NCBI GenBank assembly: GCA_030646755.1
Contig: JAUSKU010000033.1
Location: forward strand, 28-64,027
Source of the DNA: Deltaproteobacteria bacterium
GTDB taxonomy: Bacteria > Desulfobacterota > JAENJC01
DNA: 64,000 nucleotides
Reading direction: 5' to 3'
The position numbers and the translations under genes are program-made. A model generated the notes under the pieces. The model saw only the letters and a program-made list of their open reading frames with translations, ran no database searches and was not told where the DNA came from. Each line of letters starts with the position of its first letter. Within the stretch, counting starts at the first letter, position 1. Shown piece after piece: positions 1 through 64,000 of the stretch.

Positions 1-179
1 TATGGGCAATCATTAACATAAGTATGTGAAAATGTACAGAGTTTTTTTCAACGATAACAATATTCTAACGGGTAAAGACAGGGCAGCAGGAAGCATACCG
101 AACAGTATTGGAAGTGTCCCGGATTTTTCCGGAACGAAGTCGAGAAAAACTTGTTATATATATACCCCGAAAATATTTC

Positions 180-209
180 TTGACAAACCTCCGTTACCTA
201 TTATATCAT
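180..209 (+). promoter_or_regulatory. Putative sigma70 promoter for the 254-1142 gene pair
   Basis: TTGACA(180-185)-N18-TATCAT(204-209); near-palindrome TACGTAAACGTA just downstream; AGGAGG RBS before ATG 254. Confidence 0.5.
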
Positions 210-253
210 ACGCTATCTACGTAAACGTAAGGATGTTAAAATAGGAGGGAGTC

Positions 254-760
254 ATGAGGCAGGAAACTTTAGAGCAAATCCTAAAGGTCATTTCGTTGGC
301 TGCACAGCGCTACAGCATTGGAGATGGAATCGATCGTTCTTACCAATATGGAGTCAATCGAGTCTCTCAAGAATACAAAATTGCCTACCAGACTATCGGT
401 GACGCTTGCAGAAGAAGGCTTGGACTCGATCATGTTGGCGAGTTCAAAACGATGCTTAAAGCTTGTCTTGAGGGAGATCCAACTCAACTACGCGACGTCC
501 TGATGCGCAAAACGTCACGATTCTATCATGATAAAATAAATGACTTTTTTCACAAGCTGAGAAATGGTGGAGCCGCAACCGAAATCAAGGCAAAAAAAAT
601 AGACACATTTGTTCCCTACACGGTTCAGTTGAAAAAAAGTGATTCAGATATCTTAAAGGCTCTCGCTCAGCTATTGAGTGGTGAACCAGAAGAGGTTCTT
701 GCTGATGTCGCGGTAGAGGCCATTAAAGATCGGATGAAAAAAGCTGTAAATCAATTGTAA
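254..760 (+). CDS. Hypothetical protein, possibly DNA-binding (HTH-like middle, RHH-like C-terminus); probable cassette gene
   Basis: 168 aa ORF with strong RBS; YTVQLKKSDSDILKALA resembles a ribbon-helix-helix (inference). Confidence 0.6.
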   Translation: MRQETLEQILKVISLAAQRYSIGDGIDRSYQYGVNRVSQEYKIAYQTIGDACRRRLGLDHVGEFKTMLKACLEGDPTQLRDVLMRKTSRFYHDKINDFFHKLRNGGAATEIKAKKIDTFVPYTVQLKKSDSDILKALAQLLSGEPEEVLADVAVEAIKDRMKKAVNQL

Positions 761-791
761 CAACAATTGCAGGGGAGGTTTAAATAGAACC

Positions 792-1142
792 ATGAAATCC
801 AATAGATTTTCCCAGGAAGAATACAGCTGGCTGCTCGATACTCACAATTCTCGGCTTCTTGGGCTTTCGCAATCTGAATGCGAACAGATACTTATAGGAG
901 CAGGGGCAAATAGAGAGCAAGCGAAAAATGGTGCGTATGTGTATTTGCATCACGGAGCGAATATCACCTCTTCACGTAGAGGATCGCGCGGGCTGTATGA
1001 TCGAATCCTAAATGATTTCAATGCCAAAACGAAAGCAGCAATGGATTGTATACGCCATTTGGAAAAGCTTGAGTTCGGATTTAGGCAGGCTCAAACGGCT
1101 GTTTACAACTATCGCAAAAGGAATGGCCTTATAGGACAATAG
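792..1142 (+). CDS. Hypothetical protein with an internal duplication; probable cassette gene
   Basis: GGAGG RBS; two copies of a C..L...G...QA..(A/G).Y.Y-like motif; followed by an attC-like site. Confidence 0.6.
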   Translation: MKSNRFSQEEYSWLLDTHNSRLLGLSQSECEQILIGAGANREQAKNGAYVYLHHGANITSSRRGSRGLYDRILNDFNAKTKAAMDCIRHLEKLEFGFRQAQTAVYNYRKRNGLIGQ

Positions 1143-1153
1143 CGGTAATGAAG

Positions 1154-1216
1154 GCATAACATGCTCTTCCAGCGGGTCGCAAAAAGCAGCGTCCGCTGAA
1201 GAACGCCGGATTAGGT
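1154..1216 (+). mobile_element. attC-like site with degenerate core
   Basis: GCATAAC inverse core 1154-1160; imperfect hairpin CAGCGG...CCGCTG; core reads ATTAGGT instead of GTTRRRY. Confidence 0.6.
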
Positions 1217-1281
1217 GTCAGCATAACTCCGGCTGTGGTCTACCTGAAAATCAACAAGAGGCGACAAAAAAGGAGAGAAAC

Positions 1282-2316
1282 ATGAACTGGTATCTTGAAG
1301 CACTAAAAAAATACGCGGTGTTTGATGGGCGAGCCAGGCGAAAAGAGTATTGGTACTTCGTCCTGTTCAATTTTCTCATCTGTTTCGTGTTGCTGATAAT
1401 TGACCTTGTTATAGGCACTGCAAGTCCAAAAGCATACATGGGTCTGTTGGGGGCAATATACACTTTAGCCGTTCTTATTCCAGGGATAGCAGTATCAGTT
1501 AGAAGGCTCCACGACACTAACCGCAACGGATGGTGGTTGATGATCGGGCTAATTCCGCTTATCGGAGGAATTGTTCTCCTTGTTTTCATGATTGAGGACA
1601 GTCAGCAGGACGAAAATCAGTATGGTCCGAATCCCAAAGTAATAGCCAGTGCATCCGGCGTAGCAGCAACTGGATACAACAGCATAACTCAGCAACAAAA
1701 AAACAGACCCGCGCCAGCCGTTGCGCATGAAGGAGAGGTGAGCATTGTTCCACCAGCCGGTCGGCAACAGACGGCTGTCGACGAAGACCGCATCTACTCA
1801 ACGATTGGCAATGAATTGGAAACTGGCGTCGCAGATAAAGGGCTGTGGACTCGCTTGTTTGCCGAGTGCGGCGGAGATGAGAAGCAAACTAAGGTTCTCT
1901 ACATCAAGGAGCGTGCTGACCGACTTATTTCTGCTGAACGTTTACGTCTGGAGCAAGCGGCACGGGAGTGTGCTGATAAGGCTGCACGGATCGAACAGAC
2001 TTATTTAAAAAAAGAACACTTGGACAAGGTACAAGCTCTTTCCGCAACCCTGCTGAACAATGTGACTCAGAATAACCTTCAAGAAGTAAGTCGCCTGCTT
2101 TCGAGAGAGCCGATGCTTATTGCTGTTAGGAACCGTGATAGGGAGACGCCTCTTCACATTGCTGTACGTGAGAAAAACCTGGCGATGGCTCGGTTACTAT
2201 TAGAAAATGGGGCACTGACCGATGAGAAGAATTGCTACTGGGTGACACCCCTTGAGTATGCTGTTAATTCGAAGCAGAAAGAAATGGTGAAGTTGCTAAC
2301 CGCCCAGATTCAGTAG
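1282..2316 (+). CDS. DUF805 (YhaH-like) membrane domain fused to C-terminal ankyrin repeats; cassette gene
   Basis: MNWY..LKKYA.F.GRARRKEYW and AVSVRRLHD..R.GWW...N.YGP.P motifs; ETPLHIAV and TPLEYAV ankyrin motifs. Confidence 0.8.
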   Translation: MNWYLEALKKYAVFDGRARRKEYWYFVLFNFLICFVLLIIDLVIGTASPKAYMGLLGAIYTLAVLIPGIAVSVRRLHDTNRNGWWLMIGLIPLIGGIVLLVFMIEDSQQDENQYGPNPKVIASASGVAATGYNSITQQQKNRPAPAVAHEGEVSIVPPAGRQQTAVDEDRIYSTIGNELETGVADKGLWTRLFAECGGDEKQTKVLYIKERADRLISAERLRLEQAARECADKAARIEQTYLKKEHLDKVQALSATLLNNVTQNNLQEVSRLLSREPMLIAVRNRDRETPLHIAVREKNLAMARLLLENGALTDEKNCYWVTPLEYAVNSKQKEMVKLLTAQIQ

Positions 2317-2344
2317 TCTTCGACGCTATCGTGCCGGACATGAC

Positions 2345-2411
2345 GCCCAACCCATCATTCCACCGATTCTGAGCAAAAAGTCGCGCAGGCCGGTGAATTC
2401 AAGCGTTAAAC
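2345..2411 (+). mobile_element. attC site
   Basis: GCCCAAC(2345-2351) ... ATTCCACCG/CGGTGAAT pairing with a bulge ... GTTAAAC(2405-2411). Confidence 0.8.
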
Positions 2412-2431
2412 AGCTGTCTGAGGTCAACATT

Positions 2432-2926
2432 ATGTCACAAGAGAACATTATTTTACTTACAGCTGTAATCTCCTCTCTTGCAGCTATCATTGGTGTTGTA
2501 ATTGGGTCGGTAGTCTCATATTTTATCGCAAGACAGCAATTCAGAGCGACAGTCCTTTCAGCAAATAGACAGCAGTGGATCAATACTCTCAGGGACTGCA
2601 TTGCTGACTTTCAAACCAAGGCCAAAATTGCTATTGTAGAGGCCAACTTGGCTGAGCACGATCAAACCTCCGTTGCCGCGAACGTAAAGAATCATTATGA
2701 AGCGCTGGAAACCATGCGTTTTATTGCCAATAAAGTGGCTTTACTTCTTAATCCTAACGAGGCCGACCATTCAGAACTAATTTCGTTGTTGAAAAAGCTT
2801 GAAGATCTCTGCATAAATGGTGGCCCAAGCGATTGGAAAAACGAAGGGAAGTTACAAGACTCAATTACATCAACAGGGCAGAGAATTCTCAAGCGAGAAT
2901 GGGAAAGAGTCAAGCGTGGCAAGTGA
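2432..2926 (+). CDS. Membrane-anchored hypothetical protein; cassette gene
   Basis: ATG 2432 after GAGG; N-terminal TM helix; bounded by GTTAAAC(2405) and complementary GTTTAAC(2930-2936, truncated attC). Confidence 0.7.
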   Translation: MSQENIILLTAVISSLAAIIGVVIGSVVSYFIARQQFRATVLSANRQQWINTLRDCIADFQTKAKIAIVEANLAEHDQTSVAANVKNHYEALETMRFIANKVALLLNPNEADHSELISLLKKLEDLCINGGPSDWKNEGKLQDSITSTGQRILKREWERVKRGK

Positions 2927-3030
2927 TCTGTTTAACTGTTTACCCTTGAAAAACAAAGGGACGCACCCTTTATGGGCTTACTATCGTGCAGGTATAAAGT
3001 CTCAAGCTACTATAATGAGAGGAATAATCC

Positions 3031-4506
3031 ATGAATACCATCGGCACAACCGGTCTCGTAATGAACGAGCCGCTTATATTCGAGAGGTCTTCGGAGGGGA
3101 AGAGGGGGATTGAGGTACCTAAGTCCGATGTCGGGGATATCAAGCCTGAAGATGTCATCCCTGCTGATCTTCTCAGGGCCGATATAGAAGGCTTCCCTGA
3201 GGTATCGGAAGTAGATGTAGTCCGCCACTTTACACGCATGTCGCAGTGGAACTATGGCGTTGATACAGGGATGTATCCCCTTGGCTCCTGCACCATGAAG
3301 TACAACCCCAAGGTAAATGAGGATATTGCAAGGCTTCCAGGATTTTCAAGAATACATCCCTACCAGCCTGAGGAGCTTTCACAGGGTGCTTTGCAGCTCA
3401 TGTATGAGCTTGAGCAATACCTCGCAGAGATAAGCGGAATGGATGCGGTGACGCTTCAGCCTGCGGCAGGGGCGCAGGGGGAGCTTTGCGGGATGCTGAT
3501 GATATCGGCCTATTTCGCAAGCAAGGGAAGGCCGAGGAAGAAGGTTATCATTCCAGATACCGCCCACGGGACAAACCCTGCATCGGTGACATTGGCGGGT
3601 CTTACAGCTATTCCGGTTAAGAGCGGGAGTGAAGGAGCATTGACGCCTGAAGCCGTAAAGGCAGTGATGGATGAGGATACAGCAGGGATCATGATCACAA
3701 ACCCGAACACGCTGGGCCTCTTTGAGAGGCATATAAAGGAGATTGCTGACATTGTCCATGAAAAGGGCGGCTTTGTTTACTGCGACGGGGCAAACATGAA
3801 CGCCCTCCTCGGTGCGGCAAAGCTTGGGGATATGGGAGTGGATGTAGTACATATGAATCTTCATAAGACCTTTTCGACCCCTCACGGCGGAGGAGGTCCG
3901 GGCTCAGGTCCTGTCGGGGTAAAGAAGGAGTTAGAGCCATTCCTGCCAGTCCCTCGCGTGATTAAAAAAGATGAAACCTATTCTATGGATTACAAACGTC
4001 CTGATTCCATAGGCAGGTTAAGGGCCTTCTATGGGAATTTTGGGGTGCTGGTAAGGGCATATGCATATATAAGAGCTATGGGAGCAGAAGGCCTTAAGAA
4101 AGCAGCTCAGATGGCAGTGCTTAATGCCAACTACGTCAAGGAAAATCTTAAGAGTCATTACCATCTCCCCTTTGACCAGCCCTGCATGCACGAGTGCGTG
4201 TTTTCGGATAAGCTTCAGTTTGAGAAAGGGTTCAGTACCATGGATATAGCCAAGAGGCTAATGGATTACGGCTTCCATCCGCCGACGACATATTTCCCGC
4301 TGGTAGTCCATGACGCCATTATGATAGAACCTACAGAGACCGAGGACAAAGGAACTCTCGATAGCTTTATAGATGCGATGAAGAGGATTGCGGAGGAAGA
4401 CCCTGAACTGGTCAAAGGCGCTCCTTATAATACAAAAACAAAACGCCTCGATGAGGCTAAGGCAGCAAGGAATCCGGTATTAAAGTGGGAAAAAGCCGAA
4501 AATTAA
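3031..4506 (+). CDS. gcvPB: Glycine dehydrogenase (decarboxylating) subunit 2
   Basis: YPLGSCTMKYNP, TLQPAAGAQGE, HGTNPAS, PLP lysine motif NLHKTFSTPHGGGGPG. Confidence 0.96.
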   Translation: MNTIGTTGLVMNEPLIFERSSEGKRGIEVPKSDVGDIKPEDVIPADLLRADIEGFPEVSEVDVVRHFTRMSQWNYGVDTGMYPLGSCTMKYNPKVNEDIARLPGFSRIHPYQPEELSQGALQLMYELEQYLAEISGMDAVTLQPAAGAQGELCGMLMISAYFASKGRPRKKVIIPDTAHGTNPASVTLAGLTAIPVKSGSEGALTPEAVKAVMDEDTAGIMITNPNTLGLFERHIKEIADIVHEKGGFVYCDGANMNALLGAAKLGDMGVDVVHMNLHKTFSTPHGGGGPGSGPVGVKKELEPFLPVPRVIKKDETYSMDYKRPDSIGRLRAFYGNFGVLVRAYAYIRAMGAEGLKKAAQMAVLNANYVKENLKSHYHLPFDQPCMHECVFSDKLQFEKGFSTMDIAKRLMDYGFHPPTTYFPLVVHDAIMIEPTETEDKGTLDSFIDAMKRIAEEDPELVKGAPYNTKTKRLDEAKAARNPVLKWEKAEN

Positions 4507-4520
4507 TAAACCATATTTTA

Positions 4521-4618
4521 ACCACAAAGTGCACAAAGGTCACAAAGAAGGGCTTTTTATTGCATACTTACGAACTTCTTGGCAATATCAACTTTGTGTT
4601 CTTTGTGTCCTTTGTGGT
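4521..4618. repeat. Inverted arrays of 9-bp tandem repeats (ACCACAAAG.. / ..CTTTGTGGT)
   Basis: Same family recurs at 5583-5656, 10398-10497 and 11540-11592. Confidence 0.85.
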
Positions 4619-4642
4619 GCTAAGGGTAATTGAGGAGGAAGT

Positions 4643-5563
4643 TTGCTAAGGGTTAGGTTCCACGGGAGGGGTGGTCAGGGAGCAAAGGTTGCCAGCCGGG
4701 TCTTGGGGACCGCCGCATTCCTTGAAGGTTACTATGCCCAGGATTTCCCGCTATATGGCGCAGAAAGAAGAGGAGCCCCTATTGCAGCATTTACCCGCAT
4801 ATCAAAAGAGCCTGTCCTCGAAAGAGGCGTGATAGCAGAGCCGGATATAGTGATAGTGATGGACGAGACCCTGTTGAGTGATCCTCTGTCCAGCCCTCTG
4901 GCAGGAGTCAGGGAAGGTTGCGTTGTCTTTATAAACACTACTCACAGCCGGGAAGAGGTAAGGGCAAAGTATAAGATCACGGCGCAGGTCATAACCCTTG
5001 ATATAACAAAGATCAGCCTTGATATCCTTGGAAGGCCTGTATTAAGCGCCTTGGCTGGCGGTGTAGCTGCGAGGCTTTCCGGTCTGAAAGAGGATTCTTT
5101 AAGTAAAGGTGTTGAGAAGGAGACATCAGAGATAATCACGGACAGGTCGGTTATAGAAAAGAACATCGAGGCAGCTGTTCATTGTTACAATGCCGTTGAA
5201 TCCCACCCTCACCCTGCCCCTCTACCCTCAAGGGGCACCGAGGTCCCTGAGGGCGAGGGTAGAAAAACTACTGTTATTACCGTCCCCTTTGAGCCAGCCA
5301 TCACCTCCAGCCCTGCCATAAATACCACCGGCAGCACACCGATGCGAAAGACAGGAAACTGGCGGCTTTTCAGGCCCGTATGGGATTATGAAAAATGCAC
5401 CAAGTGCATGACATGTGTAGCCAGATGCCCTGACGGGTGTATAGCCCTAAATGAAGACGGTTTTCCTTATACGGATTATGAAAACTGCAAGGGTTGCATG
5501 ATATGTGCTGAGGAGTGTCCGGTAAAGGCTATTACGGCAGAACGTGAGGTTCATTCATGGTGA
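4643..5563 (+). CDS. porCD: 2-oxoacid:ferredoxin oxidoreductase gamma subunit fused to delta (2x4Fe-4S) subunit
   Basis: HGRGGQG, YGAERRGAP, KTGNWR, two CxxCxxCxxxCP motifs; TTG start after GAGGAGG. Confidence 0.9.
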   Translation: MLRVRFHGRGGQGAKVASRVLGTAAFLEGYYAQDFPLYGAERRGAPIAAFTRISKEPVLERGVIAEPDIVIVMDETLLSDPLSSPLAGVREGCVVFINTTHSREEVRAKYKITAQVITLDITKISLDILGRPVLSALAGGVAARLSGLKEDSLSKGVEKETSEIITDRSVIEKNIEAAVHCYNAVESHPHPAPLPSRGTEVPEGEGRKTTVITVPFEPAITSSPAINTTGSTPMRKTGNWRLFRPVWDYEKCTKCMTCVARCPDGCIALNEDGFPYTDYENCKGCMICAEECPVKAITAEREVHSW

Positions 5564-5582
5564 ATCTAAAGCCAGAGATTTC

Positions 5583-5656
5583 ACCACAAAGGTCACGAAG
5601 GTCACAAAGAAGTAATAAATCAAGGGTTCCTTTGTGTACTTTGTGTTCTTTGTGGT
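5583..5656. repeat. Inverted 9-mer tandem repeat element
   Basis: ACCACAAAGGTCACGAAGGTCACAAAG ... CTTTGTGTACTTTGTGTTCTTTGTGGT. Confidence 0.85.
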
Positions 5657-5670
5657 TCAAGAGGATTTAA

Positions 5671-6891
5671 ATGAAGAAAGAAATGTTGACAGGGAACTCT
5701 GCTGCTGCATGGGGAGTAAGGCTTGCGGAGGTTGATTATATCCCGGCCTTTCCCATAACTCCTCAGACCGAGATCATCGAGAGTCTGTCCAGATGGATAT
5801 GCGACGGCGAAATGGATGCGAGGTTCGTTACCGTGGACTCGGAGCATTCCATGATCACAGCGGCAGGGGCAGCCTCTGCCACAGGAGTGAGGGTGTTTAC
5901 TGCCACATCATCCCAGGGGCTTCTCTACGGCTTTGAGATGCTTTATACAGTGGCAGGATGGCGCGTTCCCTTGGTGATGGTGAATGTATCGAGGGGTGTA
6001 TCGGCTCCGATAACCCTTGAGGCAGACCACAACGACATCCTGGCTGCAAGAGACTCAGGTTTCCTCCAGATCCACTGCGAAAATTGCCAGGAGGTCCTTG
6101 ATTCCGTCCTTATGGCATACCGCCTTGCGGAAGACGAGAGGATATTGCTTCCCGTATTCGTCAATATGGACGGGTTTCAACTCTCCTTCACAAGGGAGCC
6201 AGTGGAGATCCCGGAGATAGAGGATGTAAGGAGGTTCTTGCCACAGTATCAACCCAAACACGCAATCTTCAAAGCAAGCCAGCCAATGGCCCAGGGGATT
6301 GCAGTCCTTGGCGGTCCCGTATATTCCTATTTCAAATACCAGATGCACCTTGCAAACAGAAAAGGCCTTGATGTTTATAAAGAGGTCTCTAAGGAGTTTG
6401 AAAGAGTTTTTGGAAGAAGGTACGATGCTGTAGAAGGCTATATGACAGACGATGCAGAGTATCTCCTTATCATGACCAACTCCTTTTCAACCCTTGGAAA
6501 GGCAGCAGTAAAGAGGGCCAGGGAAAGTGGGATTAAGGCCGGGCTTCTAAGGTTAAGGCTCATAAGGCCTTTCCCTGATGATGATATAAAAAATGCCTTA
6601 AAAGGAAGGAAGGCCGTATCTGTCATTGACCAGAATATCAGCGTGGGAAAGGGAGGGATACTTTATTCAGAGATTGCGGGCGTTCTCTATAATGAGAAAG
6701 ACAGACCCCTTCTTCTCTCCTTCATCGGCGGCCTTGGCGGGAAGAACATAAGTCCGGGTGAGTTTGACTTCATATTTGACAGCATGAGCAAGGCTGCTGA
6801 TACAGGAGAGGTTCCGGCACCTCAACTCCTTTATACAGAGGCAGAGTGGAAAGAGATGGAGAGATTGAAAAAGATAGCGGGAAAAATGTAG
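5671..6891 (+). CDS. porA: 2-oxoacid:ferredoxin oxidoreductase alpha subunit
   Basis: FPITPQT, SEHS, TATSSQGL, GGLGGK motifs. Confidence 0.9.
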   Translation: MKKEMLTGNSAAAWGVRLAEVDYIPAFPITPQTEIIESLSRWICDGEMDARFVTVDSEHSMITAAGAASATGVRVFTATSSQGLLYGFEMLYTVAGWRVPLVMVNVSRGVSAPITLEADHNDILAARDSGFLQIHCENCQEVLDSVLMAYRLAEDERILLPVFVNMDGFQLSFTREPVEIPEIEDVRRFLPQYQPKHAIFKASQPMAQGIAVLGGPVYSYFKYQMHLANRKGLDVYKEVSKEFERVFGRRYDAVEGYMTDDAEYLLIMTNSFSTLGKAAVKRARESGIKAGLLRLRLIRPFPDDDIKNALKGRKAVSVIDQNISVGKGGILYSEIAGVLYNEKDRPLLLSFIGGLGGKNISPGEFDFIFDSMSKAADTGEVPAPQLLYTEAEWKEMERLKKIAGKM

Positions 6892-6957
6892 GGTGGGTTA
6901 AGCGGAGCGAACCCACCATTGTGGTGGATTCGGCTTTATGGCCTTAATCCACCCTAC
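6888..6957. repeat. Inverted pair of GTAG-type REP palindromes (REPIN-like)
   Basis: GTAGGGTGGGTTAAGCGGAGCGAACCCACC ... GGTGGATT..AATCCACCCTAC; supplies the porA stop codon; single copy at 7903-7931. Confidence 0.8.
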
Positions 6958-6971
6958 AGGTTAAAAAACAA

Positions 6972-7901
6972 ATGGAAACGATAACCATAAAAACTTTGAA
7001 GGACTTGCCTCCTGAAGAAAATTTACTCCCCGGCACAGCCATGTGCGCTGGTTGCGGAGGACTTCTGGCCCTCAGGCACTGCCTCAAGGCCCTTGGTGAT
7101 AAGACCATCATAGTCAATGCAGCAGGGTGCTTTACCCTCCTTTCGATTTATCCGTTTACCCCTTTCAGGAATTCCTGGCTTTATACAGCCATGGCCTCCG
7201 CACCTGCCGGAGCCCAGGGGGTGAGGGACGCATTGGATATTCTTATAAGAAAAGGAAGGATCAGCCCTGAGGAGAACCTGAAGGTTGTAGTATTGACAGG
7301 GGACGGGACTGCATACGACATGGGGCTTTCTTCAACATCCGGCGCCATATACCGTAACCTTGATTTCTATTATATCTGCTATGACAACGAGGCGTATGGG
7401 AATACAGGGTTCCAGTGGTCGCCCAGTTCGCCATTTGCATCAAAGACCGCTACAACGATGCCTGGAAGGATAATCCCGACCGGGGCGGAGCTTTCAAAGA
7501 AAAACCTCTTTGAGATATGGAGGAGCCACAAGCCCCCATACCTTGCCACCATCTCCCCTGCACATCCCGTAGACCTCGTCAACAAGTTCAAGAAGGCGGA
7601 GCAGTTCAAAGGCCCAAAGCTCTTTATTTCCCTTGCCCCATGCCCTCCAGGATGGGGAACGGAGCCGTCCCGCTCCGCCAACTTCGCAAAGCTTGCCGTT
7701 GATACTGGTATCTGGGCCTTAAAAGAGGCAGTTTACGGAGAAATAAGACATACCTTCATACCAAAGAAGTTCAAGCCGGTGGAAGAGTACCTGAAGGAGC
7801 AGGGAAGGTTTGCCCATCTCTTCAAACCAGTCAGGCAGGAGGAGACCATCAGAAAGATTCAGGAGATGGTGGACGGGTACTGGAAGGAGGCTCGTATCTA
7901 A
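6972..7901 (+). CDS. porB: 2-oxoacid:ferredoxin oxidoreductase beta subunit
   Basis: CAGCG, TPP motif GDG..YD.G...YDNEAYGNTG, PCP.GWG. Confidence 0.9.
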   Translation: METITIKTLKDLPPEENLLPGTAMCAGCGGLLALRHCLKALGDKTIIVNAAGCFTLLSIYPFTPFRNSWLYTAMASAPAGAQGVRDALDILIRKGRISPEENLKVVVLTGDGTAYDMGLSSTSGAIYRNLDFYYICYDNEAYGNTGFQWSPSSPFASKTATTMPGRIIPTGAELSKKNLFEIWRSHKPPYLATISPAHPVDLVNKFKKAEQFKGPKLFISLAPCPPGWGTEPSRSANFAKLAVDTGIWALKEAVYGEIRHTFIPKKFKPVEEYLKEQGRFAHLFKPVRQEETIRKIQEMVDGYWKEARI

Positions 7902-7988
7902 TGGTGGATTCGCTGCGCTTAATCCACCCTACATTGAAATAAACTATGACTAAGATTCCCTTTCCCTTCTCGCTTTCTGTTTATCTTT

Positions 7989-9860
7989 TTATCCTTTTCT
8001 CAGCTTTCTTACATCCCCAACCCTAATAGTGACCTTCTGGGAGTCCAGGTATTCCAAAAGTGGTATGGCAAACTTCCTCGACAGGCCTGTCATCTCCTTG
8101 AAATCTATGGGGGTCATATCGCTTTTCTTATTGAAGAACTCCCGGACCTTTGCCGTCAATCCGTCAATAGACCCCCTTGAAAAGAAGAGGTCTTTCACCT
8201 TAACAAGCTTACCTTCCTTGGAAAGCATGTTTAAGAGGTCAAGGGCCTCTTTATCCCTTATCTTTATCTTTTCCAAAAATTCCGTAAGAGTGGGCGGCGT
8301 CAGTCCCGCATCGATGTAAATCTTCTCTATCCTTTCCTTTGTTTCTCCTCCCGAAGCCTTATGAGAGGTTAATCTGAGGGCATCCCTTTCTGCAACTATG
8401 AGCCGGTCCTTCGCAAGCCTTTCCAAGACTATCCCCAGGACCTTTTGCGGAGCCTTAAGCCTTGTCCTCAGCTCTTCTCTAAGGATGCCCTCCTTCATCG
8501 GTTCCTTCTTGTGACACTCTTTAAGCTCGCAGATTGCGGAATCGCTCAACATCTTAACAACATCTGCGGATACCAGGCCATCCTCTATTTTTAAGGCATT
8601 ACCAGAAGTTACAAGTTCAGAGATCACCGGTTCGAGGACCCTTGTTGCGGCATTAAGCTTCAGTGACAAGTCATTCACCGCAGTGCCATTTATCCCTCCC
8701 CTTTTTATGAAGAGAAGGGTCTTCTTCTTTATATCATTCGAATACAGTACCTTTAACTCTTCCAGGGCCTCCTTCCTGCTCCTCCTGGGAGGCGCTGCGT
8801 CCAGGATAACGCCTCCCCCTATGGTCCCTGCATCCGGAGACCTCAGGACAAACCTGTCTCCGTGTATGGCTACAAGGGGCTCTCTGATCCTGATCCTAGC
8901 AAAGCCGCTATCTCCAGGCTTTATCTCCTTTAAATCCAGTATGATGACGGTCGCTATGGTGGATGCCGAATAGATATGGAGCATCAGCTCCGCTTCATTC
9001 TTAAGAGGTCTTGGGGCTGTCGGTAGTAATGATATCTCAGCCTCGACAGTCGTTGTGGTCTTTAGTATCCCAGAAGATGAGACAGTGTCCCCCCTTTTGA
9101 CAACCTGTCGTTCCACTCCCTGAAGGTTTACGGCAACCCTTGAGCCTGCAACAGCTTCTTCAACCTGCCTGCCGTGGATCTGGATACCTCTGACCTTTGC
9201 CTTTACAGCACCAGGCTCGATATCCACCTCATCCCCAACATGGACCGTTCCTGAAACCAGCGTCCCGGTCACCACTGTCCCGAAACCTTTTATGGTAAAA
9301 GACCTGTCAACGGGCATCCTGAAAATGCCCTCGGTCTTCCTCCGCTTTATTTTCCCGGCAAGGGAGTCTATGGCAAAGACAAGGTCGTCTATCCCATTCC
9401 CTGTAACAGATGATACCGGAATAACCTGGGCTCCCTCCAGGAAGCTCCCTTTAAGGAACTTCTCTATCTCTTCTACTGTCAGAGAAAGCCATTCATCATC
9501 CACCATGTCAGATTTGGTCACAGCCACAAGTCCATGCCTGATCCCTAAAAGAGAGCATATCTCCAGGTGCTCCCTGGTCTGTGGCATTATCCCGTCATCC
9601 GCGGCTATCACCAGTAGGACCATGTCGATCCCGGCAGCCCCCGCCACCATATTCCTCACAAACCTCTCGTGTCCGGGGACATCGATTATGCTTAATATGG
9701 TCCCGGAAGGGAGGGGCATATAGGCAAAACCAAGGTCTATGGTTATCCCCCTTTCCTTCTCCTCTTTCAACCTGTCTGTATTGGTTCCGGTGAGGGCCTT
9801 TACAAGAGAGGTCTTCCCGTGGTCAATGTGTCCGGCCGTTCCTAAGACTATATATTCCAT
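7989..9860 (-). CDS. selB: Selenocysteine-specific translation elongation factor
   Basis: [31 protein letters not shown]-terminal winged helix [13 protein letters not shown]. Confidence 0.96.
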
Positions 9861-9916
9861 AAGGCTAAGATAGCATAATCAAAGGGATTTCAGCAATGAG
9901 GAAAAGAAGAAAGAGG

Positions 9917-9945
9917 TTGACAAAAACGGCTTTTCCGTTTACTCT
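9917..9945 (+). promoter_or_regulatory. sigma70 promoter of the ndk operon
   Basis: TTGACA-N17-TACTCT. Confidence 0.55.
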
Positions 9946-9980
9946 CTTCAACCATCAAAATTATTTTACAGGAGGAATAA

Positions 9981-10394
9981 ATGGAAAGGACTTTATCAAT
10001 CATCAAGCCGGACGGGGTAAAAAAGAACGTCATCGGCGAGGTGATAAAGAGGTTTGAGGCAAACGGGCTTAGGGTTGCGGCGATCAAGAAGATCCACATG
10101 ACAAAGGCCCAGGCAGAAGGGTTCTATGCCGTGCACAGGGCAAGGCCGTTCTTCGGCAGCCTTACAGAGTTCATGTCTGAGGGGCCAGTTGTTACTATGG
10201 TCCTTGAGGGAAATAACGCCATTGCGAAGAACAGGGAGCTTATGGGGGCAACAAACCCTAAAGACGCAGCTCCTGGGACCATAAGGAAGGACTTTGCCGC
10301 AGACATTGAAAGGAACGTTGTCCACGGTTCAGACGGCCCGGAGACCGCTGCATTTGAGATATCTTACTTCTTTAATGCCCTGGAGATATTCTAA
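9981..10394 (+). CDS. ndk: Nucleoside diphosphate kinase
   Basis: [17 protein letters not shown]. Confidence 0.97.
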
Positions 10395-10397
10395 TCC

Positions 10398-10497
10398 ACC
10401 ACAAAGACACGAAGAACACAAAGAATGCCAGAGATAGACGTTAGATTTTTCAAACCATTCTTAGGATTTTACTTTGTGACCTTTGTGTCTTTGTGGT
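10398..10497. repeat. Inverted 9-mer tandem repeat element
   Basis: ACCACAAAGACACGAAGAACACAAAG ... CTTTGTGACCTTTGTGTCTTTGTGGT. Confidence 0.85.
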
Positions 10498-10508
10498 TAA
10501 AATAAATC

Positions 10509-11555
10509 ATGGTTGATATCAAAGACCAGACACTCGAAGAACTCTCCGCCTTTATCGCACATCTCGGGAAGGAAAAGTTCAGGGCCACTCAGATAATTAA
10601 GTGGGTCTATCAGAAGGGGGCTAAGACCTTTGACGATATGACAAACCTGGCCAAGGATTTCAGGGAGGCGTTGAAAGGCGTTGCTTTTATAAGTTCTATT
10701 CAGCCGACAAAGGTTGAGGTGTCTAAGGACGGGACGAAGAAATACCTCTTTCAACTCAAGGACGGCAACTCCATAGAAAGCGTCCTCATCCCTGACGAGG
10801 ACAGGCTTACCCTCTGCATATCAAGCCAGGTGGGGTGCCCGTTGGACTGCGGTTTCTGTGTGACCGGGAGCGGCGGATTTGTAAGGAATCTGGAGACCTC
10901 TGAAATAATAAACCAAATATGCGCCGTTCAGGATGACTTGCCGGAAGACGCCCAATTAACCAATATAGTATTAATGGGGATGGGCGAGCCCCTTCTTAAT
11001 TACGATAATGTCTTAAAGGCCCTGAAGATAATGACTTACGGGGACGGCCTGAGCTTCTCCACTCGAAAGATAACAGTTTCAACATCAGGGATAGTCCCGG
11101 AGATGTTGCGTTTAGGCTCGGAGACAACCGCGAATCTTGCTGTATCGCTCAATGCGACTACTGACGAGATTAGAAGCAGGCTTATGCCTGTAAATAAAAA
11201 GTACCCGCTAAGCAAACTTTTGTCTGCATGCAGGGAATATCCGCTTCCTCCAAGAAGGAGGATAACATTTGAATATATCCTGATAAAAGGGATCAACGAT
11301 TCTCTTGAGGATGCCAGGAGGCTGACCAGGCTTCTCAGGGGGATTCCGTGCAAGATAAACCTGATCCCTTACAACGAGCATGAGGGGTCTGAGTTCAGAA
11401 GGCCTTCTGACGGGGCCATCCGCTCATTCCAGGAGATACTCCAGAATGTTGGATACACTGCGCTCCTCAGGACGAGCAAGGGGCTTGATATATCAGCAGC
11501 CTGCGGGCAGTTACGGGGAAAGCTCTTAAGAGATTTTCACAACAAAGAACACTAA
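10509..11555 (+). CDS. rlmN: 23S rRNA/tRNA m2A methyltransferase
   Basis: [31 protein letters not shown]. Confidence 0.96.
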
Positions 11556-11630
11556 GGACACAAAGGAACAGAAACTTTGTGAACTTTGTGGTAAGATTGG
11601 TTCAGCTTTTAAAGGAGGATTTAAAAAACA

Positions 11631-12677
11631 ATGCCAAAAAAGAAAGACGCTTATGCGGAGGCCGGTGTAAGCATTGATGCGGGAAACAGATTCGTGGAGA
11701 TGATAAGGCCCATGGTAAAGGCCGCATCAAGGCCTGAGGTCCTGACTGAGATCGGCGGCTTTGGAGGACTCTTTGGTCTAAGGAGCGATAAATACAAGAA
11801 CCCTGTCCTTGTCTCATCCACTGACGGTGTCGGTACAAAGCTGAAGATCGCCTTCATGATGGACAGGCACGACACGGTAGGCATAGACCTGGTTGCCATG
11901 TGCGTCAATGACGTAGTGGTCCAGGGGGCGGAGCCGCTCTTCTTCCTCGACTATTTTGCCACAGGCAAGCTACACCCCGAAAAGGCCGCCCAGGTGATCA
12001 AGGGGGTAGCGGAGGGATGCAAGGATGCAGGCTGCGCCCTCATTGGAGGCGAGACGGCAGAGATGCCCTCATTTTACAATGAAGGAGAATACGACATAGC
12101 AGGGTTTACCGTTGGCATAGTGGACCAGGACAACCTGATAGACGGCTCCAGCATAAACGTAGGGAACAAGATCATCGGAATAGCCTCCAGCGGCCTACAT
12201 TCAAACGGCTACTCCCTGGTAAGGAAGGTCTGTTTTGAAAAACTCAAGCTGAAGATAGATGACAACATCCCGGAGCTTGGGAAGAGCATAGGAGAGGAAC
12301 TCCTTACTCCAACCAGGATATACGTCAAGAGCATCCTGCACCTAGTAAAGGAGTTCAAGATCAGCGGCATGGCCCATATAACCGGGGGAGGTTTTACAGA
12401 GAATATCCCAAGGGTTGTTCCAAAGAGCTGCAAGGCCAGGATAAATATCGGTTCGTGGGATATGCCCCCGATATTCACTTATTTAAAGGACCAGGGGGGA
12501 CTGTCCGACGAAGAGATGCTCAGGACCTTCAACAACGGGATAGGGATGGTCATGGTAGTGAAGCAGGAGCTGGTGGACGACATAATGATCAGGCTCAACG
12601 GACTGAAGGAGAAGGCCTGGGTCATAGGTGACATAGTCGAGAGAAAGGAAGGGGAGGGCAGCATTGAATATGCCTAA
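11631..12677 (+). CDS. purM: AIR synthase
   Basis: STDGVGTK, GGETAEMP, SSGLHSNGYS, AHITGGG. Confidence 0.97.
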   Translation: MPKKKDAYAEAGVSIDAGNRFVEMIRPMVKAASRPEVLTEIGGFGGLFGLRSDKYKNPVLVSSTDGVGTKLKIAFMMDRHDTVGIDLVAMCVNDVVVQGAEPLFFLDYFATGKLHPEKAAQVIKGVAEGCKDAGCALIGGETAEMPSFYNEGEYDIAGFTVGIVDQDNLIDGSSINVGNKIIGIASSGLHSNGYSLVRKVCFEKLKLKIDDNIPELGKSIGEELLTPTRIYVKSILHLVKEFKISGMAHITGGGFTENIPRVVPKSCKARINIGSWDMPPIFTYLKDQGGLSDEEMLRTFNNGIGMVMVVKQELVDDIMIRLNGLKEKAWVIGDIVERKEGEGSIEYA

Positions 12678-13329
12678 ACTCAGGCTTGGAGTCCTTGCAT
12701 CTGGAAGCGGTTCCAACCTTCAGGCTATAATAGACAATATTGAATCCGGCAATCTCCCATGTGAGATTGCCGTTGTCATTTCTGACAAACCAGATGCCTT
12801 CGCCTTAAAAAGGGTTGAACGGCATGGGATCAAAACCGAGGCTGTTCAATCAAAGACATTCCAGAACAGGGAGGGGTTTGATACCGAACTGGTCAAGATA
12901 TTAAATAGCTACAACGTTGACCTCGTTGTCCTGGCCGGATTCATGAGGGTTGTTACCGGGGTCTTGATAAGCGCCTTCCCCATGAGGATAATGAACATCC
13001 ACCCCGCCTTACTCCCGTCATTCCCAGGCCTCCACGTCCAGGAAAAGGCGCTTGAATACGGTGCCAAATTTTCAGGGTGCACAGTGCATTTTGTCGATGA
13101 AGGGGTTGACACAGGCCCCATAATCATCCAGGCTGTTGTCCCGGTCCTTGATGACGACACGGAAGAAACTCTATCAGCCAGAATACTAAAGGAAGAGCAC
13201 AGGATATACCCTTACGCCATTAGGCTTTTTGCAGAAGGGAGGCTTGAGGTTAAGGGTCGCAGGGTTATAGTTAAAGACCATCCAAAGGACGAAGGGGCCA
13301 TGGAAAATCCGCAGGTGCTCCCTAAATAA
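12670..13329 (+). CDS. purN: GAR transformylase
   Basis: SGSGSNLQA, NIHPALLPSF, HFVDEGVDTGPII. Confidence 0.96.
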   Translation: MPKLRLGVLASGSGSNLQAIIDNIESGNLPCEIAVVISDKPDAFALKRVERHGIKTEAVQSKTFQNREGFDTELVKILNSYNVDLVVLAGFMRVVTGVLISAFPMRIMNIHPALLPSFPGLHVQEKALEYGAKFSGCTVHFVDEGVDTGPIIIQAVVPVLDDDTEETLSARILKEEHRIYPYAIRLFAEGRLEVKGRRVIVKDHPKDEGAMENPQVLPK

Positions 13330-13413
13330 CTGCCTGCTATTACCTTATCACTTCTTGTCTGCCAACTTTGCTTATATGGATTTCTCCTGCAAATAATCAA
13401 CCCGAACGTTTTA

Positions 13414-13541
13414 TTGCAGTTGCAACATTTCATTGCAACAAAATGTTTCTTCGAAATATTGATAAAAATCTGATTTTAAAATAGAAGTCCTTTAATTTCA
13501 ACGAGTTATTTGCAAAAAGGGAGTATGGCACAGACCTTGCT
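13414..13541 (+). promoter_or_regulatory. sigma54 promoter with upstream enhancer-like palindromes and IHF-like site
   Basis: TGGCAC-AGACC-TTGCT at 13526-13541 (GG-N10-GC); GTTGCAACATTTCATTGCAAC about 100 bp upstream; TTTCAACGAGTTA near 13496-13508. Confidence 0.75.
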
Positions 13542-13589
13542 TTACACTTATGGTACGTATAACTCAATTACTTGTTATAGGAGGGTATC

Positions 13590-13802
13590 ATGGTAACAGC
13601 AAATCACTTGGCAGACAACCACCACATCTATTTTTTAACAGCGCCGAACCTGGGGGGGAGGCAGCTGACTCTTGTGGAGGCGGATACATGCCTTAAACTT
13701 GCCAGATTAAAGGCCAGGACAAAATTCGGCAAGGTGTGGGTCCTGCCTACAAAGCAGACGATGTATGAACTGTTCAGCGGGAAGTTTTTTAGGGACCGTT
13801 AA
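13590..13802 (+). CDS. Small hypothetical protein (70 aa) under the sigma54 promoter
   Basis: GGAGGG RBS; hairpin TAACCAG..CTGGTTA downstream; no recognisable domain. Confidence 0.55.
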   Translation: MVTANHLADNHHIYFLTAPNLGGRQLTLVEADTCLKLARLKARTKFGKVWVLPTKQTMYELFSGKFFRDR

Positions 13803-13909
13803 GGAATAACCAGTGCTTTTCTGGTTAAGCCTTTACGGCCCCTTATGCCGTTCCTGCCATTTTGATGTCCAGGTTAATTTTGAACGACGGCTCAGCAGGA
13901 AGTAGCTGA

Positions 13910-15121
13910 TCAGGTTTGTCTCCTGACCATATCATTTACATTAACCGGGAACCCTGCCTCCAGGATGACGGTCATCCCGGGGTTTGCTGTAAAAAGGGGT
14001 TCCCCGGATAACGCCTTTAGGTTTTCTACCTTCAGGGTGTTTGAAGATTTATCTTTACTGATAAACTCTAACGTCTCCCCTATCTTGAGGCGGTTTCTTA
14101 CCTCTAACATTATTTCGCTTCCCGTAACCCTGCGGACCATGCCAACGAACTCCCTTCCGATCGGAGAGGATGAAGATGTAAGGTAGTTTTGTCCATCTGC
14201 GCCGGGCCTTTCAAAATAGAAGCCGGTGGTATATTCCCTGTTGCTCACAGCCTTTAACTCTTCCATCCATTTGGAATCAGCGCAGTAGCCAGCCGGTTCC
14301 TTGGTATACCTGTCTATTGCCTCCCTGTAAACCCTTACAACGTTTCCGACATACGATATCCCTTTGGTCCTACCCTCTATCTTAAAGGAGTCTATCCCGG
14401 CATCGATCATTTCATCCAGATGCTCTATCATGCAAAGGTCTTTTGAGGACATCATGTATGTCCCTCTGCCGTCCTCCTCAACAGGGAAATATTCTCCAGG
14501 CCTTGTCTCCTCCACAAGGGAATATCTGTATCTGCAAGAGTGAGCGCAGTCACCCTGATTGGCGCTCCTTCCAGTCATATAGCTGCTAATCAGACACCTG
14601 CCGGAATATGATATGCACATGGCCCCATGGACAAATGCCTCCACCTCTATATCAACCTTATCCTTGATCTCTCTTATCTCCTGAAGTGAAAGCTCTCTGG
14701 CGACGCATACCCTGGAAACACCCTGTTCCTTCCAGAACCTTACGCTCCTCCAGTTGGTGGTATTGGCCTGTGTGCTCAGGTGAAGTTCAACCTCAGGAAA
14801 TATTTCTTTTACCGTCTCTATCACACCGGGGTCAGAGGCTATTATCGCATCCACCCCGACAGGCCCTATCTCCTTCAGGTATGACTGGAGACCGTTTATA
14901 TCGGCATTGTGTGCAAATGCATTAAGTGCCAGATAGACCCTGGCCCCCCTTTTATGGGAAATCTTTACCCCTTCAGCCATCTCCTCCGGCGAAAAGTTTT
15001 CTGCAGCGGCCCTAAGGCCGTATCTATCCCCGCTCAGATATACCGCATCAGCGCCATAATGCAGGGCTGCCTTAAGTTTTTCCATGTCCCCGGCCGGGGC
15101 AAGGAGTTCCGGTTTAGTCAT
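13910..15121 (-). CDS. U32 family peptidase (tRNA hydroxylation TrhP/YegQ-like)
   Basis: PELLAPAG, HGAMCISYSGRC, NQGDCAHSCR, KIEGR. Confidence 0.9.
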   Translation of the reverse strand: MTKPELLAPAGDMEKLKAALHYGADAVYLSGDRYGLRAAAENFSPEEMAEGVKISHKRGARVYLALNAFAHNADINGLQSYLKEIGPVGVDAIIASDPGVIETVKEIFPEVELHLSTQANTTNWRSVRFWKEQGVSRVCVARELSLQEIREIKDKVDIEVEAFVHGAMCISYSGRCLISSYMTGRSANQGDCAHSCRYRYSLVEETRPGEYFPVEEDGRGTYMMSSKDLCMIEHLDEMIDAGIDSFKIEGRTKGISYVGNVVRVYREAIDRYTKEPAGYCADSKWMEELKAVSNREYTTGFYFERPGADGQNYLTSSSSPIGREFVGMVRRVTGSEIMLEVRNRLKIGETLEFISKDKSSNTLKVENLKALSGEPLFTANPGMTVILEAGFPVNVNDMVRRQT

Positions 15122-15125
15122 AATT

Positions 15126-16145
15126 CTACTTTCTTCCTTTTTTACCAGCTACCTGGTATTGGTATACTGCCCTGTTATGTTCTGAAAGGGTCTTGGAGAA
15201 GTGATGGGTGCCATTGTTTTTGGAGACAAAATAGAGGTAATCCCCGTCCTCAGGGTAAAGAACTGCCTTTATCGAATCAATGCCTGGATTTGCAATGGGG
15301 CCTACGGGTAAGCCTCTTTTACGATAGGTATTATACGGAGTCTCCGTGAGGAGGTCCTTCTTGGTCAGGTTTCCGTTAAAGTCCTTTATCCCGTAAATCA
15401 CGGTAGGGTCGCTTTGAAGAGGGATCCCCATCTTGATCCTGTTCAAAAAAACCCTTGCTATGTGTGGTCTCTCTGAGGCCTCACCTGTCTCCTTTTCCAC
15501 CACAGACGCGAGGGTAACAACATCATTGACCGACATCCCCATCTCCAGCCCACGGCTCTCCAACTCATAGGTAAAGACCTCCATGAACCTGGAAACCATA
15601 TTTTTTATCATCGCCTCCTCGGTCATCCCTTTAGAAAACTGGTAGGTGTCAGGGAAGAGGAATCCTTCAGCGGATGGAGAGAATATTCCTATCGATGACA
15701 AAAAAACCTTGTCAGACACCTTGGCGATAAACAGCTCCTTCTTCGTGAGTCCCTCTTTTTCAAGCAGATCGGCTATCTCCCGGGCATTGTATCCCTCCGG
15801 GATAGTTACGGGGTGCTTAATTACCAGCCCCTTTTCTATCTTTTCAAGGACACGGACCGGCAACATGGAGACGTTGAATTCATATTCTCCTGCCTGTGCC
15901 TTTTTAGTGGAGCCCCTTAATCTGGCGAGAAGGGTGAAGGCGTTAAGGTCCCTTATGATGCCCTTTTCCTTAAGCACCGTTGCAATCCGGTTGAAGCTGA
16001 TACCCGGCTCAAACTCAATCACTACCGGGACTGTGCTGCTTCCTGGAGGAACAAATAATGAGATGTAATAATGGGTAAATACTGCAATGATAAGGGATGC
16101 CGCTGCGAGGGGGAGCCAGCTGTACAGGGTCTTAATCTTACTCAT
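15126..16145 (-). CDS. mltG: Endolytic transglycosylase
   Basis: TIPEG, EGFLFPDTY, LASVVEKE, LQSDPT, PYNTY, GPIANPG. Confidence 0.95.
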   Translation of the reverse strand: MSKIKTLYSWLPLAAASLIIAVFTHYYISLFVPPGSSTVPVVIEFEPGISFNRIATVLKEKGIIRDLNAFTLLARLRGSTKKAQAGEYEFNVSMLPVRVLEKIEKGLVIKHPVTIPEGYNAREIADLLEKEGLTKKELFIAKVSDKVFLSSIGIFSPSAEGFLFPDTYQFSKGMTEEAMIKNMVSRFMEVFTYELESRGLEMGMSVNDVVTLASVVEKETGEASERPHIARVFLNRIKMGIPLQSDPTVIYGIKDFNGNLTKKDLLTETPYNTYRKRGLPVGPIANPGIDSIKAVLYPEDGDYLYFVSKNNGTHHFSKTLSEHNRAVYQYQVAGKKGRK

Positions 16146-16147
16146 TA

Positions 16148-17125
16148 TCAGGTTTCGCGTTTCAAGACAAAGTCACAGAGGGTAAAAAGGGCCTGCCGGT
16201 ATTCTGAATCCTTGAATATTTCAAGATTGTTCTTGGCCTCTTTTATATAACTATCGGCCTTATTGACCGTGTATTCAATGCCCTTATATTTATTTATTAA
16301 CTCAAGAACCCTCTTGAGATCGGGCTCCTCAACTTTCTTTTCTTTTTGTACCAGCTTTATTACCTCATTCCTTTCCGAATCCTCAGTGCTCCTCAGCATG
16401 TGGATCAGGGGAAGGGTCATCTTTCCCTCATGAAGGTCCGCACCTATGGCCTTACCGAAACCTTCATTTTGGGATATATAGTCCAGGGAATCGTCAATAA
16501 GCTGGAACGCTATACCGAGGTTCATCCCGAAAGAGGACATGGCATCCTCCTCCTTCTTTGCGACCCCTCCAAGAATGGCGCCCGCCTGACAAGCTGCGGA
16601 AAGAAGAACAGCTGTTTTCTTTATTATTATATTGATGTAATCTTCCTCTGTCGCGTCGATGTCGCCTGTCTTTATTAACTGGAGGACCTCTCCCTCGGCC
16701 ATCCGTGTAGTAGCAGAAGAAAGGATATCGAGTATCCTTATATCGCCATGCTCAACCATGACGGAAAAAGACTTGGCATACATGTAGTCACCGACAAGGA
16801 CACTGGCCTCGTTACCCCATAAAGAATTGGCGGACGTGTTGCCCCTCCGAAGTTCCGCATTATCGACAACATCATCATGGAGCAGTGTCGCAGTATGTAT
16901 GAACTCCAGGACGCTGGCCAAAGAGATCTGTCTGTTGCCCCGGTATCCGCACAGCTTAGATGAAAGGAGAAGGAGTACAGGCCGGAGCCGCTTTCCGCCG
17001 CTCATCAATACGTATTCCCCCACCTTTGATATAAGGGAGACGTCGCAACGGAGATTTTTCTTCAGTTCAGCCTCAACCAGCACAAGGTCATCGCTTATGA
17101 GGCTTAAAACTTTATCTAAGTCCAT
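16148..17125 (-). CDS. ispB: Polyprenyl diphosphate synthase (IspB-like)
   Basis: GGKRLRP, LLHDDVVD, FQLIDD.LD. Confidence 0.9.
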   Translation of the reverse strand: MDLDKVLSLISDDLVLVEAELKKNLRCDVSLISKVGEYVLMSGGKRLRPVLLLLSSKLCGYRGNRQISLASVLEFIHTATLLHDDVVDNAELRRGNTSANSLWGNEASVLVGDYMYAKSFSVMVEHGDIRILDILSSATTRMAEGEVLQLIKTGDIDATEEDYINIIIKKTAVLLSAACQAGAILGGVAKKEEDAMSSFGMNLGIAFQLIDDSLDYISQNEGFGKAIGADLHEGKMTLPLIHMLRSTEDSERNEVIKLVQKEKKVEEPDLKRVLELINKYKGIEYTVNKADSYIKEAKNNLEIFKDSEYRQALFTLCDFVLKRET

Positions 17126-17208
17126 CGGAACCTCTTTGGCAAGTTCATATTAATCTACCCAAAATTCGCACCGCCGTCAACAGCATAATTGTACTCTTGC
17201 TGAAGCAT

Positions 17209-17324
17209 GGGTCTGCGACAAATTTGTTGGTAGTCTCCATTTTGAAGCTATTGTATCCCCCCTCCCCTCAATCCCCTCCCGCAAGGGGAGGGGAGGTTAG
17301 TAGCAACATTTTTGTCGTGCACCC
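17209..17324. mobile_element. MITE-like element enclosing a CCCCTCCC palindrome
   Basis: TIRs GGGTCTGCGACAAATTTGTTG / CAACATTTTTGTCGTGCACCC; flanks CTGAAGCAT and CTGGAGCAT form an imperfect 9-bp TSD. Confidence 0.65.
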
Positions 17325-17389
17325 CTGGAGCATGGAGCATGAAATTCTTGACTTTCCCGCGAACTATATAATATAATCAGCAGCATACA

Positions 17390-17498
17390 ATCGATAAAGG
17401 CAAACTACTCCGAAAGGGTAGGGCGCAAAGTCTCCGGCCTAAAGATGGAACAGATTTAAAATCTGTCCCCGAAACTATGGTAGCGGGATTGCCGGATA
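17390..17498 (+). ncRNA. Cyclic di-GMP-I (GEMM) riboswitch
   Basis: GGCAAAC..CGAAAG..GCGCAAAG..CCGGCCTAAA...GGTAGCGGGATTGCCG consensus; promoter TTGACT-N18-TATAAT at about 17348-17377. Confidence 0.9.
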
Positions 17499-17519
17499 TA
17501 GCATTTCATTTCGGTAGCG

Positions 17520-17550
17520 AGCCCACCCTTAATTAAGGGTGGGCTTTTTT
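17520..17550 (+). terminator. Intrinsic terminator (riboswitch expression platform)
   Basis: AGCCCACCCTT-AATT-AAGGGTGGGCT followed by a T-run. Confidence 0.85.
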
Positions 17551-17564
17551 GTTTTGGAGCTTCC

Positions 17565-19268
17565 ATGAGGATACTGATAAAACCATTCGCACCGCCTTCT
17601 TTTAAGATAAATCTCTTATTCCTATTCGTCATCCTCGGAACATTTTATATATATTCCGGGGTTTTAACAGGCCCGTTTATCTGGGATGATGAACATTTTG
17701 TCCTGAGAAACCCATCTATAAGGTCTATAGAAAAACTCCCGGAATATTTTACATCGAAAGAAACCTATGCGATGGAGGGGGATTTCGCCATTTACAGGCC
17801 TTTACGGAATGTATCATACCTTATTGACTATATCCTGTTCGGCCTAAATCCTCTTGGCTTCCATGCAGTCAACCTTCTCCTGCATATACAGAACATCGTT
17901 TTGATGGCCTATCTTGTGAAACTCATGACTGGAAGGAACTTTATTCCGATAGTTGCGGCCACACTCTTCGCCTTTCACCCCGTCCAGACGGAGGCGGTAT
18001 CATGGATAAAGGGAAGGGACGATCTTATCTGCACCTTTTTCTACCTTGCGTCATTAGCTCTATATATTAAAGGAAGGGATAAAAAGAGTTATCTGTATTG
18101 GGGTTCAGTCATCTCCTTTGCCCTGGCCCTTTTCTCAAAGGAAGCGGCACTTACCTTACCCCTGATTATCCTCTTATACAATCTGCACTTTCCTAAAAAG
18201 GATGACACGAAAACCTCTTATCATCCCTATATGTACATAATATTGTTATATCTTTTGTTTAGGACAATAGTAGTGGGAAGGGTGGGGCAGACCGATTATT
18301 GGGGCGGAAGCTTTATATCGGCCTTTTATACAAACTGGACTGGAATGGTTTACTATCTGAAGCTGTTGTTCTTTCCAGTAAATCTGTGCGCCGACTACCT
18401 GATGTTTCCGGTAAGGACAACTCTCTTTGACCCTTATGTCCTTGGCGCTCTGTTCATAATAGTTCTCTTCCTGGGGATAGCTGTCCTCTCTTTTATAAAA
18501 GGCAGGCGGATGTTATCCCTTTCGATTTTCTGGTTTTTCATAGCTCTTCTCCCTGTTTCCAATATGGTCCCCATTCAGATAATAATCGCGGAGAGGTTCC
18601 TATACCTGCCATCAATAGGTATATTTATCGGCAGCGCAGTGTTTCTGTGCGACTTAGGAGATAGGCTGCAAAAAAGGCAGTGGATAATTGTATTTCTTCT
18701 GTCTGTCATCGCCATCTTTTTAGCATCGATGACCGTTGACAGGAACCATGTCTGGACCGACGAACACCTGTTCTGGTCTGATGTAGCGACCAAATCACCT
18801 GGGAACACAAGGGCCTGGCACAACTTGGCTTCAAAGTACCAGAATGAAGGAAATATCCCAGAGGCGATATCCCTTTACCAAAAGGCCCTGATGATGGAAT
18901 ACCACAGTCCCGAAACCCATTACCAACTGGGAAGGATCTACAGAGGTGAGGGTGATGAGGAAAAGGCGTTGTCCGAGTTCTATGCGGCGTTAAAGGACGA
19001 CCCTGAAAACTCAGATATAAATTACGAGATAGGGAACCTCATGTCCAAGAAGGGTTGGTATTCTGACGCCATCTTCCAGTATAAAAAGGCGTTGGAAAGC
19101 AACCCCGACCATGAAGATGCCCTGTATGACCTGGGGATAGTCTACATGAAACAAAAGGATTACGGGCTTGCGGCCATGCAGTTCAAGAAGCTCCTCATTA
19201 TAGTTCCGGAAAACAAGATGGCAGTCGGGTTTATTGAGTACTGTGAACGGATGGAAAGGGAAGGTTGA
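17565..19268 (+). CDS. TMTC-like GT-C membrane glycosyltransferase with C-terminal TPR repeats
   Basis: WDD, YRPL, FH.VNLLLH, HPVQTEAVSW, LFSKE, AERFLYLPS, then TPRs. Confidence 0.8.
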   Translation: MRILIKPFAPPSFKINLLFLFVILGTFYIYSGVLTGPFIWDDEHFVLRNPSIRSIEKLPEYFTSKETYAMEGDFAIYRPLRNVSYLIDYILFGLNPLGFHAVNLLLHIQNIVLMAYLVKLMTGRNFIPIVAATLFAFHPVQTEAVSWIKGRDDLICTFFYLASLALYIKGRDKKSYLYWGSVISFALALFSKEAALTLPLIILLYNLHFPKKDDTKTSYHPYMYIILLYLLFRTIVVGRVGQTDYWGGSFISAFYTNWTGMVYYLKLLFFPVNLCADYLMFPVRTTLFDPYVLGALFIIVLFLGIAVLSFIKGRRMLSLSIFWFFIALLPVSNMVPIQIIIAERFLYLPSIGIFIGSAVFLCDLGDRLQKRQWIIVFLLSVIAIFLASMTVDRNHVWTDEHLFWSDVATKSPGNTRAWHNLASKYQNEGNIPEAISLYQKALMMEYHSPETHYQLGRIYRGEGDEEKALSEFYAALKDDPENSDINYEIGNLMSKKGWYSDAIFQYKKALESNPDHEDALYDLGIVYMKQKDYGLAAMQFKKLLIIVPENKMAVGFIEYCERMEREG

Positions 19269-19300
19269 CATATTGATAGGAATTTGCTAAATTCTTATCA

Positions 19301-19385
19301 ACTCGGGGGAGCCGTGAAGGCTGAGAGTCTGCATGAGGCAGAGACCCTTTGGACCCGATCCGGGCAATGCCGGCGTGGGGAGCAG
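19301..19385 (+). ncRNA. TPP riboswitch
   Basis: GGGG.GCC..GGCTGAGA..GACCCTT.GGACCCGATCCGGGCAATGCCGGCGTGGG; promoter TTGACA-N17-TAAATT at 19265-19293; upstream of thi genes. Confidence 0.92.
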
Positions 19386-19435
19386 CAGGAAATCGATCGT
19401 AGGGGCGTATTGCGGTGCGCCCATACCTTTAATTG

Positions 19436-19467
19436 GCCGCATTCCCCTTGAGGTTTGCGGCTTTTTT
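19436..19467 (+). terminator. Attenuator terminator downstream of the TPP aptamer
   Basis: GCCGCA...TGCGGC followed by TTTTTT. Confidence 0.65.
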
Positions 19468-19474
19468 ATTCTTA

Positions 19475-20845
19475 ATGATGATTATTGACCCACAAAAAAT
19501 AACCTCCTTACTCTCAGGAGTCCCATTTAAGGTCGAAGTAGATCCAATCCTGGACAAGGCATTAGAGCTAAAGGGCCTCTCCCTTGAGGATGTTGCCTTA
19601 TTGCTGACCGTAGGGGCGTATGGCCATATACCCCTACAAAATAAGATAATAGAGACAGCGGGGCAGGTCAAGGAGGAGGTCTTCGGGAAGAGGATCGTTC
19701 TCTTCGCTCCTCTTTATCTGTCTAATGAATGTGTGAACAACTGTCTGTACTGCGGCTTCAGAGTGGAAAACAAAAAGGCTGTCAGAAAAACCCTCACGGT
19801 TGAAAATACAGTGAGAGAGGCAAAGGCCCTTGAGGCAAAGGGATACAAGAGGCTACTGCTGGTTGCTGCTGAAAATCCTGCAAGATCCAATGTGGATTAT
19901 ATCCTTGACGTTGTAAACGCTATTTATAAAAAAACAGGGATAAGAATCCTGCACCTTAATGCTGCGCCTATGTCTGTAAAGGATTTAAGGAGACTGAAGG
20001 AGGCAGGGATAGGTGTATTTCAGGTATTCCAGGAGACATATCACCCTGAGACTTATGAGAAGATGCATCCCTCGGGAAACAAAAGGGATTATGAATACAG
20101 GCTTTCAGTTATGGACAGTGCGATTGAGGCAGGCTTTGATGACCTGGGGATAGGGGCCCTTCTTGGCCTTTACGATTGGAGATTTGACGTCCTGGCGACC
20201 ATTTTCCACGCCCATTATCTAAAAGACAAGTATGGTATATGGCCCCACACCATATCTGTACCAAGATTGAGGCCTGCTTCCGGTTCTCAGCTTACAGAAA
20301 CTCCTTATCCTGTATCTGACGAGGAATTCAAGCTGATAGTAGCCGTGTATCGCTTGGCTGTCCCAACTGCGGGTGTTGTGGTATCCACAAGGGAGAGTGT
20401 GGAACTAAGACGAGAAGTCCTGGCCACAGGAGCGTCCCAGATAAGTGCAGGCTCCAAGACTGAGCCGGGCGGATATAAAGAGGATGAAGAACATTACGAG
20501 GCCGCCCAGTTCGGCATTGATGATAAGAGGACGCTGGATGAGGTTATTGAGGATGTGGCGAGGCTTGGATACATGCCGTCCCTCTGCACATCATGCTACA
20601 GGGCGGGACGGACAGGTGAAACATTCCATGAAATGGCTTTCTCTGGTAATATAAAAGATTACTGTTCTGCCAATGCGGTTCTTACCCTCAAGGAGTATAT
20701 CCTTGATTCGGCCAATGCCTCCAAATATGCCTGTGAAGAGGCGATAAAGAAGGAGCTTGGAGGTATGAGCGACAAAAACCTCAAATTCGGTGTTGAGGAA
20801 AGGCTTTTAAGGATAGAGGCGGGAGAGCGAGATATTTACTACTAA
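19475..20845 (+). CDS. HydG-type radical SAM tyrosine lyase occupying the ThiH position
   Basis: FAPLYLSNECVNNCLYC, FQETY, PHTISVPR, C-terminal CTSC-X22-C, ending GERDIYY; start moved to ATG 19475 after the terminator. Confidence 0.85.
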   Translation: MMIIDPQKITSLLSGVPFKVEVDPILDKALELKGLSLEDVALLLTVGAYGHIPLQNKIIETAGQVKEEVFGKRIVLFAPLYLSNECVNNCLYCGFRVENKKAVRKTLTVENTVREAKALEAKGYKRLLLVAAENPARSNVDYILDVVNAIYKKTGIRILHLNAAPMSVKDLRRLKEAGIGVFQVFQETYHPETYEKMHPSGNKRDYEYRLSVMDSAIEAGFDDLGIGALLGLYDWRFDVLATIFHAHYLKDKYGIWPHTISVPRLRPASGSQLTETPYPVSDEEFKLIVAVYRLAVPTAGVVVSTRESVELRREVLATGASQISAGSKTEPGGYKEDEEHYEAAQFGIDDKRTLDEVIEDVARLGYMPSLCTSCYRAGRTGETFHEMAFSGNIKDYCSANAVLTLKEYILDSANASKYACEEAIKKELGGMSDKNLKFGVEERLLRIEAGERDIYY

Positions 20846-20869
20846 GGGATGAAGGATGAGGGTTGAGGG

Positions 20870-21853
20870 ATGAAGATGGTGGTAAATGGTGAGGAGAAAG
20901 AGATTCCCGACGGATTGACAGTGGAGGGACTTCTTAATCAGCTAAATATCGGCAAGGAAAGGGTGGCTGTGGAGCTTAATTTAGATATAGTGCCGAAGGG
21001 AAGATTTGGTGATACGATCTTAAAAGACGGGGACAGGATAGAGATTGTCAGTTTTGTTGGAGGAGGCTCAGATATGTTAAATGATAAGTTAATAATTGCA
21101 GGACGTGAATATGCTTCACGTCTCCTGGTAGGTACAGGAAAATACAAGGACTTTGAAGAGACTAAGAGGGCCATAGAGGCAAGCGGGGCCGAGATCGTTA
21201 CTGTTGCTGTCAGGAGAGTCAATATCACTAAAAAGGACGAGCCTAACCTCCTTGATTACATAGACCCGAAGAAATATACGATACTTCCCAATACGGCAGG
21301 GTGCTATACGGCAGAGGATGCCATCCGTACATGCAGGCTGGCAAGGGAAGGGGGAGGCTGGGATATGGTGAAGCTTGAGGTGCTGGGAGACCAGAAGACT
21401 TTATTTCCCGACATCCCTGCAACCCTTGAGGCGGCTAAGGTCCTTGTTAAGGAAGGTTTTATTGTCATGGCCTATACCAATGACGACCCAATAACTGCCA
21501 AGAGGCTTGAAGAGATGGGGTGTGCCTCTGTGATGCCCCTTGGTGCACCAATAGGGAGCGGTCTTGGGATAAGGAACCCGTACAATATAATGATAATCCT
21601 TGAGAACGCCAAGGTCCCCATACTTGTTGATGCAGGCGTGGGAACCGCATCCGATGCGGCCATTGCAATGGAGTTGGGATGCGATGGCGTGCTCATGAAC
21701 ACTGGGATAGCAGGGGCAAAGAACCCGGTACTCATGGCCTCCGCCATGAAAAAGGCTGTAGAGGCTGGACGTGAGGCCTTCCTTGCCGGAAGGATTCCTA
21801 AGAAACTTTACGCTACGGCTTCGAGCCCAATAGAGGGAGTAATTGGAACTTAA
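20870..21853 (+). CDS. thiG: ThiS-ThiG fusion (sulfur carrier plus thiazole synthase)
   Basis: N-terminal VNGE...[10 protein letters not shown], then [26 protein letters not shown]. Confidence 0.93.
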
Positions 21854-22496
21854 TCGATTATACTTGATTACCGACAGGAGTAAGACCCTTAGCCGTCCAC
21901 TTGAAGATGTCGTCAAGGCTGCCCTTGAGGGCGGCGTCAGGTTTGTTCAGTTGAGAGAAAAGGATTTAAGCGGAAGGGAGCTTTTCAATCTTGCCAGGGA
22001 ACTTAGAGAACTGACAAACAGATACAATGCAAAGCTCCTTATTAACGACCGTGTTGATATAGCCGTAGCTGTAGGCGCTGATGGCGTACATCTGGGGCGT
22101 CAGAGTGTGTCGGTTCAGGATGCGAGAAGGGCCTTTGAATCTTCATCCTTTAGTGTTGGTGTTTCCACCCACTCATTAGAAGAAGCACTACAGGCTGAAT
22201 CCGAGGGTGCAGACTTCATCACCTTCAGTCCTGTCTATTTTACTCCTTCCAAGGCCGCTTACGATCAACCTGTAGGGATTGATAAATTGAAGGAAGTGGC
22301 GAAGGCGGTAAATATACCTATATTTGCACTTGGCGGGATAACTATAGCTAATACAGAAGATATTATGAAGGCAGGCGTATATGGTGTTGCCATGATTTCA
22401 GCCATAATGGCGTCAAATGACGTAAAAAAAGCCGTAGAAGAGTTAATCATGAAAATTGCTGAACATCGGCCACTGGCCACTGACAACCGATTATGA
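21843..22496 (+). CDS. thiE: Thiamine-phosphate synthase
   Basis: LYLITD, VQLREK, INDRVD, ADGVHLG, STHS, ALGGI. Confidence 0.93.
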
Positions 22497-22936
22497 ACAC
22501 AAAGGCCCACACAATAGCATCTGTTGCCCTGGCAACAGGCATCTATGCAACTACTTCATCGGTAGCAATGGCTTCTTCTGCCCTGATTGTCGGCATTTTC
22601 CTTGACTTAGACCACATAATCGATTTCTTTATATTTTCAGGGGAGCATTTTTCCATAAAAGGTTTCACATCCTGGTGCTATGAGGGGCGATGGAACAAGC
22701 TTATCCTGATGTTTCATTCCTATGAGTTATTCGTCCTCTACAGTTTTATGGTCTATAAATACCCGAACCCCATCCTTATAGGAATCTTATGCGGCATGGG
22801 GCTGCACCTTATTCTCGACCAGACCGGCAACCGCCACCTGATCAAGGCCTTCACCATCTCCAAGTGGTTCTACTTCTTTACGTTCAGGGCATGGGGAGGT
22901 TTTCATAAGGACTGGCTGAGTACGCCAAAGATATAA
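22493..22936 (+). CDS. Membrane protein, possible metal-dependent hydrolase (YdjM-like)
   Basis: H..., DLDH, FHSYE, GLHLILD motifs; ATGA overlap with thiE. Confidence 0.6.
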   Translation: MNTKAHTIASVALATGIYATTSSVAMASSALIVGIFLDLDHIIDFFIFSGEHFSIKGFTSWCYEGRWNKLILMFHSYELFVLYSFMVYKYPNPILIGILCGMGLHLILDQTGNRHLIKAFTISKWFYFFTFRAWGGFHKDWLSTPKI

Positions 22937-22986
22937 GGGCGAGGCGTTGCCTCGCCCAAAGGGGCAACCCGGCGGGTTGCCCCTAC
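22935..22986. repeat. Paired REP-like palindromes
   Basis: GGGCGAGGCGTTGCCTCGCCC and AGGGGCAACCCGGCGGGTTGCCCCTAC. Confidence 0.7.
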
Positions 22987-23053
22987 AACGGTTTGCTGTG
23001 AAGTTGGGGGGGGGGGGAACTACCCCCCAGAGCAAACCTTGAAAGGAGGAAAG

Positions 23054-24076
23054 ATGGGTATTTTATTGGCCCTCATTGCGGTTCTCCTGTTCCCGTTGAC
23101 CTCCCCTGCGGAGGTGAACTGGGATACGGTCAGCGCAAAGAAGGTCCCCTTGTTCTACCCGGGGATGACATCATGGGAATTCCTTACGGGATCAGAGCAT
23201 GCATCTGGCGCCAATGCTGTATCAGGACTGGAAAAGTCATGCCAGGACTGCCACGTCAAGGGAGACAGGGTTGATATCTTTGCAGATGACATAATGAAGG
23301 GGAAACTAAGGAGAAAAAGCAGGGAGATACCTTTTGAGCCTGAACCACCTCAAGGGATAACGCCTTTTATTACCTTGGAACTGCAGGCAGCCTATGACGC
23401 CACAGATTTTTATCTGAGGCTAAAGTGGCCTTCGCCTAAAGGGGTGAGTTTTAAAAATCCTGCCGATGTCTCCAGGGGATTTTATGACAGGGTCGCTGTC
23501 CAGTTGAACGGGAACCTCAGGTCGTTCAGCAGGGCCGGGTGTTTCATGTCCTGCCATGACGATGTCTCATATATGCCGGATGCCCCTTCGGAAGAGGAGG
23601 TCATGGCAAACCCTTTCTATGCCAAACAGAGGAGAAAGGATGTCAGGCTATATGCGTATGTTACAAGGAACAGGGGATGGTCTGACCTTAAGTCTGAAAA
23701 GGAGATGGATAAATACCTTAAGGCTGGTGCCATAATAGACCTCTGGATTGCCGGCTTCAGGGGGCCGGAGGTTATTAGTTCCGATGAGTCGATATTTTAT
23801 GACAGGATCAGGGATTCTACAAAGGACATCAAGGTAGAAGGAACTTGGCAGGAAGGGTTCTATACAGTCACAATAAAACGGAAACTTACGACCCTGGACC
23901 CAATGGATATACAGATGCAGGAAGGAAAGACCTTTACTGCCGGGATCGCGGTTTACGACCAGAAGAATGGCTACAGGAAACACCATGTTTCCTTCCCCCT
24001 GAGCATAGCCATCGGCGGCGGTAAGGCCGATCTAACAGCCTTGAAGATAATTGAGGGAAAGCAGCAGGTTAAATAA
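23054..24076 (+). CDS. Secreted c-type cytochrome with an ethylbenzene-dehydrogenase-gamma/DOMON-like domain
   Basis: Signal peptide; LFYPG..SWEF, CQDCH, CFMSCH, QAAYD...YLRLKW, HHVSFP. Confidence 0.7.
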   Translation: MGILLALIAVLLFPLTSPAEVNWDTVSAKKVPLFYPGMTSWEFLTGSEHASGANAVSGLEKSCQDCHVKGDRVDIFADDIMKGKLRRKSREIPFEPEPPQGITPFITLELQAAYDATDFYLRLKWPSPKGVSFKNPADVSRGFYDRVAVQLNGNLRSFSRAGCFMSCHDDVSYMPDAPSEEEVMANPFYAKQRRKDVRLYAYVTRNRGWSDLKSEKEMDKYLKAGAIIDLWIAGFRGPEVISSDESIFYDRIRDSTKDIKVEGTWQEGFYTVTIKRKLTTLDPMDIQMQEGKTFTAGIAVYDQKNGYRKHHVSFPLSIAIGGGKADLTALKIIEGKQQVK

Positions 24077-24287
24077 CTCCCTGGGGACGGTTCTAAATTT
24101 CATTAATCATTGTGAATAGTTATTACCTATTTTCTCTGCTTTGTTCTTTTGGGCCTTCTTGGAATATATGGACATCCCAATAAACACCTTCCTTTCCGAT
24201 GGGTTCAGCCCACCCTACTGCTGAGAAGCCCGCTTTTGGCCCAAAATAAAAGCCTGCAATGAATAGAGGTATATATTGCAATGCGTC

Positions 24288-26519
24288 CTACAGTGTCATC
24301 TTCCAGCAGTTGTGTATCCTTGGATTTCGCTCGAAATCTTTTGGAATGGTCTTCTGTGTGATATCTTCGATCTTGAGGCCTGATAAAGAATCAATATCCA
24401 TCTTGAACTTCCTGTTGTTGTTTGAAAAGATCAATATTCCGTCGCGGTTCAGCAGTTTCACTGCCATTTTCAGCAGCTCTACGTGGTCCCTCTGGACATC
24501 GAATATCCCATCCATCCGCTTTGAGTTGGAGAATGTCGGGGGGTCAAGAAATATGAGGTCAAACTGCCTCTTTTCCAAGGCGAGCCATTCCAGGCAGTCT
24601 GCCTGCACAAACTCTTGGTTGGGGCCTGTGAAACCGTTCAGGGCGAGGTTCTTTCTTGCCCATTCAATATATGTCTTCGACATATCCACAGTTGTTGTAG
24701 AGACTGCTCCACCCTTTGCGGCATGCACAGTGACGGTTCCTGTGTAACCAAACAGATTCAGAAACCTTTTCCCCTTTGCCATCTCCTGTAACATGAAGCG
24801 GGTCGGGCGGTGGTCGAGGAATAGTCCTGTATCAAGGTAATCGGTGAAGTTTACGAGGAAGGTGCAGTTCCCTTCCCGCACTTGGTGAAATCTGCGCTGG
24901 TCATCGAACTTCGGATATTGAGATGTACCCTTCTGGCGTTTTCTGACCTTGAGGAATATCCGCTCTGCCGGGATTTGAAGGACGCCGGGGAGGACTGCCA
25001 TCACCTCTTTCAGCCGCATATCAGCCTTGGCCTGGTCAATGCTCTTTGGTGCCTCGTATTCCTGAATATGTGCCCACTTCTCGTATATGTCAATGGCCAC
25101 TGAGTATTCCGGCATGTCAGCATCATAGAGCCTGTAGCATGATATGCCGTTTTTCTCCGCCCAGGTACCAAGGCTCTTCAAATTCTTGCGAAGCCGGTTT
25201 GCAAACATCTCGGCGCCGGGGGTTAAGCTAATGTATCTCCCCTCCACTTGCGGGAGGGGATTGAGGGGAGGGGGAACACGTTGATACGGCTCACCCCCAC
25301 CCTGGCCCTCCCCCGTCAAGGGGGAGGGGAGATTATCTCTATAAAACCACCGCGGTTCAATGTCATAGTGCAGGAGTTTGCATTCTATAGCGCCATTATA
25401 CAGGGTACGTACCCTTCGAGGTCTCAACCTGAGCTCCTTACCCAATCCGGGCGTCCCGGTAAACACAGCCCCTTTCCAGCCTACAAAGCTCCTCTTTATC
25501 TGATCCCCTATCTCAAGATAGAGGCCTTTAAGTTCGTCCTCACTGCCGAGGCGCTCCCCGTAAGGGGGATTGACTATCACAAGACCGTGTGAACCAAGGC
25601 CTTTGATCTCTCCTATTGATGAGACCTCTCGTTGTTCGAATTTTATCTTTCCTTCAAGCCCGGCCCTTTTTGCATTCCCGCTGGATGCCTTTATGGCCAA
25701 CGGATCTCTGTCAAATCCGAAAATGTCTGGAAGTCTCGAAAGACCGGCCTTTTGCCTTTCTTCAGCCTCTTTTATAAGCGATTCCCATATAGTCTGATCA
25801 TGCCCCTTCCATCCAATGAAGCCAAAGTAGGTACGCATCAATCCCGGCGCAATATCTGCTGATATCATCGCTGCTTCAATAGGCAGCGTCCCTGAGCCGC
25901 ACATGAGGTCAACAAGTGCGCCGCCCTCTTTTGCTACTGAGGGCCACTTGGAATAAAGCAATATGGCTGCCGCAAGGTTTTCCTTTAGTGGAGCCTCTAC
26001 CCCTTCCTCCCTGTACCCGCGGCGGTGTAAGCTCTCTCCGGCAAGATCAATGCTTATGGTTGCCATGTCTCTCTGTATATGAGCGTTTACGCACAGGTCG
26101 GGCCGTGACAAACTGACTGAAGGGCGCACATCGAAGGTATCTCGAAACTGGTCTACAATGGCGTCCTTGACCTTAAGGGCCGCATAATGGGAATGGGTAA
26201 TTTTGGACGCCGAGACATTGCATGACACCCTTAGAGTCCCTTCCGGGGACAGATGCTCTTCCCATGGGATTAAGCGAACGTTGTCATACAGCTCTTCAGG
26301 GGTTGACGCCGGAAAGGTTGAGAGAGGCAGATATATCCGGCTGGCTATACGAGACCACAGGCAGGCCCTGTATGCGACCTCAAGGGTACCGTAGAAGGAG
26401 ACGCCTGAAACTGTTTCAGTCGCCTTCTCAGCTCCGAGGTCGCGTAGCTCGTTGGCCAAGAGAGGTTCAAGCCCTTTGGGCGTAGTTGCGAAAAAGTTCA
26501 AACAGGAATCAGATGGCAT
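24288..26519 (-). CDS. rlmL: Bifunctional 23S rRNA methyltransferase RlmKL
   Basis: THUMP domain, LHRRGYR, APLKENLAA, NPPYGER, then FANRLRKN, DYLDTGLFLDHR, DPPTFSNSK. Confidence 0.95.
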   Translation of the reverse strand: MPSDSCLNFFATTPKGLEPLLANELRDLGAEKATETVSGVSFYGTLEVAYRACLWSRIASRIYLPLSTFPASTPEELYDNVRLIPWEEHLSPEGTLRVSCNVSASKITHSHYAALKVKDAIVDQFRDTFDVRPSVSLSRPDLCVNAHIQRDMATISIDLAGESLHRRGYREEGVEAPLKENLAAAILLYSKWPSVAKEGGALVDLMCGSGTLPIEAAMISADIAPGLMRTYFGFIGWKGHDQTIWESLIKEAEERQKAGLSRLPDIFGFDRDPLAIKASSGNAKRAGLEGKIKFEQREVSSIGEIKGLGSHGLVIVNPPYGERLGSEDELKGLYLEIGDQIKRSFVGWKGAVFTGTPGLGKELRLRPRRVRTLYNGAIECKLLHYDIEPRWFYRDNLPSPLTGEGQGGGEPYQRVPPPLNPLPQVEGRYISLTPGAEMFANRLRKNLKSLGTWAEKNGISCYRLYDADMPEYSVAIDIYEKWAHIQEYEAPKSIDQAKADMRLKEVMAVLPGVLQIPAERIFLKVRKRQKGTSQYPKFDDQRRFHQVREGNCTFLVNFTDYLDTGLFLDHRPTRFMLQEMAKGKRFLNLFGYTGTVTVHAAKGGAVSTTTVDMSKTYIEWARKNLALNGFTGPNQEFVQADCLEWLALEKRQFDLIFLDPPTFSNSKRMDGIFDVQRDHVELLKMAVKLLNRDGILIFSNNNRKFKMDIDSLSGLKIEDITQKTIPKDFERNPRIHNCWKMTL

Positions 26520-26586
26520 GGGTCTATCTTATCCCAAAAGTCATGGGAAATAAAGAGGTTATGGGGCTGTTGAAAAACAGCTATAG

Positions 26587-26624
26587 GGTCATTGCGAGAA
26601 GCATTTTTTGCGACGAAGCAATCT
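26587..26624. repeat. GTCATTGCGAG...GAAGCAATCT palindromic repeat
   Basis: Imperfect hairpin ATTGC...GCAAT of a widespread intergenic repeat type. Confidence 0.55.
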
Positions 26625-26711
26625 ATAGCTCATTGACTAATATGCCAAATGGTATATGAGTCACTAAAAAAGAGTAATTAAACCGAAGAGATAAGTCAAC
26701 AAGTTTTTTAA

Positions 26712-26827
26712 TTGACAACCCATTTATTGCCGTGATATTGTTTAAAAAGTTTGTAAATAAATCACTTTCTAACTGACTAACATCCTTTTTGGCAGGATAG
26801 AAAGGTCTATCTAATAACTGGTTAGAT
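26712..26827 (+). promoter_or_regulatory. Putative Pc-like promoter and attI-like site at the head of the cassette array
   Basis: TTGACA(26712)-N18-TATTGT with a TG extension; CTATCTAATAACTG|GTTAGAT core at 26821 with no attC hairpin before it. Confidence 0.55.
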
Positions 26828-27001
26828 TCCGGTCGGGAAAACCTCAATTCGCTGTAACGTGCGACGCATCGTCCAGCCGGTAAGGGCGCACCAATCAGCG
26901 ACCGCGCTTTCAATGCTGTCGCGAATTTCTTCCGCCTCATTGCTATTGCCAACCTTTAAAGAGCACTCGCAAAGCAATCCGATTGCTCCGGCATATGCCA
27001 T
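26822..27001 (-). CDS. Small reverse-oriented ORF in cassette 1 (may start at 27091, inside attC)
   Basis: MAYAGAIGLLCEC...FPTGI; stop codon coincides with the core site on the minus strand. Confidence 0.4.
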   Translation of the reverse strand: MAYAGAIGLLCECSLKVGNSNEAEEIRDSIESAVADWCALTGWTMRRTLQRIEVFPTGI

Positions 27002-27022
27002 ACGCACGCTGGGCGGGACAGC

Positions 27023-27154
27023 ATCTAACAACTGCGTCGAGTCCGACACGCCTGGCGTTGCGGCGGCCTGTGTTTCAGTGGCTTCGGGCATGGCTTCAGT
27101 TCTCCGTGTTCATTAGTTTCGTTTTCGGCGTGCGGCTCACGCAGGGCGTTATGC
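27023..27154 (+). mobile_element. attC1 (132 bp)
   Basis: ATCTAAC..TGCGTCGAGTCCGACACGCC ... GGCGTGCGGCTCACGCA..GTTATGC. Confidence 0.85.
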
Positions 27155-27171
27155 ATAGGAGGACATCGCAC

Positions 27172-27594
27172 ATGGTATTTATTAGAAATATTATTTTAGT
27201 AATTGTTGTGGTATTGGCTTCTTCTGTTGCATATGCTGGTGATGACTATAAGTGTCAAATAAATAGGCTCTCCCTTGCTGACGGTGATTCTGGAAATGTT
27301 TACAATATGTATGTGAAAAATTACGTCGGAAAAGAATTCACTGTAGAACGTAGCTCTGGATTAATGGCTGGTGCGCTGAGAAACTCATATGTCACTAAAC
27401 CACAAGTCATCGATAGGGGTTCGAAACTGAAAAATTCCTACAAAGTTATCACTACAATGAAGATAGAAGAAGGTGCAGGTGTTGGATCAAATATTTATGT
27501 GTTAAATATATTGGAGTATGTTGAGAGACCTAATAAGCCATTTGTATTCATGGAAAATGAGGTGGTCTATTTTGGTTCTTGCGTACATTATTAA
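27172..27594 (+). CDS. Secreted hypothetical protein (cassette 2)
   Basis: AGGAGG RBS; signal peptide ending AYA; two Cys residues near the termini. Confidence 0.75.
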   Translation: MVFIRNIILVIVVVLASSVAYAGDDYKCQINRLSLADGDSGNVYNMYVKNYVGKEFTVERSSGLMAGALRNSYVTKPQVIDRGSKLKNSYKVITTMKIEEGAGVGSNIYVLNILEYVERPNKPFVFMENEVVYFGSCVHY

Positions 27595-27668
27595 CATCGA
27601 CATAATAATTTCTTATTACTGGAGGAACACTTTTAGCAGGCAGAAATTATTTAAAAAACAAGAAGAAT

Positions 27669-27802
27669 GCATAACAAGTCATTGGAGTTGAACGAGTGCC
27701 ACAGGACGCTTTTCGAGGTAGCATTGTTATGAGACATGCAAATCGGTTTGGAGGCATGTTGTTATCTTGCAGTGGCACTCGTCACTCAATTCTACGTTAA
27801 GT
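27669..27802 (+). mobile_element. attC2 (134 bp)
   Basis: GCATAAC..GAACGAGTGCCAC ... GTGGCACTCGTCACTCAAT..GTTAAGT. Confidence 0.9.
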
Positions 27803-27828
27803 TGCTAAAATATGATATGGAGGACAAA

Positions 27829-28254
27829 ATGAAGAAGAGAATTATCATCATAATTTCCATCTTGTTACTTTGTTCGAGCATTGCTTTTGCTGGGGAAGTC
27901 ATTACTGCCCGAGAAGTTCAAAGTTGTTTTTATGCAGACGGGAAAATGAAATGCTCCGACGGTGAGTACAAAAATACATATTATCGAGATGGGGACAAAA
28001 TTGTAAGAACAACTGTCTTTAATTTGAAAAAAAAGGAATCCTTGTCGGACGAGACTGTATATAAGGTTATCGGTGAATTATCTTCAGATCCTCGAAACAA
28101 TTCCGGCGGTTTATTCCCACAAGTGACAAGAGCAATTGGTTTCCCTGGGGCAGATGCTGTTGAAATAATTTCGATTGATAAAAATTATATCCAGGCAGTA
28201 AAGTCAACATCGAATTATTTCGTCATAAGTAGATTTAAAATTGAGAAAGAATAA
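27829..28254 (+). CDS. Secreted hypothetical protein (cassette 3)
   Basis: GGAGG RBS; MKKRIIII..AFA signal peptide. Confidence 0.75.
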   Translation: MKKRIIIIISILLLCSSIAFAGEVITAREVQSCFYADGKMKCSDGEYKNTYYRDGDKIVRTTVFNLKKKESLSDETVYKVIGELSSDPRNNSGGLFPQVTRAIGFPGADAVEIISIDKNYIQAVKSTSNYFVISRFKIEKE

Positions 28255-28262
28255 AAATCTCA

Positions 28263-28356
28263 ACCTAACAAGGCGCTCAAGAGGGACGCGGGATTAGTCG
28301 ATTTTATTTTCAGTTCCAGCGTCAGTGGCCCGCGCCCCTTAGCTTGAGCGTTAGGC
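28263..28356 (+). mobile_element. attC3 (94 bp)
   Basis: ACCTAAC..GCTCAAGAGGGACGCGGG ... CCCGCGCCCCTTAGC..GTTAGGC. Confidence 0.9.
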
Positions 28357-28653
28357 ATTAAAAGCAATAATCATCGGCTGGACTCGACCCCCGAGTCGAA
28401 CCCGATACCTCAGACCGAGAAAGGAGTTAGTATTATGACATTAAGAAAATTCCAAAATTCTCATCTGTTGTATCGTGTTTTAAGAGCTATGGGCTCAACC
28501 CTCGCTCGAATTTATAGTCTTTGTTTCGGAATTAAGTTCAGCGGTATTGGAGTTTCTCTAATCCCTGGAATTATTACATGTAACATCAGCTTTCGGGCTG
28601 GGGGGTCGGGTCGAACTGATTATTTGAACTCATATTGAAGGAGGAGATTAAAG

Positions 28654-29124
28654 GTGAAACACTTTTTAACTGCTATATCCTTATTAGTATTTTTTGTATC
28701 CAACTCACTCGCACAGTCACAAACCGTCTTTTCAGGTATGCCCACAGTCAAAATCAATGAAGGTGGCATCGAGCGATTTCCAGAACAATTGTCACAAAAG
28801 ACGGCGACAGGTATTAGATGTGTGATAAGCAAAATAGGTGACAAGTATTACTGGGCAACCAGAGAAAATAAAGAGATGTTCCGTAGAGTAAGTGGAGCCT
28901 TCATTGTTTATTTTGCAGCTGATGGCGCTGGGTATGTTAAGATCATCTCTCCAGAACGAAAGCAATTATTTTTAGAAGAACTTAAGAAAAATCCAAAATT
29001 AAAAGAAATACCAGGGCTTGTGTTGACTGAGACGGAAGAGAAGTTTGACTATGTAGAACATCTATCGTTTGGATTAAAAAGTATTTCATATTATGGAACG
29101 ATGGTGGATTTTGACGATAATTGA
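28654..29124 (+). CDS. Secreted hypothetical protein (cassette 4)
   Basis: GTG start after AGGAGGAG; signal peptide ending SLA; followed by attC4. Confidence 0.75.
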   Translation: MKHFLTAISLLVFFVSNSLAQSQTVFSGMPTVKINEGGIERFPEQLSQKTATGIRCVISKIGDKYYWATRENKEMFRRVSGAFIVYFAADGAGYVKIISPERKQLFLEELKKNPKLKEIPGLVLTETEEKFDYVEHLSFGLKSISYYGTMVDFDDN

Positions 29125-29130
29125 AAAAAT

Positions 29131-29262
29131 GCCTAACAATCAGATGCACGTGAACGAGTGCCACAGGAGGCTTTTTAGGGTGACGATGTTTTCAATCTGC
29201 AAATCGGCTTTTTCCTTTCTCATGTCTTGTAGTGGCACTCGTCAGTGATCAGGACGTTAGCT
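29131..29262 (+). mobile_element. attC4 (132 bp), same family as attC2
   Basis: GCCTAAC..GAACGAGTGCCACAGGA ... GTGGCACTCGTCAGTGATC..GTTAGCT. Confidence 0.9.
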
Positions 29263-29279
29263 CTCAAAGAAAGAGACCG

Positions 29280-30368
29280 ATGAGCGACACACCCTCAGAA
29301 GTGTTCATCAGCTATAGCCATGATGATCCAGCACACATTGCCCGTGTCTTGGCTCTGTCGAACAAACTCAGGAGCGAGGGAGTCAATTGCATACTGGATC
29401 AATATGAAGAATCACCTGCGGAGGGCTGGCCCAGGTGGATGGATCGGAAGATCCACACTGCTGAATTCGTTCTGATGGTGTGTACTGAGCCCTACCTGAA
29501 ACGGGTTATGGGAGAAGAGGCCGCCGGGCAAGGGCTCGGAATACGGTGGGAAGGCAATCTAATTTACCAACTTATCTACAACGCGGGAACCAGCAACACA
29601 AAGTTCATACCAGTGATCTTCGGGAAAGAAGACAAAGCCTTCATCCCTACTCCTCTTCAGGGATCTACATTCTACAAAGTGGCGGACCCGACTGATTACG
29701 ACAAACTATATGCTCGATTGACAGGCCAAGTGTATACCGCAAAACCAACTCTCGGCCCCCGTAGACCACTGCCGCAGTTGCCAGTCAAGACAGATGTGTC
29801 GGCATTTCTGTTTGGCCCTATCGATGTTGACCTATGGAACCGTGCTGGTTGGAAGGGGACACTATATATGGTGGCGAGAGATCGGCCACCTGTTTTGGGG
29901 CTATTTTTTGCTGATGGGGCTGCGGGGCGAAGAATATTCGAAAACTGGCACAAGCGTTACGGTGAGAGCGATTCATATGAAGAGCTCAGGATCTCCATCG
30001 TTGAAGGTGATATCCCTAACGAAGAACCGGGCTACTCTGTTCACATCGGGGCCGATCTCGAAAACTCGGTGAAAAGGTTCAGGGCAGCCGGCATGTCAGT
30101 AGATAAGGACTATGACCATTTCATCATGATTAGCAGGCTCCACCGAATGCACCCGGAGCCAGAGTCGCGCTACTTGGAAATGTTCAAGAATGCCGTTCGA
30201 CACTTCAAGACTTTCTACCTTGTTCCTGTAGAGATGAAGGGCACAGAGCCGCGGCCAATGCTGGACGTCAAAATACGCAAGGGGACCATTCACTTTCGCA
30301 CAGTGGAAGACATCGGTGATAATGACCCAGATCTGGCCGTCCTCAAGGAAAAATATGAGGCGAGCTAA
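29280..30368 (+). CDS. SEFIR/TIR-domain protein with an unknown C-terminal domain (cassette 5)
   Basis: VFISYSHD, L...GV.CILDQY, GWPRWM, VLMVCT..Y, KFIPV; stop codon lies in inverse core AGCTAAC. Confidence 0.8.
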   Translation: MSDTPSEVFISYSHDDPAHIARVLALSNKLRSEGVNCILDQYEESPAEGWPRWMDRKIHTAEFVLMVCTEPYLKRVMGEEAAGQGLGIRWEGNLIYQLIYNAGTSNTKFIPVIFGKEDKAFIPTPLQGSTFYKVADPTDYDKLYARLTGQVYTAKPTLGPRRPLPQLPVKTDVSAFLFGPIDVDLWNRAGWKGTLYMVARDRPPVLGLFFADGAAGRRIFENWHKRYGESDSYEELRISIVEGDIPNEEPGYSVHIGADLENSVKRFRAAGMSVDKDYDHFIMISRLHRMHPEPESRYLEMFKNAVRHFKTFYLVPVEMKGTEPRPMLDVKIRKGTIHFRTVEDIGDNDPDLAVLKEKYEAS

Positions 30369-30595
30369 CCAGGCAATGCAGCCGGATAAATAGGGGTCAG
30401 CGACCATTAAGAAAGTGAATCATGCCGGGCTTTTCCTCAAGGGGCAATAGCGGCGTTTGCAGGCGTGGGGCACGGGGGTCAGGCTTTGTTATTTTGATAT
30501 TGTGAAATAAACCCTCTGGATTCCAGCTTGAAGACTGCCGGAATGACGAACAACAAAGGCACAACCCACCAAAATCCAAAAAATTCAAAAACAAG

Positions 30596-30624
30596 TTGAC
30601 AAACTGTTGTTTATAAGCAACAAT
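30596..30624 (+). promoter_or_regulatory. TA promoter with palindromic operator
   Basis: TTGACA(30596) overlapped by TGTTGTTTATAAGCAACA(30605-30622). Confidence 0.55.
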
Positions 30625-30631
30625 GCTTTCT

Positions 30632-30964
30632 ATGAACACCGTCTATAATGTAAAATACTATGAGACGGAAAATGGTGAAAGGCCTTTTCAGGAATGGCTT
30701 GATAGCTTGAAGGATATAACAGGTCGAGCTAAAGTTCACATCAGGATAGACAGGGCGAGGCTTGGAAATTTTGGCGATACCAACTCCGTTGGTGAAGGTG
30801 TCCATGAACTGAAGATCAATTATGGTCCCGGTTACAGGATTTACTACGCGCTGGATGGTAAAAGGCTTATATTGCTGCTGTTCGGCGGCGATAAATCGAA
30901 ACAGTCGAGAGACATTAACCAGGCAAAAGCATATTGGAAGGATCAAAAGAGGAGAAAGAGATGA
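30632..30964 (+). CDS. RelE/HigB-like addiction module killer (Gp49-like toxin)
   Basis: PFQEWLDSLKD, RIDR..LGNFGD, GVHELKI.YGPGYRIYY, LL.GGDKS.Q. Confidence 0.9.
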   Translation: MNTVYNVKYYETENGERPFQEWLDSLKDITGRAKVHIRIDRARLGNFGDTNSVGEGVHELKINYGPGYRIYYALDGKRLILLLFGGDKSKQSRDINQAKAYWKDQKRRKR

Positions 30965-31266
30965 GTAAGAAAAAAACAGACTACCAAGAAGATTTGATAG
31001 AGTGGCTTAAAGACTCCGAACATGCTGCCGCCTATCTAAATGAAGCTATTGAAGAAGGAGACAAGGAATTATTCCTGCTGGCGCTGCGTAATGTTGCGGA
31101 GGCACGGGGCGGCATGTCTGCAATTGCCGAAAAGGCACATCTGAATCGTGAAAACCTTTACCGGATGTTGTCAAAAAGAGGAAATCCTGAAATCAAGAGC
31201 ATTTTCAATCTACTTCATGCTATAGGCTTGAGACTAACTATTGAGCCTGAATTAAAAGCTGCTTAA
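30961..31266 (+). CDS. HTH addiction module antidote protein
   Basis: AAAYLNEA, LLALRNVAEARGGM, LNRENLYRMLS..GNP. Confidence 0.9.
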   Translation: MSKKKTDYQEDLIEWLKDSEHAAAYLNEAIEEGDKELFLLALRNVAEARGGMSAIAEKAHLNRENLYRMLSKRGNPEIKSIFNLLHAIGLRLTIEPELKAA

Positions 31267-31397
31267 AAGCCGGATAAATTCAAGACTATTCCCGTATCTT
31301 TGCTGAACATCCTGGCAGGTCGGCCTCCGCCACCATCCATCGTCGGGCACAACCTAACTTAACTTTATATGATAGAGCATGGCTATCACGATCAACT

Positions 31398-31940
31398 TTA
31401 TGATTCAACAATTCCCATTCCCTTCAGTGCCTCTTCATAGGCCTTCAGATCCCTGTCCGAGAAGAGGACAAAGCGGATGAGCTTTGGATTCCTGTGTGTT
31501 TTAATGAAGTCGATTGCCGATCCTAATGCTATCCCTGCAGCCTCATTTATCGGATAGCCGTAAGCCCCTGTGCTGATGGACGGAAAAGAGATACTCTGGA
31601 CACCTTTTTCAACTGCTATTTTAAGGGAATTTCTGTAAGCAGAGGCAAGAAGTTCCGGCTCACCGCTCTTGCCATCCCTGTATATCGGGCCTACCGTATG
31701 TATCACGTATCTCGCCTTGAGGTTCCCGCCGGTTGTAATAACCGCCTGGCCTGTGGGGCATCCTCCGATCCTCCGGCATTCCTCCATAATTTTAGGCCCC
31801 CCGGCCCTGTGGATCGCGCCGTCCACTCCGCCGCCCCCAGCAAGCGCGGAGTTTGCGGCATTGACTATGGCCTCGGTCTCCTCCTGGGTTATGTCGCCTC
31901 TAAGAAGGGAAAGGGTCGAGTCATCTATTTTTATCTCCAT
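31398..31940 (-). CDS. Macrodomain O-acetyl-ADP-ribose deacetylase (YmdB-like)
   Basis: GDIT, AIVNAAN, GGGGVDGAIHRAGG, VIHTVGP, FPSISTGAYGYP. Confidence 0.92.
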   Translation of the reverse strand: MEIKIDDSTLSLLRGDITQEETEAIVNAANSALAGGGGVDGAIHRAGGPKIMEECRRIGGCPTGQAVITTGGNLKARYVIHTVGPIYRDGKSGEPELLASAYRNSLKIAVEKGVQSISFPSISTGAYGYPINEAAGIALGSAIDFIKTHRNPKLIRFVLFSDRDLKAYEEALKGMGIVES

Positions 31941-32025
31941 AGGATACAATATATCAGATTCGTGATCATTTATCACCGGGTCTTTTCTGTTGCCACGAGG
32001 CTCTATCTTTTGTTATCCTGTGAAC

Positions 32026-32910
32026 ATGGAAAATAAATGGATCGAGATAAAGGTAGAGGTCCCATTTGGCAGGGTTGATGAGGTTTCTGCATATTTTATA
32101 GGTATGGGTTCAGGAGGGGTTGTGACCGGGGGTGGAGAGGTGGATGCCTTTGATATCCCTGAGCAGGCCAGGGATAAGGCGGAAATAAAGGCATATTTCT
32201 TACCAGATGAGGCACCTGAAAAGGCGGCTGAGATCAAGGGTTACCTTGAGGGTCTCGGCCTGGAGTTCGGTATATCCGTTTCAGATATCAAGGATGACGA
32301 CTGGGCCCATAAATGGAAGGAGTTCTTTAAGCCTGAGAAGATAACAGACAGGATAGTTATAAAGCCTACATGGGAGGCTTATGAGGCCAAAGAAGGCGAA
32401 ATAGTGATAGAAATTGACCCTGGTATGGCCTTTGGGACAGGGACCCACCCGACTACAAGGGGCTGCCTGAGGCTTATAGAAGAGGTTGTTTCAAGAGGCG
32501 GGATTGAGACCATGCTGGATGTGGGGACTGGCTCAGGTATCCTTGCCATAGCAGCCGCCAGGCTGGGTGTACAAAGGACAATAGCCATAGATCTGGACTC
32601 AGCTGCAGTCAAGGTTGCCGAAGAGAATATTGCATTAAATAAGGTAGAAAACCAGGTCCGCGTTGCCAAGATAAAGGTAGACATTATATATGTAATGTTT
32701 CACCTGGTTGTTGCCAACATAATAGCAGAGGAGATTGTGAGACTCTCAAAGACGCTGAAGGACAGGGTTGCGCCCAGTGGGCATCTTATACTCTCAGGGA
32801 TCGTTGCCGAGAAGGCGGATATGGTAAAGGAGGCCTTCAAAGAGCTTTCTCTTGAGAAGGAACTTCAAGAGGGGGAATGGGTTTCCCTACTTTACAAAAG
32901 GAAGGGTTGA
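32026..32910 (+). CDS. prmA: Ribosomal protein L11 methyltransferase
   Basis: DW..KWKEFFKP, IDPGMAFGTGTHPTT, LDVGTGSGIL, VANI. Confidence 0.94.
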   Translation: MENKWIEIKVEVPFGRVDEVSAYFIGMGSGGVVTGGGEVDAFDIPEQARDKAEIKAYFLPDEAPEKAAEIKGYLEGLGLEFGISVSDIKDDDWAHKWKEFFKPEKITDRIVIKPTWEAYEAKEGEIVIEIDPGMAFGTGTHPTTRGCLRLIEEVVSRGGIETMLDVGTGSGILAIAAARLGVQRTIAIDLDSAAVKVAEENIALNKVENQVRVAKIKVDIIYVMFHLVVANIIAEEIVRLSKTLKDRVAPSGHLILSGIVAEKADMVKEAFKELSLEKELQEGEWVSLLYKRKG

Positions 32911-33668
32911 TGCATCGTTTTTATATTGATGAGAGGATGAATGTCGGAGGCAAGGCTTATATAAAAGGCCCGGAGGCCAGACATGTCAAAGACGTCCTCC
33001 GCCTCAGGGCAGGCGATAAGGTTTCCCTGTTTGACGGAAGCGGGATGGAGTTCAGTGGTGAGATAACCGGGATTGCCAGAGATCAGGTGTCTGTCGATAT
33101 CTTGGAAGAAAAAGAGGGAGAGACAGAGTCTCCTATAGAGATCATCCTGGGCCAGGGGATTCCAAAGTCCGACAAGATGGACCTGATTGTACAAAAGAGC
33201 ACCGAGCTCGGGGTATCAAAGATAGTCCCCATTTATACGGAGAGGGTTGTCCCAAAGTCCTTCAGTCCGAATAAGCTTGAGAGGTGGAGGAGGATTGCCG
33301 TTGAGGCTTGCAAACAGTCCGGCAGGGTTAAGGTCCCAGTCATATCTGAGCCGGTTAAGATAGATGAGTTTATAAGGAGCGCTGAGGCTTCATATCTAAA
33401 GCTTATACCGTGGGAAGGAGAAAAGGAGACTTCGCTGAAAAAACTCCTTCCAGCTTCTCTCGAAAACAATAAGGTTTCATTAATAGTAGGCCCGGAGGGA
33501 GGTCTGACTGAGCCTGAAATTGAGCTTGCAAAAAGAAGCGGCTTTCTCCCTGTTTCACTCGGAAAAAGGATACTGAGGACTGAGACGGTCTCACTATCCC
33601 TCCTTTCCATTATCCAGTATATATATGGCGATATCTCAAGAGAAAAAACCATTAAAGACAATCCTTGA
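32910..33668 (+). CDS. rsmE: 16S rRNA m3U1498 methyltransferase
   Basis: HVKDVLRL, QKSTELGV, EACKQSGR, VGPEGGL, LGKRILRTET. Confidence 0.95.
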   Translation: MHRFYIDERMNVGGKAYIKGPEARHVKDVLRLRAGDKVSLFDGSGMEFSGEITGIARDQVSVDILEEKEGETESPIEIILGQGIPKSDKMDLIVQKSTELGVSKIVPIYTERVVPKSFSPNKLERWRRIAVEACKQSGRVKVPVISEPVKIDEFIRSAEASYLKLIPWEGEKETSLKKLLPASLENNKVSLIVGPEGGLTEPEIELAKRSGFLPVSLGKRILRTETVSLSLLSIIQYIYGDISREKTIKDNP

Positions 33669-33688
33669 CTATTCCTTGAGTGCAACTT

Positions 33689-33866
33689 AATACTACCCAA
33701 GAATAGACATTGAAAATGATAAACCCCAAAATCTCCCCTCCCCTGGCGGGAGGGGATTAAGGGGAGGGGGAACCGGCTTGATGATGTCTCACCCTCACCC
33801 CAACCCTCTCCCGTCAAGGGAGAGGGGGAATTTGAGGAAGTCAATGTCTATTTTTGGGATACTATT
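33689..33866. mobile_element. MITE-like element enclosing two CCCCTCCC/CCCTCTCCC palindromes
   Basis: About 25-bp TIRs AATACTACCCAAGAATAGACATTGA / TCAATGTCTATTTTTGGGATACTATT. Confidence 0.7.
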
Positions 33867-33935
33867 TTGATATTGACAAGTTCAAAAATTAGTTGTTATA
33901 GTGCAGACACTTTACTTTAAGCTGGAGGTATAAAA

Positions 33936-34220
33936 ATGGCTGATGAGAAAGATATTGTTGGGATAAAAAACGGCACGGACTTTTCAAGGCGCGCCTTCAT
34001 TAAGAAGACACTGCTTATTGGTGTTGCTGTTGCGTCTACTGCCGCGGTTGCGAAAAAGGTTGCATCGGTTACGCCCAGACAAGACCTTCGCGGAGCTTAT
34101 TTAAACGATGAGATTCAGCAGGACAAGGTCATGAAAGGCAAGGAGTACGTTGTGATGAGCAAGGAAGAGAAGGAACAGATGTTGCAGATGTTTGTAAAAG
34201 AATACCAGTATACGGCCTAA
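33936..34220 (+). CDS. Small twin-arginine signal protein
   Basis: SRRAFIK Tat motif; GGAGG RBS; promoter TTGACA-N18-TATAGT at 33873-33902. Confidence 0.7.
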   Translation: MADEKDIVGIKNGTDFSRRAFIKKTLLIGVAVASTAAVAKKVASVTPRQDLRGAYLNDEIQQDKVMKGKEYVVMSKEEKEQMLQMFVKEYQYTA

Positions 34221-34297
34221 ACAAAATAAAGGTATAGGTAGGGTTTGAGATTTTTCTAAACCTTTACCTTTACCTGACTTATTGTAGGGGGAGAGTA

Positions 34298-35329
34298 ATG
34301 TCAACAGAAGAAAAGAAGGAAACAGAGGGAACAGATATAAGCCGCCGTCAGTTTTTTAAGGAGGCTGGAGCGATAAGCGCTGCAGTTGCGGCTGCTGCCG
34401 CGTCAAGCGTCATTGCCCCTGAGGAAGCCGAGGCAAGGACGACATTTGCCGAGATGTTCCAGAAGAATTACAGGCTGATGACCGATGAGGAAAAGAAAGA
34501 GGCTATAGCACGTCTGGAACAGCGGCATTCTGAGGAATACGGCAAGAAGGTGACCGTTGACGGTTCTCCTGCCATAAAGGATGTGTTGTTCGGGTATGCC
34601 CTTAACATACAGAAGTGTATAGGATGCAGACGCTGCGTCCATGCCTGCGTCAAGGAAAATAACCAGTCCCGCCACGACCCTGAGATCCAGTGGATAAGGG
34701 TCATAAAGATGGAGAAGGGGAACTTCACTGTTGATGATATGAACAAGGGGTACCCGGCTAATGCTAATGAGTCCTTCGGTATCCAGGTTGGCGGAAACGC
34801 CTATAAGAACTCCGGCGTTGCTCTGGAAGGACAGCACTATTACCAGCCCGAAACCGTACCTGAGAAGGACGCTTTCTACTTCCCCATACAGTGCCATCAG
34901 TGCGAAAAGCCGCCATGCGTAAAAGTTTGTCCAGTCAGGACAACATACAGGGACCCTGACGGCATAGTCGTCATAGATTACAACTGGTGCATAGGCTGCA
35001 GGATGTGCGTGGCCGCCTGCCCGTACTGGGCAAGGAGATTCAATTGGGGCGACCCTAATCTCCCGGCTGAGGAGATGAACCCGAATACGCACTATCTTGG
35101 AAACAGGCCGCGCATGAGAGGAGTGGTTGAAAAGTGCACCTTCTGTCTCCAGAGGACAAGAAAGGGCAGATATACAGCATGCCTTGAAGTTTGTCCTGTA
35201 GGGGCAAGGAAGTTCGGCAACCTCCTTGATCCTGAGAGCGAGGTCAGTAAGATACTTGACAGGAAGAAGGTCTTCAGGCTGAAGGCTGACATGAACACAT
35301 ATCCCAAGTTCTTCTATTTTATTGATTAA
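34298..35329 (+). CDS. Tat-exported 4x[4Fe-4S] protein (NrfC/DsrO/HmcB-like)
   Basis: SRRQFFK; CIGCRRC, CHQCEKPPC, CIGCRMC, KCTFC. Confidence 0.9.
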   Translation: MSTEEKKETEGTDISRRQFFKEAGAISAAVAAAAASSVIAPEEAEARTTFAEMFQKNYRLMTDEEKKEAIARLEQRHSEEYGKKVTVDGSPAIKDVLFGYALNIQKCIGCRRCVHACVKENNQSRHDPEIQWIRVIKMEKGNFTVDDMNKGYPANANESFGIQVGGNAYKNSGVALEGQHYYQPETVPEKDAFYFPIQCHQCEKPPCVKVCPVRTTYRDPDGIVVIDYNWCIGCRMCVAACPYWARRFNWGDPNLPAEEMNPNTHYLGNRPRMRGVVEKCTFCLQRTRKGRYTACLEVCPVGARKFGNLLDPESEVSKILDRKKVFRLKADMNTYPKFFYFID

Positions 35330-35341
35330 AGGGGTACAGTT

Positions 35342-36580
35342 ATGAAAAGTAAGATCGATTTTGTTTTGGATTTCTTCTCTTACGGTTTGAAGGGTGGGGC
35401 TAAATATTATACATGGCTCGGCATCCTTGCACTGTTTATCCTCCCCTGGGCATACGGCAGCTACCAGCAGTTAGTAGCCAAAGGGATGATAGTCGCGGGG
35501 TATACGGACCAGATATCGTGGGCCATATATGAAGGGAACTTCGTCTTTCTGGTCGGAGTCGCTGCAGCGGCCGTGACGGTTGTCTTTCCCTATTATGTTT
35601 ACCATTACAAACCGCTGAAAAATGTGGTTCTGATTGGGGAGATGCTGGCGATAACCGCGGTCATCATGGTTATCCTCTTTATCCTGTTCCACATGGGAAG
35701 GCCCGACAGGCTCTGGCATTTAATACCGATTATCGGGATATTCAACTGGCCCAACTCCATGCTGACATGGGACATTCTGGTTCTTAACGGCTACCTGGGT
35801 CTCAATATTATCTGCGGTTTTTACAGCATGTACAAAAGGTATACCGGCCAACCCCTTAATGAAAAGTTTTATATGACATTTGTTTATATCTCCATTGTAT
35901 GGGCCCTCAGCATCCACACTGTTACTGCATTCCTGATGAACACAATGCCTACAAGGCCGATGTGGTTCCACTCATTAATGCCCATCAAGTTTATATCCAC
36001 GGCCTTTGCTGGTGGTCCCGCATTGATCATAGTGGCCCTCCTGACCGTAAGGAAGAATACCAAGCTTGAGATCCCGGATGAGGCAATTAATCTCCTGTCA
36101 CAGATCGTAGTCTGGTGTCTTGGGATAGCTCTCTTCCTTATTCTTTCCGAGGTTGTCACCGAGCTCTATCCAAGCACAGAGCATTCATTTCAGTTGAAGT
36201 ACGCAATGTTCGGGATGTTCGGCCTGACCAAGATGGCCCCATGGATGTGGGCATCGTATATAATGATGATCGGCTCCTTCATACTGCTGCTTATACCAAG
36301 CGTCAGGAAGAACTATACAATATTGCCAATAATATGTGTGACTCTCTTCATCGGAATCTGGATCGATAAAGGGCTTGCCCTTGTCATCCCAGGGATGATT
36401 CCATCCCCGATTGGCGAGTTCTCAGAATATACACCGACATGGATAGAGATCTTCATCGTTGCAGGTAACTGGGCCATCGGCTTCATGATCTTTACGATAT
36501 TGGCAAAGGGCGCTATAGGCGTTATGCTTGGCGATGTGCTGCATCCGAGCGCCGTAGGGAAAAAGGTCGCACACCATTAA
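35342..36580 (+). CDS. NrfD/DsrP/PsrC-family membrane quinol-interacting subunit
   Basis: W..Y.GNFVFLVGVAAAAV, MGRPDR, SMLTWD, SIHTVTAFL, YTPTW.E. Confidence 0.88.
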   Translation: MKSKIDFVLDFFSYGLKGGAKYYTWLGILALFILPWAYGSYQQLVAKGMIVAGYTDQISWAIYEGNFVFLVGVAAAAVTVVFPYYVYHYKPLKNVVLIGEMLAITAVIMVILFILFHMGRPDRLWHLIPIIGIFNWPNSMLTWDILVLNGYLGLNIICGFYSMYKRYTGQPLNEKFYMTFVYISIVWALSIHTVTAFLMNTMPTRPMWFHSLMPIKFISTAFAGGPALIIVALLTVRKNTKLEIPDEAINLLSQIVVWCLGIALFLILSEVVTELYPSTEHSFQLKYAMFGMFGLTKMAPWMWASYIMMIGSFILLLIPSVRKNYTILPIICVTLFIGIWIDKGLALVIPGMIPSPIGEFSEYTPTWIEIFIVAGNWAIGFMIFTILAKGAIGVMLGDVLHPSAVGKKVAHH

Positions 36581-36582
36581 AT

Positions 36583-36638
36583 GTAGGGGCACCTCTTGCA
36601 GGTGCCCAAAAAAGGGCGGTCACAAGGCCCGCCCCTAC
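36583..36638. repeat. GTAG-type REP pair
   Basis: GTAGGGGCACCTCTTGCAGGTGCCC..AGGGCGG..CCGCCCCTAC. Confidence 0.7.
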
Positions 36639-36659
36639 AGCGTTTAAGGAGAGAAGGGA

Positions 36660-37550
36660 ATGAAGACAAGAAGGATTATAAAAGTGACGTTTGGCGCCTT
36701 AGTTGTCGGTACAATGATCTTCGGAAGCGGTCGCTTTCAGACTCAGGCCCAACAGGAACAGCCTGTCCAATCGGCAGCTGCAACTGCTCCGGTAACGGAC
36801 TGCTTTGAAAGCAGGGAAGGTTATACTGCGGTAACGAGGGTTGAAAATGTGACGCCGGACGGCAACCCTAATGTAAAGTGTTCACCTACCACCAACGGGG
36901 TTTTGTGGTGGGGTGATCCGTTTGACGGAACTGTCCCTATGGGAGATATGCCTGCTTTTGGTCCTGATGATAAAACCAGGGGAGATTATGAGACTGAGGA
37001 GGCCGTGGTAAAGCCAAGGGAGCCCATGCTCATGTATTTCAATATGGAGCCTACCCAGAATTGCGCCTTCTGTCACAATGGCCAGACGGTTCCTTTTCCA
37101 ACGGACAAAAACCCAAGGCTGCTTGCAGCCCATCAGGACATAGTTGAGAATTCTATGCAGCTGATGCACGGCAGGGCTGCCTTCTGGTGCCTTGACTGCC
37201 ACAATGCAACAAACAGGAACAAGCTGATAGACCATAAGGGTAATGAGGTGTCCTTTAACCAGCCCCAGCAGCTATGCGGGAAGTGTCATGGTGAGGTATA
37301 CATCGACTGGAGGATGGGGATCCACGGAAAGAGGATCGGTTCATGGACGAAGGGCGGCAAGAAGAGGTGGTGGGTCTGCACTGAATGCCATAACCCTCAT
37401 ACGGTTCAGGTCAACAGGTTCCAGGCAATCAAACCGGAACTGGCTCCTGCGCTGCCGAAGGGGATGAAGGACGCAGCCCATGAACAGCACCACGGCGGAG
37501 GTCCCGCACCTGCTGCGGGTCACGGAGAGGCCGCTCCGGCAAAACATTAA
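36660..37550 (+). CDS. Periplasmic tetrahaem cytochrome c
   Basis: Signal peptide; CAFCH, CLDCH, CGKCH, CTECH. Confidence 0.88.
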   Translation: MKTRRIIKVTFGALVVGTMIFGSGRFQTQAQQEQPVQSAAATAPVTDCFESREGYTAVTRVENVTPDGNPNVKCSPTTNGVLWWGDPFDGTVPMGDMPAFGPDDKTRGDYETEEAVVKPREPMLMYFNMEPTQNCAFCHNGQTVPFPTDKNPRLLAAHQDIVENSMQLMHGRAAFWCLDCHNATNRNKLIDHKGNEVSFNQPQQLCGKCHGEVYIDWRMGIHGKRIGSWTKGGKKRWWVCTECHNPHTVQVNRFQAIKPELAPALPKGMKDAAHEQHHGGGPAPAAGHGEAAPAKH

Positions 37551-37570
37551 TAAGTCTTAGGTTCAGTCTT

Positions 37571-37602
37571 AAAAGGCAAGGGATATCTCCCTTGCCTTTT
37601 TT
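37571..37602 (+). terminator. Intrinsic terminator
   Basis: AAAAGGCAAGGGA-TATC-TCCCTTGCCTTTTTT. Confidence 0.85.
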
Positions 37603-37735
37603 ATTTCCTGAAGATTATTTCCCATAACGTCCAGCCCAGCACTTTTGCCAAATTTTCCTATAGTTTACAGTTTAAGCTAAGCTGAAAAAAGTGGACACCA
37701 AAATTAAGGTAAAATAACTTAATGGAGGTGTCAGT

Positions 37736-38032
37736 ATGGAAAGAATCCCGTACGGGAAGTACAGCAAGGAATTCAGACAGGAGGCAGTAAAGCTTGTAAT
37801 TGAAGGAGACCTATCAATACCAGAGGCAGGGAGGCGGTTATCTCTGGCTCCATCAACCTTAGGCAACTGGGTAAGAGCCTATAAGAAAGGGAAGCTCTCA
37901 GAAGTGGGGAAAGGCCATAAACCGCTAACGGAAGTAGAGATGGAAAACTACAAACTCAAGAAAGAACTTTCAGAAGTAAAGATGGAGCGGGACATATTAA
38001 AAAAAGCGGCAGCGTACTTTGCGAAGGAGTAG
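37736..38032 (+). CDS. IS3 transposase OrfA (HTH)
   Basis: YSKEFRQEAVKLV, STLGNWV, ERDILKKAAAYFAKE. Confidence 0.9.
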   Translation: MERIPYGKYSKEFRQEAVKLVIEGDLSIPEAGRRLSLAPSTLGNWVRAYKKGKLSEVGKGHKPLTEVEMENYKLKKELSEVKMERDILKKAAAYFAKE

Positions 38033-38046
38033 CAGCGAGGTGCGCG

Positions 38047-38902
38047 ATGATAAAAAGACTGCGGCTCTGCCATCCGATACCTCCCCTTTGCCGGGCGCTT
38101 AACGTCTCAGTGAGCGGATATTACGCATGGTCCACCAGGAAACCGTCAAAGCGTGCACTGGAAGATGCGAGACTGGAATTAGAGATACAGGCAGCCAATA
38201 AGAGAACCCGTGGCACCTGCGGCCCTGAGCGCTTGAAAGAAGACATGAAGGAGCATGGAGTTGATGCAGGGTATACGAAGGCTTCGTAAAAAGCTCGGCA
38301 TTAAATGCAAACAGGTAAAGAAGTTCAGAGCAACCACCGATTCCGATCACATACTGCCTGTGGCAGACAACCTTTTGGAACAGAGATTCGAGGCCATAGA
38401 ACCTAATAAGGTATGGGTATCAGACATTACCTATATACCTGCAGATGAAGGCTGGCTTTACCTTGCAGGGCATAAAGACATATGCACCGGCGAGGTAGTA
38501 GGGCATGCCATGTCAGACAGGATGACAAAAAACCTGGTCAGCCGGTCTTTATTCAGAGCAGTATCACCTAAGAGGCCTGAAAAAGGGCTTGTACACCATT
38601 CAGATCGTGGGAGCCAGTACTGCGCCCATGACTACAAAGAGCTTCTTGAACAGTTCGGCATGAAATCATCAATGAGCAGAAGAGGGAACCGTTATGACAA
38701 CGCCCCTATGGAGAGCTTTTGGGGAACGCTGAAGAATGAGCTTGTGCATCACAGTCGTTACAGAACAAGGCAAGAAGCACTGCAGGAGATCACCGAGTAT
38801 ATAGAGGTCTTTTACAACAGGCAAAGAAGGCAGAAACGGTTGGGGTATCTATCACCTGCCGCCTATGAAAAACAGTTTTATGAAAAAAGGCTCGCAGCAT
38901 GA
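38047..38902 (+). pseudogene. IS3 transposase OrfB (DDE), frameshifted near 38270-38290
   Basis: N-part (LC..L.VS.SGYYAW) and C-part (W..DITY, HHSDRGSQY, DNA.MESF) lie in different frames. Confidence 0.85.
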
Positions 38903-39045
38903 GGCAATTGGTGTCCACTATTGACGGCAGGGGTCAAGGGGCCGGTTGACTTAAAGATCAGGTTCGTATCCGTAAACCTATGTAGTAAGAATACAGGAAA
39001 ATAGGGTATGGACTTCCTGTCCTGATATTTTGTGGTAAAAAGTTC

Positions 39046-39074
39046 TTGACAAAAAAAATGTAACACTATATAGT
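39046..39074 (+). promoter_or_regulatory. sigma70 promoter of rplU-rpmA
   Basis: TTGACA-N17-TATAGT. Confidence 0.7.
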
Positions 39075-39102
39075 TTCTCTTTTCAAAATCAGGAGGCTTT
39101 TT

Positions 39103-39414
39103 ATGTACGCTATAGTGAAAACGGGCGGGAAACAGTACAGGGTGGCAGCAGGCGACACCCTCAGGGTCGAAAGGATAGCCGGGGATAAGGGGTCAATGGT
39201 GGAATTGACAGATGTCCTTATGGTGACAACCGACCAGGAAGTCAAGGTCGGGAAACCCACTGTTGCCGGGGCCAAGGTTGTAGGCCAGATCGTTGAGCAG
39301 GACAGGGCCAAGAAGATCCTGGTCTTCAAGTCCAAGAGGAGAAAGAGCTCAAGGAAGATGATCGGCCACAGGCAGGATTACACTGCACTTAAGATAAAAG
39401 AGATCGTAGTATAA
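39103..39414 (+). CDS. rplU: 50S ribosomal protein L21
   Basis: MYAIVKTGGKQYRV, GHRQDYT. Confidence 0.98.
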   Translation: MYAIVKTGGKQYRVAAGDTLRVERIAGDKGSMVELTDVLMVTTDQEVKVGKPTVAGAKVVGQIVEQDRAKKILVFKSKRRKSSRKMIGHRQDYTALKIKEIVV

Positions 39415-39428
39415 GGTAGGAGGGTTCC

Positions 39429-39701
39429 ATGGCACATAAAAAAGGTGTTGGCAGTTCAAGAAACGGGAGAGACAGCGCAGGTCAGCGCAGGGGCGTCAAG
39501 GTGTTTGGCGGCCAGGTCGTTAAGGGCGGCAGCATCATCGTGCGCCAGGTAGGCACCAAGATCCACCCTGGAACTAATGTCGGCATGGGGAAGGATTTTA
39601 CCCTGTTCGCAAAGATACCAGGAGTTGTGACCTTTGAGAGAATGGGCAAGGACAGGAAAAAGGTCAGCGTATATGCGCCTGCACCGCAGGCATTAGCATA
39701 A
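39429..39701 (+). CDS. rpmA: 50S ribosomal protein L27
   Basis: [16 protein letters not shown]. Confidence 0.98.
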
Positions 39702-39730
39702 GGTAATTCTTTCGTATCCGGTATGTTGAA

Positions 39731-39768
39731 GAAGGGGAAATGGAGGTATCCATTTCCCTTTTATTTTT
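39731..39768 (+). terminator. Intrinsic terminator between rpmA and obgE
   Basis: GGGAAATGGA-GGTA-TCCATTTCCC followed by a T-run. Confidence 0.7.
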
Positions 39769-39790
39769 TGTATTCCTGGCACCCACCATT

Positions 39791-40807
39791 ATGAAATTCA
39801 TTGATGAAGTCAAAATATTTGTCAGTTCCGGCCATGGAGGAAGGGGCTGTGTAAGCTTTCGAAGGGAGAAGTTCATCCCCAGGGGCGGCCCCAACGGCGG
39901 TGACGGCGGAAGGGGTGGGGACGTGGTTTTTATTGGCGACAGTCAGCTTTCCACCCTCCTTGACCTCAGATACCAGCAGCAATACAGGGCCGGGGAAGGT
40001 GAGCACGGCATGGGTCGGGACAAGCATGGAAAAGACGCCGAGAACCTTATTGTCCGTGTCCCGGTAGGCACCGTGATAAAAGAGTTTGAGACAGGAGATG
40101 TTCTCTACGACCTCACCCATGATGGAGAAAGGTTTGTTGCCGCCAGGGGTGGAATTGGCGGAAAAGGGAATGCATTCTTTAAATCGGCCACTCACCAGGC
40201 CCCGAAGTTTGCCCAGCCGGGAATGCCTGGCGAGGAAAATTGGCTTCAGCTTGAACTGAAACTCCTGGCAGATGTGGGGCTTATAGGATTCCCAAACGTC
40301 GGGAAGTCCACCCTTATATCGAAGATATCCGCATCAAAACCAAAGATAGCAGACTATCCTTTCACGACCCTTACACCTAACCTTGGGGTGGTGCGGGTGA
40401 GGGAGAGCCAGAACTTCGTTGTTGCAGATATCCCAGGGATAATAGAGGGTGCCCATGAAGGGCACGGCCTGGGACTCAAATTCCTCAAGCATGTGGAAAG
40501 GACAAGCCTCCTGCTGCATCTCCTCGATCCCTCCGACTTCACCAACAGGGACATGATAAACGACTATGAGGTCCTGAACAGGGAGCTTAAGCTCTACAGC
40601 GCATCCCTCGCAAAAAGGCCCCAGGTAATAGTCGTTAACAAGATGGACCTGACTGAGGCCCCGGAGAAGCTCAAGAAGTTTGAGGCTTATCTGAAGAAAA
40701 AAAGAAAAAAGGTAAAACTCTTCCCCATATCTGCCGCTACAGGCTCTGGAATAAAAGAGCTCATATCTTATACCTTCGATATGCTAACAGAATTGAAGAC
40801 AAAATAA
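39791..40807 (+). CDS. obgE: GTPase ObgE
   Basis: MKFIDEV, GGPNGGDGGRGG, GFPNVGKST, DIPG, NKMD. Confidence 0.97.
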   Translation: MKFIDEVKIFVSSGHGGRGCVSFRREKFIPRGGPNGGDGGRGGDVVFIGDSQLSTLLDLRYQQQYRAGEGEHGMGRDKHGKDAENLIVRVPVGTVIKEFETGDVLYDLTHDGERFVAARGGIGGKGNAFFKSATHQAPKFAQPGMPGEENWLQLELKLLADVGLIGFPNVGKSTLISKISASKPKIADYPFTTLTPNLGVVRVRESQNFVVADIPGIIEGAHEGHGLGLKFLKHVERTSLLLHLLDPSDFTNRDMINDYEVLNRELKLYSASLAKRPQVIVVNKMDLTEAPEKLKKFEAYLKKKRKKVKLFPISAATGSGIKELISYTFDMLTELKTK

Positions 40808-40921
40808 GCCCCATGATTGCCTTTAATCAGGTACTTATGGTATATTATTTAAATATAATGGTTAATGCATTTCTCTCTGAAATGCTTGTAAGGCCTGTGT
40901 CTATTATTTTTTGAGGTCTCT

Positions 40922-41992
40922 ATGAAGATCACTTTTGTAAAGAAGATAAAGGAAGACGGCGAGGAGTGCAAAAAATGCCGTGAAGTCACCGAGCGGTTAA
41001 AGGCAGGGAACGAGCTGACCCTTATTGATAAGATTGTTTATGCCGACATGAGGGACGCGGACTCGGTCGGCCTTAAACTAGCAAAAGAGCATAATATCGA
41101 CATTGCGCCCTTCTTTATAGTTGAAAGCGAAGGGAATGTAACGGTATATAAGACCTATATGGAGCTGAAGAAAAAGATTTTGAAGAAGGCCCTCGAAAAG
41201 GCCGATATCGAGATAGAGGAGAGGCGTAAGGCAAATGCGGGGATAGATAGCGGTGATCTGACGCAGTCGAAGACGAAAACGAAACCCGCTTTTGATATTG
41301 AACAGTTGAATGAAGAGTTTGAAAGGAAGATGCCCCAGGAGCTTCTGGAGTGGGGGCTTAAAGAGTTTCATCCATGCATAGCCTTTGCCTGGAGCGGCGC
41401 TGAAGATGTGGCGATTTTGGATATGTTGGTAAAGATCAACCCGAAGGCCCGCATCTTCACCCTTGACACAGGAAGGCTCAATCCTGAGACATATGACTTG
41501 ATTGACAGGGTGCGTGAAAGGTACGGAATCGATATTGAGGTCATGTTCCCTGACGCGGCAGAAGTTGAGGAGATGGTGCGGGAGCATGGGGTAAACCTCT
41601 TTTATCAGAGCGTTGAGAACCGCCAGCTCTGCTGTAATCTAAGAAAGGTCCAACCCCTGAAGCGCATGCTTTCCAGCCTGGATGCCTGGATAACAGGTCT
41701 GCGCCGTGGCCAGGCAGTCACAAGGACTGTATTAAAGAAGATAGAGATTGATGAGTCCTTCGGCGGGATTATAAAATTGAATCCCCTTGCCGACTGGAGC
41801 CATAAAGATGTCTGGGACTATATTCATAAAAACAACGTCCCATATAATGAGCTTCATGACAAGGGATATCCGTCCATCGGTTGCGCGCCATGCACCCGTT
41901 TTGTCAAACCAGATGAAGATATCCGCGCCGGCCGCTGGTGGTGGGAGTCTCCCGAAGGCAAGGAGTGCGGCCTACATGTCAAGTCCAAGTGA
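40922..41992 (+). CDS. cysH: Fe-S APS reductase (CysH-type) with an N-terminal CxxC thioredoxin-like domain
   Basis: LDTGRL, CC.LRK..PL, W.TG.R, YPSIGCAPCT, ECGLH; extra N-terminal domain of about 100 aa containing CKKC. Confidence 0.85.
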   Translation: MKITFVKKIKEDGEECKKCREVTERLKAGNELTLIDKIVYADMRDADSVGLKLAKEHNIDIAPFFIVESEGNVTVYKTYMELKKKILKKALEKADIEIEERRKANAGIDSGDLTQSKTKTKPAFDIEQLNEEFERKMPQELLEWGLKEFHPCIAFAWSGAEDVAILDMLVKINPKARIFTLDTGRLNPETYDLIDRVRERYGIDIEVMFPDAAEVEEMVREHGVNLFYQSVENRQLCCNLRKVQPLKRMLSSLDAWITGLRRGQAVTRTVLKKIEIDESFGGIIKLNPLADWSHKDVWDYIHKNNVPYNELHDKGYPSIGCAPCTRFVKPDEDIRAGRWWWESPEGKECGLHVKSK

Positions 41993-42222
41993 ACTAACCC
42001 TCTTTTTTATTATCCCAATAGCCTCTTGCAAAACTCTCCAAACTTGCCGGCTTTCCCAAGATAGAATTAGATCCCAGGTAGGACCATTTCTTTTCTCCAT
42101 CCCCTTCTACAGCCCAAAAAACCAGATACAGGCATGGTCACTTGACAACATTCTATTATAGGTTAAATTTAAGAAAATAAAATGTCTGTAGAGCGACAAA
42201 AATAAAACATAAGGAGGAAGGT

Positions 42223-42648
42223 ATGAGCAAGAAGATTATCGATGTGTTGAATGAGGACAGGGAATTTGAGCTTGGGGCCATAATGCAGTACATGGGCCAT
42301 CACTACGAGGCAGATGGACTGGAAAGCCCGGCGATCATTGAGTTGTTCAAGAAGACTGCTATCGATGAGATGAAGCACGCAGAGTTACTGGCGGAGAGGA
42401 TTGTATATCTGGGGGGAACCCCTTCCACAAAACCTTCCAAAATAATGAAGGGAGGGGAAATCAGGAAGATGGTAAGCGATGACCTTTCGGCTGAAAATGG
42501 CGCCATCGAGAGGTATAAAAAACATATCAAGCTCTGCGAAAAGGAAGGAGACCCTACCACAAGGTTGATGCTGGAAGGTATCCTTTCCGAGGAAGAAGGC
42601 CATGCAGACCTTTGGGAGACGACCCTGGGGATCAAAGGGAAGAAGTGA
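42223..42648 (+). CDS. bfr: Bacterioferritin-like protein
   Basis: E..AI.QY..H, DEMKHAE.LAERI.YLGG.P, EEEGH ferroxidase residues. Confidence 0.85.
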   Translation: MSKKIIDVLNEDREFELGAIMQYMGHHYEADGLESPAIIELFKKTAIDEMKHAELLAERIVYLGGTPSTKPSKIMKGGEIRKMVSDDLSAENGAIERYKKHIKLCEKEGDPTTRLMLEGILSEEEGHADLWETTLGIKGKK

Positions 42649-42818
42649 TTCAGTTGCGGAAATTTAATTTCAGAGATGTAAACAATGCGGAGTTTGGGCG
42701 GGTCTTGTCCCCGCCCAAACTGTACAATGATATCTCCATTATTTTCTTTCACGCAAGCCCCTTTCAAAACAGACCGAATTGGTATTAGATAAAAAAGACC
42801 GGTTTGCTCTTTTTTCTC

Positions 42819-42865
42819 TTGACAATCTTTTTTTATATATTAAACTGATAACAGTTCTTATTATT
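42819..42865 (+). promoter_or_regulatory. Promoter with putative Fur/Per box
   Basis: TTGACA(42819)-N16-TAAACT followed by GATAACAGTTCTTATTATT(42847-42865). Confidence 0.55.
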
Positions 42866-42888
42866 GATTAATTTAAAATTAAGCGCCT

Positions 42889-43323
42889 ATGAAAAATAAT
42901 AAAAAAACTTTGTTTGTAAGAAAGAGCAGGCAGAGGGAAGTCATGTTAGAGGTCCTGAAAGGAACCAAGTCTCATCCTACTGCAGACTGGATTTATCAGG
43001 AGGTAAGAAAGAGTCTCCCTAAAATCAGTCTTGGAACGGTCTACAGGAATCTCAAGCTCCTCAAAGAAAGAGGTGAGATACTGGAACTCCATTACGGTGA
43101 CGGGCAGAGCAGGTTTGATGGGAATACTGAAAACCATTACCACTTTAACTGTCAGGGGTGCGGGAAGGTTTATGATGTCGAGGGACCTCTAAAAAAGGAT
43201 ATGGAAAGGGATATAGCTGAAAAGCTCGGTTTTGTCATCACGCATCATAGGGTCGAGTTCTATGGAGTTTGCAGGGAGTGCCGGGAGGAGGTAAGCTTGC
43301 ATCTTAAGGAAGAGAGACTATGA
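42889..43323 (+). CDS. perR: Fur-family regulator, PerR-like
   Basis: HPTA, SLGTVYRNL, RFDG...HYH..CxxC..VYD, CxxC; His/Asp ligand pattern of PerR. Confidence 0.8.
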   Translation: MKNNKKTLFVRKSRQREVMLEVLKGTKSHPTADWIYQEVRKSLPKISLGTVYRNLKLLKERGEILELHYGDGQSRFDGNTENHYHFNCQGCGKVYDVEGPLKKDMERDIAEKLGFVITHHRVEFYGVCRECREEVSLHLKEERL

Positions 43324-45212
43324 GTATAAAGGTTTATACGCTTTCGACATGTCTTTATTGCGAAAAGACGATAGAGTTTCTGAGGTCAAGCGGGATTGAG
43401 TTTGAGACCCTCGTCATGGACCAGCTTTCCGGCAAGGAGCAGGAAAAGGCCGTTGCCGAGGCATACAGGCTCAGTGGCCAGAGGAGCTACCCTGTTACTG
43501 ATGTGAATGGGACCGGGGTGATAGGGTACGATATTAAAAGGTTCAAGAAGCTATTGGCCATAGAAGAAAGAGGTGAACCGGCTCCTCAGGCCCCGGTTAA
43601 GGCCATAGTAGCTGATGATAAGGCAGTAGAAAAACTCAGGACTGAGGCACGGCAGACCGGATATCTTCTTAACCCTGAGGAAGAAGCAGTTAATACTCTG
43701 GTATCAGGGCTTTTGAAGAACGAGGTCAGATACGGGTACCGTTCTTGCCCTTGCAGGCTGTCAACCGGTGATTATAATAAGGACTGCGACATCATATGTC
43801 CGTGTGCATACAGGGACTGGGACCTGGATACTTACGGCCGGTGTTACTGCGGCTTGTATGTGACTGATGGCTTCATAGAGGGCGTCGCAAAGATCACACC
43901 AATACCCGACTCCAGAGAGGGCCTGCCTGCTGCCGGGACAAAAGAGGAAAGAGAAGGGAAGGTATGCGAGACCCTCGCCCAACCTATAAAAGCCGATATA
44001 AAGGAGATCATAAAGGTATTTTCATACACCCTTAGAGCGGATGAAAGGGCTGCCCTGAAAGAGGAATTTGAGAGGGTAGCTAAGTCCTTGGGGATAGAAA
44101 GGGTTGTTTGGCGGGGCGAAACAGCGGACGGGGTTAAAGAGGCAGGTGATGGAGGGAAGCTCAGTCTCAGTCTCCTGCAGGGGATGGATGAATATGTATA
44201 TTTCCTCAGGGTTTTCCCCGACAGGGAAGGAAGGATTGACAGCGAAGCCTCAAGGATCTGTACAGGATTCTTCCAGGAAAGGCCCAATGAGTTATACCAT
44301 TTGGATATCATTGTGGGGGAAGCCATTCCCGACCTTCTAACCAGGGATGTAAAGGGCCAGAGGCTCAAAGACGGAACCACAGTAATTTCCGGTTATGAGC
44401 TGAAGGAGAAAGTTCGGAGATACGTTATAAAACCCGTGTCGGCTGGTAAAGCCGACAAAATAGTAGACGATATCGTAAGGCTTGAGACCTGCTACAACCT
44501 GCTCCTTTCCCAGAGGCAGAAATACCTGCTCCTTGCAGACCAGCTTGGGAGGCTTGAAGAGGGAACAGCAACCAATATGGGGGTAATAAATCTCAACATC
44601 TCCAAGGCCGACGGGAAGACCCTCAAAGACTGGCTGCACTCCCTCAGTGTTAATTTCGGGGAGGTCTCCGGGATAACGGAAGAGCTTAAAAAGCATGCCG
44701 CTGATACGGAAGGCAGGAGAAGCGTCTTGCAGTCTATCCTTGAAAGCTGGGGGAGTGAGCCGGTAGAAGGCCTACGGATAATATCGGAGCCTCTTCAGTT
44801 CTATACCAGGACGGTTGGGGATGATTATGGGCGGCTAATCCAGAGGATAGAAGGGATAAGGAGGGAGATGGGGGATGTGATAACCATCTTAAGGACAAAG
44901 GTAGACCTCATTCAACAGGAACAGTCCCTGGACATACAGAGGAGCATGCATGAGACGGCCAAGACCCAACTTAAGATGCAGAGGGCTGTGGAGAGCCTGG
45001 AGGTTTTTATCGTGACATACTACCTGACTTCCCTCGCCAAGATAACATTTGAGGCCCTGGCAGCCCAGGGAAGGTACCTGCCTGATAAACCGATAATCCT
45101 GGCCGGCTACCTTATACCTGTATTCTTCATCTTTTCAATTTTCCTTTCGGGCAAGATAAGTCATCTCTTTGAGACTGTGAGAGGTCGTTTTAGGGGGAAG
45201 GGTCATGAGTGA
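43320..45212 (+). CDS. Fusion: glutaredoxin + ferredoxin:thioredoxin reductase catalytic domain + DUF3422/CorA-like membrane domain
   Basis: CLYC; CPCRL, ICPC, CYCGL; long helical stalk and two C-terminal TM helices (QLKMQRAVESLEVFIVTYYL). Confidence 0.75.
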   Translation: MSIKVYTLSTCLYCEKTIEFLRSSGIEFETLVMDQLSGKEQEKAVAEAYRLSGQRSYPVTDVNGTGVIGYDIKRFKKLLAIEERGEPAPQAPVKAIVADDKAVEKLRTEARQTGYLLNPEEEAVNTLVSGLLKNEVRYGYRSCPCRLSTGDYNKDCDIICPCAYRDWDLDTYGRCYCGLYVTDGFIEGVAKITPIPDSREGLPAAGTKEEREGKVCETLAQPIKADIKEIIKVFSYTLRADERAALKEEFERVAKSLGIERVVWRGETADGVKEAGDGGKLSLSLLQGMDEYVYFLRVFPDREGRIDSEASRICTGFFQERPNELYHLDIIVGEAIPDLLTRDVKGQRLKDGTTVISGYELKEKVRRYVIKPVSAGKADKIVDDIVRLETCYNLLLSQRQKYLLLADQLGRLEEGTATNMGVINLNISKADGKTLKDWLHSLSVNFGEVSGITEELKKHAADTEGRRSVLQSILESWGSEPVEGLRIISEPLQFYTRTVGDDYGRLIQRIEGIRREMGDVITILRTKVDLIQQEQSLDIQRSMHETAKTQLKMQRAVESLEVFIVTYYLTSLAKITFEALAAQGRYLPDKPIILAGYLIPVFFIFSIFLSGKISHLFETVRGRFRGKGHE

Positions 45213-45417
45213 GTTAAAGGAAGACATAGAGATGCTTAAAAAGGCCCTCGAACTGGAAGGGGAGGCTATGAGCAGGTATATAAAACATATTTCATCCATA
45301 AGAGACCCGAGAGTAAATGCGGCACTGGAAGGTTTCAGGCGGAATGAGACTGGGCATAAGAGCGAGATAGAAGGATTGATGGAAAGGCTGGATAAGACCT
45401 TAAAAGGCGATGGATAA
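45205..45417 (+). CDS. Half ferritin-like (two-helix) protein
   Basis: ALELE...Y and ETGH di-iron half-site; overlaps both neighbours. Confidence 0.75.
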   Translation: MSELKEDIEMLKKALELEGEAMSRYIKHISSIRDPRVNAALEGFRRNETGHKSEIEGLMERLDKTLKGDG

Positions 45418-45769
45418 GATGAGGGGATACAAGACAGTCCTTAAACTTTTAAATGAAGACCTTACAGCAGAAAGAGCTGCAGTCAGGACCTACAGGGAGT
45501 TTGCCGCCGTATCGTTCAGTGCTGAGACAAGGGAAATGTTCATGGAGTTTGCCAGGTCCGAACAGGGGCACGCCAACGGCCTTCTGAAGCTCATAATGGA
45601 TATAGAAAACGGTGAAAATGAGGTCGTGTTTTACTGTCCTGTATGCGGCTGGGAGGTGAACTTCGGGAAGAGGCCGGAACCTGGAAAAGAGGCAAGATGC
45701 AGGATGTGTGGCGTCATATTTGTCCTGGCCGAGGTTGATGGAGATTACCAACTACAAAAGGTAGTTTAA
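45410..45769 (+). CDS. Half ferritin-like domain plus CxxC..CxxC ribbon
   Basis: AE..A...Y, EQGH; CPVCG and CRMCG. Confidence 0.75.
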   Translation: MDKMRGYKTVLKLLNEDLTAERAAVRTYREFAAVSFSAETREMFMEFARSEQGHANGLLKLIMDIENGENEVVFYCPVCGWEVNFGKRPEPGKEARCRMCGVIFVLAEVDGDYQLQKVV

Positions 45770-45781
45770 GGGAGGTAAATA

Positions 45782-45928
45782 ATGAAAAGCGTTATATGTC
45801 CGGTTTGTGGAGCCAGGGTAATGTTGGGTTTCGGCGCCAAGGAAGGGGATATTGTCACATGCCAGAAGTGCGGCGCAAGGCTTAGGTTGATCTCGGATGG
45901 AAGCGGGTTCAGGGCGGCAGCTGCATAA
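45782..45928 (+). CDS. 48-aa zinc/iron ribbon protein (LysW-like fold without the EDWGE tail); missing from the ORF track
   Basis: GGAGG RBS; MKSVICPVCG...GDIVTCQKCGARL. Confidence 0.75.
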   Translation: MKSVICPVCGARVMLGFGAKEGDIVTCQKCGARLRLISDGSGFRAAAA

Positions 45929-45943
45929 AAAAGGAGAGGTTTT

Positions 45944-46351
45944 ATGGAAAAGATAAACTGGGATGACAGTTTCAGCGTCGGCGTCAAAAAGATAGACGAA
46001 CAACACAGGCAGATAATCGGAATTATAAATAAGCTGATCGATTCGACCAATGCCTCGGTTGATTCGGAATTGATTTCCGACACATTAATGGAAATGGCAC
46101 AATATGCATCCGATCATTTTGAAACAGAGGAACATTTGCTGACGGAATATAAATATCCCGACTATAAATCTCATAAAGACCACCATATAGAGTTCAGAAA
46201 AAATACAGTCAACTTCAGCATGGATACTCTGAAATATAAAAGGACTGTTCCTGTAGAAATCTTGACATATCTTAAGGAGTGGTGGGTAAACCATATCCTT
46301 AAGATTGATATGAAATATAAGGCATTCTTTGTCGAGAAAGATGTAAAGTAA
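45944..46351 (+). CDS. Bacteriohemerythrin
   Basis: W...SVGV..IDEQH, HF..EE, H...H, W..NHI...D. Confidence 0.92.
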   Translation: MEKINWDDSFSVGVKKIDEQHRQIIGIINKLIDSTNASVDSELISDTLMEMAQYASDHFETEEHLLTEYKYPDYKSHKDHHIEFRKNTVNFSMDTLKYKRTVPVEILTYLKEWWVNHILKIDMKYKAFFVEKDVK

Positions 46352-46377
46352 TTATCCTGAAAGGATAAGTAGTTAAT

Positions 46378-47250
46378 ATGAGAGAGATCATCAACTGGCT
46401 TGCCGGGATTGAATGTAGGGCGTCTAAGATTTACGAAAAGGCAGAATCCATATTTCAAGATGATTCAGAACTTGCTGATTTCTTAGGGCATCTGGCCGAA
46501 GAAGAAAAGATGCATTACGAATCTATGTGCAAGGCCGCTGAATTGATAGACAACAAAGACATTCCTTCCATTGTGGCCCTGATTGATTCCACAAAGCAGG
46601 GTGTTGAGGTCCCTTTCCTATTGTGTGAAGCGAAGATAGAGGCAAAGGCCTTAAATAAAAAGGACCTGCTTGATTTCATGGTCTCAACTGAATTCTTGGA
46701 ATGGAACCAGTTATTTCTTTACGTAATTAATACATTGAAGCATGAACACAGGGAATTTATCCCGATGGTAGCAGGCATCCAGCAGCATAAGAGATCAGTA
46801 GAAAGGTTTATTAAGTCTCAACCCGGATATGAGGAATTTCTTAAAAGGTTGAAATCCCTCCCTGCAATATGGCGGGAGAAGATACTGGTGGTGGATGATA
46901 CTAAAATGATAGTTGATCTCCTTCACGCAGTCCTAAAAGAGGAAGGTGACATTGAAACTGCCGCCAATGGCAAAGAGGGGCTTAAGAAGATAGGCGAGAA
47001 ATACTTTTCGGCCATTATAACAGATCTGAATATGCCCGTCATGAACGGAATAGAGTTCTACAATAAGGCAGTTGAGATGTATCCAAATATAAAGGAGCGA
47101 TTCTTGTTTTTCACAGATGCTTTTGATGAAGAGTACAGTCTGTCATTTTTCAGGAAAAACGACATCAGGTATCTTCAGAAGCCTTCGCCTATAGGCGATA
47201 TAATTAAAGCTATCGTAGAGATTCAGAGCAGGGAGATGTTAATTAAATGA
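46378..47250 (+). CDS. Ferritin-like N-terminal domain plus C-terminal receiver domain
   Basis: IE..A..IY, LAEEEKMH; ILVVDD, TDLNMP.MNG, KP. Confidence 0.75.
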   Translation: MREIINWLAGIECRASKIYEKAESIFQDDSELADFLGHLAEEEKMHYESMCKAAELIDNKDIPSIVALIDSTKQGVEVPFLLCEAKIEAKALNKKDLLDFMVSTEFLEWNQLFLYVINTLKHEHREFIPMVAGIQQHKRSVERFIKSQPGYEEFLKRLKSLPAIWREKILVVDDTKMIVDLLHAVLKEEGDIETAANGKEGLKKIGEKYFSAIITDLNMPVMNGIEFYNKAVEMYPNIKERFLFFTDAFDEEYSLSFFRKNDIRYLQKPSPIGDIIKAIVEIQSREMLIK

Positions 47251-47266
47251 AAAGGGGGTGAAAATC

Positions 47267-47374
47267 ATGTGTGATGATACAAAGAAGTATACCTATATAT
47301 GTTATGACTGCGAGGCTGAGGCTGATGAGCCGAGGGAATGTTGCGGCAAGCCTATGGTAAGGATGAACGACTAA
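47267..47374 (+). CDS. 35-aa desulforedoxin-like peptide; missing from the ORF track
   Basis: GGGGGTG RBS; MCDDTKKYTYICYDC...ECCGKPM. Confidence 0.65.
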   Translation: MCDDTKKYTYICYDCEAEADEPRECCGKPMVRMND

Positions 47375-47423
47375 AATATTGTTAGGCAGTTCAATCAAAC
47401 CCATAAACCTAAAGGAGAACGAT

Positions 47424-48827
47424 ATGAACAGAAAGCAAAATTACCAACTCGAAAGGAGTGCCGTGAAAACGAGGCCCATAATACATCGGTACTCGATGGC
47501 GTTTGCCGCAGTGTTGGTTGTTTGCGGTGCGGGAACGGTTTCCGCCGCCGAAGAAGACTTCACCTCTCTGGTCAGCCGACTACAGAAAGAGAAACCAGCT
47601 TTCGCCAAACGTCATCAGGAGCTGCTCTCGGAGCGCTATGACCTTGCCGACCGCACCGCACAGGGCGTCACGATGTCCGGCGGCAAGCCGGTGCAGGAGG
47701 GGGTGCGCGTGAGGCTGCCCAAGGACATGACGTGGGAGAAGCTCGCCGCCATGTCGCCGGAAGATATCGAGACAAAGAACCTCTGGCCAGCCGGCTTTTT
47801 CCCCTTGCCGCATCCTCATCACGAAGCGGGTGGCATGCTGTTCCCGCAGCCGCTCATTGACGAAACCAAGCTCCAGACCGGGCGCGACCTGACGCGCTTT
47901 GACCTCGACTTCGACTTTCCGAAACATCTCGTGCCCGAGTTCCCTGCGCCAATGTATCTGACAACGCGGCCGGATTTGGGCGATGTGTCACGCGGCCAGC
48001 TCGTCACGCTGAACAACTACTATGACCTGTTCAAAGATGTTCTGAATCCCAAGCAGCTCGAAGGTGTGCGGTTGCTGGTCACGCCGTTTGCCCAGGCTCA
48101 GTTCAACGCCACCGATGACCGGCGCAGCCTCAAGGCTTCCCAGGGCGTTGCCTGTTTTGACTGCCACGCCAACGGCCATACGGACGCGGCCACGCACACA
48201 GTCGGGGACATCCGCCCGAACGAGCACCGTCATCGCATTGATACCCCTTCGCTGCGGGGCGTCAACATCCAGCGTCTCTTCGGTTCCCAGCGTGCCCTGA
48301 AAACCGTGGAAGACTTCACCGAGTTCGAACAGCGCGCCGCCTATTTCGACGGCGACCCTGCACAGGCCACGCGCAAAGGCGTAAACATCCTCGAGCGCGG
48401 CAGCCAGGTTCACTTCATGAGCGAATTTGAGGCGCTTCTCGACTTCCCGCCCGCGCCCAAGCTTAACGTTTTTGGCAAGCTCGACCAGGCCAAGGCCAGC
48501 GAAGCCGAGTTGCGCGGACAGACGCTATTTTTTGGTAAGGCCCAATGTGCCACATGCCACACGCCGCCCTATTACACGGACAACACCATGCACAACCTGC
48601 GCGTCGAACGCTTCTTCAACGAGAAGATGATCAATGGTCGGAAGGCCAGCGTCGATGGCCCCATCAAGACCTTTCCGTTGCGCGGCATCAAGGACTCGCC
48701 GCCGTATCTGCACGACGACCGGCTGCTGACGCTCGATGACACAGTCGAGTTCTTCAACCTCGTCTTGGAATTGAAGCTGAATGACCGGGAGAAGAAGGAC
48801 TTGGTAGCGTTCATGAGGGCGCTGTAA
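47424..48827 (+). CDS. Dihaem cytochrome c peroxidase-superfamily protein
   Basis: CFDCH, DTPSLRG, G..LF.GKA.CATCH, IKT..LRGI..SPPYLHD. Confidence 0.8.
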
Positions 48828-48891
48828 GCGGCGCTTCATCGAAGATGCAGAGGCCACACAAGGCCTAACTGAACCAATAACTGAAAGGGGA

Positions 48892-50358
48892 ATGACCATG
48901 AAAGACGAGAAGAAGAAACTGACTACCAGAAACGGCGCCCCCGTTGTGGACAACCAGAACGTCATGACAGCTGGACCGCGAGGGCCGCAGCTACTGCAGG
49001 ATGTCTGGTTTCTCGAGAAACTGGCCCACTTCGACCGGGAGGTGATTCCCGAGCGGCGGATGCACGCCAAGGGGTCGGGGGCTTACGGTACCTTCACCGT
49101 CACCCATGACATCACCAAGTACACCAGGGCCAAGATCTTCTCCGAGGTGGACAAGAAGACCGATATGTTCCTCCGTTTTTCCACGGTAGCCGGCGAGCGC
49201 GGTGCCGCCGACGCCGAGCGGGACATCCGGGGCTTTGCCATGAAATTCTATACCGAGGAAGGCAACTGGGATTTGGTGGGCAACAACACGCCCGTTTTCT
49301 TCCTGCGCGATCCGCTGAAGTTCCCCGATCTCAACCATGCAGTGAAACGCGATCCACGCACCAATATGCGCAGCGCCAAGAACAACTGGGATTTTTGGAC
49401 ATCACTGCCGGAGGCGTTGCACCAGGTTACCATAGTCATGAGCGATCGCGGCATTCCTGCCACCTATCGCCACATGCACGGTTTCGGCAGCCATACCTTC
49501 AGCTTCATTAACGCCAAGAAAGAGCGGTACTGGGTCAAGTTCCACTTCAAGACCCAGCAGGGGATCAAAAACCTGACCAATCAGGAGGCTGAGGCACTTA
49601 TCAGCAAGGACCGGGAAAGCCACCAGCGCGACCTCTACGAGAGCATCAAGAAGGGGGACTTCCCCCGCTGGACCTTGTATATCCAGGTGATGCCAGAGAA
49701 GGACGCGGCAAAGTGCCCCTACAACCCATTCGACCTTACCAAGGTGTGGTTCCACAAGGAGTATCCTCTCATAGAAGTGGGGGTGCTGGAGCTGAGCCGC
49801 AACCCTGAAAACTACTTTGCCGAGGTGGAGCAAGCGGCCTTCAACCCGGCCAACGTCGTACCCGGCATCGGCTTCTCGCCAGACAAGATGCTTCAGGGAC
49901 GTCTTTTCTCCTACGGCGATGCACAGCGTTACCGGCTCGGGGTGAACCATCACCAGATCCCCGTCAACGCCCCCCGCTGCCCTTACCACAGTTTCCACCG
50001 CGACGGCGCAATGCGGGTGGACGGCAATTACGGCAGCACTCTTGGGTACGAACCCAACAGTTACGGCGAGTGGCAGGAGCAGCCGGATTTCGCCGAACCG
50101 CCTCTGAGCCTGGAAGGGGCCGCGGACCACTGGAACCACCGCGTGGATGAGGATTACTACTCCCAGCCCGGCAAGCTCTTCCGCCTGATGAGCGCCGACC
50201 AGCAGAAGGTCCTCTTTGAAAACACCGCCCGCGCCATGGGCGATGCGCCCAAGGAGATCAAAATTCGCCACATCGGCAATTGTCTGAAGGCCGACCCGGC
50301 CTATGGCAAGGGGGTTGCAGACGCACTTGGAATTCCGCTGAGCGAAGTTCCAAAGTAA
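48892..50358 (+). CDS. katA: Monofunctional haem catalase
   Basis: [49 protein letters not shown]. Confidence 0.97.
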
Positions 50359-50418
50359 AAAAAAGGTATTAAGGTAATTTAAAAATAAAAACCAAAAGCA
50401 AATCTATGGGGGTGAAAT

Positions 50419-50610
50419 ATGGAATGGATAGACTTTCTAAAAGTGATGATCGTGGATGAAAAGGGCGCCATAGTCAAGTATAAGCAGGCGGCTGCGAGTG
50501 CTACTGATCCTGGTCTCAAGAAGATGTTCACTGAGATGATGGAAGAGGAGAAGATCCACGTTAACATTATTGAAGACAAGATCGAGCAGTTAAAGAAAAA
50601 GAATAAATAG
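50419..50610 (+). CDS. Half ferritin-like (two-helix) protein
   Basis: DEKGA..KY and EEEKIH. Confidence 0.75.
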   Translation: MEWIDFLKVMIVDEKGAIVKYKQAAASATDPGLKKMFTEMMEEEKIHVNIIEDKIEQLKKKNK

Positions 50611-50622
50611 GAGGTAATTAAG

Positions 50623-50763
50623 ATGGCAGTATGGGTGTGTGAAAAGTGCGGTTGTAAGGCAGAAGCCCGGTGCAGGCCGCAGAAGTGTGAAAAGTGCGGG
50701 GCCGGGAAGGACGCCTTTAAGTCAGAAAAACAAGAAACCAAAAAGGGAGGTAAGTGCAAATGA
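50623..50763 (+). CDS. 46-aa rubredoxin-like protein (RCxP-type); missing from the ORF track
   Basis: GGAGG RBS; MAVWVCEKCG..EARCRPQKCEKCG. Confidence 0.8.
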   Translation: MAVWVCEKCGCKAEARCRPQKCEKCGAGKDAFKSEKQETKKGGKCK

Positions 50764-51248
50764 AAAAGTGGAGATGTCTTGTATGCGGTTTTATTCATGA
50801 GGGAGAGAATCCCCCGGTAAGGTGTCCTGTCTGCGAGGCGCCTGCAAGCAAGTTTGAAGAGGTTGGGGCAGGTGAGGGCGAAACTGCAAAAAACCTCTGT
50901 GCCAACTGGGATGGAGAGACCGAAGAGGTAGGGATGTACCTTGCCTTTGCACGAAAGGCTGAAGAGGAAGGCCACCCGGAGGTTGCCCAGGCCTTCGAGA
51001 AGCTGGCCATGGAAGAGGCATGGCATGCAGCCGATGTCTACAGGCACCAGGGGAAGGTTAAATCAACAAAGGAGAACCTTCAGTGGAGGGCAGAGGCAGA
51101 GAGGGGAGCAGAAAAAGGAAAGGCTGCGTGTGCCGAGGCTGCCATGAAGGAAGGGCTTGCACCGGTTGCAGGCTGGTTTCTTCGCGCATCGGGGGATGAG
51201 GGAAGACATGCGGCGGTGTTTGAGGGGCTGCTGAAGAGGTATTTCTAA
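50760..51248 (+). CDS. Reverse rubrerythrin-like protein (N-terminal rubredoxin plus ferritin-like domain)
   Basis: WRCLVCG..CPVC; GE..E..MY..FA..AEEEG, EEAWHA, DEGRHA. Confidence 0.85.
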   Translation: MKKWRCLVCGFIHEGENPPVRCPVCEAPASKFEEVGAGEGETAKNLCANWDGETEEVGMYLAFARKAEEEGHPEVAQAFEKLAMEEAWHAADVYRHQGKVKSTKENLQWRAEAERGAEKGKAACAEAAMKEGLAPVAGWFLRASGDEGRHAAVFEGLLKRYF

Positions 51249-51302
51249 ACTAATTATTGCTGCGGGATCAAATTTTTTAACGAGAAAGGGGAATGTCCAA
51301 AC

Positions 51303-52304
51303 ATGTTTAAGAAATTTATGGGTGTTGTGACAGCATCGGTGATTGCCTTTACCGGTGGTTATGCCATTGCAGGGACAGGACACGATTACTCTACAACTCA
51401 CTCAGTACCTAAGGTGAATGGCAGGGTCATAATCGCCAAATCTAAAATGGAGCAACCGCCGAAGGACAAATCGAAGATTAAAACCTTTGTCCTGGACGTG
51501 GAAAGTTTTGAGTTAGAACTTCTCCCTGGGGTGAAGACAGAGGCCTGGGGATTTAAGCCGGAGGGAGGGAGGCCGTCGGTTCCCGGTCCGGAGATAAGGG
51601 TTAAGGAAGGGGACTATGTCCGGGTAATATTGAAGAACACCCATGCTCTTCCCCATACTATTCACTTTCATGGCGTAGACACCCCTTTTGACATGGACGG
51701 CGCCGATACCACTCAGGCAGAGGGCATTCCTAACGGGGAGACCTTTATTTATGAGTTCTATGCCAAGGTTCCTGGAACCCATTTCTATCATTGCCATTAT
51801 CAGACCTTTCTACACCTGAATATGGGGATGTACGGGGCCTTTATTGTAGAGCCCAGGAAGCCGGACAAGGTGAAGGCCGATAAGGAAGCAACCCTTATTC
51901 TGGATGAATGGAGGGTCGGTGAAGACGAGGATAATTTCGCCCTCAAAAACAACTGGCCGTACGGTTACAATTACTTTACCATCAACGGGAAGGCCGAACC
52001 CGCTACAGAGGCCATAGAACTCAAGAAGGGCCAATCCGTCAAGATCAGGTTGATCAACGCCGGGGATATGTCACATACAATGCATCTTCACGGGCACAAA
52101 TTTTTGGTCACCCATACAGACGGCATAGAGTTGAGTGCCCCTTATTGGAAAGACTCCCTTTCCATTGGACCGAGCGAGAGGTACGATATCGTGATGAAGG
52201 CCGACAACGAGAGCGGCGTCTGGATGTTCCATGATCACGTTATGCCGGCAGCTACGAACAACGGCCAATATCCAGGGGGAATGACGATGCATATCAAGTA
52301 TTAG
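51303..52304 (+). CDS. Secreted two-domain multicopper oxidase
   Basis: Signal peptide; HTIHFHG, YHCH....HLNMGM, HTMHLHGH, WMFHDH. Confidence 0.85.
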   Translation: MFKKFMGVVTASVIAFTGGYAIAGTGHDYSTTHSVPKVNGRVIIAKSKMEQPPKDKSKIKTFVLDVESFELELLPGVKTEAWGFKPEGGRPSVPGPEIRVKEGDYVRVILKNTHALPHTIHFHGVDTPFDMDGADTTQAEGIPNGETFIYEFYAKVPGTHFYHCHYQTFLHLNMGMYGAFIVEPRKPDKVKADKEATLILDEWRVGEDEDNFALKNNWPYGYNYFTINGKAEPATEAIELKKGQSVKIRLINAGDMSHTMHLHGHKFLVTHTDGIELSAPYWKDSLSIGPSERYDIVMKADNESGVWMFHDHVMPAATNNGQYPGGMTMHIKY

Positions 52305-52372
52305 GCCGCTATAGGTTGGGGCTGAGGCGGCATCTAACAGTGCAAAAAACAAGTGTTTAAAAAGGTGAGACA

Positions 52373-52942
52373 ATGAAAGTACTGGCATTTCAGAGCAGTC
52401 CCAGGGTGGATGGAAATACCGATATACTCCTGAAAGAAACACTGAAGGCGGTAAGTAAATCGGGCCACGACGTCAGAGTGTTTAGACTCAACGCCATGAA
52501 CATAAAGCCCTGCCAGGATTGCGGAGGGTGTAACAATACAGGCGTATGCACAGTAAAAGACGACATGGATGAGATTTATGGCGCCATAAGAGAGGCGGAC
52601 AGAGTAATCCTCGCCTCTCCCATCTTCTTTTTTAACCTGAGTGCCCAGGCAAAGATAATGATAGACAGATGCCAGTCGTTCTGGTGCGAGAAATATCTAT
52701 TGAAAAGACCGATCCCCGGAGGTCCGTATGGGAGAAAAGGGCTGTTGTTACTTGTCGGCGGTATGAAAAAAGAGACAGAGATCCAATGCTCAGAGGCAAC
52801 GGCCAAGGTATTCTTCAGGTCAATAAGCGTTCCTGAGCATGAGATGTTGAGTTTTACAGGCGTTGATGCCAAAGGCGCAATCCTTGAGCATCCAACGGCG
52901 CTAAAAGATGCTTATATGGCGGGGAAAAAGCTGGTTACTTAA
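52373..52942 (+). CDS. Iron-sulfur flavoprotein (Isf/flavodoxin-like)
   Basis: SSPR..GNT, CQDCGGC....C, DDM, ASPIFF, IDR. Confidence 0.85.
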   Translation: MKVLAFQSSPRVDGNTDILLKETLKAVSKSGHDVRVFRLNAMNIKPCQDCGGCNNTGVCTVKDDMDEIYGAIREADRVILASPIFFFNLSAQAKIMIDRCQSFWCEKYLLKRPIPGGPYGRKGLLLLVGGMKKETEIQCSEATAKVFFRSISVPEHEMLSFTGVDAKGAILEHPTALKDAYMAGKKLVT

Positions 52943-52977
52943 AAAATAAATATTAAAAGAAAGGGGGTGAAATATAA

Positions 52978-53352
52978 ATGACAGAGAGATTACAGATCTA
53001 TAAGTGCGAAAGCTGCGGAAACATGGTGGAGATAATCCATAACGGTGCAGGGGAGTTGGTGTGTTGCGGCCAGCCCATGAAGCATTACGAAGAAAACACG
53101 GTTGATGCATCCAGGGAAAAACATGTCCCTGTTATCGAGAAGATCGAAGGAGGCTTTAAGGTGAAGGTCGGCAGCGTCCCCCACCCTATGGAGGAAAAGC
53201 ATTACATAGAGTGGATTGAGGTTATTGCAGACGGGAAGGCCTATCGCCAGTTTCTGAAGCCGGGAGATGCGCCTGAGGCGATATTTAAGATTGATGCCTC
53301 AAGCATCACCGCAAGGGAGTATTGCAACCTTCACGGACTATGGAAAAGTTGA
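52978..53352 (+). CDS. dfx: Desulfoferrodoxin (2Fe superoxide reductase)
   Basis: [37 protein letters not shown]. Confidence 0.95.
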
Positions 53353-53410
53353 CGGATTTGACAAGGACTGATTCCCTATTAAAATAAAAAAAGAGAAGGG
53401 AGGTGCTACT

Positions 53411-54016
53411 ATGACAGAAGTATGTTGTAATGTAGGGGCAATAGTCCCTAATTTTAAGATGGAGACCTATGAGCCTTCAAAAGGGGATTTCGGCGAGATC
53501 AGCCTTGAGACCCAGATGGCAAACAAGAAGTGGACCCTCCTATTTTTCTATCCAGCGGACTTTACATTTGTCTGAGCAACCGAATTTGCTGCTCTGGCAG
53601 AGCAGTACGACAGGTTCAAAAAGATGGGTGCCGAGGTGATAACGGTCAGCACCGATACCAAGTTTGTCCACCTGGCATGGCAAAGGGATGAGAAGGACCT
53701 TGCAAACGTGAAATTCCCCATGGGTTCCGATGGAGGGGGAAAGCTGGCAAGGATGTTCGGGGTCTACGATGAGGCTACTAGCCTTGCCTTGAGGGGGACA
53801 TTTATCATAAACCCTGAAGGGAAGCTGTTGAATGCGGAAGTCAACTATTACAACCTCGGAAGGAATATTGACGAACTGATGAGGAAGTTCAAGGCAAACC
53901 TTTATCTCCAGAAGCATGAAACAAAGGCATGCCCCTCAAAATGGAAGGAGGAAGGGGACAAGACCCTCACGCCTTCAGTAAAGCTGGTCGGCAGGGTCCA
54001 TGAGGCATTGGAATAA
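53411..54016 (+). CDS. ahpC: AhpC-type peroxiredoxin with selenocysteine at the peroxidatic position
   Basis: In-frame TGA at 53573-53575 within YPADFTFV-U-ATEF; resolving ACP..W; SECIS hairpin; selB in the window. Confidence 0.88.
53580..53617 (+). promoter_or_regulatory. Bacterial SECIS element
   Basis: CTGCTCT-GGC-AGAGCAG upper stem with a G-rich loop about 20 nt after UGA; GAATTT/AGGTTC lower stem. Confidence 0.75.
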
Positions 54017-54076
54017 AATGGTTACTTTAGGGGCAAGGCATGCCTTGCCCCTACTTTGCTTGATCTTGGGGAATAA

Positions 54077-54844
54077 ATGACGTTCCGATTACTCTCTATA
54101 ACACTAATCTTGTGGGCATCTATATTTTCAGGTGGTACAGAGGCAGGCGAAAGATCCGCTGTCCTTTTTGATCAGGGACACGGCCAGAGGTTCTTGGTTG
54201 AAAAGACCGGGCCTCTCGACCTCTCAAACCTCTCTGAACTGTTTAAGCAAAAAGAGTTTTCTGTCAAGAGCAGTAAGACAACGCTTTCAAATGAGGTACT
54301 GTCTGACGCTGCTTCCCTTGTAATATCCGGGCCGTTTATCCCTTTTTCAGCAGAGGAGATAGACTCTATCGTTAATTTTATAGAGAGAGGCGGAAGGCTT
54401 TGTATCATGCTCCACATAGGGGCGCCTGTAGCAGAGCTTCTGCACCGTCTTGGAGTTGACGTTTCTAACAGCGTGGTTCGCGAGAGAGAAGGGGTTATCG
54501 AGAGCGAGCCTTTAAATTTTCATGTTACGAGACTGGCAAATCATGACCTAAACAAAGGTTTAAAGCAGTTTAATATTTATGGCGGCTGGGCACTTGTGAA
54601 TACCGGCGACAATGCCGCGATTATTGCTGAAACAAGCCCTACCTCCTGGGTGGACCTGAACGGCGACAAGAAGTTTTCCGCAGGAGATGCGGTCCAATCC
54701 TTTGGGGTTGCTGTTGCAGGGACGATAGGCAAAGGTAAATTCGTTGTCTTTGGCGATGACGCCATCTTCCAGAACAAGTTCCTTGACGAAGTGAATATCC
54801 TCCTTGGGAAGAATCTGGTGGAGTGGTTGACAGAAGGTAACTGA
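54077..54844 (+). CDS. Secreted hypothetical protein (DUF4350/GATase-like fold)
   Basis: Signal peptide; VLFDQGHG, EI..I..FI..GG.L, GKG.FVVFGDDAIFQN. Confidence 0.65.
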   Translation: MTFRLLSITLILWASIFSGGTEAGERSAVLFDQGHGQRFLVEKTGPLDLSNLSELFKQKEFSVKSSKTTLSNEVLSDAASLVISGPFIPFSAEEIDSIVNFIERGGRLCIMLHIGAPVAELLHRLGVDVSNSVVREREGVIESEPLNFHVTRLANHDLNKGLKQFNIYGGWALVNTGDNAAIIAETSPTSWVDLNGDKKFSAGDAVQSFGVAVAGTIGKGKFVVFGDDAIFQNKFLDEVNILLGKNLVEWLTEGN

Positions 54845-54908
54845 TTTTGCTTGACTCCGGTTTCAATTTAGGACTAAAATCACCCTAATACTCTTTTTTG
54901 GGGATTAA

Positions 54909-55349
54909 GTGCTTCAATTAACAAGAGACGGTGAATATGCGGTTAGGGCGGTAGTTTATCTGGCGGCCCAGCCGGAAGGAAAGATTTCCCTCATAAGCGA
55001 GATATCTGAGGTCCAGGAGGTTCCAAAGAGCTACCTTTCAAAGATAATGCAGCACCTTGTTCGGTCCGGACTTGTTAGATCCCGTCGCGGGGCCAAGGGA
55101 GGTTTTGTTCTGGCCCGTCCTGCAGATCAGATAACCTTGCGCCAAACTATAGAGGCCCTTGAAGGCCAGATTCACCTAAATGTTTGCCTCATAAAGAAGG
55201 GGGAGTGCCACAGAGATGATCTTTGCCCTGTCCATCCGGTTTGGAAAGAGGCTCAGCGGGTTCTTATTGAAGTGCTGGATAGCAAGACCATGGCAGACTT
55301 GGCAAGGGATGCAGAAGAGATTAAGAGGAACAGTAAAAAAGCAGGCTAA
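54909..55349 (+). CDS. Rrf2-family transcriptional regulator with three Cys residues
   Basis: EYAVRA, YLSKI, SRRG.KGGF.LAR, C......C.....C; GTG start. Confidence 0.9.
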   Translation: MLQLTRDGEYAVRAVVYLAAQPEGKISLISEISEVQEVPKSYLSKIMQHLVRSGLVRSRRGAKGGFVLARPADQITLRQTIEALEGQIHLNVCLIKKGECHRDDLCPVHPVWKEAQRVLIEVLDSKTMADLARDAEEIKRNSKKAG

Positions 55350-55374
55350 CAGCTATAACTGCCGCCTGCTTTTT
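55335..55374 (+). terminator. Terminator-like hairpin after the Rrf2 gene
   Basis: AAAGCAGGC...GCCTGCTTT followed by a T-rich tract. Confidence 0.55.
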
Positions 55375-55538
55375 CTTTTATCTTTTTGAGGATTAAAAAG
55401 GTCTTTTTAGCTTTTTTATTGTTGCGGTTGTTGCATTTTGACCTAATATTATATATGAAAGGAGGTGAGTATGGCGGTTTTAAGTTCTTCTTTATTCAGT
55501 AGTCGTTTTCTGACAGCAACATTCTATAGGAGGTATTT

Positions 55539-56942
55539 ATGGCAGTAGAAACAGCGACAATTTATGATGACGAGATTGTAAAAAAATTTGCAATCATGTC
55601 TGTTGTCTGGGGTATCGTGGGAATGCTGGTAGGAGTCATTGCTGCAGCCCAGCTGGCTTTTCCTGTCCTGAACTTTGATATCCCATATCTTACGTTTGGA
55701 AGGATAAGGCCCCTTCATACCAATGCGGTGATATTTGCATTTGGCGGTAGCGTTCTTTTCGCGGCAATGTACTATTCTGTTCAGAGGACATGCAGAGTCA
55801 GGCTTTTCAGCGACGCCCTCTCAAATTTCACATTCTGGGGATGGCAGCTAATCATAGTCCTTGCCGCTGTTACGCTCCCTTTGGGAATAACGGGAGGCAA
55901 GGAATATGCAGAGCTTGAGTGGCCTATAGACATCTTGATAGCGATTGTCTGGGTTGCCCTGGGTATAAATTTCTTCGGTACCCTCTGGAAGAGGAAGGAG
56001 AACCACATATACGTCGGGAACTGGTTCTTCATGGCGATGATCATAACCACAGCAGTCCTGCATATATTCAACTCCATGGCCCTCCCGGTAAGCTTCTTCA
56101 AGTCTTACTCTGCATACGCAGGGCTACAGGACGCAATGGTTCAGTGGTGGTATGGCCATAATGCAGTCGGATTCATCCTGACTGCCGGGTTTCTTGGGAT
56201 AATGTACTATTTCCTTCCCAAGCAGGCCCAGCGCCCGATTTACAGCTACAGACTTTCCATCCTCCACTTCTGGACACTGATATTCCTCTATATCTGGGCA
56301 GGTCCGCATCACCTCCTTTACACGACGCTTCCTGACTGGACCCAGACCCTCGGGATGACCTTCAGTATCATGCTGCTTGTACCATCCTGGGGTGGAATGG
56401 TCAACGGACTCATGACCCTTAAAGGGGCATGGGACAAGCTCAGGACAGACCCTATTCTCAAGTTTATGGTTGTCGCTATTTCTTTCTATGGTATGAGCAC
56501 CTTTGAAGGACCTATGATGGCAATAAGGACTGTCAATGCCCTGTCCCATTATACGGACTGGGGGATCGGCCATGTTCACAGCGGTGCTCTTGGATGGGTT
56601 GCCATGATAAGCATCGGGGCACTCTATTACATGATCCCCAGGGTCTTCGGAAAGACCGAGATGCACAGCACCTCGTTGATTAACGCCCACTTCTGGATGT
56701 CCACCATCGGAGTGGTAGTTTACATCGTTGCCATGTGGATATCTGGGATCATGCAGGGGCTGATGTGGAAGGCCGTTAATGCCGACGGGTCATTGACCTA
56801 TACCTTTGCCGAGTCGGTGGCAGCTATGCACCCGTATTACGTGATGAGGCTTATTGGAGGTTTTATATTCTTTAGCGGTATGCTTGTAATGGCGTATAAC
56901 CTCATCATGACTGCCAGGACAGCTGAAAGGAGGGTGGCATGA
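55539..56942 (+). CDS. ccoN: cbb3 cytochrome c oxidase subunit I
   Basis: [40 protein letters not shown]. Confidence 0.97.
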
Positions 56943-57544
56943 AGCACGAAACTATTGAAAAAAACAGCCTCTTGATGGCCATTTTGATTACTATAGTGAT
57001 CAGCGTAGGCGGCCTGGTTGAAATTGTTCCGCTGTTCTTCCTGAAGAGCACAATTCCGCCTCTTGAAGGGGTAAAGCCTTATACCGCGCTGGAGCTGGAA
57101 GGCCGGGATATCTATATAAAGGAAGGCTGCTACAACTGCCACTCCCAGATGATCAGGCCGTTCAGGGCTGAGACAGAGAGATATGGCCCGTATTCCAAGC
57201 CTGCGGAGTCGATGTACGACCATCCTTTCCAGTGGGGCTCCAAGAGGACAGGGCCGGATCTGGCCAGAGTAGGAAAGAAGTACCCTGATTCGTGGCATAT
57301 CCAGCATATGGAAGACCCGAAGAGCATTGTCCCTGAGTCGGTGATGCCGAGGTATCCGTGGCTCGCGAAGACTCGGCTCGATGGAAGCCATATCCAGAAA
57401 AAGATGTCCGTCATGAAGACCCTTGGCGTGCCGTATACGGTTCAGGAAATAACAAATGCCCCTTCCGAGGTCTCAGGGAAGACAGAGCTTGACGCCCTGA
57501 TCGCATACCTTCAGAGCCTTGGAACAGCAGTTAAAAGGCAATAG
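56939..57544 (+). CDS. ccoO: cbb3 oxidase subunit II
   Basis: [23 protein letters not shown]. Confidence 0.96.
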
Positions 57545-57553
57545 GAGACAGAT

Positions 57554-57697
57554 ATGGATGAACTTCTGGTAATAACCAAGAGCTTTACTACGGTATATTT
57601 TTTCCTGATCTTCTGCGGGATCCTTTTCTGGACCCTGAGAGGGAAGAACAAGGAAAAGCTGGAAGAGTACAGGAATATACCGTTTCAGGAAGAATAA
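57554..57697 (+). CDS. ccoQ: cbb3 oxidase small subunit; missing from the ORF track
   Basis: 47 aa, one TM helix, ending ..EEYRNIPFQEE; lies between ccoO and ccoP. Confidence 0.85.
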   Translation: MDELLVITKSFTTVYFFLIFCGILFWTLRGKNKEKLEEYRNIPFQEE

Positions 57698-57702
57698 AAA
57701 AC

Positions 57703-57768
57703 AGGTAAAGGTATAGGTATAGGTAAAGGTGTAGATTTTCTCTACCTCTACCTTCACCTGTACCTGCC
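57703..57768. repeat. Inverted hexamer tandem repeats (AGGTAW)n / (WCTACC)n
   Basis: Similar element at about 34229-34276. Confidence 0.7.
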
Positions 57769-57790
57769 GTTAAGCTAAGGAGGTTTTAAG

Positions 57791-58300
57791 ATGGCTGATA
57801 AGATTGGACATTCTATTGACGGGATAGAAGAATACGATAACCCAATCCCTGGCTGGCTGATGTGGCTTCTCTACGCCACCATCGCCTTTGCCGTGGGATA
57901 CTGGGTGGTATATCCCGGGTTCTGGCCTGGAACCGCCGGATGGAGCCAGGCAAAGATGTATGAGGAAGAGATAAGGGTTGCAGAGGCAGAGTACGCGGAG
58001 ATCAGGAAGAAGGAATCTGATATCTATACAATCCTCAAAAACCCGGCAGCGCTGGCTGAGGGGAAAGAGATCTTTGCCCAGAACTGCTCGCCATGCCACG
58101 GCGTAGAAGCTAAGGGGGACACAGGTATTGGTCCAAACCTTACCGATGCTGAATGGCTTTATGGCGGCACCCCTGAGGCTATCGTAAAGATCATCAACGA
58201 CGGCACAGAGAAAGGTATGCCGCCCTGGGGGCCACAGATCGGTCCAGTGAAGGTGGCAAAGGTTTCAGCCTTTGTCCATACGTTAGGTGGTGGACAGTGA
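57791..58300 (+). CDS. ccoP: cbb3 oxidase subunit III, short monohaem form
   Basis: GH..DGIEEYDNP.P.W, single CSPCH, GPNLTD..WLYGG. Confidence 0.9.
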   Translation: MADKIGHSIDGIEEYDNPIPGWLMWLLYATIAFAVGYWVVYPGFWPGTAGWSQAKMYEEEIRVAEAEYAEIRKKESDIYTILKNPAALAEGKEIFAQNCSPCHGVEAKGDTGIGPNLTDAEWLYGGTPEAIVKIINDGTEKGMPPWGPQIGPVKVAKVSAFVHTLGGGQ

Positions 58301-58321
58301 AGGGATAAAAACCGTTATTTT

Positions 58322-58481
58322 ACCGCAGAGGCGCAGAGAAAAAGACATAGACACAGATTAGCACAGATGTTTTATGATTTACACTGATAAAAATTTCATC
58401 TGTGAAAATCATATTTTTCTGTGGGAATCAGTGTCAAAAGGATTTAATCTTTCTGATTTAACTTCTCCGCGCCTCAGCGGT
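58322..58481. repeat. Nested inverted repeats (ACCGCAGAGGCGCAGAG outer, CACAGAT inner)
   Basis: Outer arm pairs with CTCCGCGCCTCAGCGGT; inner CACAGAT/ATCTGTG. Confidence 0.7.
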
Positions 58482-58501
58482 TAATTTAAAAAGTGACAAC
58501 T

Positions 58502-59911
58502 ATGTCGGAAACATTTGATTGGCAAGAAAAGATATACCCCAAGAAGGTCAAAGGCAAGTTCAGAACCATCAAATGGGTTCTCACGTCTGTTTTTCTTGCA
58601 ATTTATTTCATGCTCCCGTGGATAAAGATAGACGGCAGGCAGGCCGTTCTTTTTGATGTACCTGACAGGAAGTTTTACATCTTCAATATTGTTTTCTGGC
58701 CCCAGGATCTCTTCTACCTGGCTATCCTCATGCTTTTTCTTGCCATGGCGCTGTTCTTTTTCACTGCCGTTGCAGGAAGGCTCTGGTGTGGATATGCATG
58801 CCCCCAGACGGTATTTACCGATCTTTTTATCGCGATTGAGCGGTGTATTGAGGGTGACCGTCACGAAAGAATGGCCCTCGATCACGCGCCATGGACAATG
58901 AAGAAGATCTTTGAAAAGATAATAAAACATTCTGTCTGGCTTGCCCTCTCTTTTGCCGTATCATTCACCTTTGTGGCTTATTTCGTTCCTCCCCAGGAGC
59001 TGGGATGGAGGATAGCCAACGGAAATCTCACGGCAGCCCATGCCTTCTGGCTTTTTCTTTTCATTGCGACGATATACAGCTTTTGCGGATTCTTCAAGGA
59101 ATTGATATGTCTTGTTCCATGTCCCTATGGGCGTTTTCAGAGCGCACTCTGCGATCAGGACACCCTTATCATAGGTTATGACGTAAAGAGGGGAGAGCCA
59201 AGGGGACATGTTAAAAAAGGAGAAGGGACGACTGGCGCTCATGGCGACTGCGTTGACTGCTCCCTCTGCGTTCATGTCTGTCCGACAGGCATAGACATAA
59301 GAAACGGCCTCCAGTATGAGTGCATAGGATGTGCTGATTGCATTGATGCATGTAACTCTGTCATGAAAAGGGTTGGAAAACAGGAAGGACTCATCCGATA
59401 CGGCTCCCTTAATATATTTAACGGCGGTTCCACTCATGTTTTGAGACCAAGGGTGGTACTTTACGCCTTTATTCTGGTAGTTTTGATGGCTGGTCTGTTG
59501 TATAAGGTTACGATGAGGACTCCCCTTGAAATTGATGTTATTCGAAACAGGCATGCCCTCTATCAAAAAACCGCCGATGGCAAGATTCTAAATATATACA
59601 CCATTAAGGCGTTAAACATGGATAATAAAGACCACAGCTTCATGGTAAAGGTGGATGGAATACCCGCCAAACTGATGATAGGAAACAATCCCATACAGGT
59701 AAAAAAGGGCGAGGTCTACCAAACAACGGTTTCATTGGCAATTGATGAAAAGGCAACAACTAAGAAGGTAAGTCACTTCGCATTTATTATTGAAGATGTT
59801 GACAACCCTAAGATCAAGGCCAGGAGGGAAAGCACCTTCCTGGCACCGGTGATGGGCTTTAAGGAGGAAGTTATATGGAAGCAAAAAAATCGATCTGGCC
59901 CAAGGCAATAG
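58502..59911 (+). CDS. ccoG: cbb3 accessory Fe-S protein
   Basis: GRLWCGYACPQTV, CPYGRFQS, CVDCSLC..VCPTGIDIR. Confidence 0.94.
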   Translation: MSETFDWQEKIYPKKVKGKFRTIKWVLTSVFLAIYFMLPWIKIDGRQAVLFDVPDRKFYIFNIVFWPQDLFYLAILMLFLAMALFFFTAVAGRLWCGYACPQTVFTDLFIAIERCIEGDRHERMALDHAPWTMKKIFEKIIKHSVWLALSFAVSFTFVAYFVPPQELGWRIANGNLTAAHAFWLFLFIATIYSFCGFFKELICLVPCPYGRFQSALCDQDTLIIGYDVKRGEPRGHVKKGEGTTGAHGDCVDCSLCVHVCPTGIDIRNGLQYECIGCADCIDACNSVMKRVGKQEGLIRYGSLNIFNGGSTHVLRPRVVLYAFILVVLMAGLLYKVTMRTPLEIDVIRNRHALYQKTADGKILNIYTIKALNMDNKDHSFMVKVDGIPAKLMIGNNPIQVKKGEVYQTTVSLAIDEKATTKKVSHFAFIIEDVDNPKIKARRESTFLAPVMGFKEEVIWKQKNRSGPRQ

Positions 59912-60366
59912 TCGCTTTTTTTTCCGCTGTATTTGCTATGAACGGGTTTTTTATCTATAAAGCAGTCAGCAGCTTTGACGGTCTTGTAGAGGAGAATTAT
60001 TACGAGAAAGGGCTCAATTATAATGATGTCATCCAGCAGGAAAAGAGGCTTGGCTGGAAGATAGAACTTTCTTTTACAGATGACATGAAGGTGGGGGCGC
60101 CTAACAAAGCCAAGGTAGTCATCTTTGATCCTAAAGGCGAGCCTATTGAGGGAGCCAAGGTACAGATAACCTTAAGACGCCCGGCAACCAATAGGTTTGA
60201 CAAAGAGCTTGAGCTTGTCCCTTCAGGATGCGCCTACCACGGGAGTGTATCCATTCCTCTAAACGGCCTGTGGGACCTATCTGTAAAGGCTGAAAAAGGG
60301 GCTGACAGGATGGAAAAGACATTCAGGGTAAGGACAAAAACAGATGGAAGCAGCGCTAAAATATAG
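59875..60366 (+). CDS. ccoH: FixH/CcoH protein
   Basis: N-terminal TM helix, [18 protein letters not shown]. Confidence 0.85.
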
Positions 60367-62884
60367 GTCAGAGATTAACCCCCCTCAATCCCCCCTTAAT
60401 TTAAGGGGGGAAGCAAAGGGGGGTTGCTATCACTGCGGTCAGGAGTTGCCATCAACCCTTTTCCATGAAACCGTAAACGGAAACGAGCTGTCTTTCTGCT
60501 GCCAGGGCTGCAAGGCGATATGCAGGTATATCCATGATGCAGGGCTTGCAAGCTATTATGAGAAGAGGGACAAGAGCAGACCCGGAGGGCCTCCATTACT
60601 TCTTTTAAAGGATATGGGAACCCATATAGACCCTATGTTTGTAAAGGCAGAGGGGGATATAAACGAGATGTCCCTGCTTATCGATGGAATCCACTGCGCT
60701 GCCTGCATCTGGCTTATCGAAAGGGTTCTGGGGGAAACGGAAGGCGTTGTCTCAGCAAGGATAAACCTTTCCACATCCAGGGCCAGAGTCCACTGGCATG
60801 GGACAATGATTGACCCTGTCGAAATAATCCGCAAGATTACATCCCTTGGTTACAACGCAATACCCTATGATCCATCCTCTTCAGAGGCCCCCCTTCTTAA
60901 AAAAAGCATCGATATGCAGATACGCATGGTCGTGGCAGGTTTTTGCACTGTCGCTGCCATGTTCCTGGCGGAAGGCCTTTATGCCGGGTACTTCTGGGGG
61001 ATTGACGCCTCTTCAAGGAACTTCATGCAGTGGCTCAGCCTGGTAATAACTGCTCCTGTTGTATTTTATTCAGGAACCCCTTTTATAAGAGGGGCATACA
61101 ACGGTCTCAGAAACCAAGCAATGACCATGGACCTGCCCATAGCCCTTGGCGCCTTGATTACTTTTTTTTACAGCGCTTGGGCAACTGTGAACAAGAGAGG
61201 TGATGTCTACTTCGATTCAGCAGCCATGTTCATCTTCCTGATACTCATAGGGAGATACCTTGAGGCTGCTTCCAAGAGAAAGTCCGGGAGCGCAACCGAG
61301 AGGCTCCTCAGCCTTGGAGCTAAGACAGCCACAGTTGTTAACGACGGTGAGAGGACAACGGTCCCTGTTAATGCAGTATCTGTAGGTGATTGGGTAGAGG
61401 TGAAGCCTGGAGAAAAGATAGCTGTTGACGGGATCATTATGGAGGGTGAATCAAGGGTTGATGAATCTATGCTAACCGGGGAGTCGAGGCCGGTAAAGAA
61501 GGTTGTTGGTTTACAGGTTTCAGGGGCTACCATGAATATGGATGGGACATTCATCTTCAGGGCGACAAAGATAGGAGACGATACAGTTCTTTCAAAAATA
61601 ATCCGCCTGGTGGAGGATGCTCAATCCTCTAAGGCCACTATTCAGAGGGTGGCCGACAGAATAGCTACTTATTTTGTGCCCGCAATTCTTGGAATAGCCG
61701 CATTTACATACCTTTACTGGTCTATCCATGATCCCGGCCATGCCGTTATTTACGCTATCGCAGTCCTGATTATTACCTGCCCTTGTGCCCTTGCCCTCGC
61801 TACGCCAGCCGCCATAATTGCGGGTACCGGGGCTGGGGCCAAAGAGGGTATACTTATCAAAAACGGCGAGGTGCTGGAAAAGGCCCATAAGGCAACACAT
61901 ATAGTGTTTGACAAGACGGGGACACTGACCGAGGGGAAGATGGGAGTTGTGGACATAGTGGCCGGTGGTCGGTGGTCAGGGGTCAGCGCTGAAGATGAAC
62001 TGCTGCACCTTGCGTCCATTGTTGAAAAAGGCTCAGAGCATCCCATTGGAAAGGCGATTGTCAGAGAGGCAACGGATAGGAAGTTAGACCTGAATGTAAA
62101 TGTGAAAGGGTTTAAGGCTTATCCAGGGAAAGGAGTTGAAGGAACTACTCAGTGGCCGGTTGCCGGTGGCCAGTGGTCGGTGGTTTTAGTTGGAAACAGA
62201 AAATTCATGTTGGAAAAGGGATTGCACATTCCTGAAGAACTATTGATTGAAGAGGAAAGGTTAAGCAGTGAAGGAAAGACGGTGGTCTTTATCTCAACCG
62301 ACCACCGGCCACTGACCACTGACCACCGTCTTTCAGGCTTAATCGCCATCTCCGACAGAGTCAGGCCTGAGGCTAAGGCTGCCGTGTCTGCCCTTAAAAA
62401 GATGGGACTAAAAGTGACAGTCCTTACAGGGGACAATAGAATGGTTGCAGAGGCCATTGCCAGGGTTGTCGGGGCCGATAATGTGATTGCCGAGGTCCTG
62501 CCGGAGGAGAAGGAGGCCATAGTCAAAGGGCTTCAGGAGAATGGGGAGGTTGTCATAATGGTGGGGGACGGAATCAATGACGCCCCTGCCCTTGTCAGGG
62601 CTGATATCGGGGTGGCCGTTGGTTCAGGAACAGATGTGGCCATTGAGTCGGCGGACATAGTGCTCCTTAACAGCAACCCTCTTTCTGTCTCAAGGGCGGT
62701 AGAGATATCGAGGAAGACCTTCGGGATCATCAAGGGAAACCTGTGGATCTCGCTTCTTTACAACGTTATACTCACTCCCCTGGCTGCTTCAGGGTTTATA
62801 GTACCGGTTGTTGCAGGCATCACAATGCCGCTAAGTTCGCTGGTTGTGATAGGGAATTCAATAAGGGCGGGAAGGTCAAAGTAG
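60344..62884 (+). CDS. ccoI: Copper P1B-type ATPase
   Basis: [41 protein letters not shown]. Confidence 0.93.
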
Positions 62885-62932
62885 TACAAAAATAAGTGGG
62901 ACTGGCATCTTGCCTGTCCCACCGGAGGATAA

Positions 62933-63103
62933 ATGGAAATTATACACCTCATCATTCTCGGCGCGGTTTACTTAGGTCTCATAGGCCTTGTCTTCCTAAT
63001 TTGGGCCATAAAGACAGGGCAGTTTGAAGACATGGAAGGGCCGAAGTACAGGATCTTGTTTGATGAGGAATCCCCTCGCCCTCAGGGTGAGGGGAAAGGG
63101 TGA
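62933..63103 (+). CDS. ccoS: cbb3 maturation protein; missing from the ORF track
   Basis: 56 aa; TM helix followed by WAIKTGQFEDMEGP..RIL.DE. Confidence 0.88.
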   Translation: MEIIHLIILGAVYLGLIGLVFLIWAIKTGQFEDMEGPKYRILFDEESPRPQGEGKG

Positions 63104-63118
63104 GGGTGGGGTTTATCA

Positions 63119-63793
63119 ATGAATGACTACGTCTTATTATTTTTAGCCGGTCTCCTTGGTGCGCTCCACTGTGTTGGAATGTGCGGAGGGCTGATTGCAG
63201 CCTGTGGTCTGAAATTCGGCGGCGGAACGAAGTTTTCTGTTACTTATAATGCCGGAAGGCTCTTCTCTTACTCAATCCTTGGCTTTTTCATGGGCTTGCT
63301 TGGGAAAGTGCTCATTGCAACCGGTTTATTTGGCAAGTTCCAGGGGGTTTTGCCTGCAGTTGCTGGGATACTGATGGTTCTTATAGGACTTGACCTGCTG
63401 GGGTATATACCTGAAAGTTTAAAGAGGATCTCATCCGGTCTATTCCCCAAGACCCTCTCTGGTATGCTTATCGGAGGTCAGCTCAAGAAGAGACGCCCTG
63501 CCCCTTTTATACTGGGGATGTTAAACGGCCTACTCCCCTGCGGCCTTTTATATGCTATCGGGATCAAAGCGGTAGCCACAGCCAGCCCTCTTGATGGGAT
63601 GCTTACCATGGCGGCCTTCGGTACAGGGACATTACCTGCCATGTTGTTTATCGGTTCATTTTCAGGTGTTTTTGGGACGGCCAGGTCAAGGATATTACCT
63701 AATCTGGCATCTGTATTTATTATATTCCTTGGATGTAAAACGATATTTTACAGCATCGGGAGGCCTGTTGCAAAAATTCTTTATTGTGAATAA
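63119..63793 (+). CDS. DsbD_2/TauE-like membrane protein of the cco cluster
   Basis: GLLG.LHCVGMCG, YN.GR..SY, G.LNG.LPCGL.Y, FG.GT.P. Confidence 0.85.
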   Translation: MNDYVLLFLAGLLGALHCVGMCGGLIAACGLKFGGGTKFSVTYNAGRLFSYSILGFFMGLLGKVLIATGLFGKFQGVLPAVAGILMVLIGLDLLGYIPESLKRISSGLFPKTLSGMLIGGQLKKRRPAPFILGMLNGLLPCGLLYAIGIKAVATASPLDGMLTMAAFGTGTLPAMLFIGSFSGVFGTARSRILPNLASVFIIFLGCKTIFYSIGRPVAKILYCE

Positions 63794-64000
63794 TACGTAG
63801 CGTGATTTATCATCGCTTTTACAACTGGCTGTCAACCTCTTCATAGGCCATCCTGGAGGCGCCTTTGATGGCAGAGACAAGGTCTCCGTAATTCTCACCC
63901 CTACTCATTACGACGCATAAGGGATACGAGTTTTTGGGGTAATAGACTATCCCGCAGTCATGAAACTGTTTTTCGTTATTCAGCTTTGACTCTCCAAATT

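Follow-up and report, generated by a model that had tools for sequence, protein, structure and literature searches.

The window (the whole stretch of 64,000 nucleotides analysed here) carries a gene for a 630-residue protein, P0001, in which a glutaredoxin-like (Grx) domain, an FTR-catalytic-subunit-like ferredoxin:disulfide reductase (FDR) domain and a DUF3422 membrane module are joined in one reading frame (Table 1). The gene lies directly behind a gene for a PerR-like regulator, the ATG of the fusion (43320–43322) and the TGA of the regulator (43321–43323) sharing an ATGA, and it is followed by two small genes, fl70 and fl119. The fusion gene, fl70 and fl119, successive genes with overlaps of 8 nt, are predicted to be a translationally coupled unit; the overlap with the regulator gene is 4 nt. 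In the window's genome the PerR-like repressor heads this unit inside a cluster of ferritin, hemerythrin and catalase genes. PerR models top the NCBIfam list for the regulator, at 115.1 and 114.5 bits (below their cut-offs of 200 and 180). The promoter-like site ahead of the regulator gene is a consensus match only, the region holding 11 such sites against 8.0 ± 3.1 in shuffled sequences.

Table 1. Features of the P0001 locus, with positions in the window
Feature	Position	Strand	Remarks
Ferritin/Dps-like gene	42223..42648	+	Upstream, peroxide/iron stress context; Pfam Ferritin 6.9e-31
Promoter-like site	42819..42846	+	TTGACA, 16 nt, TAAACT; 10/12 consensus matches
Fur-family regulator, PerR-like	42889..43323	+	144 aa; Pfam FUR 5.8e-32
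Grx-FDR-DUF3422 fusion gene (P0001)	43320..45212	+	630 aa; ORF, translation, Pfam, homologues
Glutaredoxin-like domain	43326..43556	+	Residues 3–79; active site C11-L-Y-C14; Pfam Glutaredoxin; C11 and C14 invariant (35/35)
FDR domain (PF02943), predicted	43617..43886	+	Residues 100–189; CPC (143–145), CPC (160–162), CYC (175–177)
Variable linker, predicted disordered	43884..43991	+	Residues 189–224 (~35 residues); low model confidence, pLDDT < 50; indels in alignment
DUF3422 cytoplasmic alpha/beta domain, predicted	43998..44432	+	Residues 227–371; pLDDT mostly > 85 (domain-only model)
Three long helices, the last the stalk	44448..44990	+	Residues 377–429, 432–477 and 501–557; structure models
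Helical hairpin, two predicted membrane helices	44994..45161	+	Residues ~559–582 and 591–614; short loop without GMN motif
fl70, two-helix ferritin-like half domain	45205..45417	+	70 aa; E...ExxH; start overlaps fusion end by 8 nt
fl119, second ferritin/rubrerythrin-like half with C-terminal Cys4 ribbon	45410..45769	+	119 aa; E...ExGH; CPVC...CRMC; overlaps fl70 by 8 nt
Hemerythrin-domain gene	45944..46351	+	Downstream context; Pfam Hemerythrin 1.7e-13
Response-regulator gene	46378-47250		Downstream; receiver-domain type; Pfam
Catalase gene	48892..50358	+	Context; Pfam Catalase 1.7e-194

The reading frame of the fusion has no internal stop (ORF list and translation) and its product contains three Pfam domains, each above the gathering cut-off: Glutaredoxin (residues 3–65, 34.3 bits against a cut-off of 22.9, 2.8e-8), FeThRed_B (residues 104–183, 73.6 bits against 22, 1.6e-20) and DUF3422 (residues 508–605, 63.7 bits against 25, a match that spans only the last quarter of the profile, positions 311–406 of 418). 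P0001 is predicted to be a membrane protein of three parts. The four cysteine motifs listed in Table 1 are present in the translation, and the eight redox cysteines (two in Grx and C143, C145, C160, C162, C175 and C177 in FDR) are all invariant in an alignment of 35 full-length homologues. The preliminary description, which had reported a single unbroken frame overlapping the perR stop, the same three domains, a CLYC motif and a full set of FTR cysteines, was right on each of these points. It is conceivable that two or three separate genes had been joined by an error of sequencing or assembly in the linker, or of annotation, and the linker (residues 189–224) is indeed poorly conserved and modelled with low confidence. 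Against this, the same unbroken architecture is found in 35 sequences, to 34% identity and from many independent assemblies, and in run X2, which belongs to a different study, a contig of a relative about 92% identical passes from FDR through the linker into DUF3422 with 155 letters replacing 158 in the linker stretch and the frame kept. The fusion is not an artefact, and that explanation, with next to no probability left to it, is refuted in practice. Homologues occur as fusions rather than always as separate genes, and the linker of an independent relative is free of frameshift.

The Grx domain matches A. fulgidus Grx-1 (3ic4, 5.8e-14) and methanoredoxin (5cax, 1.4e-8) in sequence, and its fold gives Foldseek TM-scores (target-normalised) of 0.75–0.79 to 3ic4, 5cax and 3nzn; the NCBIfam model of the YruB family scores 45.2 bits, below its cut-off of 88.55, and the domain is not placed in that subfamily. 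In phmmer searches the FDR domain matched 4TPU (2.7e-30, residues 100–219, including CYC) and 7PWE (1.1e-29, residues 3–189), and 7PWE was also the first-ranked Foldseek match of the whole Grx-FDR head (E 6.7e-12, 31–32% identity). On the cysteine set and the sequence similarity the FDR domain belongs to the FTR/FDR family and is predicted to be a [4Fe-4S] disulfide reductase. The statement made earlier that soluble Grx- and rubredoxin-fused FTR relatives are known is borne out by these two solved structures. The head contains an extra cysteine, Cys156, which is partly conserved (23/35).

The C-terminal 416 residues form a complete DUF3422 module, collinear from end to end with stand-alone members of the family (phmmer, residues 215–630); the stand-alone protein P0025, for example, aligns over its residues 29–422, and the ESM Atlas feature score for DUF3422 is 0.96. 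The domain-only model (pLDDT 91.3, pTM 0.77) has helices at 275–368 and 377–414 (model numbering), the hairpin being preceded by a helix ~90 residues long. Kyte–Doolittle hydropathy gives one strong segment near residues 590–612 (up to 2.43) and a marginal one at 562–580 (1.32), the latter lying in the first membrane helix (TM1), which contains K574 and E578. Hydropathy and the model hairpin thus agree with the long helical stalk and two membrane helices originally proposed for the tail. Within the hairpin Y568, F577 and P600 are invariant and the columns of the TM1–TM2 loop are poorly conserved. The strongest conservation in the fusions is on the stalk-to-TM1 helix, where a stripe of nine Gln, Ser and Thr residues, largely at heptad spacing (T526, Q533, Q535, S536, Q540, S542, T546, Q550 and Q554), is identical in 35 of 35 sequences; such a stripe would be more in keeping with a lining or packing face than with an anchor that is merely passive. 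The module has a large stand-alone family, with 330 representative proteins or clusters matching the C-terminal 416 residues at E<=1e-3, and among the 150 matches listed most are 400–470 residues long and have no redox head. Because of these 330 representatives and of the conservation on the stalk-to-TM1 helix, DUF3422 would appear to be a functional unit of its own. Searches of the literature collection under DUF3422, PF11902 and COG4949 returned no naming paper and no published function, in keeping with the earlier remark that this architecture is undescribed.

The preliminary description had compared the tail with CorA. Foldseek searches with the model of the DUF3422 domain gave 45 PDB matches at E<=1e-3 and the top matches listed are CorA/Mrs2 chains aligned over ~340–450 columns, with YwmB (2fpn, rank 33) as the lone exception. 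The CorA/Mrs2 matches have E values of 2.6e-5 to 1e-3 and probabilities of 0.69–1.00, but TM-scores of only 0.17–0.34 and rmsd values of ~15–24 Å. VIA-align placed C. jejuni CorA first (Z 13.4, rmsd 2.6 Å, 118 residues aligned), but CorA, Mrs2 and CmaX, at Z 11.1–13.4, score on a par with spectrin and further, unrelated helical bundles, and the CorA-family rows cover model residues ~180–406 only, with the alpha/beta domain outside. The GMN/GxN motif is absent from residues 575–595 of the fusion (as a control, the motif was recovered in 19 CorA ORFs from genomes of the same phylum), the fusion protein has no match to Pfam CorA (PF01544) at E<=0.1, and HHalign of 92 DUF3422 against 19 CorA sequences gave a probability of 0.15 (E 0.4). 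The models suggest a likeness to CorA at the level of fold and topology only, weak beyond topology: the comparison is supported by the topology found by Foldseek, but not by the motif or by Pfam and profile matches, the TM-scores are low, and the VIA-align Z-scores do not set CorA apart from spectrin-type bundles. The genome's own canonical CorA is encoded elsewhere (G000:C7:32291-33160, 3.5e-73). The further suggestion that a thiol relay gates the channel lacks a conserved target, as no cysteine of the DUF3422 part is invariant among the 35 homologues (C391 is the best with 18/35, followed by C216 with 11/35 and C314 with 7/35), which makes a thiol switch of the classical kind unlikely in the body of the channel.

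The products of fl70 and fl119, a pair of genes not flagged in the preliminary description, carry ferritin-like half domains. Pfam Rubrerythrin matches fl119 (1.4e-6, 29.2 bits against a cut-off of 22.8); fl70 falls below every curated cut-off of Pfam and NCBIfam, its best match being EncB_fam (1.2e-7), a model for ferritin-like proteins associated with encapsulins that also matches fl119 below cut-off (1.2e-4). Moreover, fl70 matches the repeated halves of a bacterioferritin chain and fl119 both halves of the Dps-like 8w1d. The E and RNExxH motifs of fl70 are kept in 17 of 17 sequences and the di-iron and Cys4 motifs of fl119 in 18 of 18, the ribbon (CPxCGW...RCRMCG) being invariant in these 18. 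From these motifs the two proteins are predicted to be a rubrerythrin split over two polypeptides, with a di-iron four-helix bundle and a Cys4 ribbon. The ribbon scores below cut-off with RUBY_RBDX, the model of the rubredoxin-like part of rubrerythrin (E 0.031), and its closest matches among solved ribbons are zinc ribbons of LysW type (E 0.05–0.3; LysW and rubredoxin likeness together span E 0.05–0.9), so that its metal may be Zn and not Fe.

Full-length fusions were found at 20 loci in public genomes, by record title 11 in Planctomycetota (homologues include Brocadiaceae), seven in Nitrospirota and two in archaea (both archaeal MAGs), and 17 of 19 related protein clusters have all three Pfam domains. 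At these loci fl119 directly adjoins the fusion gene in 17 of the 20 and fl70 in 16; both lie upstream of two of two metagenome fusions, and neither is found beside any of 78 other DUF3422 loci. Homologues of fl119 occur in five of 201 genomes of the phylum of G201, including all three that hold the fusion. One of the archaeal loci lacks the pair, and upstream of its fusion are genes for a canonical rubrerythrin, a flavodiiron-type protein and a ferritin; both archaeal fusions have ferritins nearby. Five genomes of the same phylum encode Grx and FTRB separately, and the ~1.5-kb flanks of these genes contain neither fl70 nor fl119, so that the pair is not a general partner of FDR. Paralogous fl70/fl119 pairs were also found away from any fusion. 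With the PerR of the window as tblastn query there was no match at E<=1e-4 in any of the 20 homologous loci (0/20). The PerR link is local to the window's genome and its near relatives, so that what ties the fusion to peroxide is the context in the window's genome and the kind of partner genes it has. The conserved partner of the fusion is the di-iron pair, directly downstream in the window, and not PerR. Two points are new here, the lack of conservation of PerR adjacency and the presence of a split rubrerythrin-like pair beside the fusion at 17 of the 20 genome loci, in both metagenome fusions and in the window.

DUF3422 bears other redox heads as well. The sister proteins P0028 and P0035 have ferredoxin-like heads with Fer4-family matches (P0028, Pfam Fer4, 35.4 bits against a cut-off of 21.1; P0035, best match Fer4_7 at 22.7 bits, under the cut-off of 27), and P0040 and P0045 are distant fusions with Grx and FeThRed_B, so that four of ten proteins scanned are redox-headed. 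Three of 79 metagenome DUF3422 ORFs have heads with all eight cysteines. A stand-alone DUF3422 gene (G195) comes after a BFD-like [2Fe-2S] gene, at this single locus.

We consider the best reading of P0001 to be a redox-controlled DUF3422 membrane unit and give it a probability of roughly 0.4. DUF3422 would be a membrane device in its own right, most probably an oligomeric channel or transporter of CorA fold for some ion, to which one subclade has added a ferredoxin-linked redox head, Grx-FDR in P0001 and ferredoxin-like in its sister proteins, that would report the low-potential redox state of the cell. Reduced ferredoxin would keep both redox sites of the head, the [4Fe-4S]/disulfide centre and the dithiol of Grx, in the reduced state; on exposure to peroxide or oxygen the split rubrerythrin would be oxidised and pull electrons through its Cys4 centre, leaving the head oxidised. 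The change in the head would then be relayed to the DUF3422 ring through docking or a conformational change and not by a disulfide within DUF3422, and Grx may additionally repair disulfides near the membrane. In its boldest form, which we regard as improbable, DUF3422 would be a hitherto unrecognised GMN-less branch of the CorA-fold channels with a subclade gated directly by the ferredoxin/thiol state through its tethered head and with the split rubrerythrin as an oxidant-triggered electron sink. The subclade would then be the first ion channel under direct control of the ferredoxin/thiol redox state, and strict anaerobes such as groundwater Nitrospirota and anammox planctomycetes could answer oxidants at once with an ionic response that needs no transcription.

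A rival account is a membrane-anchored antioxidant enzyme, in which DUF3422 is an oligomeric scaffold only, with no ion flux and no gating, and the ferredoxin-driven Grx-FDR works with a split rubrerythrin peroxidase at the inner membrane face in the repair of oxidised thiols of membrane proteins and in peroxide removal. In its favour, the set of catalytic cysteines is complete and does not vary, the head corresponds to a soluble enzyme already known, the long disordered linker resembles a tether, DUF3422 offers no conserved cysteine target, and the partners are of peroxide-reducing type in a stress-cluster context. An anchor would, however, hardly need a highly conserved 416-residue module with 330 stand-alone representatives, nor would conservation be expected to peak in the stalk/TM1 helix; soluble Grx and FTRB pairs do without an anchor in genomes of the same phylum, and the same module independently bears a ferredoxin-like head, which has no role in disulfide repair. 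We think this account somewhat unlikely; were the module only a tethered reductase, P0001 would be a modest extension of known Grx-FDR fusions.

Distinctly less probable is a role in iron or manganese handling, with DUF3422 conducting Fe2+ or Mn2+, the half ferritins acting at its mouth as an EncFtn-like ferroxidase or iron buffer, and Grx-FDR supplying electrons for iron release or cluster rebuilding in peroxide stress. To our knowledge all characterised CorA-fold proteins carry divalent cations; moreover a ferritin gene adjoins perR in the window and ferritins accompany the archaeal fusions, and fl70 and fl119 match bacterioferritin and Dps-like halves. Their EncB_fam matches could be added to these, but lie under the curated cut-offs, and the BFD-like neighbour in G195 is one case against 78 other DUF3422 loci without a recurrent iron-related neighbour. 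The conserved stalk residues, moreover, are Gln, Ser and Thr and not His, Asp, Glu, Cys or Met. A redox sensor without transport, whose DUF3422 body signals the redox state of the head to another protein or to the membrane, seems to us very unlikely. Response-regulator genes do lie within 2–3 kb of many planctomycete fusions, with HHE_RR receiver-domain matches in nine of the 20 loci, and one lies downstream in the window, but the receiver-domain matches are generic, the nitrospirote loci have none, and Pfam finds no kinase, HAMP, PAS or output domain in the fusion protein.

DUF3422 is a sizeable family for which no published function was found in the literature searched, and the Grx-FDR subclade together with the ferredoxin-headed one would provide the first concrete, testable clue to it, namely coupling to the low-potential ferredoxin pool. 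The co-occurring split rubrerythrin and fusion would define a three-protein system open to reconstitution. The hosts (anammox Brocadiaceae, groundwater Nitrospirota and Hydrothermarchaeota) are anaerobes not yet in culture, and little is known of how they defend themselves against oxidants.

Several known systems can be set beside this one. With CorA, Mrs2 and CmaX the module would, judged by its model, share the order of its elements (alpha/beta domain, long helices, stalk running into TM1, TM2 and a basic tail), whereas P0001 has no GMN motif and no detectable sequence homology to them, and a Gln/Ser/Thr stripe on the stalk in place of an acidic funnel. Together fl70 and fl119 carry E, ExxH, E, ExxH and a C-terminal Cys4 in the order of rubrerythrin, but with the bundle split between two chains and a ribbon that is weak against the rubredoxin-like model; as half domains they also resemble the two-helix half ferritins of EncFtn type, although with scores below cut-off in the curated models. 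The Methanosarcina acetivorans ferredoxin:disulfide reductase 4TPU (molecule name in the entry 'Rubredoxin') is the top sequence match of the FDR domain, including CYC, but has no Grx and no membrane part. It presumably carries a rubredoxin-type domain, which would parallel the Cys4 ribbon of fl119; in the window the Cys4 element is on a separate di-iron half protein and is weakly rubredoxin-like in sequence. The Grx/FDR fusion of Desulfotalea psychrophila (7PWE) has the same Grx-then-FDR order, Grx CxxC and CPC...CPC...CYC set as P0001, but is soluble and has 196 residues, whereas P0001 has the additional Cys156 and runs 430 residues further into the DUF3422 membrane module, and would be the first of the FTR/FDR enzymes to be tethered to a membrane. 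Typical members of DUF3422 (PF11902, 'uncharacterized membrane-anchored protein' in the sources), for their part, are headless, whereas P0001 is redox-headed. Both the Grx-FDR type of head and DUF3422 as a family are already known; what sets P0001 apart is their joining into one protein.

The fusion gene encodes P0001 as a single ORF of 630 aa with no internal stop (ORF listing and translation), and its ATG overlaps the TGA of a 144-aa gene upstream (sequence CTATGAGT). Three Pfam domains are called on P0001, all exceeding their gathering scores, which bears out the assignment of Grx, FTR and DUF3422 parts in the preliminary description; the cysteine motifs it listed are likewise found in the translation (CLYC at 11-14, CPC at 143-145 and 160-162, CYC at 175-177). 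When 5.8 billion proteins were searched through a word index (8000 candidates scored), 19 clusters were obtained at E<=1e-3 with 36-100% identity over 97-100% of the length, the exception being one 495-aa fragment; all three domains are present in 17 of them. The homologues P0002-P0011 are 73-89% identical to P0001, and for one homologue the label given by its source is just 'ferredoxin-thioredoxin reductase catalytic subunit/glutaredoxin'. Scanning species-representative genomes yielded 20 loci with full-length relatives (34-41% identity), titled as Planctomycetota (11, including Brocadiaceae and 'Ca. Wunengus'), Nitrospirota (7) and archaea (2, one of them Hydrothermarchaeota). The two Grx and six FDR cysteines are present in 35/35 aligned full-length sequences. 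Sequencing run X1 matches the stretch without any difference and is possibly the source of this DNA, hence not independent. X2-X10, with their small word shares (0.05-0.12), represent relatives; stretches without cover in X2, X5 and X10 carry no evidential weight. In X2, which is from another study, a 1826-nt Logan contig belonging to a relative with about 92% identity spans the FDR domain, the linker and DUF3422 and crosses the linker in frame (155 letters versus 158), with an in-frame GCC inserted at 44758. The three-part fusion is genuine.

Positions of the features discussed; the genes from the PAPS-reductase-domain gene to catalase are listed in their order on one strand
Feature	Position	Numbering	Basis or remark
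378-aa protein beginning TIR-like 'FISYSHDD', with small gene pair	29232-31266	window	by eye
Toxin-antitoxin-like gene pair	30623-31266	window	by eye
Tat-signal 4Fe-4S protein, NrfD-like membrane protein, multi-haem cytochrome	34298-37550 (+)	window	by eye
IS3-type transposase-like ORF	38255-38902	window	by eye
PAPS-reductase-domain gene	40922-41992 (+)	window	Pfam 4.2e-52 for residues 154-326
Ferritin gene		window
PerR-like gene	42889..43323	window	Pfam FUR 5.8e-32
Fusion gene (P0001)	43320..45212 (+)	window
fl70	45205-45417	window
fl119	45410-45769	window
Hemerythrin gene		window
Ferritin-like/receiver gene	46378-47250 (+)	window	receiver domain 2.6e-15
482-aa ORF	47379-48827 (+)	window	no Pfam family at E<=1e-4
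Catalase gene		window
TTGACA promoter-like site and following near-palindrome, ahead of ferritin gene	42142-42200	window
TTGACA promoter-like site and following near-palindrome, ahead of PerR-like gene	42819-42885	window
Glutaredoxin	3-65	P0001	Pfam E 2.8e-8
FeThRed_B	104-183	P0001	Pfam E 1.6e-20
DUF3422 (profile positions 311-406 of 418)	508-605	P0001	Pfam E 2.3e-17
Predicted membrane hairpin	~559-582, ~591-614	P0001
Alpha/beta domain	13-157	domain	AlphaFold2 model
Two helices	161-215, 218-263	domain	AlphaFold2 model
94-residue helix	275-368	domain	AlphaFold2 model
Last helix	377-414	domain	AlphaFold2 model
Paralogous fl70/fl119 pair loci, planctomycete genomes	4408-5562, 1280-4411	L045
	1059-5568	L047
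	4793-5983	L044
	4347-5560	L046
DUF3422 ORFs with 8-Cys head	4965-6467	L072	cysteine count and by eye
	4959-6449	L073	cysteine count and by eye
	2571-4091	L074	cysteine count and by eye

The best solved sequence relative of the redox head (the Grx and FDR domains) is the M. acetivorans ferredoxin:disulfide reductase 4TPU (2.7e-30, residues 100-219), which we take to carry a rubredoxin domain. In the sequence search of solved structures the Desulfotalea psychrophila glutaredoxin/FDR fusion 7PWE matches at 1.1e-29 over residues 3-189, and it comes first when the full-length model is compared by Foldseek (E 6.7e-12). The third motif, CYC, is the same in P0001, 4TPU and 7PWE; by this likeness in sequence, predicted structure and motif the head belongs with the Grx-FDR proteins already known and is in no way unusual among them. 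For the FTR/FDR line it is established (PMC7278568) that ferredoxin electrons are passed to a [4Fe-4S] cluster by which an adjacent disulfide is reduced. By analogy, electrons in the head would be expected to run from ferredoxin through the [4Fe-4S] cluster and the disulfide to the Grx CxxC. In five same-phylum genomes Grx and FTRB are adjacent separate genes, with no DUF3422 and no fl70 or fl119 (the small ferritin/rubrerythrin-like half proteins) in the flanks. Glutaredoxin-like ORFs with one in-frame TGA were seen in G013, G014, G020, G023 and G026, genomes of the same phylum. Weak matches of P0001 to the NCBIfam Uxx-star and FtrB double-selenoprotein models suggest selenocysteine versions of the Grx/FTRB pair in relatives.

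For the body (residues 215-630), phmmer against 1.84 billion representatives gave 330 matches at E<=1e-3, 35 at <=1e-10 and 13 at <=1e-30, and the ESM Atlas score for DUF3422 is 0.96. Its relatives other than fusions are Pfam DUF3422 proteins of about 400-470 aa, aligned over almost their full length (P0025, a stand-alone DUF3422 protein, over residues 29-422), and by this alignment the entire C-terminal 416 aa, well beyond the last 100 residues, is a complete, divergent DUF3422 module. Against plasmids, tblastn of P0025 gave two weak unannotated matches. The AlphaFold2 model of the domain alone (mb4d5329aa4e6), built on the 92-sequence DUF3422 alignment A2, is confident (pLDDT 91.3, pTM 0.77), and its last two helices form the predicted membrane hairpin, with a hydropathy of 1.32 for the first and up to 2.43 for the second. 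Invariant in the 35 fusions, from the stalk helix into TM1, are R525, T526, Q533, Q535, S536, Q540, S542, T546, Q550, Q554 and V557, as well as Y568, F577 and P600, with seven-residue repeats among them (526/533/540/554/568 and 536/550/557). Such a continuous polar face is to be expected of a lining or where helices pack tightly on one another. No conserved cysteine was found in the body across the 35 sequences (C391 in 18, C216 in 11, C314 in 7), so that the conserved regulatory disulfide which a simple form of the earlier proposal, a thiol relay gating the channel, would need is missing.

On the CorA-like fold that had also been proposed for this region the evidence is mixed. Foldseek of the domain model against the PDB gave 45 matches at E<=1e-3, and with one exception the top matches listed belong to CorA or Mrs2 (E from 2.6e-5, probability 0.69-1.00, some 340-457 columns aligned), though with low TM-scores (0.17-0.34) and an rmsd of about 15-24 A; the same CorA matches were obtained from the full-length model. 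The sole non-CorA row among the matches listed, at rank 33, is B. subtilis YwmB (2fpn, E 4.1e-4, 178 columns), which presumably matches the alpha/beta domain and to our knowledge has no known function. In an exhaustive VIA-align search the top rank went to CorA of C. jejuni (Z 13.4, 118 residues at rmsd 2.6 A), and Mrs2, CmaX and the CorA of M. jannaschii are listed with Z of 11.1-12.4. Spectrin-type bundles score equally, however, and by the guidance for this method helical bundles cannot be judged on a Z under about 13. When the DUF3422 alignment was compared with 19 CorA sequences of same-phylum genomes by local HHalign, the result was insignificant (probability 0.15, E 0.4). The GMN/GxN motif is absent at the end of TM1, conservation is lowest in the loop, and the window's own genome has a canonical CorA at another site. 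What body and CorA have in common is the order of elements and, as far as the models go, plausibly the fold; the body does not belong to the CorA family.

The conserved neighbours of the fusion are fl70 and fl119, the two genes behind it in the window. In the 20 genome loci fl119 is found directly upstream on the same strand in 17 and fl70 in 16, with an fl119-fusion gap of -1 to 290 nt; the loci without either gene are the two archaeal ones and one that starts at the fusion gene, and upstream of one archaeal fusion a canonical rubrerythrin, a ferritin and a flavodiiron-type protein are encoded in place of the pair. The window has the opposite order, the fusion coming first with overlaps of 8 nt each, and X2 contigs give the same order for a close relative. 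Each small protein has one E...ExxH pair and fl119 also an invariant CPxCGW...RCRMCG ribbon, motifs kept in 18/18 fl119 and 17/17 fl70 sequences. fl119 exceeds the Pfam Rubrerythrin cut-off (29.2 versus 22.8 bits), and each of the two proteins matches one half of ferritin-like bundles among PDB entries (8w1d, bacterioferritins, EncFtn/EncB). Together they correspond to a rubrerythrin split between its two helix pairs, with the ribbon as a putative metal site. Among 80 metagenome loci with DUF3422 the pair accompanies just the two Grx-FDR fusions, upstream in both, and none of the other 78. In 201 genomes of the phylum of G201 (the genome of locus L029, titled Planctomycetota), DUF3422 occurs in four (three long fusion ORFs, one stand-alone) and fl119 homologues in five, including all three fusion genomes, the best copies adjoining the fusion; the corresponding figures for 201 genomes of the window's phylum are two for DUF3422 (G000, the window's own genome, and one stand-alone) and two for fl119 (G000 and one weak match of 8.4e-6). 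Paralogous pairs (38-42% identical) exist apart from any fusion, with a 180-aa rubrerythrin-family gene next. At L045, the sole such locus scanned, the next genes encode pyruvate:ferredoxin oxidoreductase subunits, and L047 has the same order by eye. The beta subunit at L045 has a cytochrome b5-like tail, and rubredoxin genes were seen by eye near the pairs in L044 and L046.

DUF3422 carries other heads as well. In a Pfam scan of ten relatives, P0028 (486 aa, over the cut-off) and P0035 (517 aa, under it; Fer4_7, 22.7 bits versus 27) gave Fer4-family matches in a ferredoxin-like domain at the N-terminus, whereas P0040 and P0045 are Grx+FeThRed_B+DUF3422 fusions, very distant ones, in which the CPC-CPC spacer is shortened; the stalk of P0028 is among the closest to that of the window. 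By a cysteine survey whose motif patterns miss looser ferredoxin/FDR motifs (those of P0035, P0040 and P0045 were found by Pfam), 3 of 79 DUF3422 ORFs in metagenome loci have an 8-Cys ferredoxin-like head and 2 a Grx-FDR head, the rest being headless. Neither fl70 nor fl119 lies beside the three ferredoxin-like-headed loci. One and the same branch of the family has therefore been joined to two kinds of low-potential iron-sulfur module. In genome G195 a stand-alone DUF3422 gene lies after a BFD-like [2Fe-2S] gene, a single case. There (L041, contig C16, 4337-10255) DUF3422 follows, on one strand, putative genes for a membrane-fusion protein and an RND pump and the gene of the 84-aa BFD-like protein, Pfam confirming the BFD-like domain alone among the neighbours. 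For 78 metagenome DUF3422 loci no functional partner was found among the neighbours, lineage synteny alone accounting for those that recur (epimerase 14, UvrA-like gene 10, antiporter 9, CrcB-like gene 7).

Our best reading, to which we give a probability of about 0.4, is that the redox state of the head sets the state of the DUF3422 membrane unit and that the split rubrerythrin is its partner. The head would operate as 7PWE does, and fl70/fl119 would be its dedicated redox partner, serving either as an electron sink that reacts with oxidants or as a peroxide reductase supplied from the same ferredoxin pool. DUF3422 would be an autonomous membrane device, probably oligomeric and channel-like, and because the body has no conserved cysteines its coupling to the head would have to be by docking or conformation. 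Somewhat less likely, in our judgement, is that DUF3422 serves as a pure anchor for the head: the body belongs to a large family that is widespread independently of the head, conservation in it peaks on the stalk/TM1 face, and it has also acquired a ferredoxin-like head, which has no disulfide-repair role. On these grounds a device set by redox state is preferred to an anchor. A role in iron or manganese handling we regard as improbable; the usual transition-metal ligands are absent from the invariant stalk face of the 35 fusions. A signalling role seems to us more improbable still.

The genes around the fusion in the window form an oxidant-defence cluster. The upstream gene encodes a Fur-family regulator for which the best NCBIfam models are PerR types, yet under their curated cut-offs (115.1 versus 200 bits and 114.5 versus 180), and it is therefore named PerR-like. 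The position behind PerR stressed in the preliminary description is not conserved, as tblastn with the window's PerR (E<=1e-4) placed no such gene beside the fusion in any of the 20 genome loci. Because they overlap, the PerR-like gene, the fusion gene, fl70 and fl119 are suggested to be translated from one message. RNA-library contigs of a relative (X10) bridge fusion-fl70 (45022-45283) and fl70-fl119 (45365-45537), at most a weak hint of co-transcription given that DNA carry-over is possible. AT-rich near-palindromes (TTAAATTTAA and TTAATTTAAAATTAA) follow both TTGACA sites (42142 and 42819) and are candidates for a shared operator. The PAPS-reductase-domain protein is extended at its N-terminus by about 150 residues that include a CKKC motif, possibly a further thiol-redox module joined by fusion. 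In the 290-aa receiver protein the receiver domain is C-terminal and the N-terminal part gives weak ferritin-like, hemerythrin and COQ7 matches and nothing stronger; it could be a di-iron sensing protein. Receiver-domain genes lie 2-3 kb upstream in 9 of the 20 fusion loci. The 482-aa ORF is richer in G+C (about 60%) than its surroundings (about 40-50%) and has two CxxCH motifs in its translation; it may encode a di-haem protein from a family not yet described, gained by horizontal transfer. Further upstream, three genes taken by eye for those of a Tat-signal protein, an NrfD-like protein and a multi-haem cytochrome resemble quinone-interacting complexes of anaerobes.

In the open literature searched, main texts only, nothing naming DUF3422, PF11902 or COG4949 was found, which agrees with the earlier statement that no description of the architecture was known. 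The Grx-FDR fusion, the DUF3422 family and rubrerythrin-like proteins are each already known singly. As far as our searches reach, what is new is the union of these elements in one membrane protein, the obligate split di-iron partner, and the parallel ferredoxin-headed DUF3422 proteins.
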